Below, in pieces: positions 1 through 52,465 of a stretch of DNA of 52,465 nucleotides (its first letter is position 1; the number at the start of each line of letters is the position of its first letter). Under the pieces are notes generated by a model, which had not been told where the DNA came from, did not search any database, and was given only the letters and a program-made list of their open reading frames with translations. Source of the stretch: a virus (taxonomy: Duplodnaviria; Caudoviricetes); the IMG/VR virus record IMGVR_UViG_3300045944_000450, positions 1 to 52,465 of that record. One strand, written 5' to 3'. The translations under genes were made by a program, and so were the position numbers.

Positions 1-2
1 GT

Positions 3-347
3 ACGGCTTGTAACGCTCTCGACAGCACCACTGAGGCCACGGCGGATACGGCGCTGAGTACACTGGCCGTCAAGGTGATGGGGTTCCGGTGCAAGATCAG
101 TGCGGCGCCCACGAGTACCAACACGGTCACGTTTACCCTGCGCGATAATGCCGCGAATGCCGTGACGACCGACGGCGGGTCGACGACACTGAGTTGTAGC
201 ATCACGGGCACGGCGACGGAGTGTAGGACCGTGGCCGGGACCACCACGAATATCCCGGCAGGGGATCCGGTGTCCATTGCGGCGCTGAGCTCGTATGATG
301 CCAGCACGGCTGACGCACGCTGCGTGGCCCTGGTGGCGTGGCCGTAA
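3..347 (+). CDS. 5'-truncated Thr/Ala-rich, Cys-containing beta-type protein
   Basis: Frame is open from nt 3 (TACNALDSTTEATADTALSTLAVKVM...) to TAA at 347. Confidence 0.7.
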   Translation, partial: TACNALDSTTEATADTALSTLAVKVMGFRCKISAAPTSTNTVTFTLRDNAANAVTTDGGSTTLSCSITGTATECRTVAGTTTNIPAGDPVSIAALSSYDASTADARCVALVAWP

Positions 348-356
348 GGAGGCGTG

Positions 357-569
357 ATGGCCACACCGAAGTCTGCTCCTGTCGAGACCGTGCTGTTACC
401 CTTGGAGCTGACGCCCGCGGCCATCGAAGCCCTGGAGTTGCTCCAGGAAGTCTTACAGACGAATGACCAGCTGTACCGGGTGCTGCGAGCGCAGTTGGCC
501 CGCTGGCAGGGACGGCTCGATGGGCCGCTCACGGATACGCTGGCGGCGCTGGTGGGGCGTGAGGCGTAA
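357..569 (+). CDS. Hypothetical protein
   Basis: AGGAGG RBS directly after the upstream stop; helical ~70-aa ORF. Confidence 0.65.
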   Translation: MATPKSAPVETVLLPLELTPAAIEALELLQEVLQTNDQLYRVLRAQLARWQGRLDGPLTDTLAALVGREA

Positions 570-607
570 CGTGTCGAAAAGAATCAAAGGGAATCAAGGA
601 TAGTCGC

Positions 608-961
608 ATGGCAAACGGACATGGGGGCTATCGTCCCGGTTCCGGGCGCAAGCCTGGGAGTCAACAACAGAATCGGCAAGAAGCCGCGACGTTCTACTAT
701 AGCATTATCAGTGATCCCGCATATCAAGCTCGGATCCGGCGTCAAGCCATTGCGGGGGAGCTGGCGCCCCAACTCGAAACGTTGCTGCATTATTATGCGC
801 TCGGCAAGCCAGTGGATGCCGTTCCGTATGCGGACAAGGCGTTTGTCGATGCGCTGATGACGACGGTGTGGGCCCATGTTACAAACCGCGAGAGCATTGC
901 TGCAATCCAAGGGGTTATTGACGAGTGGTCTGGCGTTACACGCCTCAAGCTCAGCGCGTAA
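608..961 (+). CDS. Putative terminase small subunit
   Basis: N-terminal GGYRPGSGRKPGS motif typical of small DNA-packaging proteins; AAGGA RBS; lies directly upstream of the TerL ATPase. Confidence 0.6.
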   Translation: MANGHGGYRPGSGRKPGSQQQNRQEAATFYYSIISDPAYQARIRRQAIAGELAPQLETLLHYYALGKPVDAVPYADKAFVDALMTTVWAHVTNRESIAAIQGVIDEWSGVTRLKLSA

Positions 962-1880
962 GGCGGGCGCCGCCCAGCCTTACGATGCCCTGGCCCTGAT
1001 GCGCCGGGCAGGCTTGGAGCCCGATCCCTGGCAGGTGCGGGTGGCGACGACGCCGGGCGATCAGTTGCTCTGTTGCCACCGCCAGGCAGGGAAGAGCACG
1101 ATTGTGGCGGCGATTGCCCTGGCGGATGCGTTGGCCGAGCCAGGGGCGTTGATTCTGCTCGTGTCGCCGTCGTTGCGTCAGTCGAGCGAACTGTATCGCA
1201 AGACCAAGCATTTTTACACGCAGGTTCAGCCGATGCGCCTCGTCAAAGATACTGAGCATGAAATGGAACTGGCGAACGGCAGCCGCATTATCAGCCTGCC
1301 TGCCTCAGCAGAAACCATTGTCGGCTATTCGAGTGTTACACGATTGATTCCCGATGAAGCGGCTCGCATCGTCGATCCGACCTACCATGCCTTGAGGCCG
1401 ATGCTTGCCATGAGTGGGGGCAGTATCCTGGCCCTCTCGACGCCCTTTGGCAAGCGCGGCTGGTTTCATGACGCTTGGCAAGGCTCCAGCGCGGAAGAGC
1501 AACCACTGGATGCTGTAACCGTCAATGCCCTCCTGGCGGACGTGGGGATCGTCGTAACGGACGAGCCAGAGGCCCAGCGGCCTGAGCGGGTGTATGGATG
1601 GACCCGGACGAAACTGACCGGCCCCGAGAATGCGCGCCTCAGCAAGCGGTTTCTGGCCAATGAACGGCGGTCGATTCCGGATCTCTATTGGCGATCTGAG
1701 TGGCTCTGTGAGTTTGTGGATACCGGGGAACAAATCTTTACCACGGATGACTTGATGGCGATGTTGTCGGGGGAGGTGGCACCCTTGTTTGATCCTGCTG
1801 ATGTCATGGTCGAGGATGGGCGGGTGCTGCGAGGGGATGTGCAGCCGTTGGGGCTTAGCAGCAATGGCTGGACCCATTAA
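876..1880 (+). CDS. Terminase large subunit, ATPase half (start uncertain, 876-999)
   Basis: PDPWQ Q-motif, Walker A HRQAGKST, SPSLRQS, Walker B LIPDEAA, coupling motif LSTPFG. Confidence 0.9.
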   Translation: MLQTARALLQSKGLLTSGLALHASSSARKAGAAQPYDALALMRRAGLEPDPWQVRVATTPGDQLLCCHRQAGKSTIVAAIALADALAEPGALILLVSPSLRQSSELYRKTKHFYTQVQPMRLVKDTEHEMELANGSRIISLPASAETIVGYSSVTRLIPDEAARIVDPTYHALRPMLAMSGGSILALSTPFGKRGWFHDAWQGSSAEEQPLDAVTVNALLADVGIVVTDEPEAQRPERVYGWTRTKLTGPENARLSKRFLANERRSIPDLYWRSEWLCEFVDTGEQIFTTDDLMAMLSGEVAPLFDPADVMVEDGRVLRGDVQPLGLSSNGWTH

Positions 1881-2608
1881 TGGATACGAGCGCGGCCCTC
1901 TATCGGCCTCCGAAATTCATCGCGGGCCTGGATATTGGACAACAAGTCGATCCCACAGCCCTCTGTATCATGGAGCGGCAGATGCTGCTGGACCAGGGGA
2001 CTCTGGTGCCACGCTTCGATACGCGCTATCTCGAACGCCTGCCGCTGCAAACGCCCTATCCGGTGATGGTCAAGGGCGTGCGGGAACGGTTAGAAAAGCT
2101 GGGTGATCGGGCCGTGCTGGTCATTGATGCGACAGGGGTAGGGCGGGCGGTTACGGATCAGTTTCGTGACGGGTGGCATACGACAGACAGTCTGACAGGC
2201 GAACGCTTGACCTTGCCCGGCAAGCCGACGATTATCGCCCTCACGATCACCAATGCCGAGCATGCCCGATCAGAACGCTGGGATGAGTGGTACGTCCCGA
2301 AACGGGATCTGATTATGACCTTCATGGTGGCCTTGCAACAGCGCCGGTTTCGCGTGGCAGCGGGGTTGAAAGAGGCGGAGATGCTCTTCAAAGAAGGGCA
2401 AGGGTTCCAGTGGAAAGTGAGTAAGGCTGGCAATGATCTGTACGGTGCCTGGCGTGAGGGCCAGCATGATGACTTGCTGCTCGCGTGTGCGATTGCGGTC
2501 TGGTGGGGTGAGCGGTACGCACCGCGGAGTCTGCCCTCGTCGCAGGGGCAGGCGTATGCCATCGGTAGCGGCAATCCGCTCAGGCGGGTGGCAGGGGGGC
2601 GGCGATGA
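1880..2608 (+). CDS. Terminase large subunit, RNase H-like nuclease half
   Basis: IAGLDIGQQVDPTA, LVIDATGVG and HDDLLLA motifs; TAATG stop/start overlap with the ATPase gene. Confidence 0.85.
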   Translation: MDTSAALYRPPKFIAGLDIGQQVDPTALCIMERQMLLDQGTLVPRFDTRYLERLPLQTPYPVMVKGVRERLEKLGDRAVLVIDATGVGRAVTDQFRDGWHTTDSLTGERLTLPGKPTIIALTITNAEHARSERWDEWYVPKRDLIMTFMVALQQRRFRVAAGLKEAEMLFKEGQGFQWKVSKAGNDLYGAWREGQHDDLLLACAIAVWWGERYAPRSLPSSQGQAYAIGSGNPLRRVAGGRR

Positions 2609-2952
2609 GTGCGGATACCAAAAGTGCCACGCTCCACAGTGCGGCGAGTACGGGCAATGGGACGGCGCTGGAGGTGACCGGCTATGGCGTCGTGGGTCTG
2701 GGGATTGTGGGCTCGGCCGGGGCGGATCGCGTGGTCAATTTTGAGGCGAGTCAGGATGGCACGACTTACGTGGCCATCCAGGCCACGAATGCGGCCACGG
2801 GGACGGCAGCTCTGACGGCCACGGTGACGGGCACGACGGCGCAACTGTGGCGGATGGCGGTTGGGGGGTTCCGACTCGTGCGGGCGCGGCTCAGTGGGGG
2901 CACGACGGGGACGGTCACGATCACTGCAACCGCGCTAGAAGGAGTGATGTAG
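2605..2952 (+). CDS. Small Gly/Ala/Thr-rich beta protein, probably virion-associated
   Basis: ATGA overlap with the upstream gene; beta-strand-like composition. Confidence 0.6.
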   Translation: MSADTKSATLHSAASTGNGTALEVTGYGVVGLGIVGSAGADRVVNFEASQDGTTYVAIQATNAATGTAALTATVTGTTAQLWRMAVGGFRLVRARLSGGTTGTVTITATALEGVM

Positions 2953-2953
2953 C

Positions 2954-3277
2954 ATGGGCGAACGACGGAATATGCCAGCGGAGGACACGGCGCCACCGGC
3001 GGACGACAAGGCGATGTCACCCAAAGCGGCGATGACCACCGCAGCGTTAGCGGAGGCGGTCAAGCTGGTGGATCAGGAGTTGGACCGGCAGTGTCGGGTG
3101 TATGACGCGGCGCATGCCGTGCGAGCGTGCGTGGGTGCCAGTATCCAGGCCGTCATTGCCGAGTGCCAGGCGCTTGACGCGCGCAAGGCCGCGCTCCAGG
3201 CCGAGGTTGCCACGCTTCAGGCGCAACTGGGTGACCTGAAGGAGAGCGTGGGGAAAGCGCGCGGGAGTAAGGCGTAA
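2954..3277 (+). CDS. Hypothetical coiled-coil protein
   Basis: GGAG RBS; heptad-like C-terminus. Confidence 0.6.
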   Translation: MGERRNMPAEDTAPPADDKAMSPKAAMTTAALAEAVKLVDQELDRQCRVYDAAHAVRACVGASIQAVIAECQALDARKAALQAEVATLQAQLGDLKESVGKARGSKA

Positions 3278-3321
3278 ATGGCGGAGGCGACACGGGCAGC
3301 ACGGGGCAGGCGAGGACATCG

Positions 3322-3555
3322 ATGGTGGACTCTTTACGGCTGACGTCGTTGAATGGCGAGCGTCTGGCGCGAGAACCGTTGTGCTTTACGGTGTGCCGCA
3401 TCCAGGCGTTGCATCAGGTGTGGAAGCCCCACGTCATCATCATTGATGCGTCGTATGGCACGAGCGAGGACACGGCTATTCTGGCGTTGTATCTGCAGGA
3501 GGCGGGGGTGGAGGTCGAGCTACGCCATGGGTCAGCGTGCGAGGATGCCGCGTAA
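3322..3555 (+). CDS. Hypothetical protein
   Basis: GAGGA RBS; stop overlaps the portal ATG (TAATG). Confidence 0.55.
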   Translation: MVDSLRLTSLNGERLAREPLCFTVCRIQALHQVWKPHVIIIDASYGTSEDTAILALYLQEAGVEVELRHGSACEDAA

Positions 3556-5252
3556 TGGCTGAGGCAACCTTAGCGCCACGCATGCGCAGTGAGCGACGAG
3601 CCATACATGGCCAGGCCGATGAGCTGGCGCGGCGCTATGAGGCGCTGAAGCAGCAGCGGAGTACCTGGGATTTCGATTTCCAGGATATTGTTCGTTTGCT
3701 GATCCCAGGCCATGACGACATCATTGAACTCCATGATCCCGGCCAGTCACGGACGGAACATATCTTTGACGGCCATCCCTTGCGGGCGCCACAAATTCTC
3801 GCCTCGAATATGATGTCGGCGGTCACCAACCAGGCTTTGCAATGGCGCAGGCTCAAATTCCGCGACGAGGCGCTGAACGAGACGCAGGCCGTGAACCAGT
3901 GGCTCCATGCCTGTGATACGCGGCTCATGGCGGCCTACAGTTCGAGCAACTTCTATCAGGCGGCGCACACGTATTACCTGAATCTGGGCGGCTTTGGCAC
4001 GGCGGCCATGTATGCCGGGAGTCGGCTCGGGACGGATGGGACGCATCTCCACTTTAAGACGCTCCCGACAGGCTCGTATGTCATTGCCGAAAATGCCGAT
4101 GGGCTGGTGGATACCTTGTTCCGAGAGCTGTGGCTGACGCCGCGCCAGGCGCTTCAGATGTTCGGGGGCGAGTGCAGTGTCAAGATGCGCGAGATGGCGG
4201 ACAAAGCCGACTTGGTGGATAAGCAGCAGAAGTTCCTGCACTGCGTCTACCCTCGGCAGGACCGTAACCCGGCGCGCTATGATAACCAGCATATGCCGTA
4301 TGCGGGCGTGTATCTCGAACTGGACCAGAAGCACATCTGTGATGAGACAGGATTCCAGGAATTTCCCTATCTCGTGTCGCGGTGGGAAACGTTATCACGG
4401 GCGCCCTATGGCTACGGGCCAGGCCATCTGGCGTTGCCTGATGTGCGCATGCTCAACGCCCTGCGCGAGTTGCATCTGCAACAGTTGGCGCTGTGGGTCC
4501 AGCCGCCGCTCAAGGCGCTGCAAGAAGGGATTATCGGCAACATTAGCCTGGAATCGCGGGCGGTCAACGTCGTGCGCCAGATGGATGCGTTGCAACCGAT
4601 GGATCTGACGGGTCGCCCCGATCTGGTGCAGATTGACCAGGCGGACTTGCGCCGGAGTATCGATGATACGTTCTTCGTGACGGCGCTCCAGGCGTTGCCG
4701 CCGCCCGATGCGAGCAACATGACGGCCTACGAAGTGGCGCAGCGGATCGAACTGATGACGCGCCTCATGGGGCCGGTGTTCTATCGCCTGCTGGCGGAGT
4801 TCCTGAATCCCTTAGAAGATCGCGTGTTTGGCATTGCCTGGCGGGCTGGTGCCTTGCCGCCTCCCCCGATGGAAGTCTGGGAGGCGGCACGCACCACGAA
4901 CGGGCAACTGGATGTCGATTACGATGGTCCCTTAGCGCGGGCGCAGCGGGGCGATGATATTAAGGCGATTCAGGGCATGGTGGGGCTCGGGTCGCAGATC
5001 GTGGCGATGGCGCAGAGTGCCGACATTCTTGATAATCTCGACTGGGATGAAAATTTCCGCCATGCTGCTGAGGTCCAAGGGATTCCTCGGGCCTACATCC
5101 GGGATATGCGGGAGGTGGTGAAGATGCGCGCAGCCCGGGCGCAACAGGCCGCCGCCTTGCAACAGGCGCAGATGCAGAACGAAAGCCTGACGGCCATGGG
5201 CCGGGTGGCCCCGCTGATTGATACGATGCAGCAACAGCCGATGGCAGCGTAG
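3555..5252 (+). CDS. Portal (head-to-tail connector), T7 gp8-type
   Basis: 565 aa; motifs SNFY, FGTAAMY, PYLVSRW...YGYGP, MTAYEVAQR...LMGPV, GPLARAQ. Confidence 0.93.
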   Translation: MAEATLAPRMRSERRAIHGQADELARRYEALKQQRSTWDFDFQDIVRLLIPGHDDIIELHDPGQSRTEHIFDGHPLRAPQILASNMMSAVTNQALQWRRLKFRDEALNETQAVNQWLHACDTRLMAAYSSSNFYQAAHTYYLNLGGFGTAAMYAGSRLGTDGTHLHFKTLPTGSYVIAENADGLVDTLFRELWLTPRQALQMFGGECSVKMREMADKADLVDKQQKFLHCVYPRQDRNPARYDNQHMPYAGVYLELDQKHICDETGFQEFPYLVSRWETLSRAPYGYGPGHLALPDVRMLNALRELHLQQLALWVQPPLKALQEGIIGNISLESRAVNVVRQMDALQPMDLTGRPDLVQIDQADLRRSIDDTFFVTALQALPPPDASNMTAYEVAQRIELMTRLMGPVFYRLLAEFLNPLEDRVFGIAWRAGALPPPPMEVWEAARTTNGQLDVDYDGPLARAQRGDDIKAIQGMVGLGSQIVAMAQSADILDNLDWDENFRHAAEVQGIPRAYIRDMREVVKMRAARAQQAAALQQAQMQNESLTAMGRVAPLIDTMQQQPMAA

Positions 5253-5263
5253 GGGAGACGGCT

Positions 5264-5518
5264 ATGGCCGAGGCGCATGATTATAGTGTCGCCCTGGAAG
5301 TCGTGACGGATATGCGGCAGCAACTGGCCGAACTCATCGAGAACTTTGTTGCGGCGCTGGCCGATGGCCAGGTGTCGCCGATCGAAGGGATTCGGCTCGG
5401 CATGAAGGGCTTGACCTTTGGGACGGCGATCTTGACGTTGCTCCGGGATACGGATGCGGCGATCCAGCAGGACGTGCTCTATGTGCTCGAACATGCCGTC
5501 TTGACGGTGCCGGAGTAA
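5264..5518 (+). CDS. Hypothetical protein
   Basis: GGGGAG RBS; closely packed in the operon. Confidence 0.65.
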   Translation: MAEAHDYSVALEVVTDMRQQLAELIENFVAALADGQVSPIEGIRLGMKGLTFGTAILTLLRDTDAAIQQDVLYVLEHAVLTVPE

Positions 5519-5523
5519 GGCGT

Positions 5524-5811
5524 ATGGCGTCACGCATCCCGCTGGGGCGCGCGCTGGCGGCGCTGGCGCAGGCGGACAGTCGGGAGAGCCGGGGGGAAGC
5601 CCAGACTCGGCGTGAGGCGACGCTGGCCGCGTATGCCTGGTTGGAGCGCCAGCCGCAAGGCGAATTGATTCTGGAAGACTTGGCGCTGCGGCTGACGACG
5701 CCGTGCGAGTCGCTGTATGACGAAGGTGGGCGACGGTTGGTCCTGACGATCTTTCAGGCGATTGCGGATGGCAAGAAGGTGCAAGAACGGGGGAGCGATG
5801 GACGCGCGTGA
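5524..5811 (+). CDS. Small conserved podovirus protein found downstream of portals (Bbp19-like)
   Basis: GELILEDL...YDEGGRRLVLTI pattern and position between portal and scaffold. Confidence 0.6.
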   Translation: MASRIPLGRALAALAQADSRESRGEAQTRREATLAAYAWLERQPQGELILEDLALRLTTPCESLYDEGGRRLVLTIFQAIADGKKVQERGSDGRA

Positions 5812-6070
5812 GACCCTGCTGGCGCAGGAGCCAGCGCCCACGATTGTGATTCACTGCGAGAAACAACCCATTCCCGGGCCGGCGGGTGCGTTTCAGTTGC
5901 TCCCGCGCGTGTCGTTTACCAATATGCCGGGCGGGTGGGAGACGACGTTGAAGATGCTCATGCAAGCGACGGGGCTGGTCGTGCAGGAGATGCTGACGCA
6001 GGCCCGGCACGAGGGCGAGCGGCGCATTGCCGTGGTGCCAGGCTTGCCAGGGGATCTGGTGCGGCACTAG
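5798..6070 (+). CDS. Hypothetical protein
   Basis: GGGGAG RBS before ATG 5798; overlaps the upstream stop. Confidence 0.6.
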   Translation: MDARETLLAQEPAPTIVIHCEKQPIPGPAGAFQLLPRVSFTNMPGGWETTLKMLMQATGLVVQEMLTQARHEGERRIAVVPGLPGDLVRH

Positions 6071-6156
6071 GACGATGTAAAGACTGTTAGCGTAGAACAC
6101 AACCGCATATCGGCGTCACTTGTCCCTAGCTAAGACGAGGGGCGCAAAGAGCTATG

Positions 6157-6195
6157 GCGCTATTCCTGTGACAGGGCGGGGATAGCGCTTTTTTT
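6157..6195 (+). terminator. Rho-independent terminator between packaging and head genes
   Basis: 13-bp stem GCGCTATTCCTGT/GCGGGGATAGCGC (with G-U pairs) followed by T7. Confidence 0.75.
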
Positions 6196-6250
6196 GTGCC
6201 CACGACGCCGGTTACAGGCGCAGGAGTCCAGTGTGATGCGATGGTCCGCG

Positions 6251-7210
6251 ATGATGGCAGAGACAGGGGCAGAGGGTGCCGGGAGTGGGGGCAGTGGTGC
6301 GACGGGCGCCGAGGGCAGCGTGCTCACGCCGGGTGCTGGCGCTGACCCCGGGAGCGGTCGCACCCTGCTGGATGAAGGGGGCACCGGGAACCTTCTCGAC
6401 TGGCGTAGTGGGTTGCCCGACAACTTACGCAGCGCGCCCATTATCCAGCAGCACCTGACCCAGGAGAGTGCCGCCAAGACGCTCGTGGCGCAGGCCGAGA
6501 TGATTGGACGCGGGATTTACCTCCCCAAAGAAGAGCCGGGCACCGAGGCGCACACCGCCGGCATGCAAAAGATTTACGACAAGCTCGGGCGCCCTGCATC
6601 GTCCGACCAGTATGCGTTCACGCTGCCGGAAGGCCGCACCATGGATGGCGAGGTGCAAGGCCGCCTGGCCAAGGCGTTCTATGCTCATGGCCTCAGCCAG
6701 GCCCAGGTGGATGGCGTGATGGCGGAATACTGGCGCACCGTGCAGTATGCGGAAAATATCCAGGAAGGCCGCGAACAAGACAGCTATCAGAGCGGGCGCA
6801 ACGCCCTGTATGCCGAGTTTGGGGCCAATACGGAGCGGGAGATGACCCTGGCGCAACGCTTCGTCGAGCATTTTGGGGCCGGGGCCTTCAGTGGCGAGGC
6901 AGGAAGCAAGGCGTGGGAGCAAATCCGGGACGCGCGGACCGCGGATGGCGCGCGGCTCATTAACTCACCCTATCTGGTTGCCACGTTTGCCGAGGCCATG
7001 CGGCGGCTGGGCGAAGGCGATTTTATCGAGAGCAGCTTCTATCAGCCCGGCCAGAACACGATGCAGACGATGGAGACACGGCAGAAAGAGCTCACGGCCA
7101 AGCGGCACGCGCCTGGGGGCTTGTCGGAGCCGGAGCAGGCCGAGCTGATGCGTTTAAACCAACAGATTGTGGCCGCACGGGACCGCCAGGAGCGGGGGCG
7201 GGCGGCCTAG
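6251..7210 (+). CDS. Capsid assembly (scaffolding) protein
   Basis: Low-complexity N-terminus, WRSGLPDNLR and YDKLGRP...YAF motifs; lies immediately before the major capsid gene. Confidence 0.75.
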   Translation: MMAETGAEGAGSGGSGATGAEGSVLTPGAGADPGSGRTLLDEGGTGNLLDWRSGLPDNLRSAPIIQQHLTQESAAKTLVAQAEMIGRGIYLPKEEPGTEAHTAGMQKIYDKLGRPASSDQYAFTLPEGRTMDGEVQGRLAKAFYAHGLSQAQVDGVMAEYWRTVQYAENIQEGREQDSYQSGRNALYAEFGANTEREMTLAQRFVEHFGAGAFSGEAGSKAWEQIRDARTADGARLINSPYLVATFAEAMRRLGEGDFIESSFYQPGQNTMQTMETRQKELTAKRHAPGGLSEPEQAELMRLNQQIVAARDRQERGRAA

Positions 7211-7216
7211 ACATGT

Positions 7217-7357
7217 GCCTGACAATCTCTCTGTGCGAGAGACCAGGCTACTCCACGGTAAGACGTGGCGAACGTGGCGCGAGAGGCCCACAGGAGGGAC
7301 GGAATCTACGACAACCCTCCGCTGAGCCAGGAACCTTAGTCCTCAAGGATTAAGGCT
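7217..7357 (+). promoter_or_regulatory. Multi-hairpin leader of the major capsid gene
   Basis: Stems 7217-7248, 7253-7268, 7293-7320 and 7334-7355; the last sequesters the TAAGG RBS. Confidence 0.5.
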
Positions 7358-8308
7358 ATGCCGAACAATGGACCCAATGATGCCTTAGTTCTCCAGTTCG
7401 AATCAGATTATGACCATCTGTTCCAGCAGCAGATGGCTCGCCTGCAAAACTCGGTCCGTGTCAAGGATGGCGTGACCGGGACGATGGCTGCCTTCGGCCT
7501 CCTGGGCGAGTCGGAAGTGACGGACATTACCGGCGAGCGCCATGGCGAAACGCATTTCCATGATAGTCCCTCGTATCGGCGCTGGGCCGTGAAGGGCGAT
7601 TATGAAGATGCGCAGATGCTCGACGAAGAAGATGCGATGGAGATGCTCATTGATCTGGAAATGGGTTATGGGCAAAACGCCGTAATGGCGATGAACCGCA
7701 AGGTCGATAAGGTCATTATCGACGCCGTGACGGCTACGGCCACGAGCGGTGCGACGGGCACAGGCACGAGCGTCTATAACACGGCAGACGCCCTGGTCGA
7801 TGGCACCGGGGGTAATCAGGTGCCGCTCAATGCCTCGGGCCTCGCCATCGACAAGATGCGACACGCCCGCGCGGTGTTCGATGCGCGCGAAGTGGGCACC
7901 GACGAAATGGCGATGGGGATGACCAATTTTACCTGGATCACCAATGCGGCGGGCCACAAGAACCTGCTCGAACAAACGGAAGCCACGTCCACGGATTACC
8001 TGGGCGTGATCGTCGTGAACGGCAGCGAGCGCACCAGCCGCATGCCGCTCGTCAATGGCCGCATCGAGCAGTATATGGGCTTTCGCATCCAGATTAGCAA
8101 CCAGCTCAATACGTCCGGCGGCAACTTCGTCAACCTGGCGTTTCATCACCGGGCGATGGGCCTGGCGCGCTGGCGCGGGCGCCGCATCTGGGTGGGCGAC
8201 TTGCCGACACGCCACCTGGCACGCGGCGTGATTGTCAAGGAACACTTTGGGGCCGTCCGCGTGCACGACCGTGGCGTATTGTCGATTCTGTGCCAGGCAG
8301 CCCTGTAA
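7358..8308 (+). CDS. Major capsid protein
   Basis: 316 aa; VLQF...LFQQQMARL, AMNRKVDKVIIDA, STDY, LVNGRIEQYMGF and GAVRV patterns of podovirus HK97-fold capsid proteins. Confidence 0.88.
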   Translation: MPNNGPNDALVLQFESDYDHLFQQQMARLQNSVRVKDGVTGTMAAFGLLGESEVTDITGERHGETHFHDSPSYRRWAVKGDYEDAQMLDEEDAMEMLIDLEMGYGQNAVMAMNRKVDKVIIDAVTATATSGATGTGTSVYNTADALVDGTGGNQVPLNASGLAIDKMRHARAVFDAREVGTDEMAMGMTNFTWITNAAGHKNLLEQTEATSTDYLGVIVVNGSERTSRMPLVNGRIEQYMGFRIQISNQLNTSGGNFVNLAFHHRAMGLARWRGRRIWVGDLPTRHLARGVIVKEHFGAVRVHDRGVLSILCQAAL

Positions 8309-8377
8309 TAGCTTACTGCCCTTCAGGAGGGCCGCGACGTGCCTGCGGGCGACGGGCGGTCCTGAAAGGATTGCGTG

Positions 8378-8872
8378 ATGGCGGAGACCTATAGTACCCA
8401 GTATGCTAATGCCTTTATTAGTAGTCCAAGAGGTAATAACTACGCCTATGGTCGAGCGCAGCGTCCCTTTGACTTTGATTATGTGCAAGTCGCGACGGGC
8501 ACGGCGGGCGATACCATTCTCCTCGCCAAGCTGCCGCCGCATAGCACCGTGGATATGTACCGCTCGTGGTTTGCGTGGTCGGGGTGGACCTCGGGCGCCA
8601 CGCTGAGTATTGGCTGGCAAGCGTATACCGATGAAGATGGAGCTGTGCAGGCCCTCAGTGCGGCGGGCTTGCTCAGTGCGGTGTCCCTGACGGCGGATGG
8701 GGCGTGGGCGCATGGAATGCTCGTAGTCGCTACGCCTGACGATAGTAACCCGGTGGTGGGGCGCAAGGTGTTTAACAACCGTACTGCTGTGACGTTGTAT
8801 GCGACAGTGGGGAGTCAGGCTCCAGGCGCGGCGGATATTCTCAATGGATCGTTTGCAGTGCAGACCGCGTAG
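8378..8872 (+). CDS. Probable capsid decoration/cement protein
   Basis: Follows the capsid gene; AGDTILLAKLP...ATLSIGW beta-sandwich pattern. Confidence 0.6.
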   Translation: MAETYSTQYANAFISSPRGNNYAYGRAQRPFDFDYVQVATGTAGDTILLAKLPPHSTVDMYRSWFAWSGWTSGATLSIGWQAYTDEDGAVQALSAAGLLSAVSLTADGAWAHGMLVVATPDDSNPVVGRKVFNNRTAVTLYATVGSQAPGAADILNGSFAVQTA

Positions 8873-8917
8873 GCTGAGAGGGGGAGTCTGCGGGCTCCTC
8901 CTGGTGAGGGGGCGGAT

Positions 8918-9061
8918 ATGCTGACCGTCTTTCTGCTCTTAGCGCTCGCGGCGTTTGTGTGTGCCGTGCTGTCGGGCATGGGGTATCCACCGCCTGTCTG
9001 GGTGGCTGTGCTCCTCCTGTGTATCATCGAGCTGATGCGGGCGCTGCCGCTCGGGAGATAG
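8918..9061 (+). CDS. 47-aa two-helix membrane protein (absent from the ORF track)
   Basis: GAGGGGG RBS; MLTVFLLLALAAFVCAVLSGMGYPPPVWVAVLLLCIIELMRALPLGR; ends 1 nt before the next ATG. Confidence 0.7.
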   Translation: MLTVFLLLALAAFVCAVLSGMGYPPPVWVAVLLLCIIELMRALPLGR

Positions 9062-9062
9062 C

Positions 9063-9704
9063 ATGGACCCATTGTCTGCGTGCAATGAAGCTATTGCGGA
9101 GTGCGGCGGGGGCGAGTTTAATGCGCCGCGTATCCACTCCTTCGAGGATGGCACGAGCCTCTCGACCATGTGCGGGGAACTGTACCCCAGCTCGCGCGAT
9201 GCGGTCCTTGAGCTGCATCCCTTTAACTTTGCGACGGCCTTTGCCCGGTTGGCTCGCTCGCCCGATACGCCGCCGATGAAATGGCGCTATCAGTTTTTGT
9301 TGCCCACCAATCCGTACTGCCTGAAGGTGCGGGGCACGGATGAAGGGCCCGGGGCGGACTTTGAGATCGGCACGGACAGTAACGGGCATCGCGTGCTGTT
9401 TAGCGATCAACCCGAGGTGTCCATCGAGTACACGAAACGGGTGCTTGATCTCGGTTCCTGGTCGCCCCTGGCGTATCAGGTCCTGGTCAAGATGTTGGCC
9501 TCACGGCTGGCGAAACCGCTTACAGGCCAGAGTTCGCTCACCGATCAGAAGCTGAAAGAAGCCTATGCGCTGCTCCCGGAGGCGCGGGGCAGTGATGGCC
9601 GGGAAGGCTCGCCGTTTCGCCTGCGGGCCAATACGACGTTGACGCGGGCGCGCCAGACCAACGGGCGCGTGTTCCCGTATGGCACCATCGTAGTCGATGG
9701 GTAG
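9063..9704 (+). CDS. Tail tubular protein A (T7 gp11-like adaptor)
   Basis: CNEAI, RDAVLELHPFNFA, WRYQFLLP, LASRLAKPLTG motifs. Confidence 0.85.
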   Translation: MDPLSACNEAIAECGGGEFNAPRIHSFEDGTSLSTMCGELYPSSRDAVLELHPFNFATAFARLARSPDTPPMKWRYQFLLPTNPYCLKVRGTDEGPGADFEIGTDSNGHRVLFSDQPEVSIEYTKRVLDLGSWSPLAYQVLVKMLASRLAKPLTGQSSLTDQKLKEAYALLPEARGSDGREGSPFRLRANTTLTRARQTNGRVFPYGTIVVDG

Positions 9705-9713
9705 GAGCATTGT

Positions 9714-9992
9714 GTGAGTGAACATCTGGAACGGCGCCTGCAATCCCATACGTACCATCGGCCATCGCTAGCCGTGCAAACCTTGATGAGTCAGACGCGA
9801 GAATCCTTCATGCTGTTGGTAGAACTGCTGGATACGGATATCCCTGAATGTCGGGAGAAGGCGCTGGCGTTCACGGCACTGGAAGAAGCGGCGATGTGGG
9901 CGATGAAGGCGCTGGCGTTAACCGATCCTGGCGGTGAGGTCATCAGTCCTGCGCAGGACCCGGCAAGAACAGGAGACACGGATGTTGCCTGA
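9714..9992 (+). CDS. Acb2/Tad1-type helical-hairpin protein, putative immune-signal sponge
   Basis: TYHRP...IPECREKALAFTALEEAAMWAMKALA matches the remembered family pattern; AGGAG RBS. Confidence 0.65.
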   Translation: MSEHLERRLQSHTYHRPSLAVQTLMSQTRESFMLLVELLDTDIPECREKALAFTALEEAAMWAMKALALTDPGGEVISPAQDPARTGDTDVA

Positions 9993-10455
9993 TGGTCCCG
10001 TAATGACGTGCCAGGAAGAAGGCTGGTCGGCGGTATTGCCAGAGCTGGAAGCCTGTTGGAAAGATCACTGGCGCGAGATTGCCCAGGACCAGGACAAGAT
10101 GCCGCTTGATGTCGATTATGCCAGCTACGGCGCCCTGGAGCAGGCTGGGGCGCTCTCGGTGGTGACGTGCCGGGTCGATGGCGCGTTGGCGGGGTACTTT
10201 ATCAGTTTTATCCGTCCGCACCTGCACTACCGAGGCAATCTGTGTGCCTACGTCGATGTCTATTACGTGAAGCCGGGCTATCGGGTGGGCTATGTGGCGA
10301 TGCGGCTGTTTCGGACCGCTGAGCAGGTGTTGCGCGCACGCGGGGTGGAGAAGGTCTTTGCCGGGACGAAGGTCTATAAGGACATGGGGCGCCTGTTTAA
10401 GCGGCTCGGGTGGGTCGAGACCGAAACACTCTATACTAAATGGATAGGGGTCTAA
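9982..10455 (+). CDS. Phage GNAT-family acetyltransferase
   Basis: HWREI, LAGY, HLHY, DVYYVKPGYRVG (acetyl-CoA loop), LFKRLGW; AGGAG RBS. Confidence 0.8.
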   Translation: MLPDGPVMTCQEEGWSAVLPELEACWKDHWREIAQDQDKMPLDVDYASYGALEQAGALSVVTCRVDGALAGYFISFIRPHLHYRGNLCAYVDVYYVKPGYRVGYVAMRLFRTAEQVLRARGVEKVFAGTKVYKDMGRLFKRLGWVETETLYTKWIGV

Positions 10456-10457
10456 CA

Positions 10458-10649
10458 GTGCCAGCCACCTCAGAGTCTCAAGCCCGAACTGCGAGGATGG
10501 CTCTTGCTCATAAGCATGGACACCTCCCGCTCAAAGACCTGCCGGCGGGGGCCCGAGAAGCTGTCCAGAGCATGAGTCAGATGAGTGAAGATAGCCTGAA
10601 AGATTTTATGTATACCAAGGGGCACAAGCCGAAAACGTTGTTGCGCTAG
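10458..10649 (+). CDS. DUF3008-like small protein
   Basis: MPATSESQAR...ALAHKHG...MSEDSLKDF...TK pattern; GTG start 2 nt after the upstream stop. Confidence 0.6.
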   Translation: MPATSESQARTARMALAHKHGHLPLKDLPAGAREAVQSMSQMSEDSLKDFMYTKGHKPKTLLR

Positions 10650-10658
10650 GGGGCCGTG

Positions 10659-10976
10659 ATGGGCATTACCTCTGCCATTATCGCAGGCGTAGGGCTCGCC
10701 GCGAGTCTGGCCACGACGGGCCTGGCGCTGGCGAAGGGCGGACCAGACCTGCCCAAAGTACCGCCGCCGGTCAAACCGCCGGCGCCTCCAGCCATTCCGC
10801 CGCCGCCTCCCTTGCCACCGCCCCCGAGCGAGACTGAGGCCGGGGCAGCGGTAGCGACGGAGCGGCGCAAGCGGCAACAGCGGTTCGGAATAAGTAACAC
10901 GTTGTTGACTTCGCCGCTCGGTGGGAGTGGGAGTAGCGGGTCAGCAACAGAGGGCAAGACGTTGCTTGGGGGGTAA
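10659..10976 (+). CDS. Proline-rich virion/tail assembly protein
   Basis: Hydrophobic N-terminus, poly-Pro tract, RxGxxNTLLT and terminal KTLLGG, as in small podovirus virion proteins. Confidence 0.7.
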   Translation: MGITSAIIAGVGLAASLATTGLALAKGGPDLPKVPPPVKPPAPPAIPPPPPLPPPPSETEAGAAVATERRKRQQRFGISNTLLTSPLGGSGSSGSATEGKTLLGG

Positions 10977-10978
10977 TC

Positions 10979-13888
10979 GTGGCGCTGGTCGAGTTTTTGC
11001 GTGGCAGTTTTACGTCAGGGGAACTCAGCTCCCTTATGGCTGCTAGAACTGAGGTAGATAGGTATAAGAACGGGGCCATCCTCTTAGAGAATTTCCAGGT
11101 CTTGCCGCAAGGCGGTGTCACCCGGCGCCCTGGGACGCGCTACGTGGCCACGGTGAAGCATCCGGATCGCCTCACGCTGGTCAAGCCGTTTGAGCCCTCG
11201 ACCACGGACGCCTATATCCTCGAAATCGGGCACGAATACCTCCGGTTTTACCACCAGGGAGCGCGGATTGAGGTCGACGGCGTGCCGGTCGAGGTCGTCA
11301 CGCCCTACCAGGATCATGAGTTGCGGTTGCTGCGGACGGCGCAGAGTAATGACGTCATGATCTTTGTGCATCCCAATCATGCTCCGCAACGGCTGTCCCG
11401 CCTCGAAGCGGACGGGACTTCCTGGGATTTCCGTCCTATTCCCTTCTATCCACCGCCACTCTATGAGGCGGGCCATACCCCGGACATTACCTTGACCCTC
11501 GCTGCCACGACAGGCACGGGGGTCAGTGTCACCGCCAGTGGCCCAACGTTTCTGGTGAGTGATGTGGATCGCGTCCTGAGCAGTGGCATTGGTCGGGGCA
11601 TTATCCGGGCCGCGATTACCTCGACATCGGCAGTCCTCGACATTCTGGACGCCTTTAGCAGTACAACCCTCCTGCCCAACGATTGGAAACTCGAACGCTC
11701 GCCGGTGGCCCTGGCCAAGGTCTCGAAAACAGGCCCTGTGGGCGCCCAGGTGACGATTGATCTGTATCAGCAACAAGACAATGCGACGAACCTGGTGGCC
11801 AACGGGACGTTTGGCACGGGCGATCTCACCAGTTGGCTCAACGTCTCGCAAGGCCAGGTCGTGACCGGCACGCATACGGGCGGGGGCAATAACGACGATC
11901 TGCAAGACAGTGCGCAGGATTTTGTCAATGCGGGCGTGCGTCCGACGATGGTCGTGACCAATACGACGGACGGCTCGACAGGGTTGGTGGCCTCCGTCAG
12001 TCCGCTCTTTCTCGTCATAGGCGATCCGGGCATGGTCGGGGGTGCGGAGAACGACTTTGATAGTGGCGATGTGTACATGGTCGCTGGGACAGGTGGCGCG
12101 GCGGTCGAGGGCGGTATGGCGAAACTGACCGGGGGGACCGCAGGCATTGGCTGGATTAGTCAGGGCCTTCCCACGGTGGCGGGCACGGCGTACCGGGTGG
12201 CGTTCCGGGTGAGTGATGCCCCGGTGTCGGCCCAGGTCGGCACGGCGGCCCAGCTCTCCGATGTGCAGGCGGAAGCCAGTTATGCCATTGGCGAGCAATC
12301 CTTCTCGTTTACGGCGACCAGTACGACGAGCTATCTCCAGTTCCGCAACAACCAGGATACGGCAGGCAAGGTCGGCGCGATTACCTGTCGCCTGTACGGG
12401 GTGGGCGGGTTTCGGCCCGAGGATGTCGGGAAGTACATCGAGATCCATGGCGGCCTCATTCGCATCACGGCCGTCACGGATAATACGCACGCCATCGGCC
12501 AGATTGTCGAGGAGTTACGGACAGACGATCCTGCCGCAGCGGGCGCCTGGGCGCTGAAAGAAGATGCCTGGTCGGACACGCTCGGCTGGCCGTCTGCGGT
12601 GGTGCTGTACGAGGGGCGGCTCTACTTTGCTGGGACAGCGCAGTTCCCGCAGACCCTCTGGGGCAGTGTGATTGATGATCTCTTTAACTTTACGCTGGGC
12701 CCGAATGCCGATGATGCCCTGGAACTGGCCCTGGTCGATAGTGGCGGCAACATTACGCTTAACCGGATTCGGTGGCTCATGCCAGCGGAAAACATGCTGG
12801 TCGGCACGACACACGGGGAGTACCGGCTGATCGGCTCGGGGGATGATCCGCTGTCGCCTGCGACGCCGCCCCGGAACCGTATCCAGTCCACCTTTGGCAG
12901 TGATACGGTGCAGCCGCTGAAGGTCGGCTCGGCGTTGCTCTTCGCGCAACGCCAGGGCTCCAAGTTGCGGGAAATGTCCTATGACGAGCGCACGATGACC
13001 ACGTATATTGCGCGCGATCTGCTCATTACCAGTGAGCATCTCCTCAAGCAGCACCGCCTGCTCGAACTGGCCTTTGCGGCGGAGCCGATCCCGCTGGTTT
13101 TTGGCGTCCGCTCGGACGGGCAGCTGCTGGTCCTGACCTATGACCAGGGCGAGCAGGTCGTGGCGCCCTGGCGGTTCGTGACGGCGGGCGTTGTCGAGAG
13201 TGTGGCGACGATTCCGCATCCCAGTGCGAATGCTTCCCAGGTGTGGCTGGCGTGTCAGCGCACGCTCCAGGGCACCGTGACGCGGTTTCTCGAATATCTC
13301 GATCCTGAAGCCGCCATGGTGCTGCCGGAGGCCGTCACGATGTTTAACGAGTTGACCCAGGAACACGAGAGCATCGAGGGCTGGAACGGCCTCACGGTCG
13401 ATGCGGGAAAGGTGTATACCGCCATCAACACGGCGACGCTGACGGGGCTCACCTACCTCGAAGGCGCCCTGGTGCAGATTGTGGGCGATGGCGCGGTGTT
13501 CCCGGCGCAGGTAGTCAAAGATGGGCAGGTGGTGTTGACGCAAGCCGTGCAGACGGCGTTTGTGGGGCTCGGCTATACACCGCGCGGGCGGACGATGCCG
13601 GTTGAGGTAGTCGTGCGGGGCCAAACCGGGCAGGGGCTGCGGAAGCGCTGGGCGAACCTGCGGGCACGGGTGCTCGGGACGGCGTGTCTCGTGCTCCAAG
13701 GGGAGCGGATCCCGTTCAGGCAACCGCACATGCCGATGGATCAAGGGCCTGCTCCGTTTACTGGGGATCGGGAGGTTTTAGCTTTAGGGTACGACCGTTA
13801 TGGATTCATCTCATTTGAAATAGATCAACCTTTGCCAGCAACCATCATAGCGATTCTCGGCACTGTGGACACTGAAGTGAGGGCCTAG
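10979..13888 (+). CDS. Tail tubular protein B (nozzle, T7 gp12-like) with an inserted domain
   Basis: SFTSGELS, PQGGVTRRPGT, AQSNDVM, GWPSAV.LYEGRLYFAG, LEGALVQIVGDG, VGLGY, QPLPATI. Confidence 0.9.
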   Translation: MALVEFLRGSFTSGELSSLMAARTEVDRYKNGAILLENFQVLPQGGVTRRPGTRYVATVKHPDRLTLVKPFEPSTTDAYILEIGHEYLRFYHQGARIEVDGVPVEVVTPYQDHELRLLRTAQSNDVMIFVHPNHAPQRLSRLEADGTSWDFRPIPFYPPPLYEAGHTPDITLTLAATTGTGVSVTASGPTFLVSDVDRVLSSGIGRGIIRAAITSTSAVLDILDAFSSTTLLPNDWKLERSPVALAKVSKTGPVGAQVTIDLYQQQDNATNLVANGTFGTGDLTSWLNVSQGQVVTGTHTGGGNNDDLQDSAQDFVNAGVRPTMVVTNTTDGSTGLVASVSPLFLVIGDPGMVGGAENDFDSGDVYMVAGTGGAAVEGGMAKLTGGTAGIGWISQGLPTVAGTAYRVAFRVSDAPVSAQVGTAAQLSDVQAEASYAIGEQSFSFTATSTTSYLQFRNNQDTAGKVGAITCRLYGVGGFRPEDVGKYIEIHGGLIRITAVTDNTHAIGQIVEELRTDDPAAAGAWALKEDAWSDTLGWPSAVVLYEGRLYFAGTAQFPQTLWGSVIDDLFNFTLGPNADDALELALVDSGGNITLNRIRWLMPAENMLVGTTHGEYRLIGSGDDPLSPATPPRNRIQSTFGSDTVQPLKVGSALLFAQRQGSKLREMSYDERTMTTYIARDLLITSEHLLKQHRLLELAFAAEPIPLVFGVRSDGQLLVLTYDQGEQVVAPWRFVTAGVVESVATIPHPSANASQVWLACQRTLQGTVTRFLEYLDPEAAMVLPEAVTMFNELTQEHESIEGWNGLTVDAGKVYTAINTATLTGLTYLEGALVQIVGDGAVFPAQVVKDGQVVLTQAVQTAFVGLGYTPRGRTMPVEVVVRGQTGQGLRKRWANLRARVLGTACLVLQGERIPFRQPHMPMDQGPAPFTGDREVLALGYDRYGFISFEIDQPLPATIIAILGTVDTEVRA

Positions 13889-13892
13889 AGGT

Positions 13893-14738
13893 ATGGGTGA
13901 ACAGGACTATGGTTCCTGGATGACCCCGTTCGATGCGACAGACGCGCCCACGGCGCCGGTGCTTGCGCCGGGTGATGAGGGGCGCATGCTCTGGGCAGGG
14001 CCGACGTGGGCGGGCATTACCTCGACGGTTGGCAATGCGGCTACATCAGCCTGGAGCGGGGTCTCATCGTTTGCCAGTACCGGCTCGGGCATGGCGGGGA
14101 TGGGCTATGGCGCCGAAGCCTTAGCCTCACTGGCCCAGGGCCTGCTTGCGGCGAAACGGGCCAAGCGGATTGCGGAATATAACGCGGATATTACCGAAGC
14201 GAACGCCCAGGCGCAGGCCCAGGCCGCCGAAGTGGAAGCCCAACAGTACATCCGGCGGGCAGCGCTGACACAGCGCGAGCTGGCCGAGGCGGAAGTCCTG
14301 ACCCAGCAGGCCCAGGCGTACCGGGAAGCGCGGCAGCAGGAGCAGGACGCGCGGATTCTGGGGCAGACACGCGCGATTATCGGCAGTAGCGGCCTCATGC
14401 AAGGTGGCTCGCCGTGGGCCGTGTATGAAGAAACGGCGCGGCAACAAGCGTTGGATGTCCTGGCCACGCGCTATCAGAGCGCGCTCCAACTCCGTCAGCA
14501 ACGGCAGGCGGCGCAGGACCAGATCACGCAGGATGAGTACGCCGCGCAACTGGCCCGGTACGGCGCCGGAGAACGGTTGCGGGTGGGTGGTGCCCAGGCA
14601 GGGCTCTTGCGGGCCGAGGCGGACGGCTCAGCGGTGGGCGCGGGCTTGCTGAGAGCGTCAGCCGCCGTGACCAAAGGGGCAGCGGCCTACACGTTACTCG
14701 AAGAGCGGCGCAAGTCACCGACGCTGCTGAAGGACTAG
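13893..14738 (+). CDS. Internal virion (ejection) protein, gp14-like
   Basis: Ala/Gln-rich helical protein with GQTRA...SGL..GSP; follows tail tube B. Confidence 0.75.
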   Translation: MGEQDYGSWMTPFDATDAPTAPVLAPGDEGRMLWAGPTWAGITSTVGNAATSAWSGVSSFASTGSGMAGMGYGAEALASLAQGLLAAKRAKRIAEYNADITEANAQAQAQAAEVEAQQYIRRAALTQRELAEAEVLTQQAQAYREARQQEQDARILGQTRAIIGSSGLMQGGSPWAVYEETARQQALDVLATRYQSALQLRQQRQAAQDQITQDEYAAQLARYGAGERLRVGGAQAGLLRAEADGSAVGAGLLRASAAVTKGAAAYTLLEERRKSPTLLKD

Positions 14739-14741
14739 GTT

Positions 14742-16490
14742 ACGCCTGCGATACCGAGTTATCTGGCCAGGGAAGCGCTGCCGTCCAGTGGCGGCCAGAG
14801 CGCGCGGGGCGGTATTGTCGGCGTGCCGGCGGTGACGCAACCGGGCGTCCAGGACAGTGGCCCGACGGCCCTGGAGCGGACGTTAGGGGCCTTGCCCGAG
14901 GCCGTGCAACAGGCGGGCGGGCTGGCCGTCAAGACGGAAGAACTCCAGGCGCACCGGCAAAAAGTCTTTGATACGCTGAATGGGAAGGAACGGCATCAGG
15001 ACTTTCGGCTGGGCTTGCAGCCGGCGTATGACCAGTGGCGGCAAAATCCTGACTGGCAGACGTTGCCGGAACGGGTGACGGAAGAAGGCGGCAAACTCAT
15101 CGAGACGATGGGCGCCAATCTGTCGCCCTATGCCCGGCGCATCTTCCAGGACGATGCCAAGCAAACGCTGGCCGTCTTTCAGCAACGAGCCATCGAGGAG
15201 CGCACGAAACGGACGGAGGGCGCCACGGCCTTTACGTTTGCCCGGGAGTTGCAGCAAGGCCAAACGGCGCTCGCGCAGGCCCAGACGCCCTACGAGGTGC
15301 TCCTGGCCCAGGGGCAGCTGGAAGAGACGGTCAAGCGGTTTGTGGAGACCGGCCTGATTGATGGCGTCAAGGCGGCGACGGCGCTGAAAGGCACCTATGA
15401 TGCGGTGGCCGATGAACAGGTGCTGACGGCGATCGAAGCACAGCCGAGTGCGATGCGGGAGCAACTGCACGCGCAAGCCGCCAAACAACCTACGCGGGAG
15501 GATCTGCCGCTGTCCCGGCCCGAAAAGCTGGCCGAGCATGCGCAGCGGGCCTTTGAGGTGGAACAGCAACGCATCAACCAGCGCGAGCGTGCCGAGAAGA
15601 TGGCCGAGGTACGCTGGGGCAAGCAACAAGACCAGAACGCGGCGACGATTCGGGCGGAACTGTCCACTATCCTCCCGACGCAGGAGAACATTGCCCGGTA
15701 TGATGCGCTGCTGGCGGACGTGAATGCCAAGGCCGTCGGGCCACAGCCGCAAATTACGGGGGCGGCGCAGCAGGAGTTTACGAATCATATCCGCATCCTC
15801 CGGGCGACGGCGAGCCATCCCCGTGAGACGGATGATGGCCCGACCGAGCGCGATCTCATCATCAAGCTGGATGCCGCGAACAGTGAGCGGGACTACGCCG
15901 TGATGCGGCAGATGGTGGTGGAGCGGTCGGGGCTGCTCAAGCCGGAGACCTTCCAGCGCTTTATGAATACCATCCGGGAGCGGACGGTGGGCAGTCACTA
16001 CTCGCAGGATGCGGCCTATAAAGAAGGCACGCGGATTATTTATGGCAGCGATATTGCCGAAGGCACCTTTGTCAACATCATGCGCAGTTCGATGGCGGAA
16101 GACGAACAGAAACGCTTGCGCAATGCCATGGATAACTACCGCCAATCGTTTGAAGAACTCTGGAAGCAGGATCAGGCGCTGGCGCGGAGCCGGGCGTCTG
16201 AGTTGGCGCTGGATATGCGGTACAAGTACATGGATGTGCCGGGGAAGAAAGCCCTCTTTGATGCCTTACCCCGGCAACTCCAGGGACCGGATGGCCGCAG
16301 CGGTATCACGAATGAAGCCGAGGTGGATGCGATTATCCAGAAGGGGCCGGGCGATAAGGCTGAAAAGCAACGCGAGAAAGACCGATGGAAAAAGTGGTAT
16401 CAGAGTCGGGGTGAGGACGTGAAACCAAGCCCGTCTGGTGGGACTACTCCCGCCACGCAGCCCTGGAAACCTAAAGAGGTGCCGAACTGA
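14742..16490 (+). CDS. Internal virion (ejection) protein, gp15-like; start probably ACG at 14742, first GTG at 14823
   Basis: Long helical ORF; frame open from 14739; xPAIPSY N-terminus with AAGGA 7 nt upstream. Confidence 0.7.
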   Translation, partial: TPAIPSYLAREALPSSGGQSARGGIVGVPAVTQPGVQDSGPTALERTLGALPEAVQQAGGLAVKTEELQAHRQKVFDTLNGKERHQDFRLGLQPAYDQWRQNPDWQTLPERVTEEGGKLIETMGANLSPYARRIFQDDAKQTLAVFQQRAIEERTKRTEGATAFTFARELQQGQTALAQAQTPYEVLLAQGQLEETVKRFVETGLIDGVKAATALKGTYDAVADEQVLTAIEAQPSAMREQLHAQAAKQPTREDLPLSRPEKLAEHAQRAFEVEQQRINQRERAEKMAEVRWGKQQDQNAATIRAELSTILPTQENIARYDALLADVNAKAVGPQPQITGAAQQEFTNHIRILRATASHPRETDDGPTERDLIIKLDAANSERDYAVMRQMVVERSGLLKPETFQRFMNTIRERTVGSHYSQDAAYKEGTRIIYGSDIAEGTFVNIMRSSMAEDEQKRLRNAMDNYRQSFEELWKQDQALARSRASELALDMRYKYMDVPGKKALFDALPRQLQGPDGRSGITNEAEVDAIIQKGPGDKAEKQREKDRWKKWYQSRGEDVKPSPSGGTTPATQPWKPKEVPN

Positions 16491-19400
16491 TGGCGGAGAC
16501 GGCCTACACGGATGACTTCTCCCCGTTGTTTCGTTCCACCCGTGATGCGATGGATGGCGCACGTTGGGATCAGACCTTGGCCGTGGGCCGCCGCCCCACG
16601 CAGGTGCAGACGCGCCAGGATGTATCCACGCTGGTGCGGGAGATTGCGCCCAAGTACGGGGTCGATCCCCGACTCGTCGAGGCGGTCATTGGCCTGGAGT
16701 CGGGCGGCCAGGCGGACGTGATCTCGCGGAAAGGGGCACAGGGGGTTATGCAGCTGATGCCGGGCACCGCGAAACGCTTTGGCGTCACCGATCCGCTTGA
16801 TCCAGCGCAAAACATCGAAGGGGGCGTCCGGTATCTGGCCTGGCTGCGCGATCAGTTTCCTGGACGGACGGATTTGCAACTGGCCGGGTATCACGCGGGC
16901 GAGGGGGCGGTGCGCAATGCGGGGTACACCATTCCCCAGACGCACGACGGCAACATGAGTACGGGGCAGTATGTGGCGACGGTGCTGCGGCGGTACACGC
17001 CGACGCTGCCGGGCGAAGAAGGCAGACCCGTGCTGGATGTGCGGGACGCGCTCGCGCGGCAGTCGGTGCGGGAAGGCACGCCGGGGCCGACGCTGCACGT
17101 CACGACAGACCCAAGCCAACTCAGCATGCAGGCGCGGGGTGGCAAGCCTGCGCAGGGGCTTCCAGGCGAAGGCGGGATACCGCCCTTAGACCTCAGCCGG
17201 GAAACGCAGCAGCATGTGATGGACTTGCCAGGCACCAGGCTCACCGTCGAGACGGACATGGGCAACCTGATGGCCCGCACCGCAGGCCAGCCGACGGCAC
17301 TCCAGCCCGGCCAACGGCCGTTTGATGCGGCGCATCCGGCCTTAGAGCCGGGCCTGGTCGAGGATCGGGCCGGGCGGATCGTCGGGGGCATTGCCACAGG
17401 CGCTGTCGGGATGGTCGAGAATCTCTTACAGAGCGTGGTCGCAGGGGAAAACCTTGTCGGACTGACGCGGCCCGCTGTTCCAGGGATGACCGATCCGATG
17501 GGGGTCGAGTTGCTGCTGCCACCGATTAAAGGTCTGGAGAAGTCCATTGCGCCACGGCTCGGCGGGGAAGCCCCGGACCTGGTGGACAAGCTGGCGAACG
17601 GCCTTGGCACCTCCCTCGCCAGCCTGTTGCCCGGCGCGGCGGCCCAACGGTTTCTGCGAGGCGTCTCGACGGTGGCGCCGAGGCTGGCTCGGCTGGGGGG
17701 TGCGGTCACGTCGGGCCTGATCGAGGCGGCGGGCGAAGCCGGGGGCGTCTACGAACAGATGGCGCCGATTGTGGGTGAGGGTGAAGCCAGCAAGCGGGCC
17801 CTCACGTCTTTTGCCGCGAATGCCGTCCTGGTGACGGCGACAGATAAGCTCGGCATCTTTGGGGAAGAAGGGCGCCTGCTGCGCCGGGCCCTGGCAGGGG
17901 CCATCAGCAACGGTGCACAAGAAGCGATGCAATACGACATCGAGCGGCGCCAACTTTGGGTCCCGGCGAACCACCAGGCGGCAGACGGCCTGAAAGCGGC
18001 AGGCTGGATCCAAGAAGGTGCGCGCCTGGTGAAGCCGTTTGCTGCAAAAGACATGGGTGAGGCGGCGCTGATTGGCATGCTCATTGGCGGGCCAGCAGCG
18101 GCAGCGGTGGGGGCGGTTGCCGAACGCGAGTTGCCCCAGATCCGTCAGGTGGTTGAGCAAGAACAGCGAGCAGTTGCTACGCAGATCCCTGACACGCTGG
18201 TGAAGGATCCGGAGGGCCAGCCGCTGCGGGTGTATCATGGGACACCAGCACCTTTTGACCAGTTTCGCATAGACACGGCGGTGGAAAATTCGCTGTATGG
18301 CCCTGGTATCTACTTTACGGACAATCCGCAAGTTGCCGAGGGTTATAGCAAGGGGCAGGCGCGTGGGCCAACGGCGCCGGACCTGTTGGTATCGCCAGAG
18401 GCAGCGCGGGAAGCGATTGCGAACGTACCTGACCTCTTGAACAGTGAACGCCGCGCGATGGCCGAGTTAGGAGATAACGAACTTGCGGAAACCATTGCCA
18501 ACATGGCCGAGCGCGGCTATGCGATTGACGCGCCCAACCTGATAAGCACTTTTGCTGGGCAACCCAATATTCGCCCTGCCTATCTGAACATTACCAACCC
18601 TTTTGATATCAATGCCGATCTCTCCGCAGCGCAAGTCCGGGCCTTGCTAGGTCAAATGCCAGAAACCACTAGGCCGGTGTTAGAAGGATTGACGCAGGAG
18701 TGGGAGGCGCGGGGGTGGCAGGGCGTCAATGCGGATGATGTGTATGATCTTCTGACACGGGCCTTTGGCGGCGACAAGGCGGCTGCCAATCGGTTTCTCC
18801 AGCAGCAAGGCTATGATGGCATTGCTCATACAGGCGGCCAGGTAAGCGGCGGCGAGTCACATCAAGTCTATATTGCCTTCTCGCCTGAGCAGGTGATCCC
18901 GGCCTTTTCGATTGACGCGGCTCTGCAAGCCGTCCAGCAGCCTGACACGCCGCCGCCTGGCGTCGAGCCGTCCACCTGGCAGCGCTGGGGGGCGTATCTC
19001 ACCAACCTGTTGCCGGACATCCAGCCGGGACCTGGGGGGCGTGGTGGCTTTCTGGGCGGGGAACGCGGTTCCCTGGGGACGGGCGCACCGACGTTACGGA
19101 TGGGCGCCGAGGGGTTGACGCCGGAGCGCTACCGCACGCCCAGCGGGGGGTGGCGTATTCCGTTGCGCGATATGCCGAGCCAGGAGCTTGACCTCAAAGA
19201 TTTTATCGTCCAGCAAGGCGGGATTAAGCTCGCAGGCGAAGAACTCCGCGGCGAACTGGAAGCGGTCATTAGCCGGAAGGAAACCGGGCTCGTTGGGCTC
19301 CAGAACAATGCGAGCGGCATGAGCCTGCAAGCGATGGCGGAGACCGCAGCCGAACAGGGCTTTATCCCGAGCGCGGATAAAGAAGCGTTGTTGCAAGCGC

Positions 19401-22400
19401 TGGATCGCAACATTGTCCAGGGCCATCCGGTGCCGAGTGTCTACGCCACGGGGCGGATTGCGCTGCTCGATGATCCGTATGTGAGTGCCGGGTATCAAGC
19501 GGTCCTGGATGCGGTCGAGGCGGTCCGAGGACGCACCGAAGAACAGGTGGCGGGGGTTCGCCATCGGCGGGCCGTGCATGCCGAAGCGGCGGCCCTGATC
19601 GAGGAAGGCGCCTTCTCGCATGACGATATCCGGGAGATCTTCCCCAATACCACGCTGAACGACACGATGGCCTCGGCGCTGGTGCAATCGCTGAACACGA
19701 TCGGCGAAGAGATGGCCGATGCGGCGCAGCGCTATCTCGATGCGGGCGCCCGGGTGGGCTCCCACGAGGAAGCGAGTCTGCAAGAGCTGATGGCGCTGCT
19801 GGCGGAACTGGACCCGATTCGCCTGGGCGTCAGTGCGGCACAGTCGCGGGGCCTGGGCATCCTGAATGACCCGCTCAGTGGGTATACGCAGTTTCTGAAT
19901 AACCTCCACAGAGCCCTGGAAACGGCGCCGGACAAGACCATGGCCCAGATTGCGAAGAACATTCTGGCGGCCAAACCTCAGCAAGCGCTGACGAAAGAAG
20001 AGTTAGCGAAGAATCCTGAACGCCTGGCCGAGATCTTTGCGGCCCAGCGGGAGATGATCGAACGCTTTCAGGCGAGTCCGTTGCCATTCCAGTTGGAACA
20101 GCAAGAACCGGGCAATCTGGCCCTGTTTGAACAGCGCACGCCCGAGCAACAAGCGCTGGTCGAGGCGGCGTATACCCCGGAAGGGGACGCCCGGACCCCG
20201 CAGGAATGGGATCAGGTCTTTCGCGCGCAGGCGCAAGCCCGACTGCTGGAAGCCTGGCAAGCCGGGGAGTTTGAACGGCAACGGGCGCGGGACGCGATCT
20301 ATGAGGACATGGTCAACCTCAATCAGCAACGGGAGGCCGCGCGTCAGCGAGCCATGGAGGATTGGAGTGCCGAGGATCGGGCGCGCGATGAGGCGTATCA
20401 GCAGGCACGCGAAGTCTGGGCACGGCAGGCCGTCGAGCGGGCCGATGCACGCTGGCGAGAAGGGATGCGGGACTATCGGCAATTCCAGGAAGACCTCCGC
20501 CAGGGCTACCAGGGCCGGCAGCTCGATCTGCCCCCACGCGAAGGCGAGCCACGCCGCGAGCCGACACAGTTGCTGTTGCTCGATGAATACCGGGAAGTCC
20601 AGCAGGCGCTGACGGACTACCGCGAAGGACGGGCCACAGAGGCACAACAGGACTTGCTCGATGCCGTGTTGCGGCCCTGGACGGCGACGCAAGAGCAACT
20701 GAAGCTGCCACGCATGAAGAATTTGATCGCGTCCATGTGGCCCGGCTTGCGGCCCTGGGACGTGACGGAGGAGCGGTTGCAGGCACAGTTGCAGGAGCTC
20801 GCGCGGGCACAGGCGCAGGCACCGGCGCAGTTGCCGGTGATGAAAGCTCTGATGGAGTCCACGCGGCCCGGTTTTGAGGCGTACTTTCGGGAACTGATGT
20901 ATAACGCCTGGCTCTCGAATCCTTCAACGCATATTACCAACTTTGTCAGCAATCTGGGGGTGACGGCCTGGGCGCTGCCGGAGCGCTATTTGGCGCAGTG
21001 GTATCAAGATGATGCGTCCGGTGTGCCGCGGGGGGAGGCTAGCGCCATGCTCTACGGGCTGGTGCATGGGATTCAGGATGCGTGGACGCTGGCCTATCGG
21101 TCGTTCAAAGCCGGGCAGCCGCTCTCGGGCCTGGGCCGGGAATATACCCGGGAGCCGGTGGCGACAGCGCAAAACATGGGACTGAATCCGGAGAGCGCCT
21201 TTGGCAAGTTTGTCAACTTCTTCTTTGAGTATATTGGTCTGGGCAGTGGGGGGCGGTTGCCCTCGCGAGCCCTGATGGCCTCCGATGAGTTCTTCAAGAT
21301 GCTCAACTACCGGGCCGAGCTGAACGCCCTGGCCTACCGCGATGCCGTGCGGCATGGCTACGAAGGCACGGCGTTTGCCGAGCATGTGACGAAGGTGATT
21401 AGTAGCCCGCAGCTCAGTCAGATCCAGGAAGCCTCGAAAACGTTTAGTATCATCCAAACGTTTCAGAATGCACTCACGCCGGGCGGGGTCGGGGAATTCA
21501 TGCAGGGTATCTCAAACTATAGTCCCCGGATGTTCGGGACGGAGCAGCGGTTTCCCGTTGGGACGACGATTCTTCCGTTTGTCCAGACCCCGAGCAACAT
21601 TGCCCGGTACGCCTTTGAACGCACACCGCTGGGGGTCTTTCTCGGTACCTATCACGACGACCTCCGGGCCGGAGGTGAACGGGCGGATCTGGCGCAAGCG
21701 AAGATCGACCTGGGCACGTTCGCCATGGTGGGCCTGGCGGGGCTCGCGCTGTCTGGCAGACTGACCGGGCGCGGGCCGGAGGATCGGGATTTACGAGAAA
21801 TCTGGCTCCAAACCTATCGGCCGTACAGTGTGAAGCTCCCCACGGGCCAATGGGTCAGCCTGGATCGCTTTGAACCGGCGGGCACGCTGGTCAAGATGAT
21901 CGGCGATCTCGTGCAGGTGGCGGGAGAAGCCAACGTCGAAACCTGGACGAAGGCCACGCTGGCGCCCATCGTCATCTTTCTCAAGGGCGTCACCAATGCG
22001 ACGTATTTTCAGTCCCTGAGTGAATTCTTCGATATTATGGCGCCCGACTTTGCGAGCAAAGATCAGGAGTGGGGGGCCAAGCTCCAGCGCTTTGGCCGAC
22101 AGAAAGGCGCCGGGATGCTGATTCCCTCCTCGCTGATGGCGGCAACGGCACGGTTTCTCGATCCGGTTGAGCGGGATGCACAATCGCTCGTGGATGCCCT
22201 GTATACCCGTATTCCGGGGTGGAAGGATGATATTCCGGCCCGGCGCACGCTCGGTGGCGAGAAAGTGTTGTTTGGGTCTGGGATTCAGCCAGACATCTTC
22301 GCAAACTTCGTGGGGGCGTACTCGCCCGTAAAACTGGGCAGTGGCAAGATGCTCCTGGCCGATCAAGAAATGCTTAAAAACAAGATGTCGATTGACAAAC

Positions 22401-22957
22401 CCTCGCGGAGTCTGGCGCATAAAGCCGTGCCGCTCGGTAAGCTGGCTGAGAATGTCCCTACGGACCCGGGCCAACTGGAACCGTTACGTCTCACGCCGGA
22501 ACAGTATGAACGCCGTATTGTGCTGTCAGCGGGCAATGAAGTACAGGCACAGAAGCTGGGCCTGGAGCTTCCGGCTCATCTGATTGACAAGTTAGTGAGT
22601 GATCTCAGCCGCGAATATAACGCCGTGCCTCCGAAGGAGGTCCGCAGCCTGACCAATTTTCTGAACTGGGCCGCCGAGCAGGACCACTATAAGGCACAAA
22701 CGTCCGGGCCGGGTGAGGGGAAAGAACAGCTCTTCCAACGGGCGATTTTCTTCTATCGGCAGTTGGGGGAACAGCTCTTACTCCAGCAAGACAAGAGCCT
22801 GCTGACTCAGGCCGGGGAAAGTCAGATTATGGCCACGATACGCCAATTACCGCTGGCGCAACGGCCAGGGACAGCCCAGAGCATGCGGACAGGGTTAAGC
22901 GAGGCAGCCACGCGGACGCAGAAGCAACTAGGCTTACACGTCGGAGCACCGAAGTAA
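16490..22957 (+). CDS. 2155-aa internal virion protein: SLT lytic transglycosylase, ART-PolyVal-like domain, helical C-terminal region
   Basis: LES, GAQGVMQLMPGTA, NIEGGVRYL, AGYHAG at ~16620-17000; VYHGT, GPGIYFT, AYLNITNPF, GYDGI, YIAFSPEQV at ~18190-18900. Confidence 0.88.
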   Translation: MAETAYTDDFSPLFRSTRDAMDGARWDQTLAVGRRPTQVQTRQDVSTLVREIAPKYGVDPRLVEAVIGLESGGQADVISRKGAQGVMQLMPGTAKRFGVTDPLDPAQNIEGGVRYLAWLRDQFPGRTDLQLAGYHAGEGAVRNAGYTIPQTHDGNMSTGQYVATVLRRYTPTLPGEEGRPVLDVRDALARQSVREGTPGPTLHVTTDPSQLSMQARGGKPAQGLPGEGGIPPLDLSRETQQHVMDLPGTRLTVETDMGNLMARTAGQPTALQPGQRPFDAAHPALEPGLVEDRAGRIVGGIATGAVGMVENLLQSVVAGENLVGLTRPAVPGMTDPMGVELLLPPIKGLEKSIAPRLGGEAPDLVDKLANGLGTSLASLLPGAAAQRFLRGVSTVAPRLARLGGAVTSGLIEAAGEAGGVYEQMAPIVGEGEASKRALTSFAANAVLVTATDKLGIFGEEGRLLRRALAGAISNGAQEAMQYDIERRQLWVPANHQAADGLKAAGWIQEGARLVKPFAAKDMGEAALIGMLIGGPAAAAVGAVAERELPQIRQVVEQEQRAVATQIPDTLVKDPEGQPLRVYHGTPAPFDQFRIDTAVENSLYGPGIYFTDNPQVAEGYSKGQARGPTAPDLLVSPEAAREAIANVPDLLNSERRAMAELGDNELAETIANMAERGYAIDAPNLISTFAGQPNIRPAYLNITNPFDINADLSAAQVRALLGQMPETTRPVLEGLTQEWEARGWQGVNADDVYDLLTRAFGGDKAAANRFLQQQGYDGIAHTGGQVSGGESHQVYIAFSPEQVIPAFSIDAALQAVQQPDTPPPGVEPSTWQRWGAYLTNLLPDIQPGPGGRGGFLGGERGSLGTGAPTLRMGAEGLTPERYRTPSGGWRIPLRDMPSQELDLKDFIVQQGGIKLAGEELRGELEAVISRKETGLVGLQNNASGMSLQAMAETAAEQGFIPSADKEALLQALDRNIVQGHPVPSVYATGRIALLDDPYVSAGYQAVLDAVEAVRGRTEEQVAGVRHRRAVHAEAAALIEEGAFSHDDIREIFPNTTLNDTMASALVQSLNTIGEEMADAAQRYLDAGARVGSHEEASLQELMALLAELDPIRLGVSAAQSRGLGILNDPLSGYTQFLNNLHRALETAPDKTMAQIAKNILAAKPQQALTKEELAKNPERLAEIFAAQREMIERFQASPLPFQLEQQEPGNLALFEQRTPEQQALVEAAYTPEGDARTPQEWDQVFRAQAQARLLEAWQAGEFERQRARDAIYEDMVNLNQQREAARQRAMEDWSAEDRARDEAYQQAREVWARQAVERADARWREGMRDYRQFQEDLRQGYQGRQLDLPPREGEPRREPTQLLLLDEYREVQQALTDYREGRATEAQQDLLDAVLRPWTATQEQLKLPRMKNLIASMWPGLRPWDVTEERLQAQLQELARAQAQAPAQLPVMKALMESTRPGFEAYFRELMYNAWLSNPSTHITNFVSNLGVTAWALPERYLAQWYQDDASGVPRGEASAMLYGLVHGIQDAWTLAYRSFKAGQPLSGLGREYTREPVATAQNMGLNPESAFGKFVNFFFEYIGLGSGGRLPSRALMASDEFFKMLNYRAELNALAYRDAVRHGYEGTAFAEHVTKVISSPQLSQIQEASKTFSIIQTFQNALTPGGVGEFMQGISNYSPRMFGTEQRFPVGTTILPFVQTPSNIARYAFERTPLGVFLGTYHDDLRAGGERADLAQAKIDLGTFAMVGLAGLALSGRLTGRGPEDRDLREIWLQTYRPYSVKLPTGQWVSLDRFEPAGTLVKMIGDLVQVAGEANVETWTKATLAPIVIFLKGVTNATYFQSLSEFFDIMAPDFASKDQEWGAKLQRFGRQKGAGMLIPSSLMAATARFLDPVERDAQSLVDALYTRIPGWKDDIPARRTLGGEKVLFGSGIQPDIFANFVGAYSPVKLGSGKMLLADQEMLKNKMSIDKPSRSLAHKAVPLGKLAENVPTDPGQLEPLRLTPEQYERRIVLSAGNEVQAQKLGLELPAHLIDKLVSDLSREYNAVPPKEVRSLTNFLNWAAEQDHYKAQTSGPGEGKEQLFQRAIFFYRQLGEQLLLQQDKSLLTQAGESQIMATIRQLPLAQRPGTAQSMRTGLSEAATRTQKQLGLHVGAPK

Positions 22958-23823
22958 TGACGCAAGCGGCAATTATCCCTTGGACCTTCTATATTGCTGA
23001 CAGTTTCCAGACTGTTTTCCCCTACCCCTGGCGCATTGGCGCCGCCAGTGACCTCGAGGTGTACCTGGCGGATATTCTCACGACGGCGTACACCGTGACC
23101 AACGTCGGTAATGCCACGGGCGGTACGGTCGTGTTCTTCACACCGCCACCAGCGGGGCAGATCGTCTTCATCCGGCGGCATACCCCGCAGACGCAAGAGA
23201 CGGATTACCTCAACCATGACCCGTTTGCCGCTGAGACGCACGAGGCCGCCCTCGATAAGTTGACGCGCCTGGTGCAAGACCTCTACGAGCGCATCGCCCG
23301 GAGCCCGGCGTTTGGCGTCTCCGCGCCCAATGTCCTGCGCAATCTGGTCTTTCCGGGGCCGGAGCCGCTCAAGCTGATCGGGTGGAGTGGCAGCGGGACC
23401 GAACTCACGTTGTTTGATCGGGCACTCACCTCGGTTACGGTCCCGCCGAGCACTGGCGAGGTGCATGGTGTGAGTACAGTGACGGTGCCGAGCGTTGGGG
23501 GCGCAGCGTTTCTGACCGCAGTGGCAGCGATTCCGGCTGGCGTGCAGGTAAAGGGGGTTGGATACAGGTGTGTCACGGCTTTTAGTACCGAAAACAGTTT
23601 AGCATCGCTGGATCTGGGGGGTATGGGGCTCGAAGCGGGCTGGGGACGTGGCCTGGGTATCGTGGCGAATGCGGTGAACAACATCGGGCAGATGCGGGCG
23701 GATATGCCCCATACGTCCACGGCCCATGACATTCTCATGGTAGCGAATCCTCCAGGTGCCCGTTTTGGGAGCAGCGGGCTAGCGCGGCTTTCTATTTTCT
23801 GGATGACGCTGACGCCGTTATAG
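22957..23823 (+). CDS. Tail fibre anchor (T7 gp17 N-terminal-like adaptor)
   Basis: TVFPYPW, DLEVY, YTV...GGTVVF, IRRHTP.TQ..DY, HEAALDKLT; no signal peptide. Confidence 0.85.
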   Translation: MTQAAIIPWTFYIADSFQTVFPYPWRIGAASDLEVYLADILTTAYTVTNVGNATGGTVVFFTPPPAGQIVFIRRHTPQTQETDYLNHDPFAAETHEAALDKLTRLVQDLYERIARSPAFGVSAPNVLRNLVFPGPEPLKLIGWSGSGTELTLFDRALTSVTVPPSTGEVHGVSTVTVPSVGGAAFLTAVAAIPAGVQVKGVGYRCVTAFSTENSLASLDLGGMGLEAGWGRGLGIVANAVNNIGQMRADMPHTSTAHDILMVANPPGARFGSSGLARLSIFWMTLTPL

Positions 23824-23826
23824 GGA

Positions 23827-24480
23827 TCAAAGCAGATGCCTCCATGTTTTGCCTCGGACAATAACCGAGATATTACTTTTTGTGCAGGCATAGTCGCGCG
23901 CAAGTGTCTGCAAAGAATCGCCTTGTTGATGACGTGCACGTATTGTACGCACATCGTCATTCGTTAAGTGAGCCGCATGATGCTTTTCGCCTCGTCGGAT
24001 CAAATGAGGAAATTTCTTCATTGCGTTGTTTGCGGCGCGCGCAGTTCTGTTGTCACGCATAGCATCAGCCATATTGTCTTTTTGGGTGCCTGGATGCAGA
24101 TGGTCAAAGTTGACGCACGAACGATTGTGGCAGTAATGACAAGACTGCAATGGTTTCAGAAGGCGCTTGTTATGATGCAGTTCCCAGGCAGCACGATGGG
24201 CGCCAATCTTTTTCCCCTCAGAATATGCTGTGAACTCGCCATACCCATTAGGGCTGCAATACCCTTGCCATGGCCAACAGCAATACGGACAGTCTTTCCC
24301 ATGGCTACAAACCTGGACAAATCGTGTAAAGCGTATGGCTACGGGCGTGGTTCGATATTTACTCGAACAGGACGGCGAGCAAAACTTGTTTTTGCCACAG
24401 CTATCACGAACCGGCGTCACACGAAACGACTTCCCGCATTCCTGGCAGACACATGGAACGTATTGTGCGGCTTTCGGCAT
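23827..24480 (-). CDS. Free-standing HNH homing endonuclease
   Basis: N-terminal CxxC/CxxxC zinc motifs, CWPWQG, GYG, AHRAAW, CHxCHNRSCVNxDHL..GT..DN, C-terminal HTH; GAGGGAG RBS. Confidence 0.9.
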   Translation of the reverse strand: MPKAAQYVPCVCQECGKSFRVTPVRDSCGKNKFCSPSCSSKYRTTPVAIRFTRFVQVCSHGKDCPYCCWPWQGYCSPNGYGEFTAYSEGKKIGAHRAAWELHHNKRLLKPLQSCHYCHNRSCVNFDHLHPGTQKDNMADAMRDNRTARAANNAMKKFPHLIRRGEKHHAAHLTNDDVRTIRARHQQGDSLQTLARDYACTKSNISVIVRGKTWRHLL

Positions 24481-24601
24481 GCTTCCACTCCCTCTGTGGT
24501 CCCTACAAGGTGTGCTACGGCAACAGGTAGGGTTGCCTGGTTTCGCGTCGCGAACGCTAGCCGTAACACGTTGAAGTATAACATGGAAGGAGCTTCCCTG
24601 C

Positions 24602-26734
24602 ATGCGTAGAGTGCCCTGGGTAGTTACGTTCCTCTGTGTCCTGGTGTGGCTGCTGCCTTCTTGGGCCTACGCCGCCAATGAGACGGCGACAGACCCGGTG
24701 GCGATGGTGCGGCAGCGGATCGGGGATCTCGTGGGCTCGTACATCACGAGCGGCTGTCTGCCGACGGTGCCTGCGTCGTCGCTGACCCTGGCGGCGTTTG
24801 CCTGTGAAGGGGCGGTGGCCGAGGGACGCAGTTCGATTCCGGTGAGTCAACCTGCGGCAACGGTCGGGCCGCTCAGTGCCACGGCGGGCAGCTACTGGAT
24901 TGCTCTCTACAAAGACCGCACCACGACGGTGGGCGGGTGGACGCACCAGTTGGGGACACACTATCTCTGGCAGGCCAGCGCGACGCAACCCGCCGATCCG
25001 GCAGGCGGGACGGTCATTGCCCAGGTGACGGTGGCAGGCTCGGTCATTACGGGGGTGGCCGATTACCGGCAGCCGGTGAGCTATGTCCAATCGGGCGTCT
25101 ACGATGTCACCGATCCCCTCTATGGGGCCCGGTGTGATGGCACCACGCATGATACGACGGCGATCCAGCAGGCCCTTGCTGGCGCCCGCACCGGCGCTGT
25201 GGTGGCCCTGCCGCAAGGCACCTGCCTGGTCAACGCACCGCTGGCGATCACCAAAGCCCTGGCCCTCCATGGCGCTGGCATCGGGCAAAGCATTCTGAGT
25301 CAGGCCACAGCGGCACAAGCGGTGCTCACGAACAGTGCTAGCAACGTTCGCCTCCAGGGCTTCACGGTGCGTCATCAGGGAACCCCGGTGGCCGGGGGCG
25401 ATGGCATTGTCATGACCTCCGCCAGTGGGGTCGATGCCGTCTACCTCGAACACGTTGAAGCGCTGCACAACTGGCGGGGCTTTGTCCTGGGCTGTGCCTC
25501 CTACGGCTGGGGCAGTCATCTGCGGGCGCAGCAGAATGACTCGCACGGCTTCGAGTTTACCTACGGGGCGGCCTGCGGGACGGCGCAATGGGACATCGGC
25601 CATAGTCTGTCGCAACTCAATAAAGGCACGGGCTTTGCGGGCGTCAACACGGCCTCGCCGAATGGCATTGGCCCGTGGCTGACCCAGACAGTCAGCTTTG
25701 GCAATGAGTTTGGCGGGTATTCGTTTGATGGCAGCGCGGGCCATCCGATTAACGATCTCCGGCTGAGTGGGGTCATTAGTAGTGGCGATAACCGGGGCGG
25801 GATTTTTCTGGATACCTACGGGACCGGACATCTCCTGACGGATCCCTGGGTCGAACTGGCGGGGCAACTCGCGGGGCTCCCGCAGGGCTCGGCAGGGACC
25901 GCCTCAGTGGCGAGTGGCACGGGGCATGGGCTGCGCGTCACGAGTAACACCCTGACAAGCGGCGTCACGATTACGGGCGGGCGCTACTGGAATAACTCCT
26001 GGAGCGGCGTCTCGATTGATGCGGCCTATGTGACGCTGACGGGCGGAACCAGTCTCGGCAATGGGTTAGCGCATGATGCCGACCTCTCACGCCGGGCCGG
26101 GGTCCACATTGGCAATTCCGGGGTCAGTGTGAGTGGGCATACGTTTGGGTATCTCAATGCGCCGGCGACGCTGCATCATATCCACCTGGGCGGCACGCTG
26201 CTGGATCTGGCCATTGGACAGAACGCCTATCAGCCTGGGCTCAGTAACGCGGATTTTATCCATGGGGCCGATGCGGTCCTGGCAACGACGGTGCAACCGA
26301 TCATGGCGGCGGGCCTCATGGTGCATACCGGTACGCCTGAGGCGTTTGCTCTGGGTCTGGTCGATGCGAATGTCGGGGCGCCCAATGGCCTCAAGTTTCT
26401 CCGGGCGGCCGCGGGCAATCTGGAAATCCTCGGGGCCGATGCCACCACGGTCTTGTCCCGGCTCTCCAATACCGGCACGCCGAGCTGGCCGGCGCGGCGG
26501 GGGCAGCTCACCATTGCCGATGCCAATACGACGGGCGTGGTCACGCTCAGTCCGAGCGAGCCCGATGCGAGTTACTTTGTGCAACTGACCGCCAGCGCCG
26601 CGGCTGGTGGACCTGCATCAGGGGCCTATACCGTGGGGGGCGTGGTGAAAACGTCATCAACATTTACTGTAACCGTGACAGCCGCCCCGGGGGCTGGCAA
26701 AAGCGTCACGTATGATTGGTTTGTGCATCGCTGA
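24602..26734 (+). CDS. Tailspike-like parallel beta-helix protein (pectate lyase 3-type) with signal peptide
   Basis: MRRVPWVVTFLCVLVWLLPSWAYA leader; VTDPLYGARCDGTTHDTTAIQQAL...LPQG motif; C-terminal FTVT...VTYDW domain. Confidence 0.8.
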   Translation: MRRVPWVVTFLCVLVWLLPSWAYAANETATDPVAMVRQRIGDLVGSYITSGCLPTVPASSLTLAAFACEGAVAEGRSSIPVSQPAATVGPLSATAGSYWIALYKDRTTTVGGWTHQLGTHYLWQASATQPADPAGGTVIAQVTVAGSVITGVADYRQPVSYVQSGVYDVTDPLYGARCDGTTHDTTAIQQALAGARTGAVVALPQGTCLVNAPLAITKALALHGAGIGQSILSQATAAQAVLTNSASNVRLQGFTVRHQGTPVAGGDGIVMTSASGVDAVYLEHVEALHNWRGFVLGCASYGWGSHLRAQQNDSHGFEFTYGAACGTAQWDIGHSLSQLNKGTGFAGVNTASPNGIGPWLTQTVSFGNEFGGYSFDGSAGHPINDLRLSGVISSGDNRGGIFLDTYGTGHLLTDPWVELAGQLAGLPQGSAGTASVASGTGHGLRVTSNTLTSGVTITGGRYWNNSWSGVSIDAAYVTLTGGTSLGNGLAHDADLSRRAGVHIGNSGVSVSGHTFGYLNAPATLHHIHLGGTLLDLAIGQNAYQPGLSNADFIHGADAVLATTVQPIMAAGLMVHTGTPEAFALGLVDANVGAPNGLKFLRAAAGNLEILGADATTVLSRLSNTGTPSWPARRGQLTIADANTTGVVTLSPSEPDASYFVQLTASAAAGGPASGAYTVGGVVKTSSTFTVTVTAAPGAGKSVTYDWFVHR

Positions 26735-26745
26735 GGAGAGCCTGT

Positions 26746-27237
26746 ATGCGGGTGTCTGGTCGTGCCCTGGGAATAATGCTCCTAGTGGTGGTGCCTCTGG
26801 TCGCCATACTCGTATGGGCGCAGACCATCCACAAGGAGACCGTGGTCTGGGATTTTGTGAATGGGTTGAAAAGTCGCGGCGTGTGGGTCGCCACCGTCGA
26901 GGGCAGCCCTGGCGAGCCTGGTATGGGGGGCGAGGCGTGTCAGGCGCGGAATGTCTGGATCAACCTCGCCGGAGGAGGGGCTGATATTGTTGTGGGGGCA
27001 AGCCCGATTGCGATTCTCGGATCCAATGATACGCGCTGCCAGGCTATCATTCGCAACAAAGGGGGGGCGTCCATGCGCTGTCTGCCGACCAATCAGGGAA
27101 CGCCGAGCGCCAGTGTGGGCCAGGAATTTAGCGCTGGAGAGTTTCTCCTGATGGGCACATCGAGTCGTCCTGGCTGGCAGTGTATTCGCACGACAGGGGC
27201 CAATACTCTGGTCACGATTGTTGAGGAGACACCCTAA
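26746..27237 (+). CDS. Putative exported beta protein
   Basis: GAGGAG RBS; MRVSGRALGIMLLVVVPLVAILVWA leader; 4 Cys in the mature part. Confidence 0.75.
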   Translation: MRVSGRALGIMLLVVVPLVAILVWAQTIHKETVVWDFVNGLKSRGVWVATVEGSPGEPGMGGEACQARNVWINLAGGGADIVVGASPIAILGSNDTRCQAIIRNKGGASMRCLPTNQGTPSASVGQEFSAGEFLLMGTSSRPGWQCIRTTGANTLVTIVEETP

Positions 27238-29195
27238 TGCGTCGTTCCTCGGTTTGACCCTCCCCATAGCTACAGCTAGGGGATTCCCGACGCCACCTCA
27301 CGGTGGCTCTCGTGGCCCAGTCCAGGCCCGGAGGAATGATGCATAGCTATCACACCCATAGCCCATCGTTCCGCCTTACCGACCCGCTTCGCTCGCCACG
27401 GTGTCTAGAGAAGCGCACCGATGCGGTTCAGTTCGGGGTGTTGACAGAGATGTTCACCTGTCTGTTCAACCTATGGCCGCCTGTACGGCAAGTGCTCGTA
27501 GGTCAACAGAGAGGGGCAAACCATCCGACACGGCTGACACAACACGCATGGCAGCAGATTAAGTGTCTGACTCTCTGGCGTTTCACATTTTACGTGGTGG
27601 ACTCCCCACCACAACGCCTTATGCGAAGTATCAAAGAGCTGCTGAAAGTGTAGCACAGTATGCCAAACAGAAACAGTAAACAAAGCCTAAACAAGCAGCA
27701 CAAAAACCTTAAACAAACCCTATTCGGCCTTCAGCCGAACGCTTCCTTGACCCCATCGCTAAAGCAAGGGGGTTGCGGAAGCGGTTTGCTCGTCCTCCTG
27801 GCGCTGGCGGTGCTCGCCGGCTTCCTCCTGGGACCGCGCCCCGTGCCGGCGCTGCTCTGGTTTTCCAGCGGTGGGGGCGGGGGAAGCGGTGGGGGCGGTG
27901 GCGGGCCAGTGACGGATGCCGACATTCCTGACCTCAACACGCTCTCGACGGGCCTGACAGGCGGGCGCTGCGTGGAAACGGATGCCCTCGGCTTTCTGAC
28001 CACTACAGCCGCGGCCTGTGGTGTGGGGGGGAGCAGTGGCGCAGGCGAGGTGATCGAGATCACCACGACGTATACCGTACCTGCGAGTGACTTTGTGGGA
28101 TCGAAGACGCTCGCGGTCAGCGCGGGAGCTTTTACGATCACCCTCACGTCTGTTGCCTCCCAGCCGGGCATGGGCACCTTTATTACGATTATTAATTATA
28201 GCGATGGCCCCGTAACCATTGCTCCAGATGGGCAGACCATCAACGAGGACATTACACCACTTGTCCTCCCTGGCTCAACCCCGCAAGCACCAAGTTCGGC
28301 ACGGATCGTCTCCACGGGGACAGCCTACATTGCCAGTCTCGCGGGACAAGATTTGCCGCTGAGTAAACTGCCCATCATTGAGAGCCAGACATTGCTTGGC
28401 CGTACGACGGGTGGCACAGGATCGACGGAAGTCCTGACCACGCCGCAAGTCAAGACTATGCTGGCCATTGACCAGGTGGATAATACCTCTGATGCGGCCA
28501 AACTGAGTGCAGTGGGTGTCTTAACCAATAAGCTGGTGCTCGACCGGGTCGTGACTCCGACCGTTGCCAGCAATACCATCACGCCCGACCTGGATCTTGG
28601 CGATGTTTTTACTCTTGATGCGATCTCCGCCAACCTCACCATCGATGCGCCCATCGGCACCGGGGGCAAGCCGTTTAACGAAGAGTGGATCATCTTTCGC
28701 TTCAAAAGCTCGACGCCTCGCACGCTCACTTGGAACGCCATCTTTACCGCTGAACATGGCATCCCCCTGCCCACGGCAACGACCGGCGATGGCACAACGG
28801 TGGACCGCATCAAATTCGTCTACAACTCGACTACAACGAAGTGGGGGCTGGTCGCTTCAACGATTGCGGTCATTCGGGACGTGACGACCTTGGCCTCTGG
28901 GACCACGTATACCTGTAATGCGGACCTCGCGTCCGCCTGTGAGATGCAGATGACGGGAGCCGCCGGCACACTCACCATTGCCGCGCCGACCGGCACGCCC
29001 AGGAATGGCCAGCAACTCATGTTCAGGATGCTGTGTACCAATGCCCAGTCTCTTAGTTTAAGTAGTATATTCATTGGGAGCCCAAACGTGCTTATTGGTA
29101 GCCTCATGTGCCCGGCAGACCTAACCAAGTGGTATGCCATTGGCGCTATTTATAGTTCTGTTTTGAATAAATGGCAAATTTACGCAACTAACTAG
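27237..29195 (+). pseudogene. Signal-peptide-bearing tail-fibre-like gene interrupted after codon 5 by an IS200/IS605-type element
   Basis: Coupled ATG 27237 (MRRSSV) is in frame with LVLLALAVLAGFLLGPRPVPA resuming at ~27789; poly-Gly linker; two tandem C-terminal LTI.AP.GT...FR repeats. Confidence 0.75.
27254..27787 (-). mobile_element. Non-autonomous IS200/IS605-family element with no recognisable tnpA/tnpB; the ~27787 boundary is uncertain by about 3 nt
   Basis: Related subterminal hairpins at both ends (CCCCATAGCTACAGCTAGGGG and CCCCATCGCTAAAGCAAGGGG); - strand ends GGAATCCCC...GGGGAGGGTCAA; removal of 531 or 534 bp restores the host frame. Confidence 0.78.
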
Positions 29196-29230
29196 TACTA
29201 ATTTTATTTGTTCCTTAGAAGGGAGGCTCT

Positions 29231-29764
29231 ATGCGGCTTCGTGTATGTGTCGTTCTCCTGGGAGCACTCGTAGGAGTTCTGCCTACCCTGGGATGGGCTG
29301 AGTGTACCAGCGCACAAATTTTCACCGAGCTTTCGACTGATCCCCAAACACTCGGCTATGCCACCGCCTATGGTCAACCTATTACGCAGAACAGCAGCGG
29401 GAATGATCAGGCGGTGCTTGAGGTGATTAACCTGATTCGCCAGGGTGCGGCGTATCAAATCCAGCGCACGCTCGTCCCCGCGTATGAAGTGGCGGCGCAG
29501 ATGGACCCAGCGGAATTTAATGCCCTCACCAGCGTCAAGCAGCAGCAACTGGTCGCGCTGTATGCACCGCTCCAAGTCGATCTCTCTAGTACACGCATTC
29601 GGGATATTCTGTTTAATGGCACCACACCGATCTTTCCCAATCCCGGGGCCACCAAAAACAATATCCAGGCCATTGTGAAACGTCCAGGGTCCCGGGCAGA
29701 AGTCCTCTGTGGACGCATGCTCACCCTTGCTGATATTTCTCTTGCGATAAGGAACACCCAATAA
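29231..29764 (+). CDS. Putative exported protein
   Basis: GGGAGG RBS; MRLRVCVVLLGALVGVLPTLGWA leader. Confidence 0.8.
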   Translation: MRLRVCVVLLGALVGVLPTLGWAECTSAQIFTELSTDPQTLGYATAYGQPITQNSSGNDQAVLEVINLIRQGAAYQIQRTLVPAYEVAAQMDPAEFNALTSVKQQQLVALYAPLQVDLSSTRIRDILFNGTTPIFPNPGATKNNIQAIVKRPGSRAEVLCGRMLTLADISLAIRNTQ

Positions 29765-30273
29765 TGCAACGAGTTGTGTTCCTCTTTATGCTCTGGCTTG
29801 TCGCAGGTGTCCCGTGTGCGCAGGCGGTCAGCCTTCAGTACGCCATTGGCTCGTCGACGACGCTGCTCTCGACCGATCTCAATGCTCTTGCCAACAACGG
29901 CTACAGCGTGCCCTCCGCCACCTACGACAATACCATCGGTCAAGCAGGCAACGGGGCTACCCTGTGTCGCTTTGAACTCTTCGTCACCTTTGCGGCCAAT
30001 CCCACGGCGAACACGGCGGTCGTGGTGTGGCTCCAACGTTCCTATGATGGCACGAACTTTGAGTCTGCCCCCTCCAGTTCTATTGGTGCGGGCGCCTCTC
30101 TTCAACTCTCATTTCCGGTGAACAGTGGCATGACCGCGACACGTGGCGTTATCGACACCCCGTGCCCTCCAGGCAAATTTAAAGCCTCCCTCAAAAATGA
30201 TGGAACAGGGCAGGCGTTTACCGCGAGTGGCCATACGCTGAAAGTGACGCCCGTCACGCTCCAGGGGAACTAG
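29764..30273 (+). CDS. Putative exported beta-sandwich protein
   Basis: TAATG coupling; MQRVVFLFMLWLVAGVPCAQA leader. Confidence 0.8.
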   Translation: MQRVVFLFMLWLVAGVPCAQAVSLQYAIGSSTTLLSTDLNALANNGYSVPSATYDNTIGQAGNGATLCRFELFVTFAANPTANTAVVVWLQRSYDGTNFESAPSSSIGAGASLQLSFPVNSGMTATRGVIDTPCPPGKFKASLKNDGTGQAFTASGHTLKVTPVTLQGN

Positions 30274-30275
30274 CG

Positions 30276-31190
30276 ATGCGTCGAGGTCTCTGTGTCGTAG
30301 TGCTGCTGTGGCTGTGTACGCTCGCGGCCGCCCAGACGTTCCAGACCCCAGGACTCCGCCCTGGTCCTGTCGACTTACAGCGCCCCGTCAACCTCCAGCA
30401 TCCTCTTGCCCAGGGACTTGTCGATTGGTGGCGCGTCGTGCGACCGCTCACCGGAGGGCAGTCCTGGAAAAGTCTGACGTCCGGGACGACTGGCGTGCTC
30501 ATCAACATGACCACGCTTGACACCACGGGCTTCACGTATTCCACGAGAGCCCCTGGCGCAGAGGGTGAGCTACGGTTCAATGGCACCAACAGTCATGTCA
30601 CGGTGCATACAGGGACCTTCGTGGGCAATCTTGCAGCATTTTCTGTCGTTGTAGGCTTTCGTACCACCACCACCGCTAGAAGTGTCCTCTATCAAGAGCG
30701 TCATGCCACGAACGGTTGGACCATCTTTATGGCGGTCAATGAAGATACCGCAGGCGACCTTACCTGCATAGTCAACGATGACGCCTCCGTGATTGGTACG
30801 CTCCAAATATCTGGCGGGAGTCCTGCGGTGAATGACGGCAAGTTCCATTATGCGGCCTTTGTCCAGACCTCCAAATCCGCCAGGGAACTCTTTTTTGATG
30901 GCGTGTCCGTCTCGACCAATAGTACGACCATCGGCACGATTACCATGTCCCAACGCGCCTTTGGTTCACGTCCGGCTGGGTCAGCCCTCTTCCTCAACGG
31001 TGCCATCAGTGAGGTGATGGTGTACAACCGTGCCCTCTCCGCCCTCGAAGCGCGGATGCTCTATGATTCAGCGCTCCAAGGCCATCCGCGCCTGCTCAAT
31101 CGTCCCTCACCATTCCAGGCGTGGATGGATGTGCTCTTCCGACAATCGCAGGGGAAGCTCTGGCCCTTCTTTCTGACACCGCCACAGTAA
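30276..31190 (+). CDS. LamG/concanavalin A-like lectin domain protein with signal peptide
   Basis: MRRGLCVVVLLWLCTLAAA leader; LRFNGTNSHV, VNDGKFHYAAF, LFFDG, LNGAISEVMVYNRALS. Confidence 0.85.
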   Translation: MRRGLCVVVLLWLCTLAAAQTFQTPGLRPGPVDLQRPVNLQHPLAQGLVDWWRVVRPLTGGQSWKSLTSGTTGVLINMTTLDTTGFTYSTRAPGAEGELRFNGTNSHVTVHTGTFVGNLAAFSVVVGFRTTTTARSVLYQERHATNGWTIFMAVNEDTAGDLTCIVNDDASVIGTLQISGGSPAVNDGKFHYAAFVQTSKSARELFFDGVSVSTNSTTIGTITMSQRAFGSRPAGSALFLNGAISEVMVYNRALSALEARMLYDSALQGHPRLLNRPSPFQAWMDVLFRQSQGKLWPFFLTPPQ

Positions 31191-31205
31191 GTAGGAGCAT
31201 GAGTT

Positions 31206-34200
31206 ATGGTGAAATGTGTGCTGGGATGTATGCTGGTCCTCTTCATCTGGACGATTCCTGGAGAAGCCTTTGACTATTATATCTCCCTCACGGGGAGTGA
31301 CACCGCCTTTAATTGTGTAGACTCCAGGAATCGTATTGATCGCCCCAAACGCAACTTTCATGGAGCGAATGGGGCGATTGCCTGTCTCGTGGCCGGCGAC
31401 AGACTCTATGTCCGTGGCGGAAACTGGGGACCAAACGATTATATTAATGGCCAATCCTCCCCCATTCTCAAAAGTGGGACCTCCTGGACCAATGCGATTA
31501 CGATTGAAGGCTATCCTGGCGAAACCGCTGTACTCAAACCTGGCACAGCCGTAACAACCGTCGTCAATATTCCCAGTCAATCCTACATCATCGTGAAGAA
31601 CCTGCGCCTGGATGCGACCAACGCTGCTCATGGCACGGATTGTAGCAGTGGCACCTGTCAGAGCTACGGTACGGCGATCTCCATGGGCTCGCCTGGTGGG
31701 GGGCATCACATCCGCATTGAGAACTGTGATGTGGGTCCTGCCTTTTCGACCGTCATGTTTCTCACCAATGATAGCGAGGTCATCAATAGCAAACTCCATG
31801 ATTCAACGCGGAGCTACGGGATTTATGCCCCATGCGCACGTTGCATTATTGACGGGAATGAATTTTATAACAATCATGGCCATGGCATTCAGCTCTATTC
31901 TGCCTCCGATAAGACGCCTACACACGATTCCATTATCCGCAATAACATCGTGTACAACAATGGTTCTACCGAGCGGGGGATTCCTGCGATAACGGTTGGC
32001 ACGGGGGACCGTATTAAAATTTATAATAACCTCGTGTATAACCATGCCTATAGTGGGGGCATATACATTGGAACGAATACCCCTGTGAAGGATGTGGAAG
32101 TCTATAATAATACGATTTATAACAATAATGGCTCAGGCATCAAACTGGGCGACAGGTCAACGGGAGCCAAACTCTACAATAATATTAGCTACAACAATTC
32201 TGTCAGTATTGAAAACTCGGGGAGTGCGGGCGCCACGACTGGCACGAATCTCTGTCAGCATGCCCAATTTGGCTGTACGATTGTAGCCAATCCGCTGTTT
32301 GTTAATCCTACTGCCACGCCGCCCAACTTACAGTTGCAGTCTGGAAGTCCTGCCAAAGATGCAGGCACCACCCTTGCGCTTGTCACAACGGACTTTGCAG
32401 GACCACCAAACTATACCAGTGTGCCACGGCCTCAACCCCAGACGGCTGCTGGCAAATATGATATTGGGGCCTATGAGATTGTCCAGGCAACGGGACCTGT
32501 CGCGAATACCAATCCGATCTATGTTGCCAAGACAGGCTCGGATAGTAACAATTGCTTTGCCGCTGAGAGTCAGAGCACTCCCAAGCTGACCATCGGCAGT
32601 GCCCTCAGTTGTATGACGGTTGCTGGCAAAAAACTCTACATCAAAGCAGGTACCTACGTTGAGGCACTCAACAGCCCTATCACTGGTGGCGCCAGTTGGA
32701 ATGCTCCCACGGTCATCAGTGCCTTTGACACGGATGTGGTGATGATCCAGCCCGCTTCGGGCAGTGCCGTGCTCACGCTCAATGGGACCAGCACCAACAT
32801 CTATAAATACACTTCCTTTGAAAAACTCATCTTTGATGCGACCAACACGGATGCAGGGATCGTGCAAGGTCCAGCAGCTTTTGTGTCCTTTATTCGCTAC
32901 CTGAATGGCCAGGTGCGGAATGCGGCCGTCGGTAGTGGCATCAGCGGGCTGCATGCGGGCTCTGAACTGGTAGGCATGTATGTCCATCATAATGCGACCA
33001 ATGGCCTCGCGTTTTGCGGCCAGGGTGTCACCATTCGTGACTCAGAGATGTCGTTCAATGGTAGCTACGGGATTCAACTCTATGACCCTGGCACACCAGG
33101 CTGTGCCACCAATACCGCTATCTTTAAGAACCGCATCCATGATAATCAGAGCAACGGTGGCGTCCTCCTGGGGGGTGGGGATAACGTCCAATTTTACAAC
33201 AATCTCGTCTACGGGAATGTGGGCGGGGGCATCAAACCCGTGCGCTATGGCCCGCCGACGAACGTGAAGATTTACAACAATACGATCTACAACAATACGG
33301 CTGATGGGATCATCGTGGCTGGAGATGCCACGGGCACGGAACTAGTCAATAATATCCTCTACCTCAATCCTGTGGCGATTACGGACAGCGGTGTAGGGAC
33401 CATTATGACCACGAATCTCTGCGGAGCGCCTGGCGTAGGCTGCGAGAAGGTGGGTGATCCACTCTTTGTCAACGCTGGTGCTGGCAACTTTCAACTGCAA
33501 GCGCTCTCGCCTGCTCGCAATGCAGGTACGACCAAAACACTCGTGGCAACCGACTTTGCTGGCGTAGCTCGTCCACAACCACCGAGTCCGACTGGCAAAT
33601 ATGACATCGGGGCGCATGAGTTTGTCGAAGAGATACCGCCAGAAGAGGGGAATACGAATACCATTTATGTTGCGAAGACTGGCACTGATAGCACCGCAAC
33701 TGGTCATTGTATTGTCGCTGAGAGCGAGTCCACTCCCAAGTTGACTATTGCCAATGCCTTGTTGTGCATGACGGTCCCTGGCAAGAAACTCATGATTAAA
33801 ACGGGCACCTACGTAGAGAACATCGAAACCAAAACGCAACCGATTACTGGGGGGAATGGTCCCTCGTACACGGATGCCACGACGATCCAGGCGTTTGGCT
33901 CAGATATTGTGACGATTCAACTCCCCGCAGGCGGTGCGGCGGGCATCGCACTCTTTCTCAACAATAGTGATCATCATCTGCTCTTTAAAAACCTTATTTT
34001 TGATAGCGCGAATAAGGCGTCGAGCAACGTGATCGCTCTTATGCCTGGAACGCACCATATTCGCTTTGAAGGATGTGAGGGTAAGAATACCCTCACAGGT
34101 TTTGAAGTTGTCTTTATTAATCAGGCCAACAACATCGAGTTCGTCCACAGCACCTTCCACCATAGTGCCACCGATGCCATTTTCCTCAAAGGGCCCCTTG

Positions 34201-34811
34201 ATGGCTTTTTGTGTGAATACTGCACCATTCACAGCGCGGGCGATGCCGGGATTTCCTGGAATAGCACGGGGGTCAAAACCAATATCGTACTCCGGGAAAC
34301 CGTGGTGAACGGCAACACGGCGGAGGGTATTGATGCTGCGACTAGCACCGGGGCACTCATCCAGAACGCGCTGGTCTACGCCAACGGTGGGATTGGCGTG
34401 CGCATGCGCACCGGGGCGAACAACCTGAAGCTCTATAACAGCTCGGTGCATGGCAATACGGGCGTGGGCGTGCAGTGCGATGCCGGGTCCACGGGCGTCG
34501 AAATTAAAAATGTCATTTCCTACGCCAACGCCACCAACATTGTGAACAACTGTGGTGCCACCACGGCAACGAATTACACGACGGATCCCCTATTTATCAA
34601 TCCTGGCGCCGGCAATTTCCGTCTCTCCAACGGCTCAGGCGCGATTAACACGGGGACGCCACTGCCAGGGTTGACGATTGATCTGGACGGCGCAGTGCGT
34701 CCCCAGGGGACCTACGATATCGGGGCCTATGAGCGCGATCAACTCACGCCACCCACGCAGGACGTGATTGCGCTACGGCGGGCGTTCTGGCAGATGGAGC
34801 TTCTGTACTGA
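31206..34811 (+). CDS. 1201-aa protein with three tandem right-handed beta-helix modules and a signal peptide
   Basis: MVKCVLGCMLVLFIWTIPGEA leader; three units, each opening Y(I/V)xxTGxD and closing PLF(V/I)N...RPQ...YDIGA(Y/H)E; NNxxYNN ladders. Confidence 0.85.
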   Translation: MVKCVLGCMLVLFIWTIPGEAFDYYISLTGSDTAFNCVDSRNRIDRPKRNFHGANGAIACLVAGDRLYVRGGNWGPNDYINGQSSPILKSGTSWTNAITIEGYPGETAVLKPGTAVTTVVNIPSQSYIIVKNLRLDATNAAHGTDCSSGTCQSYGTAISMGSPGGGHHIRIENCDVGPAFSTVMFLTNDSEVINSKLHDSTRSYGIYAPCARCIIDGNEFYNNHGHGIQLYSASDKTPTHDSIIRNNIVYNNGSTERGIPAITVGTGDRIKIYNNLVYNHAYSGGIYIGTNTPVKDVEVYNNTIYNNNGSGIKLGDRSTGAKLYNNISYNNSVSIENSGSAGATTGTNLCQHAQFGCTIVANPLFVNPTATPPNLQLQSGSPAKDAGTTLALVTTDFAGPPNYTSVPRPQPQTAAGKYDIGAYEIVQATGPVANTNPIYVAKTGSDSNNCFAAESQSTPKLTIGSALSCMTVAGKKLYIKAGTYVEALNSPITGGASWNAPTVISAFDTDVVMIQPASGSAVLTLNGTSTNIYKYTSFEKLIFDATNTDAGIVQGPAAFVSFIRYLNGQVRNAAVGSGISGLHAGSELVGMYVHHNATNGLAFCGQGVTIRDSEMSFNGSYGIQLYDPGTPGCATNTAIFKNRIHDNQSNGGVLLGGGDNVQFYNNLVYGNVGGGIKPVRYGPPTNVKIYNNTIYNNTADGIIVAGDATGTELVNNILYLNPVAITDSGVGTIMTTNLCGAPGVGCEKVGDPLFVNAGAGNFQLQALSPARNAGTTKTLVATDFAGVARPQPPSPTGKYDIGAHEFVEEIPPEEGNTNTIYVAKTGTDSTATGHCIVAESESTPKLTIANALLCMTVPGKKLMIKTGTYVENIETKTQPITGGNGPSYTDATTIQAFGSDIVTIQLPAGGAAGIALFLNNSDHHLLFKNLIFDSANKASSNVIALMPGTHHIRFEGCEGKNTLTGFEVVFINQANNIEFVHSTFHHSATDAIFLKGPLDGFLCEYCTIHSAGDAGISWNSTGVKTNIVLRETVVNGNTAEGIDAATSTGALIQNALVYANGGIGVRMRTGANNLKLYNSSVHGNTGVGVQCDAGSTGVEIKNVISYANATNIVNNCGATTATNYTTDPLFINPGAGNFRLSNGSGAINTGTPLPGLTIDLDGAVRPQGTYDIGAYERDQLTPPTQDVIALRRAFWQMELLY

Positions 34812-35215
34812 TGGCTGCCACCCCTCCGCCCCCACCCCCCCGCAATGGCAATGGCCGCGAAAGCTTGCACGTCAGCCTGGGCAGTAAAACGGTCGGCATC
34901 CAGGCCGCGTCGCTGACGACGGTGTTACTCTTGATCGCGGGCTGCGTTGGAGGCTACCTCATTTATACCGCGATGGATCACCGCCTCGAAGCCATCCTGG
35001 CTGGGCAAGCCCGCACGCAAGTGGTGCTGGAAGCCAATCGCGCGACGATTCTCGACGCCCTGCACGCGCAACAAGCGTTTATCGTCGACCAAGCGCACCA
35101 GGGACGCCAGCGGCACGAGCAGCAGGCCGAGCTGTTGCGGCGGCTCGTGCTGATTCTCGAACTGCCGCCGGAGGTGCTCGGGGGCGCCACGCCGCTACGC
35201 CCGCCAGGGCCGTAG
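34811..35215 (+). CDS. Single-TM coiled-coil protein, possibly holin-like
   Basis: TGATG coupling; hydrophobic segment LTTVLLLIAGCVGGYLIY; last gene of the late operon. Confidence 0.55.
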   Translation: MAATPPPPPPRNGNGRESLHVSLGSKTVGIQAASLTTVLLLIAGCVGGYLIYTAMDHRLEAILAGQARTQVVLEANRATILDALHAQQAFIVDQAHQGRQRHEQQAELLRRLVLILELPPEVLGGATPLRPPGP

Positions 35216-35218
35216 GTG

Positions 35219-35501
35219 TCAGATAGTCTCGCCCCCGCCGGTAAAGTCAGGCAGCCCATCCCCATCGAGACAGTGCCACAGGTGCAGCACCTCATGGATA
35301 TTGACATGGTTGCTCCGGGGCGGCATGACCTGAATGGCCTGGCGGTCGCCGCCAATAAACAGCTCTTTGACCTCGCTCATCTGTGGCCAGGACGGGAGTT
35401 GGCCGCCACGCAGGGACACGCTGACATGGAGCCATCGGCGGGCGTCAGCATACTGCGCACAGGACACCAAGACGCGCAAGCGTTCATACTTCGCATAGGC
35501 T
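35219..35501 (-). pseudogene. 3' part of a conserved phage gene disrupted by the transposon
   Basis: WLHVSVS...PSW...HVNIH..LHLW; joins in frame to 39392-39552 across the TSD, giving 144 aa. Confidence 0.85.
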
Positions 35502-35619
35502 GGCTTTGCACAAAAAGTCCCTCTTGCACCAAAACGCGGCATTCTGCACCAAAAGTCGGAAACGGTTTGCCATAGGAGATATAGATTGAGATATAACTAT
35601 TTCCAATAAATAGCGTATG

Positions 35620-37110
35620 TTACAAAGGCAGGACTATTTGATCGTTAGGAATAATTGTTTGTGCTGCACTGAGCACTTCAAGACTCATAGGGATTTCTAA
35701 GCGTTTGCGGTCTTCTACTATCTCTTTTATTGTTACGATACTTATCTTGTCATAACTTCGTCCCATATCTTCGTGCTTATATTGGCCGGCACCTTTGGCT
35801 TCGCTCATCATAGGACGTGTAGGAGCTTCTAAAGTTATGAGAACTGCCATGGCCGCTTCCTCTCGCTCCATATCGCCCCGAAGTGTAGCAATATCGCCGC
35901 GCTTAACCCCTCCAGATTTGACTTGAAAGATGATCTTTGCATTGTCCGTCCTACCAGTCTTGAAAAAAGCACGCGCGTCAATACCTGCATCGGCACCTTT
36001 CTTTTCATTGATGATTGCACGGTTATTTGTGTAAGTAAGTACAGCCCATTTTTCAAATTCTTTGCGTAGTCGGTCATCTTGCTTGTGTGCGAGGGCTTGT
36101 GCGGAAGCCATATCGCGCGGAATGCCGTCAGTGCGTATGTGCGCCAATACGTCTTTACCAAAAGATGCTTCAAGCCGCCTAAGCACCAGTGAAATAGACT
36201 GATAAGTAATATCTATACCTATCCATTTGCGCTTCAAATTCTCGGCGACAACAACAGTCGTTCCACATCCACAATAGGCATCTAAAATAAGATCGCCTTT
36301 GTTTGTGGATGCCCTAATAATGCGCTCTAACAAGGTAGTCGGTTTTTCCGTTGGGTAGAGTTGCTTGATCGGAGGAACGCGGCTGATGTCCCACACATCG
36401 TCCATTGCTACACCAACTGACTCGCCTTCCATTTGCGATGGCTGACGCTGTCCTCTAGAATCATGACTGGATATGATTTTTGCATTCCCGAACCGTTTTT
36501 TCGTGGCGGGAGAGCGCTCCACAAAGAGCGTGTTAAATACGCGCTCAGAGTCGTCGGATTTGCTGTAGAAGAAAATAACATCGTGGTTGCGCACGAATTG
36601 ACGCTGAATAATGGACCACTTGAGATAATGCCAGATGATCTCGTTACGAAAATCTCCGCCGGTCGTGACAAAGATGGAATCTAATATGAGTTTGAGATAG
36701 TGGCTTGCGGTAGGGTCGCAATGCAGGTAGAAACTGCCGGTCGGCTTCAAGACGCGATGAATCTCTGTCAAACGCAATGACATACTTACGAGATACGCTA
36801 GTAAACTGCCTTCACGCAAGACGCTGTGCAATCCTTTTATAAGCTCTACCAATTGAGCCTGAAAGCGTCCCTCGGCATTATCTATAATCTCACTATACCC
36901 AGTATTAGCATGATCATCCCACAGCCAGGTATCAATAAAAGCTTGTGCCTGGGCACGGTCTTCATTACCAATATTGTTATAGATTTGATTGTAATTTCGT
37001 TTGGAATTGAATGGTGGATCAATATAGCACAGGTCTATTGATTCATCCCTGATATACCTGCGCAAGACATCAAGATTGTCACCATAATACAGACGGTTGG
37101 TGCTTGGCAT
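35620..37110 (-). CDS. N6A/N4C DNA methyltransferase (beta class) fused to an Mrr-like nuclease domain
   Basis: GDNL, YIDPPF, YPTEKP..LLERII, DAYCGCGTT; C-terminal FEKWA...DAGID...QVKSG. Confidence 0.9.
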   Translation of the reverse strand: MPSTNRLYYGDNLDVLRRYIRDESIDLCYIDPPFNSKRNYNQIYNNIGNEDRAQAQAFIDTWLWDDHANTGYSEIIDNAEGRFQAQLVELIKGLHSVLREGSLLAYLVSMSLRLTEIHRVLKPTGSFYLHCDPTASHYLKLILDSIFVTTGGDFRNEIIWHYLKWSIIQRQFVRNHDVIFFYSKSDDSERVFNTLFVERSPATKKRFGNAKIISSHDSRGQRQPSQMEGESVGVAMDDVWDISRVPPIKQLYPTEKPTTLLERIIRASTNKGDLILDAYCGCGTTVVVAENLKRKWIGIDITYQSISLVLRRLEASFGKDVLAHIRTDGIPRDMASAQALAHKQDDRLRKEFEKWAVLTYTNNRAIINEKKGADAGIDARAFFKTGRTDNAKIIFQVKSGGVKRGDIATLRGDMEREEAAMAVLITLEAPTRPMMSEAKGAGQYKHEDMGRSYDKISIVTIKEIVEDRKRLEIPMSLEVLSAAQTIIPNDQIVLPL

Positions 37111-37262
37111 AGGCGTCTCTCCAAAAACTCCTGCCGACTCAGTATAGGTTCTGCGGGGTCTGTTTCTCTCTTCCAGTATACTCTATTCTTCTCTAGCGGC
37201 ATAGCGTAAAGAGATCGCTTGTCACGCGCATGCACGCACTCATTCACTCTGCATATGAGCCA

Positions 37263-37291
37263 TTGCGCTTCTCATGCATGCATATTATACT
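37263..37291 (+). promoter_or_regulatory. Sigma70-type promoter candidate
   Basis: TTGCGC-17 nt-TATACT upstream of the 37413 gene. Confidence 0.5.
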
Positions 37292-37412
37292 TAGATCTAC
37301 CCGACTCATACGCCCCTCTCTGGCCATGCCACCAGAGTCTTCTGTTGTCTCATAATAGGAGTAAAAGGTATGTATATGGTATGAACATACCACGGAGAGA
37401 AAGGACGAAGCC

Positions 37413-37892
37413 ATGCAAGAGTATATTCAGCGTCTTCAAGCAAGAAAGAGAGAGATAGCAAAAAGAATGAAAGACTTGGAAAAGTACATTCGTGAAGTTC
37501 AACAGCTTGACAATGAATTGCAGCATATTGATGCCATATTACATATGCATGTAAAAACTGAGGAAACATTAGAAGAACCCACTGGACAAATCCCCTATAT
37601 TCATATACTATATAGTCATAATAACAGGAAAATTCCTTCTGGCATAGCCAGACATATTCTGGCTCTTTTTGCTGACAACAACAAACCTCTCCCCATCAAT
37701 ATGATCCATCAACGCCTCAAAGAGCAAGGTATCAACACTAGCATGTCAGGCGTCAATACTGCTCTACGTCGAAACACGGTTTTTTTTGAACAGATAGAGA
37801 AGTTCTTTTGGAGGCTGAGGATAACAGGCCATCAGGAGGTGAGCCAAGAAGAGAGCCAACCAACGCTAGCAGAAGAGGTAGTGGCACAATGA
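37413..37892 (+). CDS. Coiled-coil plus winged-helix-like protein
   Basis: AAGGA RBS; N-terminal heptads; ILALF...PLPINMIHQRL...VNTAL...F.....WRL. Confidence 0.65.
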   Translation: MQEYIQRLQARKREIAKRMKDLEKYIREVQQLDNELQHIDAILHMHVKTEETLEEPTGQIPYIHILYSHNNRKIPSGIARHILALFADNNKPLPINMIHQRLKEQGINTSMSGVNTALRRNTVFFEQIEKFFWRLRITGHQEVSQEESQPTLAEEVVAQ

Positions 37893-37930
37893 TACGATAG
37901 ATATATAGTTGGTAATGAAGAAAGTGGTGG

Positions 37931-38005
37931 GGCCGCGTGGGCAAGAAGCAAGCCGTCCGACTCGCAAATCGGAAGACGGGAGTGCAACTCTCCTCGCGGC
38001 CTCCA
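37931..38005 (+). tRNA. tRNA-Cys-like gene with an 8-nt anticodon loop, possibly a pseudo-tRNA
   Basis: Acceptor GGCCGCG/CGCGGCC plus T-CCA; D stem GGC/GCC; anticodon stem TCCGA/TCGGA with loop CTCGCAAA; T stem GGGAG/CTCCT with loop TGCAACT. Confidence 0.7.
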
Positions 38006-38143
38006 CTGCATACCTTGCGTCCCCAGTGTTGGAGCACTGAGGACGCGCAACCAGGAGACCCCGCAAAGGGTACTGAGTTGCACCCGCTAGGGCAATTCAG
38101 TATACCCTGTGTGCGGGTCTCTGTCCAGAGGGAGACTCGTACC

Positions 38144-39373
38144 ATGGATACCCGTCAAGAACGCGGATTACAACTGGCCCAACGCGGCCATGTCGTGAAA
38201 CACGCCAATGGTTGGAAAGTGCTCTCACAGACTGGCAATGGCCATTATCTAGTCACCGTCGATGATATACCGTCTTGTACCTGTCGAGATTTTGAATTAC
38301 GCGGCTCCAAATGCAAGCATATCTATGCGGTCGAAGATCTCATTTCCTGGCAAACGACTACGAATGCGGACCAAACCATCACGACGACGACCAAAACGGT
38401 CCGCATTACCTATAAACAGAACTGGCCGGTCTATAATGCGGCGCAGACCGAGGAGAAGGTCCGCTTCATTCCCCTCTTAGAGGCCCTTTGTAGCCTCATC
38501 GAACAGCCACCACAAGCGACAGGCAGACCGCGATTGTTGCTGTGCGATATGGTGTTTGCCTGCGTCTATAAAGTCTATGAAGGCTTCTCGTCACGTCGCT
38601 TCATGGGCGATCTCCACGAGGCAGAAGCCCAGGAGCATATCGATAAAGCCGCCCATTTTAATAGCGTGTCGCGCTATCTTGCCACCCCCGCCTTGACGGA
38701 CCTGTTGACGCAGCTTGTCACGGTGAGCAGTCTGCCGCTCAAAGGCATTGAGCATAACTTTGCCGTCGATTCCTCTGGGTTTTCGACCTGTCGGTTTGTG
38801 CGATGGTTTAACAAGAAGTATGGTAGGGAAATCGACAACCGGGAATGGGTCAAAGCCCATCTCATGGTGGGCGTGGACACCAAGATTGTCACCAGTGTGG
38901 AAATGAGCGGCTGGGCCGCCAATGACACCACCTATTTTGTGCCACTGTTGGAGCGGACAGCGCAGTATTTCCCGCTCCAGGATGTCTCAGCCGATAAGGC
39001 ATATTTGAGCCATAAAAACCTGCGAGCGACTGCCAAAGCCAAGGCCGTGCCGTTTATTCCCTTCAAGATCAATACCGCCGTCCCCAAAGGGAATACGATT
39101 TGGTCTGAGATGTATCATTACTTTATGAGTAACAGGGACGAATTCTTGACGCACTATCACAAGCGGTCGAATGTGGAAACGGCCTTCTCAATGATCAAGA
39201 CGAAATTTGGGGACTCCGTGAGGAGTAAGAGCCCTGCTGGGCAACTGAATGAGGTCTTATGCAAGGTACTCTGTCACAATATTTGCGTGATCATCCAGGG
39301 CATTTACGAATTTGACCTTACCCCGACTTTTGGTGCAGAAACGCGGCTTGCACTCAAAACTGTGGAAAACTAG
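38144..39373 (+). CDS. DDE transposase (IS4/IS5-type) with N-terminal SWIM zinc finger
   Basis: CTCxDF...CKH; AVDSSG, WVKAH, SADKAY, YHKRSNVETAFS.IK; GGGAG RBS; stop overlaps the right TIR. Confidence 0.92.
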   Translation: MDTRQERGLQLAQRGHVVKHANGWKVLSQTGNGHYLVTVDDIPSCTCRDFELRGSKCKHIYAVEDLISWQTTTNADQTITTTTKTVRITYKQNWPVYNAAQTEEKVRFIPLLEALCSLIEQPPQATGRPRLLLCDMVFACVYKVYEGFSSRRFMGDLHEAEAQEHIDKAAHFNSVSRYLATPALTDLLTQLVTVSSLPLKGIEHNFAVDSSGFSTCRFVRWFNKKYGREIDNREWVKAHLMVGVDTKIVTSVEMSGWAANDTTYFVPLLERTAQYFPLQDVSADKAYLSHKNLRATAKAKAVPFIPFKINTAVPKGNTIWSEMYHYFMSNRDEFLTHYHKRSNVETAFSMIKTKFGDSVRSKSPAGQLNEVLCKVLCHNICVIIQGIYEFDLTPTFGAETRLALKTVEN

Positions 39374-39391
39374 GACTTTTGGTGCAAAGCC

Positions 39392-39552
39392 GCATAGGCT
39401 CTGGCATAGTCTGGGTCCGGCGTGCCGGTCCAGGGGGAGGTGTCAAGAGCTTCCCACCCTGCGGGGAGAACCTCGGGTAAGAATGCGGGCAGGGGGCATG
39501 GGATCAGATCCCCGAGGTGGTAGGCTTTGCCACGATGATAGACTCTTGGCAT
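39392..39552 (-). pseudogene. 5' part of the gene disrupted by the transposon
   Basis: AAGGAG RBS; MPRVYHRG...DYARAYA continues as KYERLRVLVS after the left TSD. Confidence 0.85.
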
Positions 39553-39587
39553 GAGAGGGCTCCTTTTTAGGGTGGGACAACAGGGAA

Positions 39588-39632
39588 AATCGTTGTAATC
39601 GTTATAATGGTTTAAACCGTTTAAATCGTTTA
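39588..39632. repeat. Five degenerate tandem AT-rich 9-mers
   Basis: AATCGTTGT AATCGTTAT AATGGTTTA AACCGTTTA AATCGTTTA. Confidence 0.75.
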
Positions 39633-39645
39633 TACGATTATGCCT

Positions 39646-39807
39646 CTACCGCTGCGAGGCCCCCTGCACCGGCAGCGAGGTGCCGGCACAATCCCCGCGC
39701 GGGTTGGCGGTCCAGGTGAACAGGGCCAGCGCCACGACACTCCCAGCCACGGTCACGACAATGACGAGGCGCAGTGCCCGGATCCACGAGGCGGGGAGCG
39801 GCGTCAT
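39646..39807 (-). CDS. 53-aa single-TM protein (absent from the ORF track)
   Basis: MTPLPASWIRALRLVIVVTVAGSVVALALFTW...; ATGA overlap with the upstream gene. Confidence 0.55.
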   Translation of the reverse strand: MTPLPASWIRALRLVIVVTVAGSVVALALFTWTANPRGDCAGTSLPVQGASQR

Positions 39808-39998
39808 GGCCGTGTCGCCTGCCTGTCTTGCTGCTGCGCCAGCGTGACGCAGGTCTGCGCCAGCCGTACCAGGTCAGCTTGGAGCCGGGCCCGCGTCTGG
39901 GCCAGGTGGCGTTGCTCGTCGCGCAAGGCGAGGTCTTGCCGGGCCAGCAGGTCGAGCTGGCGGCGGGTCGTGGTTAAGGTGTCAGTCGGCATCGGCAT
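39804..39998 (-). CDS. Small coiled-coil protein
   Basis: GGAGAG RBS; overlaps both neighbours. Confidence 0.5.
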   Translation of the reverse strand: MPMPTDTLTTTRRQLDLLARQDLALRDEQRHLAQTRARLQADLVRLAQTCVTLAQQQDRQATRP

Positions 39999-40290
39999 GG
40001 ACAGTCTCTCCTTTGCGTTGCAGGGTGGTGAACAGGCGTTGTGCTGCTGCGAGCGTGAACGCTGTGAAGCCCTCGCGGCCCCAGGCGGTCGCGCCTGGAT
40101 ACGCCTCGTGGGCGGGCGTGGTGTCGCCGTTGGGCCAGGTATGCGCCGGACGCTCGCGAATCCGCACCACCTCGTAGCGGATCGCCTGCCCGGCCTTGTG
40201 CCGTTGCGCATAAATGGCGTAGGCGCCCTGGCGGACAATCTGGGTATAGTGAAACGTGGCATCGTCAAAATGGGTCGGCAGTGGGTGCAT
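39982..40290 (-). CDS. Hypothetical phage protein
   Basis: AGGAGGAG RBS; globular composition (YEVV, EAYP...WG). Confidence 0.7.
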   Translation of the reverse strand: MHPLPTHFDDATFHYTQIVRQGAYAIYAQRHKAGQAIRYEVVRIRERPAHTWPNGDTTPAHEAYPGATAWGREGFTAFTLAAAQRLFTTLQRKGETVHADAD

Positions 40291-40459
40291 CGTCTCCTCC
40301 TGGGAACAATCGCGTTTTTGGGTGTATACAAACGGAAATACGCCGTCCACGCCTCCAGGGGTCTCCAAATACCTCCCTGGGGGCGTGCGTGCCTTCGAGC
40401 GTGTACCGTGCGCCTAAAAACGGGTATGCCTACGGAGCCTCCTTTTGCGTGCGCGTCCA

Positions 40460-41356
40460 TCAATTCTCAAAGAGGCCCTCGATGCGGGCGGCCTCGTCTC
40501 CCTCCTGCCGCAGGGGCGAACGCTCGTCCTCCGCCAGCAGTTCTCCGGTCTCGGGATCCACGGCGTAGGATGCTGGTGCAGCTCGTAGGGCTTCGGGAGC
40601 GGTCGGATTGACGCCCTCGCCAAACAGGTCCACAACGTTCTGCCGGTGGCGCTCGGGGGCGATGTCATCCTGCTCGCGCGCGGCATCCTCGTCGAGCATG
40701 GCCCGCTGCCCGGGCGTGAGCCGGACGTATTTCGCCACGCGCTTGATCGCGGTCTTCCGACACATCATGACGCGATCCGTGACCCAGGGGCCGCTCTCGT
40801 GGGCCGGGGCCCGCTTCATCACGGCCTCGATGTCGTCGAGACTCAGCACCTCAAAGGCACACGTGCCGTCGGTAAACATCACCGCGCCATAGTAGAACAA
40901 CACCGCGCCAGGCGCCTTCCCGAGCGTCACAGCGGGCCGATGCACGGGGCGGTCGGCGAACATATCAAAGCCCCACTCATCCCCCTCCTGGACGGGATGG
41001 GCGAAGGCCCGGCGCACCTTGCCCGAGCGTTCAAGCGCGAGGATCACGCCAAAGTAGTTGGGGACAAAGGTGGCCTCCTTCTTGCCACCCTTGCGCCGAT
41101 TGGCAAACGGCAGGAGGTGCACATCCCTGCCGGGCAGCAAGCCATAGGTCGCGGCCTTAATCACAGCGTCGCGCAAGCTCTCTTGGGTACACTCGGCCAA
41201 CCCTGGCCGGCCCGCCAGCTCTAAATAGAGGGCGGCACGAAATTGCTCTGGGGTGATGTCTGGGGGCAACAGCGCCGGGACATGGGGCATCAGGCCCTGC
41301 ATGGTCTGCACCATGGGGGCGGTAAGGGGACGTTTGACTATGGCGGCTTCTGACAT
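40460..41356 (-). CDS. recT: RecT-family ssDNA annealing recombinase
   Basis: LAECTQES, GLLP...LLPF, Y.G...L..RSG, V.EGD, GPW.TD...M.RKTAIKR..KY. Confidence 0.9.
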   Translation of the reverse strand: MSEAAIVKRPLTAPMVQTMQGLMPHVPALLPPDITPEQFRAALYLELAGRPGLAECTQESLRDAVIKAATYGLLPGRDVHLLPFANRRKGGKKEATFVPNYFGVILALERSGKVRRAFAHPVQEGDEWGFDMFADRPVHRPAVTLGKAPGAVLFYYGAVMFTDGTCAFEVLSLDDIEAVMKRAPAHESGPWVTDRVMMCRKTAIKRVAKYVRLTPGQRAMLDEDAAREQDDIAPERHRQNVVDLFGEGVNPTAPEALRAAPASYAVDPETGELLAEDERSPLRQEGDEAARIEGLFEN

Positions 41357-41357
41357 C

Positions 41358-41609
41358 TCAATCCCTTTCTGCCATACTGTGATTCTTCGCATCACGTCGT
41401 TCCTGAGCGGCGTCTAGGCTCGTCTCCTGGGGGCCGCTCACGTGTCCCAGGGCCTTACATACATGCTTCTCGCCTAAGACCGGGCTCAGCGGCTCGGCCA
41501 GCTTCTTCACTTTGCCCGCGATACTGATGCCGCGCAGCACGGTTGCCCCGCAGTGCTGACAGGGGATCAGCAGGCGCTGGGGTGGGCGGTATGGTGACGG
41601 TGGACTCAC
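41358..41609 (-). CDS. Small zinc-finger-like protein
   Basis: CQHC...HVC; GTGA overlap with GGAGGG RBS. Confidence 0.55.
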   Translation of the reverse strand: MSPPSPYRPPQRLLIPCQHCGATVLRGISIAGKVKKLAEPLSPVLGEKHVCKALGHVSGPQETSLDAAQERRDAKNHSMAERD

Positions 41610-42673
41610 AGCAATCCCTCCTGGCGAAAAAACTGCTCCAGGTCGGCACGGTAATAGGTGTTGACATGGGTCTGGGCCAGTACATCCCAGATCTGTTCCG
41701 GATCCCACTGCGGGTTCGCAGCACGACACTGCCGGGCAAGTCGCCTGCCCCAGTCTTGGGTTTGCGGGACTGATACGCGCCTCCGCAACACGGTTTCCAC
41801 AAACACACGCAGCGACAGGCGGCCTGGCCGCTCGCCTATTTTCGTCTGTAAATCGGCAATCTGGCGGGTATGTTCTCCCAGAGCCTCTTTATGGTCCTCG
41901 ACCGTATCCCGCACGCGGATGAGTTCTTGCGCAAGTGCGGTAATATGCTGCGAGTGCGCCACGATCATCGCGAGGGGGTCCATGCCCTCCCTGGGGACTG
42001 GCATGGGCATACTGGACTGCACAACGGCTGGGCGAGTGGATGAGGCCGGTGCCGTGGGCATGGGCACGGCTGTCTCGGCGAAGTGCTGAAAGATCATCAC
42101 TTGCAAAGCGGGATCGTAGGCGGCTGCGAAATGCAAGGCAATGGTCATGATCCACCAGTGCACGCCGTCGCCATCGTCAAACGCCACGAAGGCATGCAGA
42201 TTGGCGATGTCTTTCCCACTAAAGGACAGCATAAGCTGCTCGCGGAAGGCATTGCCCTCTTTCTGGATCCAGTAATCTTGCCGCAAAAGGTCGTCAGGAT
42301 TCCGCCCGAGTTTCCGGGCTGTTTGCGTCACGAGGTCGGCACGCGCCACATAGGGATAGCCCTCGGCACTCAGGGCCGCACGAATCGGGCCATAGTCGCC
42401 GCTCATGGCGGTTTTCTTCACAAGACTGGGGAGATTGGATGCCATACTCACCTCTTGATGACACTCGGCACACAAGGTCAGCAGTGCACGCGGGGGCGAT
42501 TCCCATGGGGGCACGTCAGGCGTATACCAGCGGTGATGCACGTGGAGCTCCTTGCTGGTCGTGCCGCATTGCTGACATTGCCAACGGTCCCGCGCAAGAA
42601 TTTCCAAGCGGCGGCGCTGCCAACGTGGATCCCGCAACTGGTGGTGATAGGGGATGCGTGGCTCTCTGGGCAT
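41606..42673 (-). CDS. HNH domain fused to a KilA-N-like domain and antirepressor-type C-terminus
   Basis: DPRWQRRRLEILARD..CQQC...LHVHH...LCAECH; TARKLGR...IALHFAAAYDP; WGRRLARQC...VNTY. Confidence 0.7.
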   Translation of the reverse strand: MPREPRIPYHHQLRDPRWQRRRLEILARDRWQCQQCGTTSKELHVHHRWYTPDVPPWESPPRALLTLCAECHQEVSMASNLPSLVKKTAMSGDYGPIRAALSAEGYPYVARADLVTQTARKLGRNPDDLLRQDYWIQKEGNAFREQLMLSFSGKDIANLHAFVAFDDGDGVHWWIMTIALHFAAAYDPALQVMIFQHFAETAVPMPTAPASSTRPAVVQSSMPMPVPREGMDPLAMIVAHSQHITALAQELIRVRDTVEDHKEALGEHTRQIADLQTKIGERPGRLSLRVFVETVLRRRVSVPQTQDWGRRLARQCRAANPQWDPEQIWDVLAQTHVNTYYRADLEQFFRQEGLL

Positions 42674-42682
42674 ACGTGCCGT

Positions 42683-43294
42683 TTATCCCTGGGTGTCTTC
42701 ATCTTGCAGGCGTTTGATCTGGTCGCGCAGCCTGGCTCTCGCTTGCTCCGGATCTTCACTGGGGCTGTACCCCCACATCTCTTCGACGAGCGCCGGTATC
42801 TCGTCATCGTTGGCTGCATGCGGGATCGCGACCGGGACAGGCCGGGGCATTGTCGGCTCCATCGCCGTGGCACGGCGCGGAGTCTCGATCGTTGTAAAAC
42901 CCTCGACAAGCGGCGGCGTTTGCTGCCGCCGATATTTCTCAGGGGCCTGGGCGTAGGAGGCTGCGGCAATGCGGTCCTGCGCGTGGGCCATCATCTGCCG
43001 CGCCTCCCACCAGGGCAGGAGGTCGCCTGTCTCAGGGTTGGGGAAGTTACTGTACTGCTCGATCAGCCCGGCCACCCACCGGCATACATCGTCCACGAGG
43101 TCAGGCCGCTGCTTGGCCGTGTCGCGCAGCTTGACATACTGCTCCGTGAGATGGCTGCGCAAGGTGTCGAGCCCTCCCGCTGCGGCCAGGCTGAGTTGGT
43201 GCTTGCTGCGGGCCTGGGGGTCGGGCGTCAGACACTCAGGGCAGCGGCCAGCGGGGGAAAAGTCGCTAGCGTTGTCGGTTTTTTTGCGTGGCAT
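42683..43294 (-). CDS. Hypothetical protein downstream of the initiator
   Basis: GGAG RBS; CPEC motif; overlaps the initiator 3' end. Confidence 0.6.
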   Translation of the reverse strand: MPRKKTDNASDFSPAGRCPECLTPDPQARSKHQLSLAAAGGLDTLRSHLTEQYVKLRDTAKQRPDLVDDVCRWVAGLIEQYSNFPNPETGDLLPWWEARQMMAHAQDRIAAASYAQAPEKYRRQQTPPLVEGFTTIETPRRATAMEPTMPRPVPVAIPHAANDDEIPALVEEMWGYSPSEDPEQARARLRDQIKRLQDEDTQG

Positions 43295-44234
43295 ACGTTG
43301 TTCTCCGGTCGTGTTCATAGGCACGCTCAAGCCAGGTCCGTACAAACCGCTTCCAACCCTTAGTGGGGGTGCGGCGCGGGTTCTCGCGGAGCCAGGCGTG
43401 CATCTTGGCGAACTCCCGCTCCAGCCATTGGTTGGTGGGGCTGTTGCAGGTGTAACTCAGGTCATTCCACCAGTCGTTATCGTTCAGGGCAGTAAGGGGA
43501 AGCTCAAAGGCTGTGAGCAGGTTGGTGAGTCCAGGCCATTCCTCGGGGTTGATGGGTTTGGGGGTGTTCTTGGGTTTCTCCAGGGCGACGACAGTCACTG
43601 GCGAAGCGTCGCCGTACTGCCCTGGAGTGTGAACGCTGTTTACAGCTCCAGGGTAACTCTCGAACGTAGTGAGAGAGTTGTCTTCTTTCTTAATGGGTTC
43701 TTTCTTAATGGGATCTTCTTTGGTTCGTATTGTGAACACTGAGTTCATATTGTGAACACTGAGTTCATATTGTGAACACTGACGATCATCTGAGTTCATA
43801 TTGTGAACACTAGACTCGCTAACTTGCTGAGACACGGCATCTTCGCTATCATTAATAGTGTTCGTATTGTGAACACAAAACTCCTGCATGTTGGCGAGCC
43901 ATATATCTTTGATGCGGATATGGTCCGCGTCACGTCTAGGGTTCTTGCCTTTTTTGATGGTGACAAGTCCCTTGCTGACGAGTTCCTGCTTGGCCTCGCT
44001 TGCCTGTCCTCGGCTCATGCCAGATTCGAGGGCAATCGTTGTGGTGCTGCGGAAGCAGACGCTCTCGTCTCCCGCAACGCTCTTGAGATACACATAGAGC
44101 CATTTTGCATACACAGAGAGGTCGCGGCTTTTGACGCCACGTATAACCGTGTTTGGGATCTCGGTGCGGTATTTGTGGAGCGAGCCTTCTTCCACAATCC
44201 GCGTTGTTTTTGTTGAGCGTGGCGCCTCATTCAT
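43266..44234 (-). CDS. Replication initiator (N-terminal wHTH, lambda O-like layout)
   Basis: LSVYAKWLYVYL...STTTIALESGMSR..ASEAKQELVSKGLV; internal iterons. Confidence 0.85.
   Translation of the reverse strand: MNEAPRSTKTTRIVEEGSLHKYRTEIPNTVIRGVKSRDLSVYAKWLYVYLKSVAGDESVCFRSTTTIALESGMSRGQASEAKQELVSKGLVTIKKGKNPRRDADHIRIKDIWLANMQEFCVHNTNTINDSEDAVSQQVSESSVHNMNSDDRQCSQYELSVHNMNSVFTIRTKEDPIKKEPIKKEDNSLTTFESYPGAVNSVHTPGQYGDASPVTVVALEKPKNTPKPINPEEWPGLTNLLTAFELPLTALNDNDWWNDLSYTCNSPTNQWLEREFAKMHAWLRENPRRTPTKGWKRFVRTWLERAYEHDRRTTYATQKNRQR
43683..43877. repeat. Replication origin: five iterons plus AT-rich repeats inside the initiator gene
   Basis: GTTCRTATTGTGAACAC at 43723, 43743, 43763, 43794 and 43860; TTCTTTCTTAATGGG twice at 43683-43712. 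Confidence 0.88.
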
Positions 44235-44299
44235 GACGATCTCCAAGGGCAACATGCTCGGCTTTCCAGCTCGCTTCCGCGCTGAATCGCAGCAAGTAA

Positions 44300-44328
44300 A
44301 TAGTACTTTAAAGTACTGAATATGTCAA
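44300..44328 (-). promoter_or_regulatory. Consensus promoter for the initiator with an overlapping palindromic operator
   Basis: TTGACA-17-TACTAT; perfect palindrome AGTACTTTAAAGTACT at 44302-44317. Confidence 0.75.
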
Positions 44329-44346
44329 ATATGAACGTGTAAAATA

Positions 44347-44375
44347 TTGAACTTCTCTGCTCCGTTGGGTACTAT
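44347..44375 (+). promoter_or_regulatory. Promoter for the divergent XRE gene
   Basis: TTGAAC-17-TACTAT followed by GGAGGAG RBS. Confidence 0.65.
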
Positions 44376-44396
44376 CATTGTGGGAGGAGAACGACG

Positions 44397-44648
44397 ATGG
44401 CGCTTGGTGAACGCATACGGCAACGGCGCGAGTATTTGCGCATGTCTCAACAAGATCTGGCTCAGTTGTCTCATATGCCGCAAACCATCGTCTCCCGTAT
44501 TGAACGTGGGGTGAATAAGAACCCCGGCGCTGATGTCCTCAAGCGCCTGGCCATTGCCCTCCGCTGCTCGGTAGACTGGCTCCTTGAGATGTACGACGAT
44601 GCCCCTGACGACATCTCCGCCCTCCTTCCTGCCTGCGCTTCTCCCTAG
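44397..44648 (+). CDS. XRE-family HTH regulator
   Basis: LGERIRQRR...SQQDLA...VSRIERG...P...L..LA.AL..SVDWLL. Confidence 0.92.
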   Translation: MALGERIRQRREYLRMSQQDLAQLSHMPQTIVSRIERGVNKNPGADVLKRLAIALRCSVDWLLEMYDDAPDDISALLPACASP

Positions 44649-44875
44649 CCTTTCTCCGCCTCCGGCTGTGGTCTCGCCGTCTCTGTGCTGCGCAGGGCCA
44701 CCCACGTCCCCGACGGTCCCACGAGGCACTGCCACACGCAGTCCAGTTGCACGGGCTCGGGCTGTGGTTCCACGAGGTAGCCACACCAGGGGCAGACATA
44801 GGGATGCCCGTGGCAGCGAAACACGGGGCGCCAGAGCCACTGCCAGAGGTCAAGCAGCCACGCATACAGCGCCAT
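44645..44875 (-). CDS. Small zinc-finger protein
   Basis: AAGGAG RBS; CPWC and CVWQC. Confidence 0.55.
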   Translation of the reverse strand: MALYAWLLDLWQWLWRPVFRCHGHPYVCPWCGYLVEPQPEPVQLDCVWQCLVGPSGTWVALRSTETARPQPEAEKG

Positions 44876-45245
44876 GGCGCGCTCCTTTCCGGCGATGGTC
44901 GTAGAACGCCGTCAACTCCCGGCTACACTGCCGGCACTGCGAGCGGCGCCCATCCTTGGCCGGCGTTGAGTGCCCAAACCACCCGAGCGTCCTGGCCTGG
45001 AGGCAGTAGGTGCAGACCTTCCAGCCGGGCGGACAGGTGGCGCGGAGGACCTGGAGCTGCTCGCGGCGCGTCAGCACGCCGCCAGCGGCCAGCCGCACCT
45101 GGAGCCGGGCCAGGCGCCGGGCTTTGGTGGTGTGGTAATACTGGTGACTCGCCGCTTTGTCGCACGGGATGCACACAAAGCGGCGCCTGACACCCTGGTA
45201 AAACGGCCCAGGCGCCTCGCAGCGGGTACAGTGGCGCTCAGGCAT
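44850..45245 (-). CDS. Cys-rich zinc-finger protein
   Basis: Four CxxC pairs; KDGRRSQCRQC; GGAGG RBS. Confidence 0.65.
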   Translation of the reverse strand: MPERHCTRCEAPGPFYQGVRRRFVCIPCDKAASHQYYHTTKARRLARLQVRLAAGGVLTRREQLQVLRATCPPGWKVCTYCLQARTLGWFGHSTPAKDGRRSQCRQCSRELTAFYDHRRKGARHGAVCVAA

Positions 45246-45376
45246 GATGTGGATCCTCCGGTTGGCCGACGATCCGGCCCCAGGCGCGGCGTGAGGCCAT
45301 CCAGCACGGTTCGAGAGCCGTATCGAAGTGGACCCAGAGCGCAGGCCAGGAGCGCCACGTCCAGGGCCAGGCGGGC

Positions 45377-45817
45377 TTAGGCATCGCGGTCTCCTCCTCT
45401 TGGCGGCGCAAGTCCAGCCGCGTGCAACAATGCCTCATACGTGCCGTCCGGTAATCCGCCGAGATCGAGCCACAGCTGCACCGTCGCGCGATCGCGCAGC
45501 CAGGCCCGCGCCTCGATGCGGCGGCGGGTCTCCCGGCCTCCGCCGCTCGGCGTACTGCGGGCGTCCACCAGGGCGGTGCGCAACAGCGCGGCAATCAGCG
45601 CGTGCTCGCCACACACCGTGGCGTCGAGCGCTTCGCGGGGGCGTGGTTCAGCCTCGGTAGGGGACCGGGGCGCCTGACACCGGGCGAGGATCGTGGCCAG
45701 CGTCTCCCGGCGTAACCACAGGCGTAACGTCTCGGGATGCACGCCTAACTCCTCGGCGAGTCGCCTGCGCGATAGGCAGCGGCCATCGGGCAGCGTTGGG
45801 ATGCGGCGGCGGGGCAT
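45377..45817 (-). CDS. HTH-containing hypothetical protein
   Basis: SRRRLAEELGVHPETLRLWL. Confidence 0.6.
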   Translation of the reverse strand: MPRRRIPTLPDGRCLSRRRLAEELGVHPETLRLWLRRETLATILARCQAPRSPTEAEPRPREALDATVCGEHALIAALLRTALVDARSTPSGGGRETRRRIEARAWLRDRATVQLWLDLGGLPDGTYEALLHAAGLAPPRGGDRDA

Positions 45818-45896
45818 GGGCTCTTGTCTTTCTTCTCGTAGTAGTAGTATATATAATATATCTCTCTCCCTATCGGTCGATAGATAGAGAGCGATA

Positions 45897-46115
45897 TCAA
45901 GGGTTTACCTCGCTATCCGGCAACAGCCCATCGCTGACGTTCCACGCCTCGATGCCGCGCTGCGGACAGTAGCGCACGTGAAAGCGCCGGGCCGGGCCGT
46001 CCGGCATGTCGAGCGTCAGGCTCACCGTCAGGCGCGCGAGCCAGCACCCGCCCCGGATCGCGGGGGGCAGGGACGCCTCGAAGGATACGGGCGTCTCACG
46101 GCTGGGCTGCGGCAT
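45897..46115 (-). CDS. Hypothetical protein
   Basis: AGGAG RBS; operon packing. Confidence 0.5.
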   Translation of the reverse strand: MPQPSRETPVSFEASLPPAIRGGCWLARLTVSLTLDMPDGPARRFHVRYCPQRGIEAWNVSDGLLPDSEVNP

Positions 46116-46127
46116 CGGCGTTTCCTC

Positions 46128-46604
46128 CTACGAGCGTTCGGCGGGGTGAGCCCCCTGGAGTGCGTGGTCGTGCCGATAGGCGGCAATGCCTGCCACCAGG
46201 GAGGGATAGACAGGGTGGCCGTAGCGGTGGCAGACGATATCCACATTGCCTTTGCGCCAGAATCCCTCTGGGCAGACCACGTAGAGGGGCTTTGTTATCG
46301 TCAAGCCCAATTCCAGCAGTGTAATAGGGCTGCGCGTGTTGGGGTCAAAACAGACCATGATAGCGTTGGCGATTTCTAGACCGCGTAATTCCCATTCGAC
46401 CTGCGCACGAAACTGGTCATTGTGGATGTCCTGGATCCAGGACGCATCCCAGTCGGCGCGGCGTGGATTCAGGATCACGCCTGGCAGGTCGTGCAGTGCT
46501 TCAATAACGTGCGTTTGCCAGTGTGCTGCCGTGTCCATCTCAATCGAGCCGGCCAGAAAAAGATCAGCGCTCAAGAAGGGGTAAGGTGCCATAATGGTTT
46601 GCAT
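46128..46604 (-). CDS. Nucleoside 2-deoxyribosyltransferase-like protein
   Basis: FLAGSI, WQ, LNPRR, QVEWEL, SPITLLELG, FWRKGNVDIVC. Confidence 0.85.
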   Translation of the reverse strand: MQTIMAPYPFLSADLFLAGSIEMDTAAHWQTHVIEALHDLPGVILNPRRADWDASWIQDIHNDQFRAQVEWELRGLEIANAIMVCFDPNTRSPITLLELGLTITKPLYVVCPEGFWRKGNVDIVCHRYGHPVYPSLVAGIAAYRHDHALQGAHPAERS

Positions 46605-46613
46605 GGAGCTCTC

Positions 46614-46856
46614 CTACTCAAAGAGTCGCGCCTGGCCGCGTAACTCGGCGGCCAGGGGAGACTCGGGAATGTATTGTTCGAGCATGCGCACCAGGACCGC
46701 GCGCTGTTTGGGCCGCAAGGGATAGGATTGTTGCAGGAGGTTATTTAAAAACGCGGCTTTCCAATCGCTGACCTCGCGGGGCATGCGGTTGAGCAGGGTC
46801 AGGGCCTCGTTCACGAGCGGATCGGGACCAGCGGGGGTGAAAAGATCGTGCTGCAT
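46614..46856 (-). CDS. Hypothetical protein
   Basis: GGAGGG RBS; SDW..AFL...L.PKQ...L pattern. Confidence 0.6.
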   Translation of the reverse strand: MQHDLFTPAGPDPLVNEALTLLNRMPREVSDWKAAFLNNLLQQSYPLRPKQRAVLVRMLEQYIPESPLAAELRGQARLFE

Positions 46857-46872
46857 GCGGTTATTCCCTCCG

Positions 46873-47067
46873 TTAGTTGGTGGCACCGGCGGCACGGGAG
46901 TGTGCCTCGCGGGTATCCCAACAGGGGCTGGCCGGGTCCACCCGCTCCAGCCAGGTTTCGAGACAGGCTTGCACCTGCTCGGCCTCGACACAGGACTGCT
47001 CGGGATCGAGCACGAACGGGGTATCGTGAAAGGCGTCGGGACAGTCGGGACGGGTCCGGTTCAGCAT
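46873..47067 (-). CDS. Hypothetical protein
   Basis: AAGGAG RBS; overlaps the VRR-NUC stop. Confidence 0.5.
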   Translation of the reverse strand: MLNRTRPDCPDAFHDTPFVLDPEQSCVEAEQVQACLETWLERVDPASPCWDTREAHSRAAGATN

Positions 47068-47459
47068 GGGGGCTCCTTCTGTGCTAAGCGTGCCGCAATC
47101 GTGGGGAGGTCGCGGGGGCGCCAACAATACACTTCAATGCCTGGAATCGAATGTCGTAACATGTCTAGCCACACTGCTTGCTCGTGGGAGAGTTTTCCTT
47201 TCTCACTTTTTAACTCGGCAAAGATCAATCTGCCTGGCTTCACCAGCGTCAAATCGGGATAGCCCTCTTCAGACCTTCTCGCGTCAAACACATGATACGT
47301 GAGCCACGAGTGCGCCTTGGCTAACCCGCGAATCTGCGCCAGCAACGCTTTTTCCGGCATCGCCGCTCCACCAGGGCAACCAGGCGCTGTCAGCGTGGGG
47401 TCCAGCGGCAGGCCATGCGCGCGTAGGTAGTCGAGATATTGCTGCTCGCTCCAGTTCAC
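47061..47459 (-). CDS. VRR-NUC nuclease (PD-(D/E)xK)
   Basis: EKAL, GYPDL, FAELK..KGKLS.EQ..W, WRP. Confidence 0.85.
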   Translation of the reverse strand: MNWSEQQYLDYLRAHGLPLDPTLTAPGCPGGAAMPEKALLAQIRGLAKAHSWLTYHVFDARRSEEGYPDLTLVKPGRLIFAELKSEKGKLSHEQAVWLDMLRHSIPGIEVYCWRPRDLPTIAARLAQKEPPC

Positions 47460-47671
47460 GGGGTGCTCTCCTCTGCCACCGTATACGCGCCATCGGGGCA
47501 CTGGCACAGCCGGCCCCGGCGGACCAGGTGCCGACAGGCCCGGGCGGTGGCGCTGGCCTTGGCGTGCAGATGCCGCGCGATCACGGCGGCGGGGCGGGGA
47601 CCAGCGGCGCGGCGCAGGTAGTGGGTAATGCGCAGCGTCAGGGGGATATGGGCACGGGTGCTCGTCGGCAT
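47456..47671 (-). CDS. Small winged-helix protein
   Basis: AAGGAG RBS; IARHL...ATARACRHLVRRG.L....G.Y. Confidence 0.55.
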   Translation of the reverse strand: MPTSTRAHIPLTLRITHYLRRAAGPRPAAVIARHLHAKASATARACRHLVRRGRLCQCPDGAYTVAEESTP

Positions 47672-47684
47672 GCGGGAACTCCTT

Positions 47685-48413
47685 CTACGATGGGCGTAGC
47701 ACGGTGAGGCTCGTTTGGGCAAACCGCCGTTTGAGCCAGCCGGGCAACACCTCACTGTAGACGCTGACATGAAAGCTGTATTCCGTGTCCCACCGTTTTC
47801 CGCCGACGGCAACACGACGAAACGGGATGCCCTGATCGAGACAGTAGAGCCGCAGATGATCGCTACAGGCTTTGTAGGCAGATTCGGGGAGTTGAGCCTG
47901 GAGCTTATTGACGTAGACATACTCGGCAATGGTGAGGAACGGCTGCGTTTCGAGGGCGCGACGGGAGTTCTCATTCGCAACGATGGCCTGCTGTTCGGCG
48001 GCCAGGGCGCGTTGCTCGACAGCATCCAGGCGCACAATGGTGTCAATCATCATCTGGTTCGCAGGGTTTTTGACTTGGGGCGTGGAGGCATACTGCCCAG
48101 TTTTGCGAATCTGGGGTACGACCTCATGCGTGATCCATCGGCGAAACACTTTGGCCTGGGGTTTGCGACTCCCAAGGGCCAGGGTATACAGCCCTGGCTC
48201 ATTGACGACCAGCATATCTTGTGGGCGTCCGGCGCTATCACTTAAAGTGATAACGGCTTTTTCGTCTGGATCGAGGCGCTCGCAGGCTTTGGACACATTC
48301 TTGATGTCGCATTGCTGGCAGACATCGCTCGCTTTCCACCACGGGTTTCCTTCAGCATCCTGGATAGCGACAATTTCTGCTCCCTGAAAGTCAAACGGTA
48401 TGAGGTTTGGCAT
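47685..48413 (-). CDS. BRO-N antirepressor
   Basis: FDFQG, PWW.ASDVC, VNEPGLY.L...SRKPQAK.FRRWITHEVVPQIRKTG.Y. Confidence 0.9.
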   Translation of the reverse strand: MPNLIPFDFQGAEIVAIQDAEGNPWWKASDVCQQCDIKNVSKACERLDPDEKAVITLSDSAGRPQDMLVVNEPGLYTLALGSRKPQAKVFRRWITHEVVPQIRKTGQYASTPQVKNPANQMMIDTIVRLDAVEQRALAAEQQAIVANENSRRALETQPFLTIAEYVYVNKLQAQLPESAYKACSDHLRLYCLDQGIPFRRVAVGGKRWDTEYSFHVSVYSEVLPGWLKRRFAQTSLTVLRPS

Positions 48414-48430
48414 GGGTAGACTCCTCTGTT

Positions 48431-49747
48431 CTAGGGGCAGATGCCCTGGAGGACACACTTCGCGGCGTCGGCCGCGATACTGGGGAACGCTGTGTACCAC
48501 GGGTCTTGGCTGATCGGGTGCGTGTGCCAGTAGCCGAGGGCGGTGGCGCCGCCCTGCGCCGGGTGGATGGCGCCAAACACCTCCTGGCGCATGCGGCTGG
48601 CACTCTTGCCACTGCTCTCCTGGAGCGTCCCCACGACCACGGGCTTCCGTTGTCCCGGCGCCAGCTCTAGGAGCCACAGCCACGCCTGGAGCCCGCTCTG
48701 CACGTAGGATCCCGTGATATCGGCCAGCGCGGCATAGGCAGGCGCCCGGCCCGGATTGCCCTGGAGGATATAGACAGGCCGTTGCCGGACCCCGGCCTTC
48801 GTGTCGAGGGCTTTTACGGTGTCGATGACCTGCTTTGCCAGCGCGATGTCTAAGGGCGCCTCATTGTCGAAGTAGTAGCCCACCAGGTTCCCCGCGTAGG
48901 GTGAGGCGAGAATGGCGCCCAGATCGCGCTGCAACCAGTCGAGACGGCCATACGCCCAGGCGCCACGTTGGATGTACTGCGCGAGCTGGAAGAAGGCGTA
49001 GGGCAGGCCCGCCTTGACGCCTTTCTCGACTTGCGCCAGCGACGAGGCCCAGGCGTTGCAATTCCAGCCGTTTGCTGCGTAATACCGCCAGTCCGGCTCA
49101 CTGCCGAGCGCGTACATGCACTTCAAAAACTCAGGCTTGTAGGTGCCAGTGGCCTGCCGGATCGTCACCTGGCCCGTGGCACTGACGCGGGTGATCCCGC
49201 CCGTAAACGGCTGTTTCGTGGTGGGCGCGTGCTCTAGGGTGATCCCCTCCCGGCAATACACATCGTCGAGATACACGGGCGTGGCGCCATCCAGGGCCGT
49301 CGGGCGACTCACGAGCAGCGTCAGCCACGCTTCATCGGTCCGCGCCTGGTGGATCACGGCCATCTCCTGCCACTGCCCCGGGGTGGCGTAGGCCCAGTCG
49401 CTCGCGCCCGGGCTGTTGCGCAGCCAGTTCCCCGCGCTCCCGTAGAGCGACACCGAGAGGCGCAAATAATCCGTGGGGCTGTGGAAGCCGAGCAGGTATC
49501 CTCCGCAGGTATAGACCTTGCCGGGGGTGATCCGGATGAGGGGGCCGGTCGCGCGATCTCCCACGGTGAACGCCAGACTCCCGCCACTGCCGCGCGAGGT
49601 GTTGGATGGGGCCGCACCGGTGAGGTGCCACTGGGTTGTGCCGGTGAGCGTGGGATTGGGATGCAGATTGGGGCCAGCCGCGCCCGTGAGAGCCGGGGCG
49701 CAGAGGAGCAGCGCGAGGGCGAGGCGGGCGGGGGCGCTAGTCGGCAT
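48431..49747 (-). CDS. Putative exported protein: CBM-like domain plus glycoside-hydrolase-like domain
   Basis: Signal peptide MPTSAPARLALALLLCAPALTGA; PGKVY...VYLDDV; GYYFDNE. Confidence 0.6.
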   Translation of the reverse strand: MPTSAPARLALALLLCAPALTGAAGPNLHPNPTLTGTTQWHLTGAAPSNTSRGSGGSLAFTVGDRATGPLIRITPGKVYTCGGYLLGFHSPTDYLRLSVSLYGSAGNWLRNSPGASDWAYATPGQWQEMAVIHQARTDEAWLTLLVSRPTALDGATPVYLDDVYCREGITLEHAPTTKQPFTGGITRVSATGQVTIRQATGTYKPEFLKCMYALGSEPDWRYYAANGWNCNAWASSLAQVEKGVKAGLPYAFFQLAQYIQRGAWAYGRLDWLQRDLGAILASPYAGNLVGYYFDNEAPLDIALAKQVIDTVKALDTKAGVRQRPVYILQGNPGRAPAYAALADITGSYVQSGLQAWLWLLELAPGQRKPVVVGTLQESSGKSASRMRQEVFGAIHPAQGGATALGYWHTHPISQDPWYTAFPSIAADAAKCVLQGICP

Positions 49748-50147
49748 GGGGGGCCTCCTCCTCGTCGTCCGGAGCGAGATCGGTCAGATCATCAAGATCG
49801 GCAGTCTCGGCCAGGATCGCGTCATACTCGCGCAAGTCGCCTTCCAGTCGCTCTAGCCAGGTCCGTGGCGGGAGAAACCAGCACCGATACCACGCCCAGT
49901 GGAGTATGTCGGCCTCATCGGGGCGCATGCCACAGCGGGCGGTAAAAACCTCCAACACGGCATTCCAGAACGGGCCGGGGACCAGCAACAGGTCAGGCGG
50001 GTTCACCGCCTCCCACTGGGCGCGCGTCAGGGGATGGGGGAGGGCCATGGCCGTCAACCAGCGCTCCGCACACCCCTCAGCATAGTCACGGGCCTCCGCC
50101 TCCGTATACATGGGGAGCTGGGGCCAGCCGTTAGCGTCGTGGGGCAT
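49737..50147 (-). CDS. Hypothetical protein
   Basis: GGAGG RBS; acidic C-terminus; overlaps the next start. Confidence 0.6.
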   Translation of the reverse strand: MPHDANGWPQLPMYTEAEARDYAEGCAERWLTAMALPHPLTRAQWEAVNPPDLLLVPGPFWNAVLEVFTARCGMRPDEADILHWAWYRCWFLPPRTWLERLEGDLREYDAILAETADLDDLTDLAPDDEEEAPHAD

Positions 50148-50149
50148 CG

Positions 50150-50317
50150 CTAGTCCTCCGTGTCGTCGATGACAGGTTCCCCACCCGTCGCCGTACAGAC
50201 GCCACAGCACGGGACCTCCCGGATGGCGTGGGGGCCGGGACAGCGGCAGCCCAGGACGACACTGCCGCACTGGGCACACTGCACCAGGGGATGCAGGACG
50301 GGCGTGGCGTCAGGCAT
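50150..50317 (-). CDS. 55-aa Cys-rich protein (absent from the ORF track)
   Basis: AAGGAG RBS; CAQC, CRC, CCGVC. Confidence 0.55.
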   Translation of the reverse strand: MPDATPVLHPLVQCAQCGSVVLGCRCPGPHAIREVPCCGVCTATGGEPVIDDTED

Positions 50318-50329
50318 GCGGGGCTCCTT

Positions 50330-51190
50330 CTAGGATGAGCGTTGCAGGAGGCCCGCTGCGATCAGGGCGTCTTGGGTTGCAGTGTGCTTCCATTTCCAGT
50401 TGTACCCGGACTTGGCTCCATGCTCGGCGGTCCACGCATGCTGGGCCGCATAGGGGGCGCCAGCCGGGGTCGGCTCCCACCCGCCGCTGATGGCTTTGAC
50501 CTGCCAGCCGAGGGTTTCCAGGGCACGATTCAGGGCATAGCCGCTCGGAAAGCCGAGGGCCTTGGCCAGGTCGGTCGGTTCCAGCATCACGTCGTCAGGG
50601 GCAATGGTCTGCTGGGCCGGGGCGGCGAGGAGGAGCGGGCGCAGATTAATCCCCGTGGTGGCTTCGATCTGCTTGGCAGCTTCTTGCTGAACGATATGGA
50701 CGGGTGTGCCAAACAGCGCACCGATGCGGAGGTAGTCTTCTGCCATTTGTGCGGCGATTTGTGTGGGTAATCCTTTGACGGCCTTTGTTGTGGCCTGTCG
50801 GGCGCTTGCTGTATTGACAGCAACCGAGATTTGCTTACTCAGCTCATCTTCGAGGTGATGTGTTAGGGCGATTTGAGCGGTGGCATTGAGGAGGGTGAGC
50901 GGGTTCCATCCCGCAGCTTGAAAGAGGGGTTGGAAGGAATCCAGAATTGGGTTTCCTTCAGTTTTTATGCGGTTCCATGTCAACTCAACAATCGCGTCCT
51001 GTTCGAGATAGATGGGATAGGCAGGAATGGCACGAATAGTTCTGACAAAGTGGGAATGCTGACGATATTTCCCGCCGTGAGGACTGTTGGCGAGATATTG
51101 CTGGTGAAAATACTGACTGGTGAAATACTCCTGCCCGTGCCACGGCACGGACTGCATCAAGGGCGATAGGGGTACGGGGATTTTAGACAT
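50330..51190 (-). CDS. Antirepressor-type DNA-binding protein with ANT/KilAC-like C-terminus
   Basis: GAGGAG RBS; PTDLAKALG...LNR.L...GWQ....WEPT..G; follows cro. Confidence 0.65.
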   Translation of the reverse strand: MSKIPVPLSPLMQSVPWHGQEYFTSQYFHQQYLANSPHGGKYRQHSHFVRTIRAIPAYPIYLEQDAIVELTWNRIKTEGNPILDSFQPLFQAAGWNPLTLLNATAQIALTHHLEDELSKQISVAVNTASARQATTKAVKGLPTQIAAQMAEDYLRIGALFGTPVHIVQQEAAKQIEATTGINLRPLLLAAPAQQTIAPDDVMLEPTDLAKALGFPSGYALNRALETLGWQVKAISGGWEPTPAGAPYAAQHAWTAEHGAKSGYNWKWKHTATQDALIAAGLLQRSS

Positions 51191-51452
51191 TGACAGGCTC
51201 CTCCTCGATGACAAGCGCTGCGACCTCTGACGGCTTGCGAGGCTTGGGAAAGAGTTGACTGACAGAGATCTCTAAGCCTGCGGCAATGCGTTGGATGCGT
51301 GCCGCAGGCGGGCTGACTTTGCCTTGCTCATAGAGGCCGAGTTGTTGGAACGGGATGCCTGTCCGTGCTTCCAGTTGCTTCAGGGTCAGGTTCCGTCGTT
51401 TGCGCCAGTACTTGATGCGCAAGGTGATGGTCGGTATTGCAGTGGACTTCAT
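51183..51452 (-). CDS. Cro-like XRE regulator
   Basis: IKYWRKRRNLTLKQL...GI....L..YEQG..SP; first gene of the leftward operon. Confidence 0.88.
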   Translation of the reverse strand: MKSTAIPTITLRIKYWRKRRNLTLKQLEARTGIPFQQLGLYEQGKVSPPAARIQRIAAGLEISVSQLFPKPRKPSEVAALVIEEEPVNV

Positions 51453-51465
51453 GGTTCCTCCCGTT

Positions 51466-51602
51466 ATTCTGATAGAGTCAGAATAGCACAGCGAAATTCT
51501 GACAACAACAGAAAAAGCAGGGAATCGTCCATATCACTGCATTTTTTGGGGGAAAGGGCTTTGCTATCTCTGGGTGATGATGTATTCTTATAATGTCAGA
51601 AT
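51466..51602. promoter_or_regulatory. Three 19-bp operators of the lysis/lysogeny switch
   Basis: ATTCTGATAGAGTCAGAAT (51466), ATTCTGACAACAACAGAAA (51496), ATTCTTATAATGTCAGAAT (51584). Confidence 0.8.
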
Positions 51603-51647
51603 TTTCTTAAATAAATAGAATGTTGTGAGGGGAGAAGGAAGGAAGCC

Positions 51648-52004
51648 GTGAGGAGGAAGCCGCTGTACCCGCATGCCTTGGTCTATGGGGAGTTAATTCG
51701 GCAGATCAGGAAAGAGAAGGGCATCACGTTAAAAAAGCTGGCGGACCTTTCGAGGCTCAGTTACCAATATCTCAGTAATGTGGAGCGCGGGGAAGTCAAC
51801 ACGCCGATTGAAACCTTAGCGACCATCTTTGATGCGCTTGGCGTGAGTATGGCTGGCCTCGGCGGTGCCAGTGTTGATCCCTTGTCCACGTCCCCTGCGG
51901 CCTCTTCCGGCCTGGTCTCCGCCTGGTGGCGCATTCCCTGTGGTCCGTGGTCCCGCGTCTGTCCCCCTGGCTTCACGGCCCCCGCTCTCGCCTACGCGAG
52001 TTAA
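51648..52004 (+). CDS. CI-like XRE repressor without an S24 peptidase domain
   Basis: GELIRQIRKEKGITLKKLA...YLSNVERG..N...L..I..ALGVS; divergent from cro. Confidence 0.85.
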   Translation: MRRKPLYPHALVYGELIRQIRKEKGITLKKLADLSRLSYQYLSNVERGEVNTPIETLATIFDALGVSMAGLGGASVDPLSTSPAASSGLVSAWWRIPCGPWSRVCPPGFTAPALAYAS

Positions 52005-52084
52005 CATCCCGCCCTGACGCACGCGCACCTCACGACTACGACCACCCATCATCTGCTGTGCCACTGTGCTTCAGGAGGGGAGCC

Positions 52085-52465
52085 ATGCACCTGCTTCGTG
52101 ATCTGCTCGACTCATACCAGGCAGAGGGCCTCGATCTCGCCGCGTCCACCCAAACCGCCCGCGCCTACTTTGCGCGCCAACTGCTCGCCACCTTTGGGAA
52201 TGTGCCGCTGGACACGTTCACTGCCGATAGCGTGCGCCAGTGGCGCGTCACGCTCGCGCAGCGCTACCAGCCGGGGACCGTGGGCAAATACCTGGGGCGG
52301 CTGCGGGCGGTGCTGCGCTATGCCCGGGCCTGTGGCTGGCTCGACGCCGATCCGTTCGCGGCGGTGCGCCTGCCAGGTCCGGGAACGCCGCGCGTGCGCT
52401 ACCTCAGCCCCGACGAACGGACGCGCCTCCTGGCGGCGTGTCGGCAGTCGCGCAACCCGCTCCTC
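52085..52465 (+). CDS. Tyrosine integrase, 3'-truncated by the window edge
   Basis: AGGAGG RBS; MHLLRDLL...FGNVPLDTFT..V..W...PGTV.KYL..LRAVL..A...GWL..DP...RVRYLSPDE..RLLAAC (core-binding domain entering the catalytic domain). Confidence 0.88.
   Translation, partial: MHLLRDLLDSYQAEGLDLAASTQTARAYFARQLLATFGNVPLDTFTADSVRQWRVTLAQRYQPGTVGKYLGRLRAVLRYARACGWLDADPFAAVRLPGPGTPRVRYLSPDERTRLLAACRQSRNPLL

Follow-up and report, generated by a model that had tools for sequence, protein, structure and literature searches.

The window, by which we mean the whole stretch of DNA that was analysed (52,465 nucleotides), is a contig of a temperate T7-like virus, a soil phage. It contains terminase, portal, HK97-type capsid and tail tube genes and, at 51926-52465, an integrase fragment recognized from its translation. 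Downstream of a gp17-type tail-fibre anchor lie seven genes, referred to here as S1 to S7, which belong to a late structural operon on one strand, with overlapping stop and start codons:

22957..23823, + strand: fibre anchor or adaptor, leaderless, 288 aa, PHROG 1640 tail protein
24602..26734, + strand: S1, 710 aa; leader 1-24, beta-sandwich N-domain, pectate-lyase-type beta-helix
26746..27237, + strand: S2, 163 aa; leader 1-25, then the N-peptide QTIHKETVVWDFVNG; four mature Cys
27237..27257, + strand: six-codon ORF (MRRSSV, then stop) with a strong GAGGAG box before its ATG
27255..27785, no strand assigned: structured intervening element of 531 nt, between a leader n-region and its hydrophobic core
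27660..29195, + strand: S3 in its present form, 511 aa if started at ATG 27660 and 482 aa if started at TTG 27747, PHROG 3030
29231..29764, + strand: S4, 177 aa; leader 1-23; mature Cys25 and Cys160
29764..30273, + strand: S5, 169 aa; leader 1-21; Cys68 and Cys134
30276..31190, + strand: S6, 304 aa; leader 1-19; LamG/ConA-like domain
31206..34811, + strand: S7, 1201 aa; leader 1-21; three tandem right-handed beta-helix modules; 22 Cys
34811..35215, + strand: membrane protein, 134 aa, one transmembrane segment, translationally coupled to S7

The 134-aa protein has no Pfam family and may be a lysis or membrane component; in the related locus L046 the S7 homologue is likewise followed by a protein with a similar N-terminus (compared by eye). 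Neither an endolysin nor a holin was recognized anywhere in the window. Promoter-like sites (10, against 7.1 ± 2.8 expected by chance) and terminator-like sites (12, against 11.1 ± 3.1) are both at chance level.

We searched for leaders with a home-made rule, not SignalP, that requires an n-region with net positive charge, a 9-residue window with a mean Kyte-Doolittle (KD) value of at least 2.0, itself lying in a stretch of 10 or more uncharged residues, and small residues at −3/−1. All seven genes after the anchor were positive. Of the 46 other curated genes two were, namely that of the membrane protein at 34811 and a minus-strand gene at 48431-49747 that encodes a 438-aa protein, and the background rate in non-gene ORFs of at least 60 aa was 9 of 230. 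Among + strand ORFs starting in 24602-31206, 7 of 8 were flagged; the eighth, 27303-27653, falls in a non-coding gap and is unlikely to be a gene. Upstream of 24602 no ORF on either strand was flagged, the anchor at 22957 included. By this rule, then, the initial annotation was right to assign a Sec-type leader to each of the seven genes and none to the anchor and the core virion proteins.

That annotation had also asked whether the true starts might lie downstream of the hydrophobic segments. Shine-Dalgarno boxes favour the leader-including starts, clearly so for S1 (GAAGGAG), S2 (GAGGAG), S4 (GGGAGG) and S7 (AGGAG) and with weaker boxes for S5 and S6, while no box precedes the downstream GTG that was the gene-caller start for S1. 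The leaders are short (19-25 aa) and their h-regions strongly hydrophobic (KD 2.9-3.4). Predicted cleavage sites (arrow) are AYA↓AN in S1 (24/25), VWA↓QT in S2 (25/26), GWA↓EC in S4 (23/24), AQA↓VS in S5 (21/22), AAA↓QT in S6 (19/20) and GEA↓FD in S7 (21/22). Cleavage is favoured because six of the seven leaders combine a short h-region with a classical small −3/−1 site directly before a conserved mature N-terminus. Tat signals have the motif S/T-R-R-x-F-L-K, a long n-region and a weakly hydrophobic h-region; RR does occur at positions 2-3 of S1, S6 and the 27237 ORF, but the other motif residues are absent, and the shortness and hydrophobicity of the leaders also argue against a Tat signal.

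We noted that the mature proteins are rich in cysteine. S1 to S7 contain 6, 4, 6, 2, 2, 1 and 22 Cys, respectively (43 in 3038 aa, or 1.42%), an even number in six of the seven, versus 24 in 6600 aa (0.36%) in thirteen leaderless virion proteins and 0 in 2991 aa in three internal virion proteins. The motifs CSSGTC, CQHAQFGC and CGAPGVGC, cited earlier as examples from most of the block, are present, but all of them are in S7. Three families (the S1 N-domain, S4 and S5) also have leaderless phage homologues. For S4, the Cys pair is found in 3 of 3 proteins with a leader and 0 of 17 without; for S5, in 21 of 26 and 3 of 112, respectively (21/5/3/109 for leader and pair, leader only, pair only and neither; Fisher 3e-17, with rows that are not independent). 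The S1-domain pair is found in 27 of 28 members with a leader, and neither Cys is present in the two complete leaderless forms (P0020, L036). Since the leader goes with a conserved Cys pair in three families, export with oxidative folding, as proposed in the initial annotation, is well supported by comparative evidence, and S1 to S7 apparently leave the cell interior. Homologues keep their leaders, as that proposal called for; leader sequences diverge and mature N-termini are conserved.

The anchor has a gp17-type tail-attachment domain (residues 12-115) that matches the PHROG 1640 tail protein (6.2e-35 over residues 12-113) and, in the PDB, the N-terminus of the Dpo31/Dpo36 tailspikes (1.5e-7). 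It is 76% and 66% identical to its relatives in L002 and L003, and a mean column identity of 83% marks it as a conserved partner, not the variable receptor-binding end. Its C-terminal domain (about residues 185-286) is also conserved, and is homologous to a protein without a leader whose gene directly precedes that of an S1-type spike in L034, L037, L039, L040 and L041 (phmmer 1.5e-4 to 2.9e-16; hhalign with those of L034, L037, L039 and L041, probability 92.5%, E 5e-7). This domain is present in 8 of the 12 S1-type loci having upstream sequence and absent in L033, L035, L036 and L038; its genetic coupling with the S1 N-domain holds across different adaptor architectures.

The S1 N-domain (about residues 27-170; model pLDDT 82.7) is a conserved beta-sandwich with a Cys52-Cys68 pair. 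It precedes a beta-helix (Pfam PF12708, 5.3e-10) that is modelled at low pLDDT, and Foldseek matches of S1 include the Pam1, Sf6 and LKA1 tailspikes. A hydrophobic N-terminus is found in 28 of 32 members of the S1 family; the relatives in L002 and L003 keep the leader, with the junction AWA↓ANET, and the alignment shows a diverged leader followed by a conserved mature N-terminus. The leaderless member P0020 ends in an endosialidase-chaperone domain (PF13884). S2 has no Pfam or PHROG family, and its mature N-terminus QTIHKETVVWDFVNG also heads the 776-aa second spike of L002. Comparison of S1, S2-type and L046 spikes shows conserved N-terminal docking-type modules that carry exchangeable distal domains. 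Judged by these shuffled domains, the tailspike fold matches and the chaperone C-terminus of P0020, S1 and S2 behave like receptor-binding proteins.

The S3 gene appears to be interrupted. A gene reconstructed from 27237 had been listed in the initial annotation; it is not intact, as the boxed ATG opens only the six-codon ORF and is cut off from the gene body. This ORF resembles the n-region of a leader that has been cut in two, with the hydrophobic core continuing in the same frame after 531 nt. No Shine-Dalgarno box precedes ATG 27660 or TTG 27747. The intervening element folds with an RNA z-score of −3.64 (0 of 100 shuffles fold as well). It has no Rfam match above chance and no second copy in the window or among the relatives' loci compared. 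Matching contigs from the RNA run span no more than 27308-27607; diverged copies are found in other soil contigs, with flanks unlike those here. S3 itself consists of a hydrophobic segment LLVLLALAVLAGFLLG, a Gly-rich linker and a fibre-like body with six Cys, and matches PHROG 3030 (3.8e-13). Over its last 229 aa it shares 41% identity with the C-terminus of the L002 second spike, and S3-homologous parts are found in the L046 spike. Of the folds suggested earlier, the beta-helix of S1 and S7 and the LamG domain of S6 were confirmed with Pfam, and the tail-fibre-like assignment of S3 stands through homology to the L002 spike only.

S4, S5 and S6 have no function on record in any phage. A variable leader followed by an A↓(E/D)C junction is seen in 16 of 17 other S4 homologues (the exception, P0082, is shortened); Cys25 and Cys160 are invariant among 13 aligned homologues, and the nearest Atlas clusters are viral. 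S5 has homologues in 572 cluster representatives (E ≤ 0.001); the family is mostly leaderless, about 149 aa long, and starts MATT.KYL..TLLSTELNSLANN. S6 carries a LamG domain (PF13385, 4.6e-13) and matches PHROG 8510 (virion structural protein) and 24534 (tail fibre protein); its homologues lie directly downstream of S5-family genes in L046, L047, L049, L060, L074 and L092. The S4-S5-S6 trio is leaderless in many viral contigs, and in L086, L107 and L118 it lies near portal, capsid and tail-tube genes. Because the S5 family is mostly leaderless and the trio so often lacks leaders, the leader is, on this comparison, a derived trait on ordinary phage proteins.

S7 matches Beta_helix (PF13229, 4.4e-38 over five stretches) and NosD (1.9e-17) in Pfam. 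A hydrophobic N-terminus followed by an (A)TYYV..TG.D..C motif is found in 34 of 41 homologues, many of them on contigs of 76-107 kb, and a homologue occupies the same place, at the end of the block, in L046, L049 and L092. By sequence, S7 is a member of a cellular secreted beta-helix family and not of a virion family.

The above results suggest a model in which a clade of temperate T7-like soil phages converted its distal adsorption/depolymerase module to Sec-exported, disulfide-bonded proteins, the whole tail-fibre module having gained leaders and Cys pairs together. S1 to S7 would be made with leaders, pass unfolded through SecYEG and be cut after AXA-type sites, a step that the sequence and comparative evidence makes highly probable; S3, by exception, may stay tethered via its hydrophobic segment and Gly linker. 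Folding would take place outside the cytoplasm, where, as the leader-Cys link suggests, the newly acquired Cys pairs would form disulfides. By homology with other podoviruses, capsid, tail and the leaderless gp17-type adaptor would be assembled in the cytoplasm. Lysis would then merge the compartments, and the exported spikes might dock on the waiting adaptor, reaching its C-terminal domain by the S1 beta-sandwich N-domain and by the S2-type N-peptide. Surplus enzyme, and probably S7 too, would act as free polysaccharide-degrading proteins. For the attachment to particles that the initial annotation proposed, the docking-type N-modules and the adaptor C-domain encoded beside S1-type N-domains offer indirect support. 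We consider the whole chain, docking on virions at lysis included, evenly poised between true and false. That morphogenesis is split in two compartments, with spikes snapping onto the adaptor only once lysis joins them, is plausible but falls slightly short of that. Both the periplasm as the site and any compartment retaining the spikes until lysis are assumptions. Against docking, the module in L046 has no recognizable tail gene in the 7 kb upstream, and neighbouring genes of a tail module may remain linked through common descent although their products do not bind. We found no precedent in the literature for exported spikes in a tailed phage, and we know of none.

It is possible, though we would not expect it, that the proteins are no virion parts but free exported enzymes and adhesins (beta-helix lyases or hydrolases, a LamG lectin and small binding proteins), the 288-aa anchor alone being the fibre. 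Released before or at lysis, they would clear away capsule, EPS or sheath and let progeny escape without being trapped; alternatively, the lysogen would make them as a conversion trait. A secreted set, the alternative given in the initial annotation, fits S7 best, because its family is that of cellular secreted beta-helix proteins, with leaders in most homologues. In T7-like gene order, the lysis genes lie where the S block ends at the membrane protein. The L046 module does not adjoin recognizable tail genes, and GC falls from ~0.61 to 0.52-0.56 over 28-36 kb, as expected of acquired cargo. Exported phage lysis enzymes also exist, the fOg44 lysin being an example (PMC8878798). However, S1 and S2 have N-modules that are conserved along with the anchor and distal domains that are shuffled, as expected of docked spikes; coupling of the adaptor C-domain to the S1 N-domain is seen across architectures; the anchor behaves as the conserved partner; and leaderless S4, S5 and S6 families in most phages make little sense for dedicated secreted enzymes.

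Retention at the membrane or cell surface, with the N-termini as uncleaved anchors and the proteins masking or destroying the receptor to exclude superinfection, is unlikely. It would suit S3 and the L046 spike, which have long n-regions, a transmembrane-like segment and no clear AXA site, as well as the Gly-rich tether after the S3 segment, the temperate lifestyle and an additional protein with a leader, encoded in the early region; the classical cleavage sites of the other six leaders and the position of the S genes within the late structural operon argue against it. Least probable of all is that the leaders are artefacts, with true starts further downstream or hydrophobic stretches arising by chance in GC-rich ORFs. 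Gene callers did start S1 and S7 further downstream (giving 696 and 1193 aa, respectively), and the predictor was home-made, but the Shine-Dalgarno boxes, the low background rate, the dozens of homologues that keep leaders with a conserved junction and the association with Cys pairs in three families all speak for real leaders.

Tailed-phage assembly is, in textbooks, wholly cytoplasmic. If the spikes are exported, they would represent a new morphogenetic route among tailed phages and account for the use of structural disulfides by phage adhesins. A leader together with a gained Cys pair would be a signature for metagenome mining. Annotation would be affected too, since genes are often dismissed as non-structural when they encode a signal peptide. 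Disulfide-stabilized spikes and depolymerases of soil phages may be unusually robust for engineering. Even as free enzymes, the seven genes would form a Sec-exported depolymerase/lectin set in a late phage operon, of which we found no example in the literature.

Parts of the proposed system are familiar. S1 (PF12708) and S7 (PF13229) share the right-handed parallel beta-helix of pectate-lyase-fold tailspike depolymerases. The leader, ATYYV..TG.D..C-type start and repeated modules of S7 are those of cellular secreted parallel beta-helix proteins (Beta_helix/NosD), but the S7 gene closes a phage tail-fibre block. P22 heads are completed in vitro by purified tailspike, the spikes binding finished particles spontaneously after lysis; the last step proposed here would need the same kind of binding, although in P22 both partners are cytoplasmic and nothing is exported. 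The receptor-binding pIII of filamentous phages is a virion protein with disulfides that is made with a Sec leader and added to the particle outside the cytoplasm, but inoviruses are extruded through the envelope and are not known to assemble in the cytoplasm, whereas the phage here is tailed, with terminase, portal, capsid and tail tube genes. Among signal-peptide and SAR endolysins, Lys44 of Oenococcus phage fOg44 is a late protein exported by Sec before lysis (PMC8878798). The S proteins resemble it as late tailed-phage proteins with predicted Sec export, but here there are seven genes, not one, with tailspike, fibre or lectin folds, and Pfam finds no peptidoglycan-hydrolase (muralytic) domain in S1 to S7. 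The known branched adaptor-tailspike systems of T7-like and SP6-like podoviruses (SP6, K1-5/K1E, Klebsiella KP32-type) are cytoplasmic. As in those systems, the first protein here has a gp17-type tail-attachment N-domain and the predicted spikes have conserved N-terminal modules with exchangeable beta-helix depolymerase domains; unlike in them, all seven downstream proteins carry Sec-type leaders, together with conserved Cys pairs.

A linear IMG/VR virus record of 52,465 bases makes up the window; it is estimated to be 88% complete and carries a T7-like late module on its plus strand. The sequencing runs that contain it are recorded as soil metagenome. The features referred to here are:

Plus-strand late module: terminase fragment
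Plus-strand late module: portal (PHROG 332, 8.6e-119)
Plus-strand late module: scaffold or protease
Plus-strand late module: major capsid protein
Plus-strand late module: tail tube A and B (PHROG 376, 1.4e-154)
Plus-strand late module: internal virion proteins, one of 2155 aa
22957..23823, plus strand: 288-aa leaderless anchor, residues 12-113 matching gp17-type tail-fibre N-termini (PHROG 1640, 6.2e-35; PDB Dpo31/Dpo36, 1.5e-7)
24602..26734, plus strand: S1
26746..27237, plus strand: S2
27255-27785: 531-nt intervening element, splitting the S3 leader in frame
27660..29195, plus strand: S3
29231..29764, plus strand: S4
29764..30273, plus strand: S5
30276..31190, plus strand: S6
31206..34811, plus strand: S7
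34811..35215, plus strand: 134-aa protein with one transmembrane segment

S1–S7 are seven plus-strand genes, overlapping or closely packed. The initial annotation had proposed that these consecutive post-anchor genes all encode Sec-type leaders, and our own rule (basic n-region, hydrophobic core, small residues at −3/−1) indeed flags 7/7 of them versus 2/46 other curated genes; it also flags 9/230 non-gene ORFs. Translation appears to start at the leaders and not past the hydrophobic segments, as Shine-Dalgarno boxes precede the leader-including starts and none precedes the later S1 GTG chosen by the gene caller. We do not take the RR pairs of the leaders for Tat signals. Most of the mature proteins were said to bear several cysteines; from S1 to S7 they hold 6, 4, 6, 2, 2, 1 and 22 (density 1.42%); the density in 13 leaderless virion proteins is 0.36%, and three internal virion proteins have no Cys in 2991 residues. 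Pfam agrees with the beta-helix and LamG folds claimed for the block: S1 matches a pectate-lyase-type helix, S6 a LamG domain, and S7 a beta-helix in five stretches. No Pfam or PHROG match was found for S2, nor for S4, S5 and 33 S5-family members. For the 134-aa protein after S7 we rejected a lipoprotein reading, the sole lipobox match being IAGC within the transmembrane segment. Another leader-bearing protein (48431-49747, minus strand; 438 aa, starting MPTSAPARLALALLLCAPALTGAAG...), with no Pfam family, is encoded amid early and lysogeny genes and may be a lysogenic-conversion protein. The anchor gene is separated from S1 by an HNH-like gene on the opposite strand (23827-24603, minus), whose Pfam matches fall under the curated cut-offs; an int-alpA RNA motif (24501-24567, minus; 42.3 bits, gathering score 35.8) lies directly upstream of its likely internal start.

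The third gene does not exist in the intact form in which it had been reconstructed from 27237. From the boxed ATG at this position only MRRSSV is read before a stop codon; 531 nt further on, the hydrophobic core is taken up again in the same frame. With 27254-27784 or 27255-27785 removed, the product would read MRRSSVLLVLLALAV.... In the 27254-27784 excision, U closes the upstream part and G is the last removed base; in group I introns, U likewise ends the upstream part and G is the last base removed. The element folds far better than its shuffles (z -3.64). It matched no Rfam family, giving just two chance microRNA matches (E 0.46 and 1.9), and no protein family; a motif scan of viral contigs was empty, and no further copies were found among the relatives' loci compared. 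A clean target duplication was rejected: a 7-nt direct repeat, CGGTTTG, flanks the element, yet a 532-nt excision shifts the frame. No contig joining across the whole element was found, though uncovered parts in the sequencing runs prove nothing. In one RNA library, contigs cover only 27308-27607 of a 1.7-kb stretch, all within the element, and other soil contigs carry diverged copies of 27308-27380 and 27509-27642 between different flanks. These features hint weakly at an RNA that is mobile or expressed on its own. Candidate identities for the element are an unrecognised intron, a mobile RNA and a non-coding RNA gene.

We compared leader-bearing and leaderless members of the S gene families. 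The S5 family comprises 572 cluster representatives, and of the best 150 of these, 28 exceed the hydrophobicity threshold and 122 do not, with median lengths of 170 and 149 aa, respectively. Leaderless members begin right at the conserved MATT.KYL..TLLSTELNSLANN. In an alignment of 33 S5 sequences, Cys68 and Cys134 are both present in 10/10 leader-bearing and 0/23 leaderless members. Tabulated over the best 150, leaving out 1 gapped sequence and 11 with long N-terminal extensions, 21 have leader and pair, 5 a leader without the pair, 3 the pair without a leader and 109 neither; 2 of the 3 pair-without-leader rows are leaders under the threshold or lost to gene-call truncation. The Fisher value of this table (3e-17) ignores relatedness and is not readable as a probability. 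For S4, divergent leaders stand ahead of a conserved A|(E/D)C junction in 16 of the 17 other homologues, and all 13 aligned sequences share Cys25 and Cys160. Viral contigs also encode 17 leaderless S4 relatives, which start at the mature N-terminus and have neither Cys, as against both in the 3/3 leader-bearing forms set beside them. A tblastn search of 50,697 phage records with three leaderless S4- and S5-family proteins gave no match. We infer that the leader is a derived trait and that the cysteines accompany it.

The S1 family repeats this association. Among 5.8 billion proteins searched, 22 join the S1 N-domain to distal domains of various kinds, and a metagenome scan added 11 loci; single-protein scans of viral contigs with S1, S7, S3 and S4 gave zero matches. 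In 32 sequences analysed together (window S1, 21 of the 22 proteins and 10 loci), the N-terminus is hydrophobic in 28. The Cys52-Cys68 pair is present in 27/28 leader-bearing members; both cysteines are missing from the two complete leaderless members (P0020 and L036), and two further sequences with uncertain starts were left unclear. For this link between leader and cysteines in three families, we know of no explanation except relocation to an oxidising compartment. Related phages keep the leaders: in two viral contigs with anchors 76% (L002) and 66% (L003) identical to that of the window, all four genes after the L002 anchor open with leaders, as does the first spike of L003, within which that contig stops. 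Compared with these two relatives, the S1 leader varies in sequence, but conservation extends over the (A/Y)A|ANET junction and the 140 residues after it.

The block of spike, S4, S5, S6, S7 and membrane protein recurs in L046 and L049, and in L092 homologues of S3, S4, S6 and S7 surround a leader-bearing S5 gene. The rule flags 4/8 neighbours in L046 (two more have hydrophobic starts without a basic residue), 4/8 in L049 and 0/8 in L092, a GC-rich locus with unreliable gene calls; across the 73 remaining loci that carry an S5-family gene it flags 28/525 neighbours, near the background rate. Judging from these sequences, leader gain spans the whole module. GC content falls from ~0.61 to 0.52-0.56 across window positions 28000-36000 (S3–S7 and the membrane protein) and is 0.50 in the same module of L046, which suggests that the S3–S7 cassette is mobile among phages with different hosts. 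A promoter and terminator scan gave matches at chance level. In L086, L107 and L118 an S4-S5-S6 trio without leaders has portal, capsid and tube genes nearby; PHROG searches of the trio neighbours and other adaptors gave no tail annotation save one weak sheath match. In L118 (3674-4964) the trio is separated from the tail tube genes by two glycosyltransferase genes (PHROG 1962 and 14945).

Genes for RecT, Bro-N and an HTH protein, with an integrase-like fragment at the right end of the window, identify the phage as temperate. It is remote from every cultured phage: the tube B protein matched 211 records, every one below 60% identity. Pfam on 35 proteins and PHROGs on 19 revealed no endolysin or holin, and the sole muralytic-looking sequence in the window is the N-terminus of the 2155-aa internal protein, which by eye resembles a lytic transglycosylase; lysis genes may lie in the missing 12% of the genome. 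A GNAT acetyltransferase is encoded between tail tube A and B (9934-10455), and a nucleoside 2-deoxyribosyltransferase-like protein (46128-46604, minus strand; 2.1e-29), which may hint at DNA modification, in the early region. Positions 35620-39373 hold a DNA methylase of low GC (0.45) with a fused Mrr-type nuclease domain, next to an IS that encodes a DDE_Tnp_1 and SWIM transposase and whose start is overlapped by a tRNA-like sequence with a four-base anticodon (cgca). Relatives of the transposase, at <=59% identity, come from Dehalococcoidia, Acidimicrobiales, Acidobacteriota, Planctomycetota and archaea. A portal homologue was present in 1/401 sampled genomes of the phylum of genome G002 (38% identity; the contig stops before the fibre genes), in 1/401 of the phylum of G001 (30%) and in 0/5 further individual genomes searched. 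A scan of genome contigs with the S1 N-terminus gave zero matches.

Export and oxidative folding of the S proteins are, in our judgement, highly probable. The exported spikes would then dock on particles at lysis, and this whole chain we regard as evenly poised between right and wrong. The anchor is conserved throughout its length (83% mean column identity), and its last 100-130 residues are homologous to a leaderless protein directly upstream of S1-type spikes in five other loci (phmmer 1.5e-4, 2.9e-16 and 5.8e-15, with shared motifs in the alignment; hhalign probability 92.5%, E 5e-7, 100 columns). The N-terminal parts of those proteins differ, being 160-167 aa in L034 and L037 and 222-300 aa in L039, L040 and L041. 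The adaptor C-domain and S1 N-domain are paired in 8/12 loci with upstream sequence, the C-domain not being seen upstream of the spike in L033, L035, L036 and L038. A leaderless C-domain beside a leader-bearing N-domain, with changing outer ends, would be expected of two docking surfaces, and is no proof of binding. A complex prediction (anchor 110-288 x3 with S1 25-170 x3) gave no verdict (uncontrolled score 0.00), and is evidence neither way.

The main rival, in which the S proteins are a free exported enzyme and lectin set, is possible though less likely than not. S7 resembles a secreted enzyme of cellular origin that the module has taken up. Its 41 homologues are parallel beta-helix proteins of a generic kind, many from 76-107 kb contigs; in 34 of them a hydrophobic N-terminus precedes an ATYYV..TG.D..C-type mature start as in S7. 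S7 itself (31206-34811) consists of three internal copies of a beta-helix module, each about 390 aa long; copies 2 and 3 open with a similar N..IYVAKTG.D motif, and every copy closes with a conserved (K/T)YDIGA(Y/H)E.

Literature searches turned up no tailed phage described as having Sec-exported fibres or spikes. Confidence in the S1 model is confined to residues about 45-250, with the leader drawn as a helix and the cleavage region disordered; taken whole, the model matches the folds of tailspikes (cyanophage Pam1, Sf6, LKA1) and of polysaccharide enzymes. Modelled alone (pLDDT 82.7), the N-domain has 0 PDB matches at E <= 0.001, and its weak best matches, the phage 1358 receptor-binding protein (E 0.14) and the cyanophage A-1(L) fibre, offer a lead only. 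The second spike of L002 has the same mature start peptide as S2 of the window, followed by a helix 49% identical to that of S1 and a C-terminal domain 41% identical to that of S3. Such shuffling of modules behind fixed N-termini is the pattern typical of docked spikes.

Follow-up and report, generated by a model that had tools for sequence, protein, structure and literature searches.

The stretch of DNA analysed here, called the window, is the whole 52,465-nucleotide IMG/VR record IMGVR_UViG_3300045944_000450 of a soil phage (Caudoviricetes), in which an element of 535 bases lies between two tail-fibre-like genes. The upstream phage ORF (26716-27237, plus strand, 173 aa) matches no Pfam family and is similar to the N-terminal portion of P0001, a fibre-like homologue, and the downstream fibre-like ORF (27660-29195, plus strand) has its listed start at an ATG inside the element. 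Judging from the sequence, the native start of the downstream ORF may be a TTG at 27218 or 27221, or the GTG at 27809, and the frames join with TTG 27218/27221 if 532 or 535 nt are removed. No relatives of the fibre-like protein were found in the viral contigs, and a search for fibre homologues returned 25 proteins which, because they are at most 60% identical and have variable N-termini, supply no usable uninterrupted allele.

The element carries two hairpins, CCCCATAGCTACAGCTAGGGG at 27262-27282 and CCCCATCGCTAAAGCAAGGGG at 27751-27771 (plus strand), which have a bulged base each and fall within a direct repeat (32 nt, 78% identity). These subterminal hairpins are imperfect, stand in direct orientation on one strand and come without terminal inverted repeats, and a degenerate end-hairpin pattern matched the window 2 times where 0.00 matches were expected, so chance does not account for them; in viral contigs, the same pattern was met in at least 114 stretches. 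Related hairpins of IS200/IS605 style at both ends had been described in an earlier note made from the sequence alone, together with a minus strand ending in TCAA, and both observations were borne out, the latter being read as TTGA on the plus strand at 27254-27257.

On the minus strand, the right end (27254-27286) consists of GAAT (27286-27283), the imperfect hairpin (27282-27262), AGGG and the cleavage word TCAA (27257-27254), with a GAAT/TCAA pairing that we take to be as in IS608. In relatives, an end of the form GAAT, hairpin, AG..GTCAA stands at the tnpB 3' end, and the end with an outer stem stands upstream of tnpB or tnpA; from these placements, the minus strand of the window is assigned as the sense strand and 27254 as the right end. 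That the element stops at exactly this base follows from the flanks, which in all 13 distinct copies of the subfamily part ways straight after TCAA.

The left end (27741-27788) reads, in minus-strand order, CAAACC, GCTTCC, GCAAC, the hairpin (27771-27751), TCAA and GGAAGC, and its outer stem is formed by GCTTCC (27782-27777) and GGAAGC (27746-27741). The word GAGCAA is present in 10 of 10 copies, and the preceding base is T in nine of them and C in the window; since T is found elsewhere, TnpB might find the empty site a poor target. There is some uncertainty about the outer boundary (27785-27791), which was placed after GAG by analogy with sister subfamilies, in which it falls between TTAC and C, TTAT and C or TTAG and C. 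In the sister subfamilies, AAAG precedes the left hairpin and TTAC lies outside it, and a position-wise pairing rule fits them on reading (AAAG/TTAC, AAAA or AATA/TTAT, AAAC/TTAG), whereas the left-end words of the window's subfamily (GCAAC; T/C-GAGCAA) misfit this simple rule, which did not yield the target word of that subfamily. A 7-nt repeat, CGGTTTG, flanks the window copy. No joint skipping the element was present in the contigs of four sequencing runs, where uncovered parts in runs X6, X7 and X10 were not counted as evidence and the small word shares of runs X8-X10 are uninformative on habitat; two joints in run X6 considered as an empty site belong to a diverged copy. With neither an empty site nor a second exact insertion found, the mobility of the window copy, its TAM and its left boundary are features that we infer.

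The ORFs inside the element match no Pfam family, with only weak Fer4 noise, and PF07282 (TnpB) and PF01797 (TnpA) had 0 matches (E<=10) when the 52-kb record was searched in full with stops read through, in line with the remark in the earlier note that no tnpA or tnpB ORF could be recognised. An interior made of decayed tnpB coding sequence, the case raised there against its own reading, did not emerge: by blastn and tblastx, the two ends alone aligned with the tnpB elements L202 and L206, no TNB domain was found, and the 206 nt before the right end (27254-27459) no longer encode this domain.

The tnpB-containing parents that the earlier note proposed to look for were recovered, as L202 and L206 share the window's ends. 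L206, from the bacterial genome G002, is a complete parent in which tnpA (162 aa) and tnpB (426 aa) stand, in this order, between the left and the right end, its gene domains resting on the TnpB- and TnpA-domain matches of the genome searches, and L202 comprises left end, tnpB and right end, with Pfam domains confirmed. Between the window and L202, identity is 83% over 46 nt at the left end and 79% over 62 nt at the right end. Genes next to the end hairpin were confirmed by Pfam as TnpB in 8 of 8 cases and as Y1 TnpA in 2 of 2. The window's subfamily includes L164, L178, L180 and others, and protein-less elements bearing the leader described below occur in multiple copies in two bacterial genomes where TnpB and TnpA abound (26 TnpB-domain and 7 Y1 TnpA matches in G001; at least 150 and 21, respectively, in G002). 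Leaderless protein-less copies also exist, namely L178 and, judged by short spans, L195, L197 and L199. A search for copies in other places had likewise been proposed, and the family does occur with different flanks (L002 and L066 are 97% identical with differing flanks, which places the family at several sites); a second insertion of the exact element was not found, the window record holds one copy, and in a blastn search of phage and plasmid records the hairpin was all of the element that matched.

The part of the element next to the right end (27254-27459, minus strand) has the properties of a guide-RNA (omega RNA) scaffold with 11 helices, the right-end hairpin included. A covariance model of it, R1, was built from four protein-less copies, among which 23 of 52 pairs are compensatory, and scored 206 bits over these 206 nt of the window. 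In G002, a bacterial MAG, R1 gave eight matches of 72-95 bits (on C28, C12, C178, C108, C51, C149, C118 and C252), all of which overlap TNB-domain matches at tnpB 3' ends, and it matched protein-less copies there as well; across 41 genomes (G002 and listed relatives), matches were confined to two. The window scaffold is thus homologous in sequence and structure to a stretch overlapping tnpB 3' ends, from which the part coding for the zinc finger and RuvC-III is missing, in the window, from a helix loop (alignment A3). In this 17-sequence alignment, pairing holds in 90.9% of cells and double-sided changes occur in 34 of the 52 pairs, values reached by 0 of 500 shuffles, with slid controls at 36-49%; fitting A3 to the model biases it towards pairing, and many of its double changes do no more than split the tnpB-linked from the protein-less clade.

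The covariance modelling proposed in the earlier note, once run, supported a structured RNA at the right end through R1 and the 17-sequence covariation, and the Rfam search proposed with it returned nothing for the window beyond noise (miRNA and snoRNA models, E above 1). Among the individual stems listed there, the one at 27594-27612 covaries, and those at 27293-27306 and in the 27399-27420 region correspond to helices 10 and 4 of the alignment; the stem at 27440-27470 is possible in the window but finds no support, since its 5' arm reads as non-complementary in the close relative L164.

Upstream of the scaffold lies a module with several distinct parts. Just inside the left end, a terminator scan found a hairpin with a T tract at 27712-27740 (minus strand), with the terminator-like site at 27740-27722 reading GTTCGGCTGAAGGCCGAAT then AGGGTTTGTT, in accordance with the second hairpin and U-rich tract described earlier. 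Hairpins of differing sequence with T-rich tracts occupy the same place in L164, L180, L160, L163 and the tnpB element L202, and the structure probably acts as an insulator against transcription from outside. It is followed by an extended -10, TGCTACACT (27647-27655, minus strand), which recurs in relatives and would set a start near 27640. The consensus across relatives is TGnTAYACT, with the same or similar words in L180 (TGCTACACT), L159 (TGCTATACT), L164 (TGGTATACT), L160 (TGATACACT) and L002 (TGGTATAAT); the word stands just upstream of the leader, and in L159 and L160 some 70-80 nt before it. A strict two-hexamer promoter scan made no call at 27647-27655.

The conserved 5' leader (27574-27646, minus strand; 80.4 bits with its own covariance model, R2) contains a boxA-like word and two helices. 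The word, GCTCTTTGA at 27639-27631, forms its 5' strand and, like the -10, is present where the earlier note had put it. The outer helix, P1, joins 27627-27621 to 27588-27582 and covaries; in the inner hairpin, P2 (27612-27606 with 27600-27594), 98.7% of cells pair and five of seven pairs are compensatory, and at most 1 of 500 shuffles reaches any observed measure. The -10, the boxA-like word and the hairpin at 27594-27612 recur at matching places in relatives. Between leader and scaffold, a middle domain (27460-27573, minus strand) is common to L164 and in part to L180, with GCCGTACAGGCGG invariant in all three and weak covariation over these three sequences; it shows no likeness to tnpB by blastn or tblastx against L202 and L206, where only the ends matched.

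With R2, 16 leader copies were found in G001 and 10 in G002. In 0 of these 26 copies does a tnpB follow downstream, the single tblastn match being a 26-aa right-end remnant, and R2 had no match inside any tnpB-bearing element searched. The leader was therefore found only in protein-less elements among those searched. Exact-motif scans led to protein-less elements in 2 of 2 genome matches and 6 of 6 metagenome matches, as well as to two copies in one viral contig. Leader matches were present in five viral contigs including the window, two of which (L053 and L101) are not tied to element ends. A looser motif scan of viral contigs gave 44 stretches, of which 42 were judged by eye to be chance and only L002 and L066 were kept, on flanking similarity and end hairpins.

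The boxA-like word would begin 1-3 nt past the predicted start. In the window, GCTCTTTGATA fits 10 of 11 positions of boxA as given in the published consensus GYTCTTTAANA, and several G001 copies read GCTCTTTAACA, an exact boxA. As no 16S was found in G001 or G002, rRNA leaders were inspected in relatives of G002, and G[CT]TCTTTGA occurs 48-208 nt before 16S in 12 of 22 of them; in the window, the boxA-like word has 3 matches against 0.32 expected. In a single-sequence fold and on reading of alignment A6, the word can pair with CAGAGAGU just after P1 (about 27577-27570), and because it is predicted to be base-paired, its conservation could be structural and not a matter of Nus binding. A literature search found no paper joining boxA and TnpB as whole words, and a search for the boxA variant as letters returned unrelated papers only.

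As regards expression, a soil RNA library contains a 184-nt contig covering 27424-27607 with one difference, and a contig at 27308-27380; these come as contigs only, lacking strand and ends, and may hold DNA, and are a weak hint of expression.

Taken together, we hold it probable, at about 0.72, that 27254-27788 is a non-autonomous, protein-less IS200/IS605 element (known as a PATE, for palindrome-associated transposable element), derived from an IS605-type parent, whose sole cargo is a minus-strand guide-RNA gene. The stand-alone guide-RNA cassette for a TnpB supplied in trans, as put forward in the earlier note, gains support from the scaffold homology, from the recurring leader signals and from the phage being without TnpB, and, as far as its sequence goes, the element appears to have a guide RNA as its one product, for use by a TnpB made elsewhere. 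The guide would come from the flanking phage DNA (27232-27253, minus strand), which overlaps the stop codon (27235-27237) of the 173-aa ORF; the minus-strand reading ACCGAGGAACGACGCATTAGGG agrees with the guide given in that note, and the uninterrupted allele it was said to match was not seen. We infer the guide role of ACCGAGGAACGACGCATTAGGG from the TnpB literature, and the flanks, being different in every copy, fit a guide drawn from wherever the element lands.

The course of events might be as follows. The parent would have been of IS605 type, its parts running left end, tnpA, tnpB, guide RNA, right end, and the Y1 TnpA of a resident IS605 would move the protein-less element as a single DNA strand. 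From the extended -10 promoter inside the element, a minus-strand RNA of about 390 nt would be made, with a boxA word at its 5' end that could recruit NusB/NusE and let the untranslated RNA escape Rho termination, or whose pairing might simply form a protective 5' stem. A TnpB made elsewhere would bind the 3' scaffold, and some 16-20 nt of phage DNA beyond TCAA would guide the cutting of phage genomes lacking the element at this site, after which recombination with the occupied copy could restore or spread the element.

Other explanations of the locus have to be set against this reading. An inert relic, meaning an IS605 copy that has lost its interior and is in decay within the phage, with inherited structure and no present function, would be in keeping with the single copy in the record, with contigs in which neither an empty site nor an excision joint is seen, with the base before the left end that departs from nine other copies, and with the existence of leaderless protein-less copies such as L178, L195, L197 and L199. 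It is nevertheless unlikely, considering that the protein-less copies keep their helices through compensatory changes among themselves (the 23 of 52 pairs), that the leader is conserved, covarying, multi-copy and absent from the tnpB elements searched, and that the TCAA word and the hairpins of both ends are preserved.

The RNA could also be made and work without TnpB, as an antisense or regulatory RNA at the fibre region, as a TnpB decoy or as the partner of a nuclease-dead TnpB relative. Such an RNA would extend, in antisense, to where two plus-strand genes meet, nothing in tnpB-linked copies corresponds to its long 5' part (about 180 nt), and an over-expressed PATE-derived RNA is described in PMC4615843 as improving the growth of Halobacterium. 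What is conserved, however, is the TnpB-type scaffold with the right end and not the flank, and the flanks differ from copy to copy as they would for a guide taken at the landing site, and we consider a TnpB-free role quite improbable. An IStron-like element, in which a self-splicing intron with IS605 ends removes itself from the fibre-gene mRNA, is suggested by the element's place at a phage structural gene, at its 5' end or close to it, and by literature passages that describe protein-less elements with IStron ends; it is extremely improbable given that the element and the phage genes have opposite sense strands and that no Rfam intron family matched at E<=10 on either strand.

If the guide-only reading is right, the guide RNA of a TnpB can survive on its own as a mobile gene some 0.5 kb long, for which the element provides an anatomy of insulator, promoter, boxA leader, scaffold and guide. 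Should the boxA leader work, Nus-factor antitermination would be tied to transposon guide RNAs, and this could explain how untranslated guide RNAs escape Rho after the loss of tnpB. A more far-reaching and tentative proposal, which we regard as possible though on balance doubtful, is that leader-bearing, guide-only mobile genes are a distinct class in which boxA was gained after tnpB was lost, and that the phage cassette arms a host TnpB against rivals. According to this proposal, the loss of tnpB would also have meant the loss of the protection given by its translation, the guide-only class would be widespread, and Nus recruitment would let a long untranslated guide RNA be made; the targets would be co-infecting relatives lacking the insertion, and the cassette a gene drive or competition weapon costing about 0.5 kb. 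The testable idea that arises is that phages could borrow a host TnpB and with it keep out or convert their competitors. Leader-bearing elements can be searched for simply with R2, and the compact natural scaffold, being free of the coding insert of its parents, may interest those trimming the guide RNAs of TnpB editors.

Among known systems, the IS608/IS605 group shares with the window element the imperfect hairpins near both ends on one strand, with GAAT before and TCAA after the right hairpin, and these words, together with the AAAG and TTAC of the sister subfamilies, match those of IS608. In parents of this group, the guide-RNA scaffold overlaps the tnpB 3' end, whereas the window element has neither tnpA nor tnpB. 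With respect to the Rfam families HgcC (RF00062) and sot0042 (RF02656), the scaffold of L160, which shares the leader and the type of right end, matches both (HgcC with 42 bits and an E value of 1.7e-8, under the 50-bit gathering score), whereas the window scaffold matches neither at E<=10 and is a different subfamily, captured by R1. HgcC and the sot RNAs share a right-end-like tetraloop, and sot RNAs overlap the tnpB 3' end, according to passages of PMC4615843.

The boxA consensus belongs to the leaders through which Nus factors bring about antitermination in rRNA operons, as set out in passages of Baniulyte et al. (2017; PMC5725501). As in those leaders, the word in the window is close behind a promoter and at the head of a long untranslated RNA; unlike them, it occurs in a mobile guide-RNA gene and is predicted to pair with a downstream strand. 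A boxA case has reportedly been described for CRISPR arrays as well.

Stand-alone guide RNAs in PATEs are already published: according to the Discussion of the preprint of Meers et al. (PMC10055086), PATEs "often encode" guide RNAs, as noted for Geobacillus stearothermophilus, and a 2015 paper (PMC4615843) reports that the PATE-derived RNA VNG_R0052 of Halobacterium is transcribed and has a right-end-like tetraloop. The window element resembles these PATEs in that it has no protein gene, has ends common to tnpA/tnpB elements and would need a TnpB made elsewhere for its right-end RNA. It differs from the PATEs compared in residing in a phage and, going by the text passages on published PATEs, in having an insulator hairpin, an extended -10, a boxA-like word and a two-helix leader, so that, against those passages, the expression leader of the window element looks new.

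The low-G+C stretch between two tail-fibre-like genes of this 52,465-bp record (estimated completeness 88%; G+C 0.49-0.54 between the genes vs 0.60-0.72 around) is bordered by two related ends. Imperfect hairpins at 27262-27282 and 27751-27771, related in direct orientation, lie within a 32-nt repeat of 78% identity, and a degenerate pattern covering both occurs twice in the window (0.00 expected). At least 114 viral-contig stretches carry the same pattern. On the - strand the left end (27788-27741) consists of CAAACC, an outer stem, GCAAC, the hairpin, TCAA and the outer stem again, and the right end (27286-27254) of GAAT, the hairpin, AGGG and TCAA. The ORFs within the element gave no meaningful Pfam family, and the whole 52-kb record, stops read through, held no match at E<=10 to TnpB (PF07282) or Y1 TnpA (PF01797). 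The parents were found in G002, a 6-Mb bacterial MAG labelled Proteobacteria with an unusually heavy load of such genes (at least 150 TnpB-domain and 21 Y1 TnpA matches; another genome, G001, has 26 and 7). One of them, L202, comprises a left end, a 414-aa tnpB (OrfB_IS605 and TNB domains) and a right end, with identity to the ends in the window of 83% across 46 nt (left) and 79% across 62 nt (right); the other, L206, comprises a left end, a 162-aa tnpA, a 426-aa tnpB and a right end. Compared by blastn and tblastx, the window element matches both at the two ends and nowhere else. By the sequence of its ends, the element is thus assigned to IS200/IS605.

In other viral contigs, the end of the type TTGAC, 3-5 nt, hairpin, ATTC (pattern strand) adjoins the 3' end of an opposite-strand gene, while the end with outer stem plus hairpin adjoins the 5' end of such genes, and Pfam identified the genes beside hairpin ends as TnpB (8/8 tested) or Y1 TnpA (2/2). 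From this placement of the end types relative to tnpB and tnpA, the - strand of the window is therefore the tnpB sense, left end first and right end last, in agreement with the orientation proposed in the earlier note. The sequence features listed there are all present in the window, with the qualification that the stem at 27440-27470 is not conserved in the closest relative.

In all 13 distinct copies compared from the window subfamily, flanks diverge immediately past TCAA, which sets the right end at 27254. At the left end, GAGCAA is present in 10/10 copies, preceded by T in nine and by C in the window. In sister subfamilies, TTAC, TTAT or TTAG plus a following C occupies this position relative to the outer stem; by this comparison we would place the boundary after GAG, giving an element of 535 bp (27254-27788); 27785 and 27791 are also possible. 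With this boundary, one copy of a 7-nt repeat, CGGTTTG, occupies the outermost 7 nt of the left end, and the other spans the right-end terminus, with 3 nt inside the element and 4 nt in the flank. Neither related viral loci nor protein homologues, which are too distant, revealed an empty site, and four soil runs had no joint skipping the element. Read position by position in L002, L159, L160, L158, L163, L010-type loci and L056, the four bases before the left-end hairpin predict the outside word (AAAG/TTAC, AAAA or AATA/TTAT, AAAC/TTAG), a rule from which the window subfamily (GCAAC; T/C-GAGCAA) departs. Other viral contigs (L030, L037, L040, L064, L080, L089, L098, L100, L103, L109, L110) carry single-hairpin mini-units of ~55 nt in which, on the pattern strand, the hairpin is flanked by a right-end-type TTGAC and, opposite, by a left-end-type tail ...GATAA. 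They could have arisen as one-hairpin derivatives, or else as end-to-end junctions. Three more (L041, L082, L091) have a pair of hairpin matches separated by ~321 nt, with different flanking sequence on either side, and may represent another protein-less subfamily with ends of the outer-stem GTCAGC...GCTGAC type.

The window element has relatives in bacteria and in viruses. Its interior - strand motif (GTTGTGG, 11 nt, CCACGTAAAATG) recurs exactly in one other viral contig, within a 343-bp protein-less element present there twice, the copies being 97% identical and differently flanked. Both exact matches in genome contigs (L158, labelled a Chloroflexi MAG; L159, a locus of G002) and all six in metagenome contigs, one of which duplicates L159, also fall in protein-less elements. 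All these exact-motif elements measure ~330-540 bp and share the part order of the window element. A full-length relative is L164, and blastn added L178 and L180, both in G002, to the window subfamily.

The earlier note proposed a stand-alone guide-RNA cassette, and the ~200 nt preceding the right end bear on this directly. An alignment of four protein-less copies, in which 23 of 52 predicted pairs show compensatory changes, served as the basis of a covariance model of the scaffold. This model scores 206 bits at 27254-27459 (-) and detects five strong protein-less copies in G002, together with eight further matches of 72-95 bits (at C28, C12, C178, C108, C51, C149, C118 and C252). Each of these eight overlaps a TNB-domain match and reaches ~90 nt past it, and such an overlap of the tnpB 3' end is the exact location of TnpB guide RNAs. 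In a 17-sequence alignment, which was fitted to the model and whose signal reflects in part a split between only two clades, 90.9% of cells pair vs 76.8% in shuffles and 36-49% with slid partners, and both sides change in 34/52 pairs vs 18.7 expected; none of the observed measures was reached in any of 500 shuffles. In tnpB-linked copies the zinc-finger and RuvC-III coding sequence lies within the loop of one helix, and the protein-less copies have retained that helix and lost the coding insert. Judged by alignment and covariation, the scaffold is homologous to the tnpB-linked guide RNA. The 408-nt RNA, folded as a single sequence, has a z-score of -3.05. Rfam gave no match for the window; the relative L160 matched sot0042 and, at a sub-threshold 42 bits (gathering score 50), HgcC. 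According to PMC4615843, sot RNAs are tied to the tnpB 3' end, and the same right-end-like tetraloop is linked with HgcC.

Downstream of the left end lies a terminator-like hairpin plus T tract (27740-27712, -), and hairpins of differing sequence occupy the equivalent place in relatives, the tnpB parent included. It is followed by an extended -10, TGCTACACT (27655-27647, -), found in the same or similar form in L180, L159, L164, L160 and L002; a strict consensus promoter scan made no call at this site. Seven nt further comes a boxA-like word, GCTCTTTGA (27639-27631, -), and after it a leader of two helices on the same strand. Across 11 sequences, 98.7% of the cells of the inner hairpin pair, with 5/7 pairs compensatory and any observed measure reached by at most 1/500 shuffles; the outer helix likewise covaries. 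Searches with a covariance model of the leader gave 16 copies in G001 and 10 in G002; a further genome, G012, had none. Nine TnpB tblastn queries detected no tnpB after these 26 leaders (up to 1,500 nt, some loci being shorter), the sole match being a 26-aa right-end remnant. Among 138 further sources the model matched only the window, L002, L066, L056, L053, L101 and L169, none within a tnpB-bearing element; L056 is likewise a protein-less element carried by a phage, and its parts follow the order of those in the window element. Among the sources searched, the conserved leader is thus present only in protein-less copies.

The word GCTCTTTGATA agrees at 10/11 positions with GYTCTTTAANA, the boxA consensus described for gamma-proteobacteria, and several leaders of G001 read GCTCTTTAACA exactly. 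In relatives of G002, G[CT]TCTTTGA stands 48-208 nt upstream of the 16S gene in 12/22 rRNA leaders. Caution is advisable, as the word would sit at the extreme 5' end of the RNA and is predicted by folding to pair with the downstream CAGAGAGU; its C-or-T position covaries with the pairing partner in 6/10 members of an alignment read by eye. The window holds three matches vs 0.32 expected, the other exact GCTCTTTGA words being at 37717-37725 (-) and 35362-35370 (+). The word at 37717 comes after a promoter-like TTGACG...TGATACC stretch, and the phage may therefore use boxA-type antitermination of its own.

The whole stretch was present in five soil DNA runs, from which this DNA may originate, and in two more the element occurred as diverged copies with other surroundings. 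One soil RNA library yielded three contigs on the element, at 27424-27607 (184 nt, one difference), 27308-27380 (more diverged, seven differences) and 27549-27607 (diverged, seven differences). As these contigs reveal neither strand nor ends, and DNA can be present in libraries of this kind, they give only a weak hint of expression.

Upstream of the element a 173-aa ORF (26716-27237, +) ends, and downstream a fibre-like ORF runs to 29195 (+). The insertion may interrupt the fibre gene. Removal of 532 or 535 nt brings TTG 27218 in frame with the latter, whose native start, to judge from the homologue P0002, could be GTG 27809. An ATG at 27660 inside the element is also in frame, with no stop between (27660-27790, +); it adds a 43-residue lysine/asparagine-rich N-terminal extension and might let the gene be translated even with its native start cut away. 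Another homologue, P0001, fuses an N-terminal part like the 173-aa ORF (VWDF.NGL..RGV) to a fibre C-terminal part, a make-up that suggests modular shuffling of fibre genes. A probable tailspike depolymerase is encoded immediately upstream of the fibre-like genes by a 710-aa ORF (24602-26734, +), in which a pectate-lyase-like domain was recognised (PF12708, E 5e-10).

The mechanism that we propose transfers the IS605-element model already in print to a phage. The element would be mobilised by TnpA supplied from elsewhere, and its internal promoter would drive an RNA of ~390 nt, which the boxA leader might shield from Rho or merely stabilise at its 5' end. TnpB, likewise supplied from elsewhere, would bind the scaffold, and the phage sequence ACCGAGGAACGACGCATTAG... 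would serve as guide against genomes lacking the insertion, so that the element would be kept or spread by recombination.

The core of this interpretation is already known, since guide-RNA PATEs, a transcribed PATE RNA (PMC4615843, 2015) and a PATE with IStron ends (a figure legend of a 2023 IStron preprint) are in print. A search of the text of published papers found no boxA-word leader, no restriction of one to protein-less copies and no recurrence in phage contigs; a whole-word search found no paper joining "boxA" with "TnpB", and the literature found on PATE, TnpB and guide RNA held nothing on such a leader. What appears to be new is therefore the dedicated boxA-type leader, limited to protein-less copies and recurring in phage contigs. 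With the guide-RNA PATEs, as stated in the Discussion of PMC10055086, the element shares its protein-less state and a right-end RNA needing TnpB in trans; to these it adds a dedicated leader with a boxA-type word.
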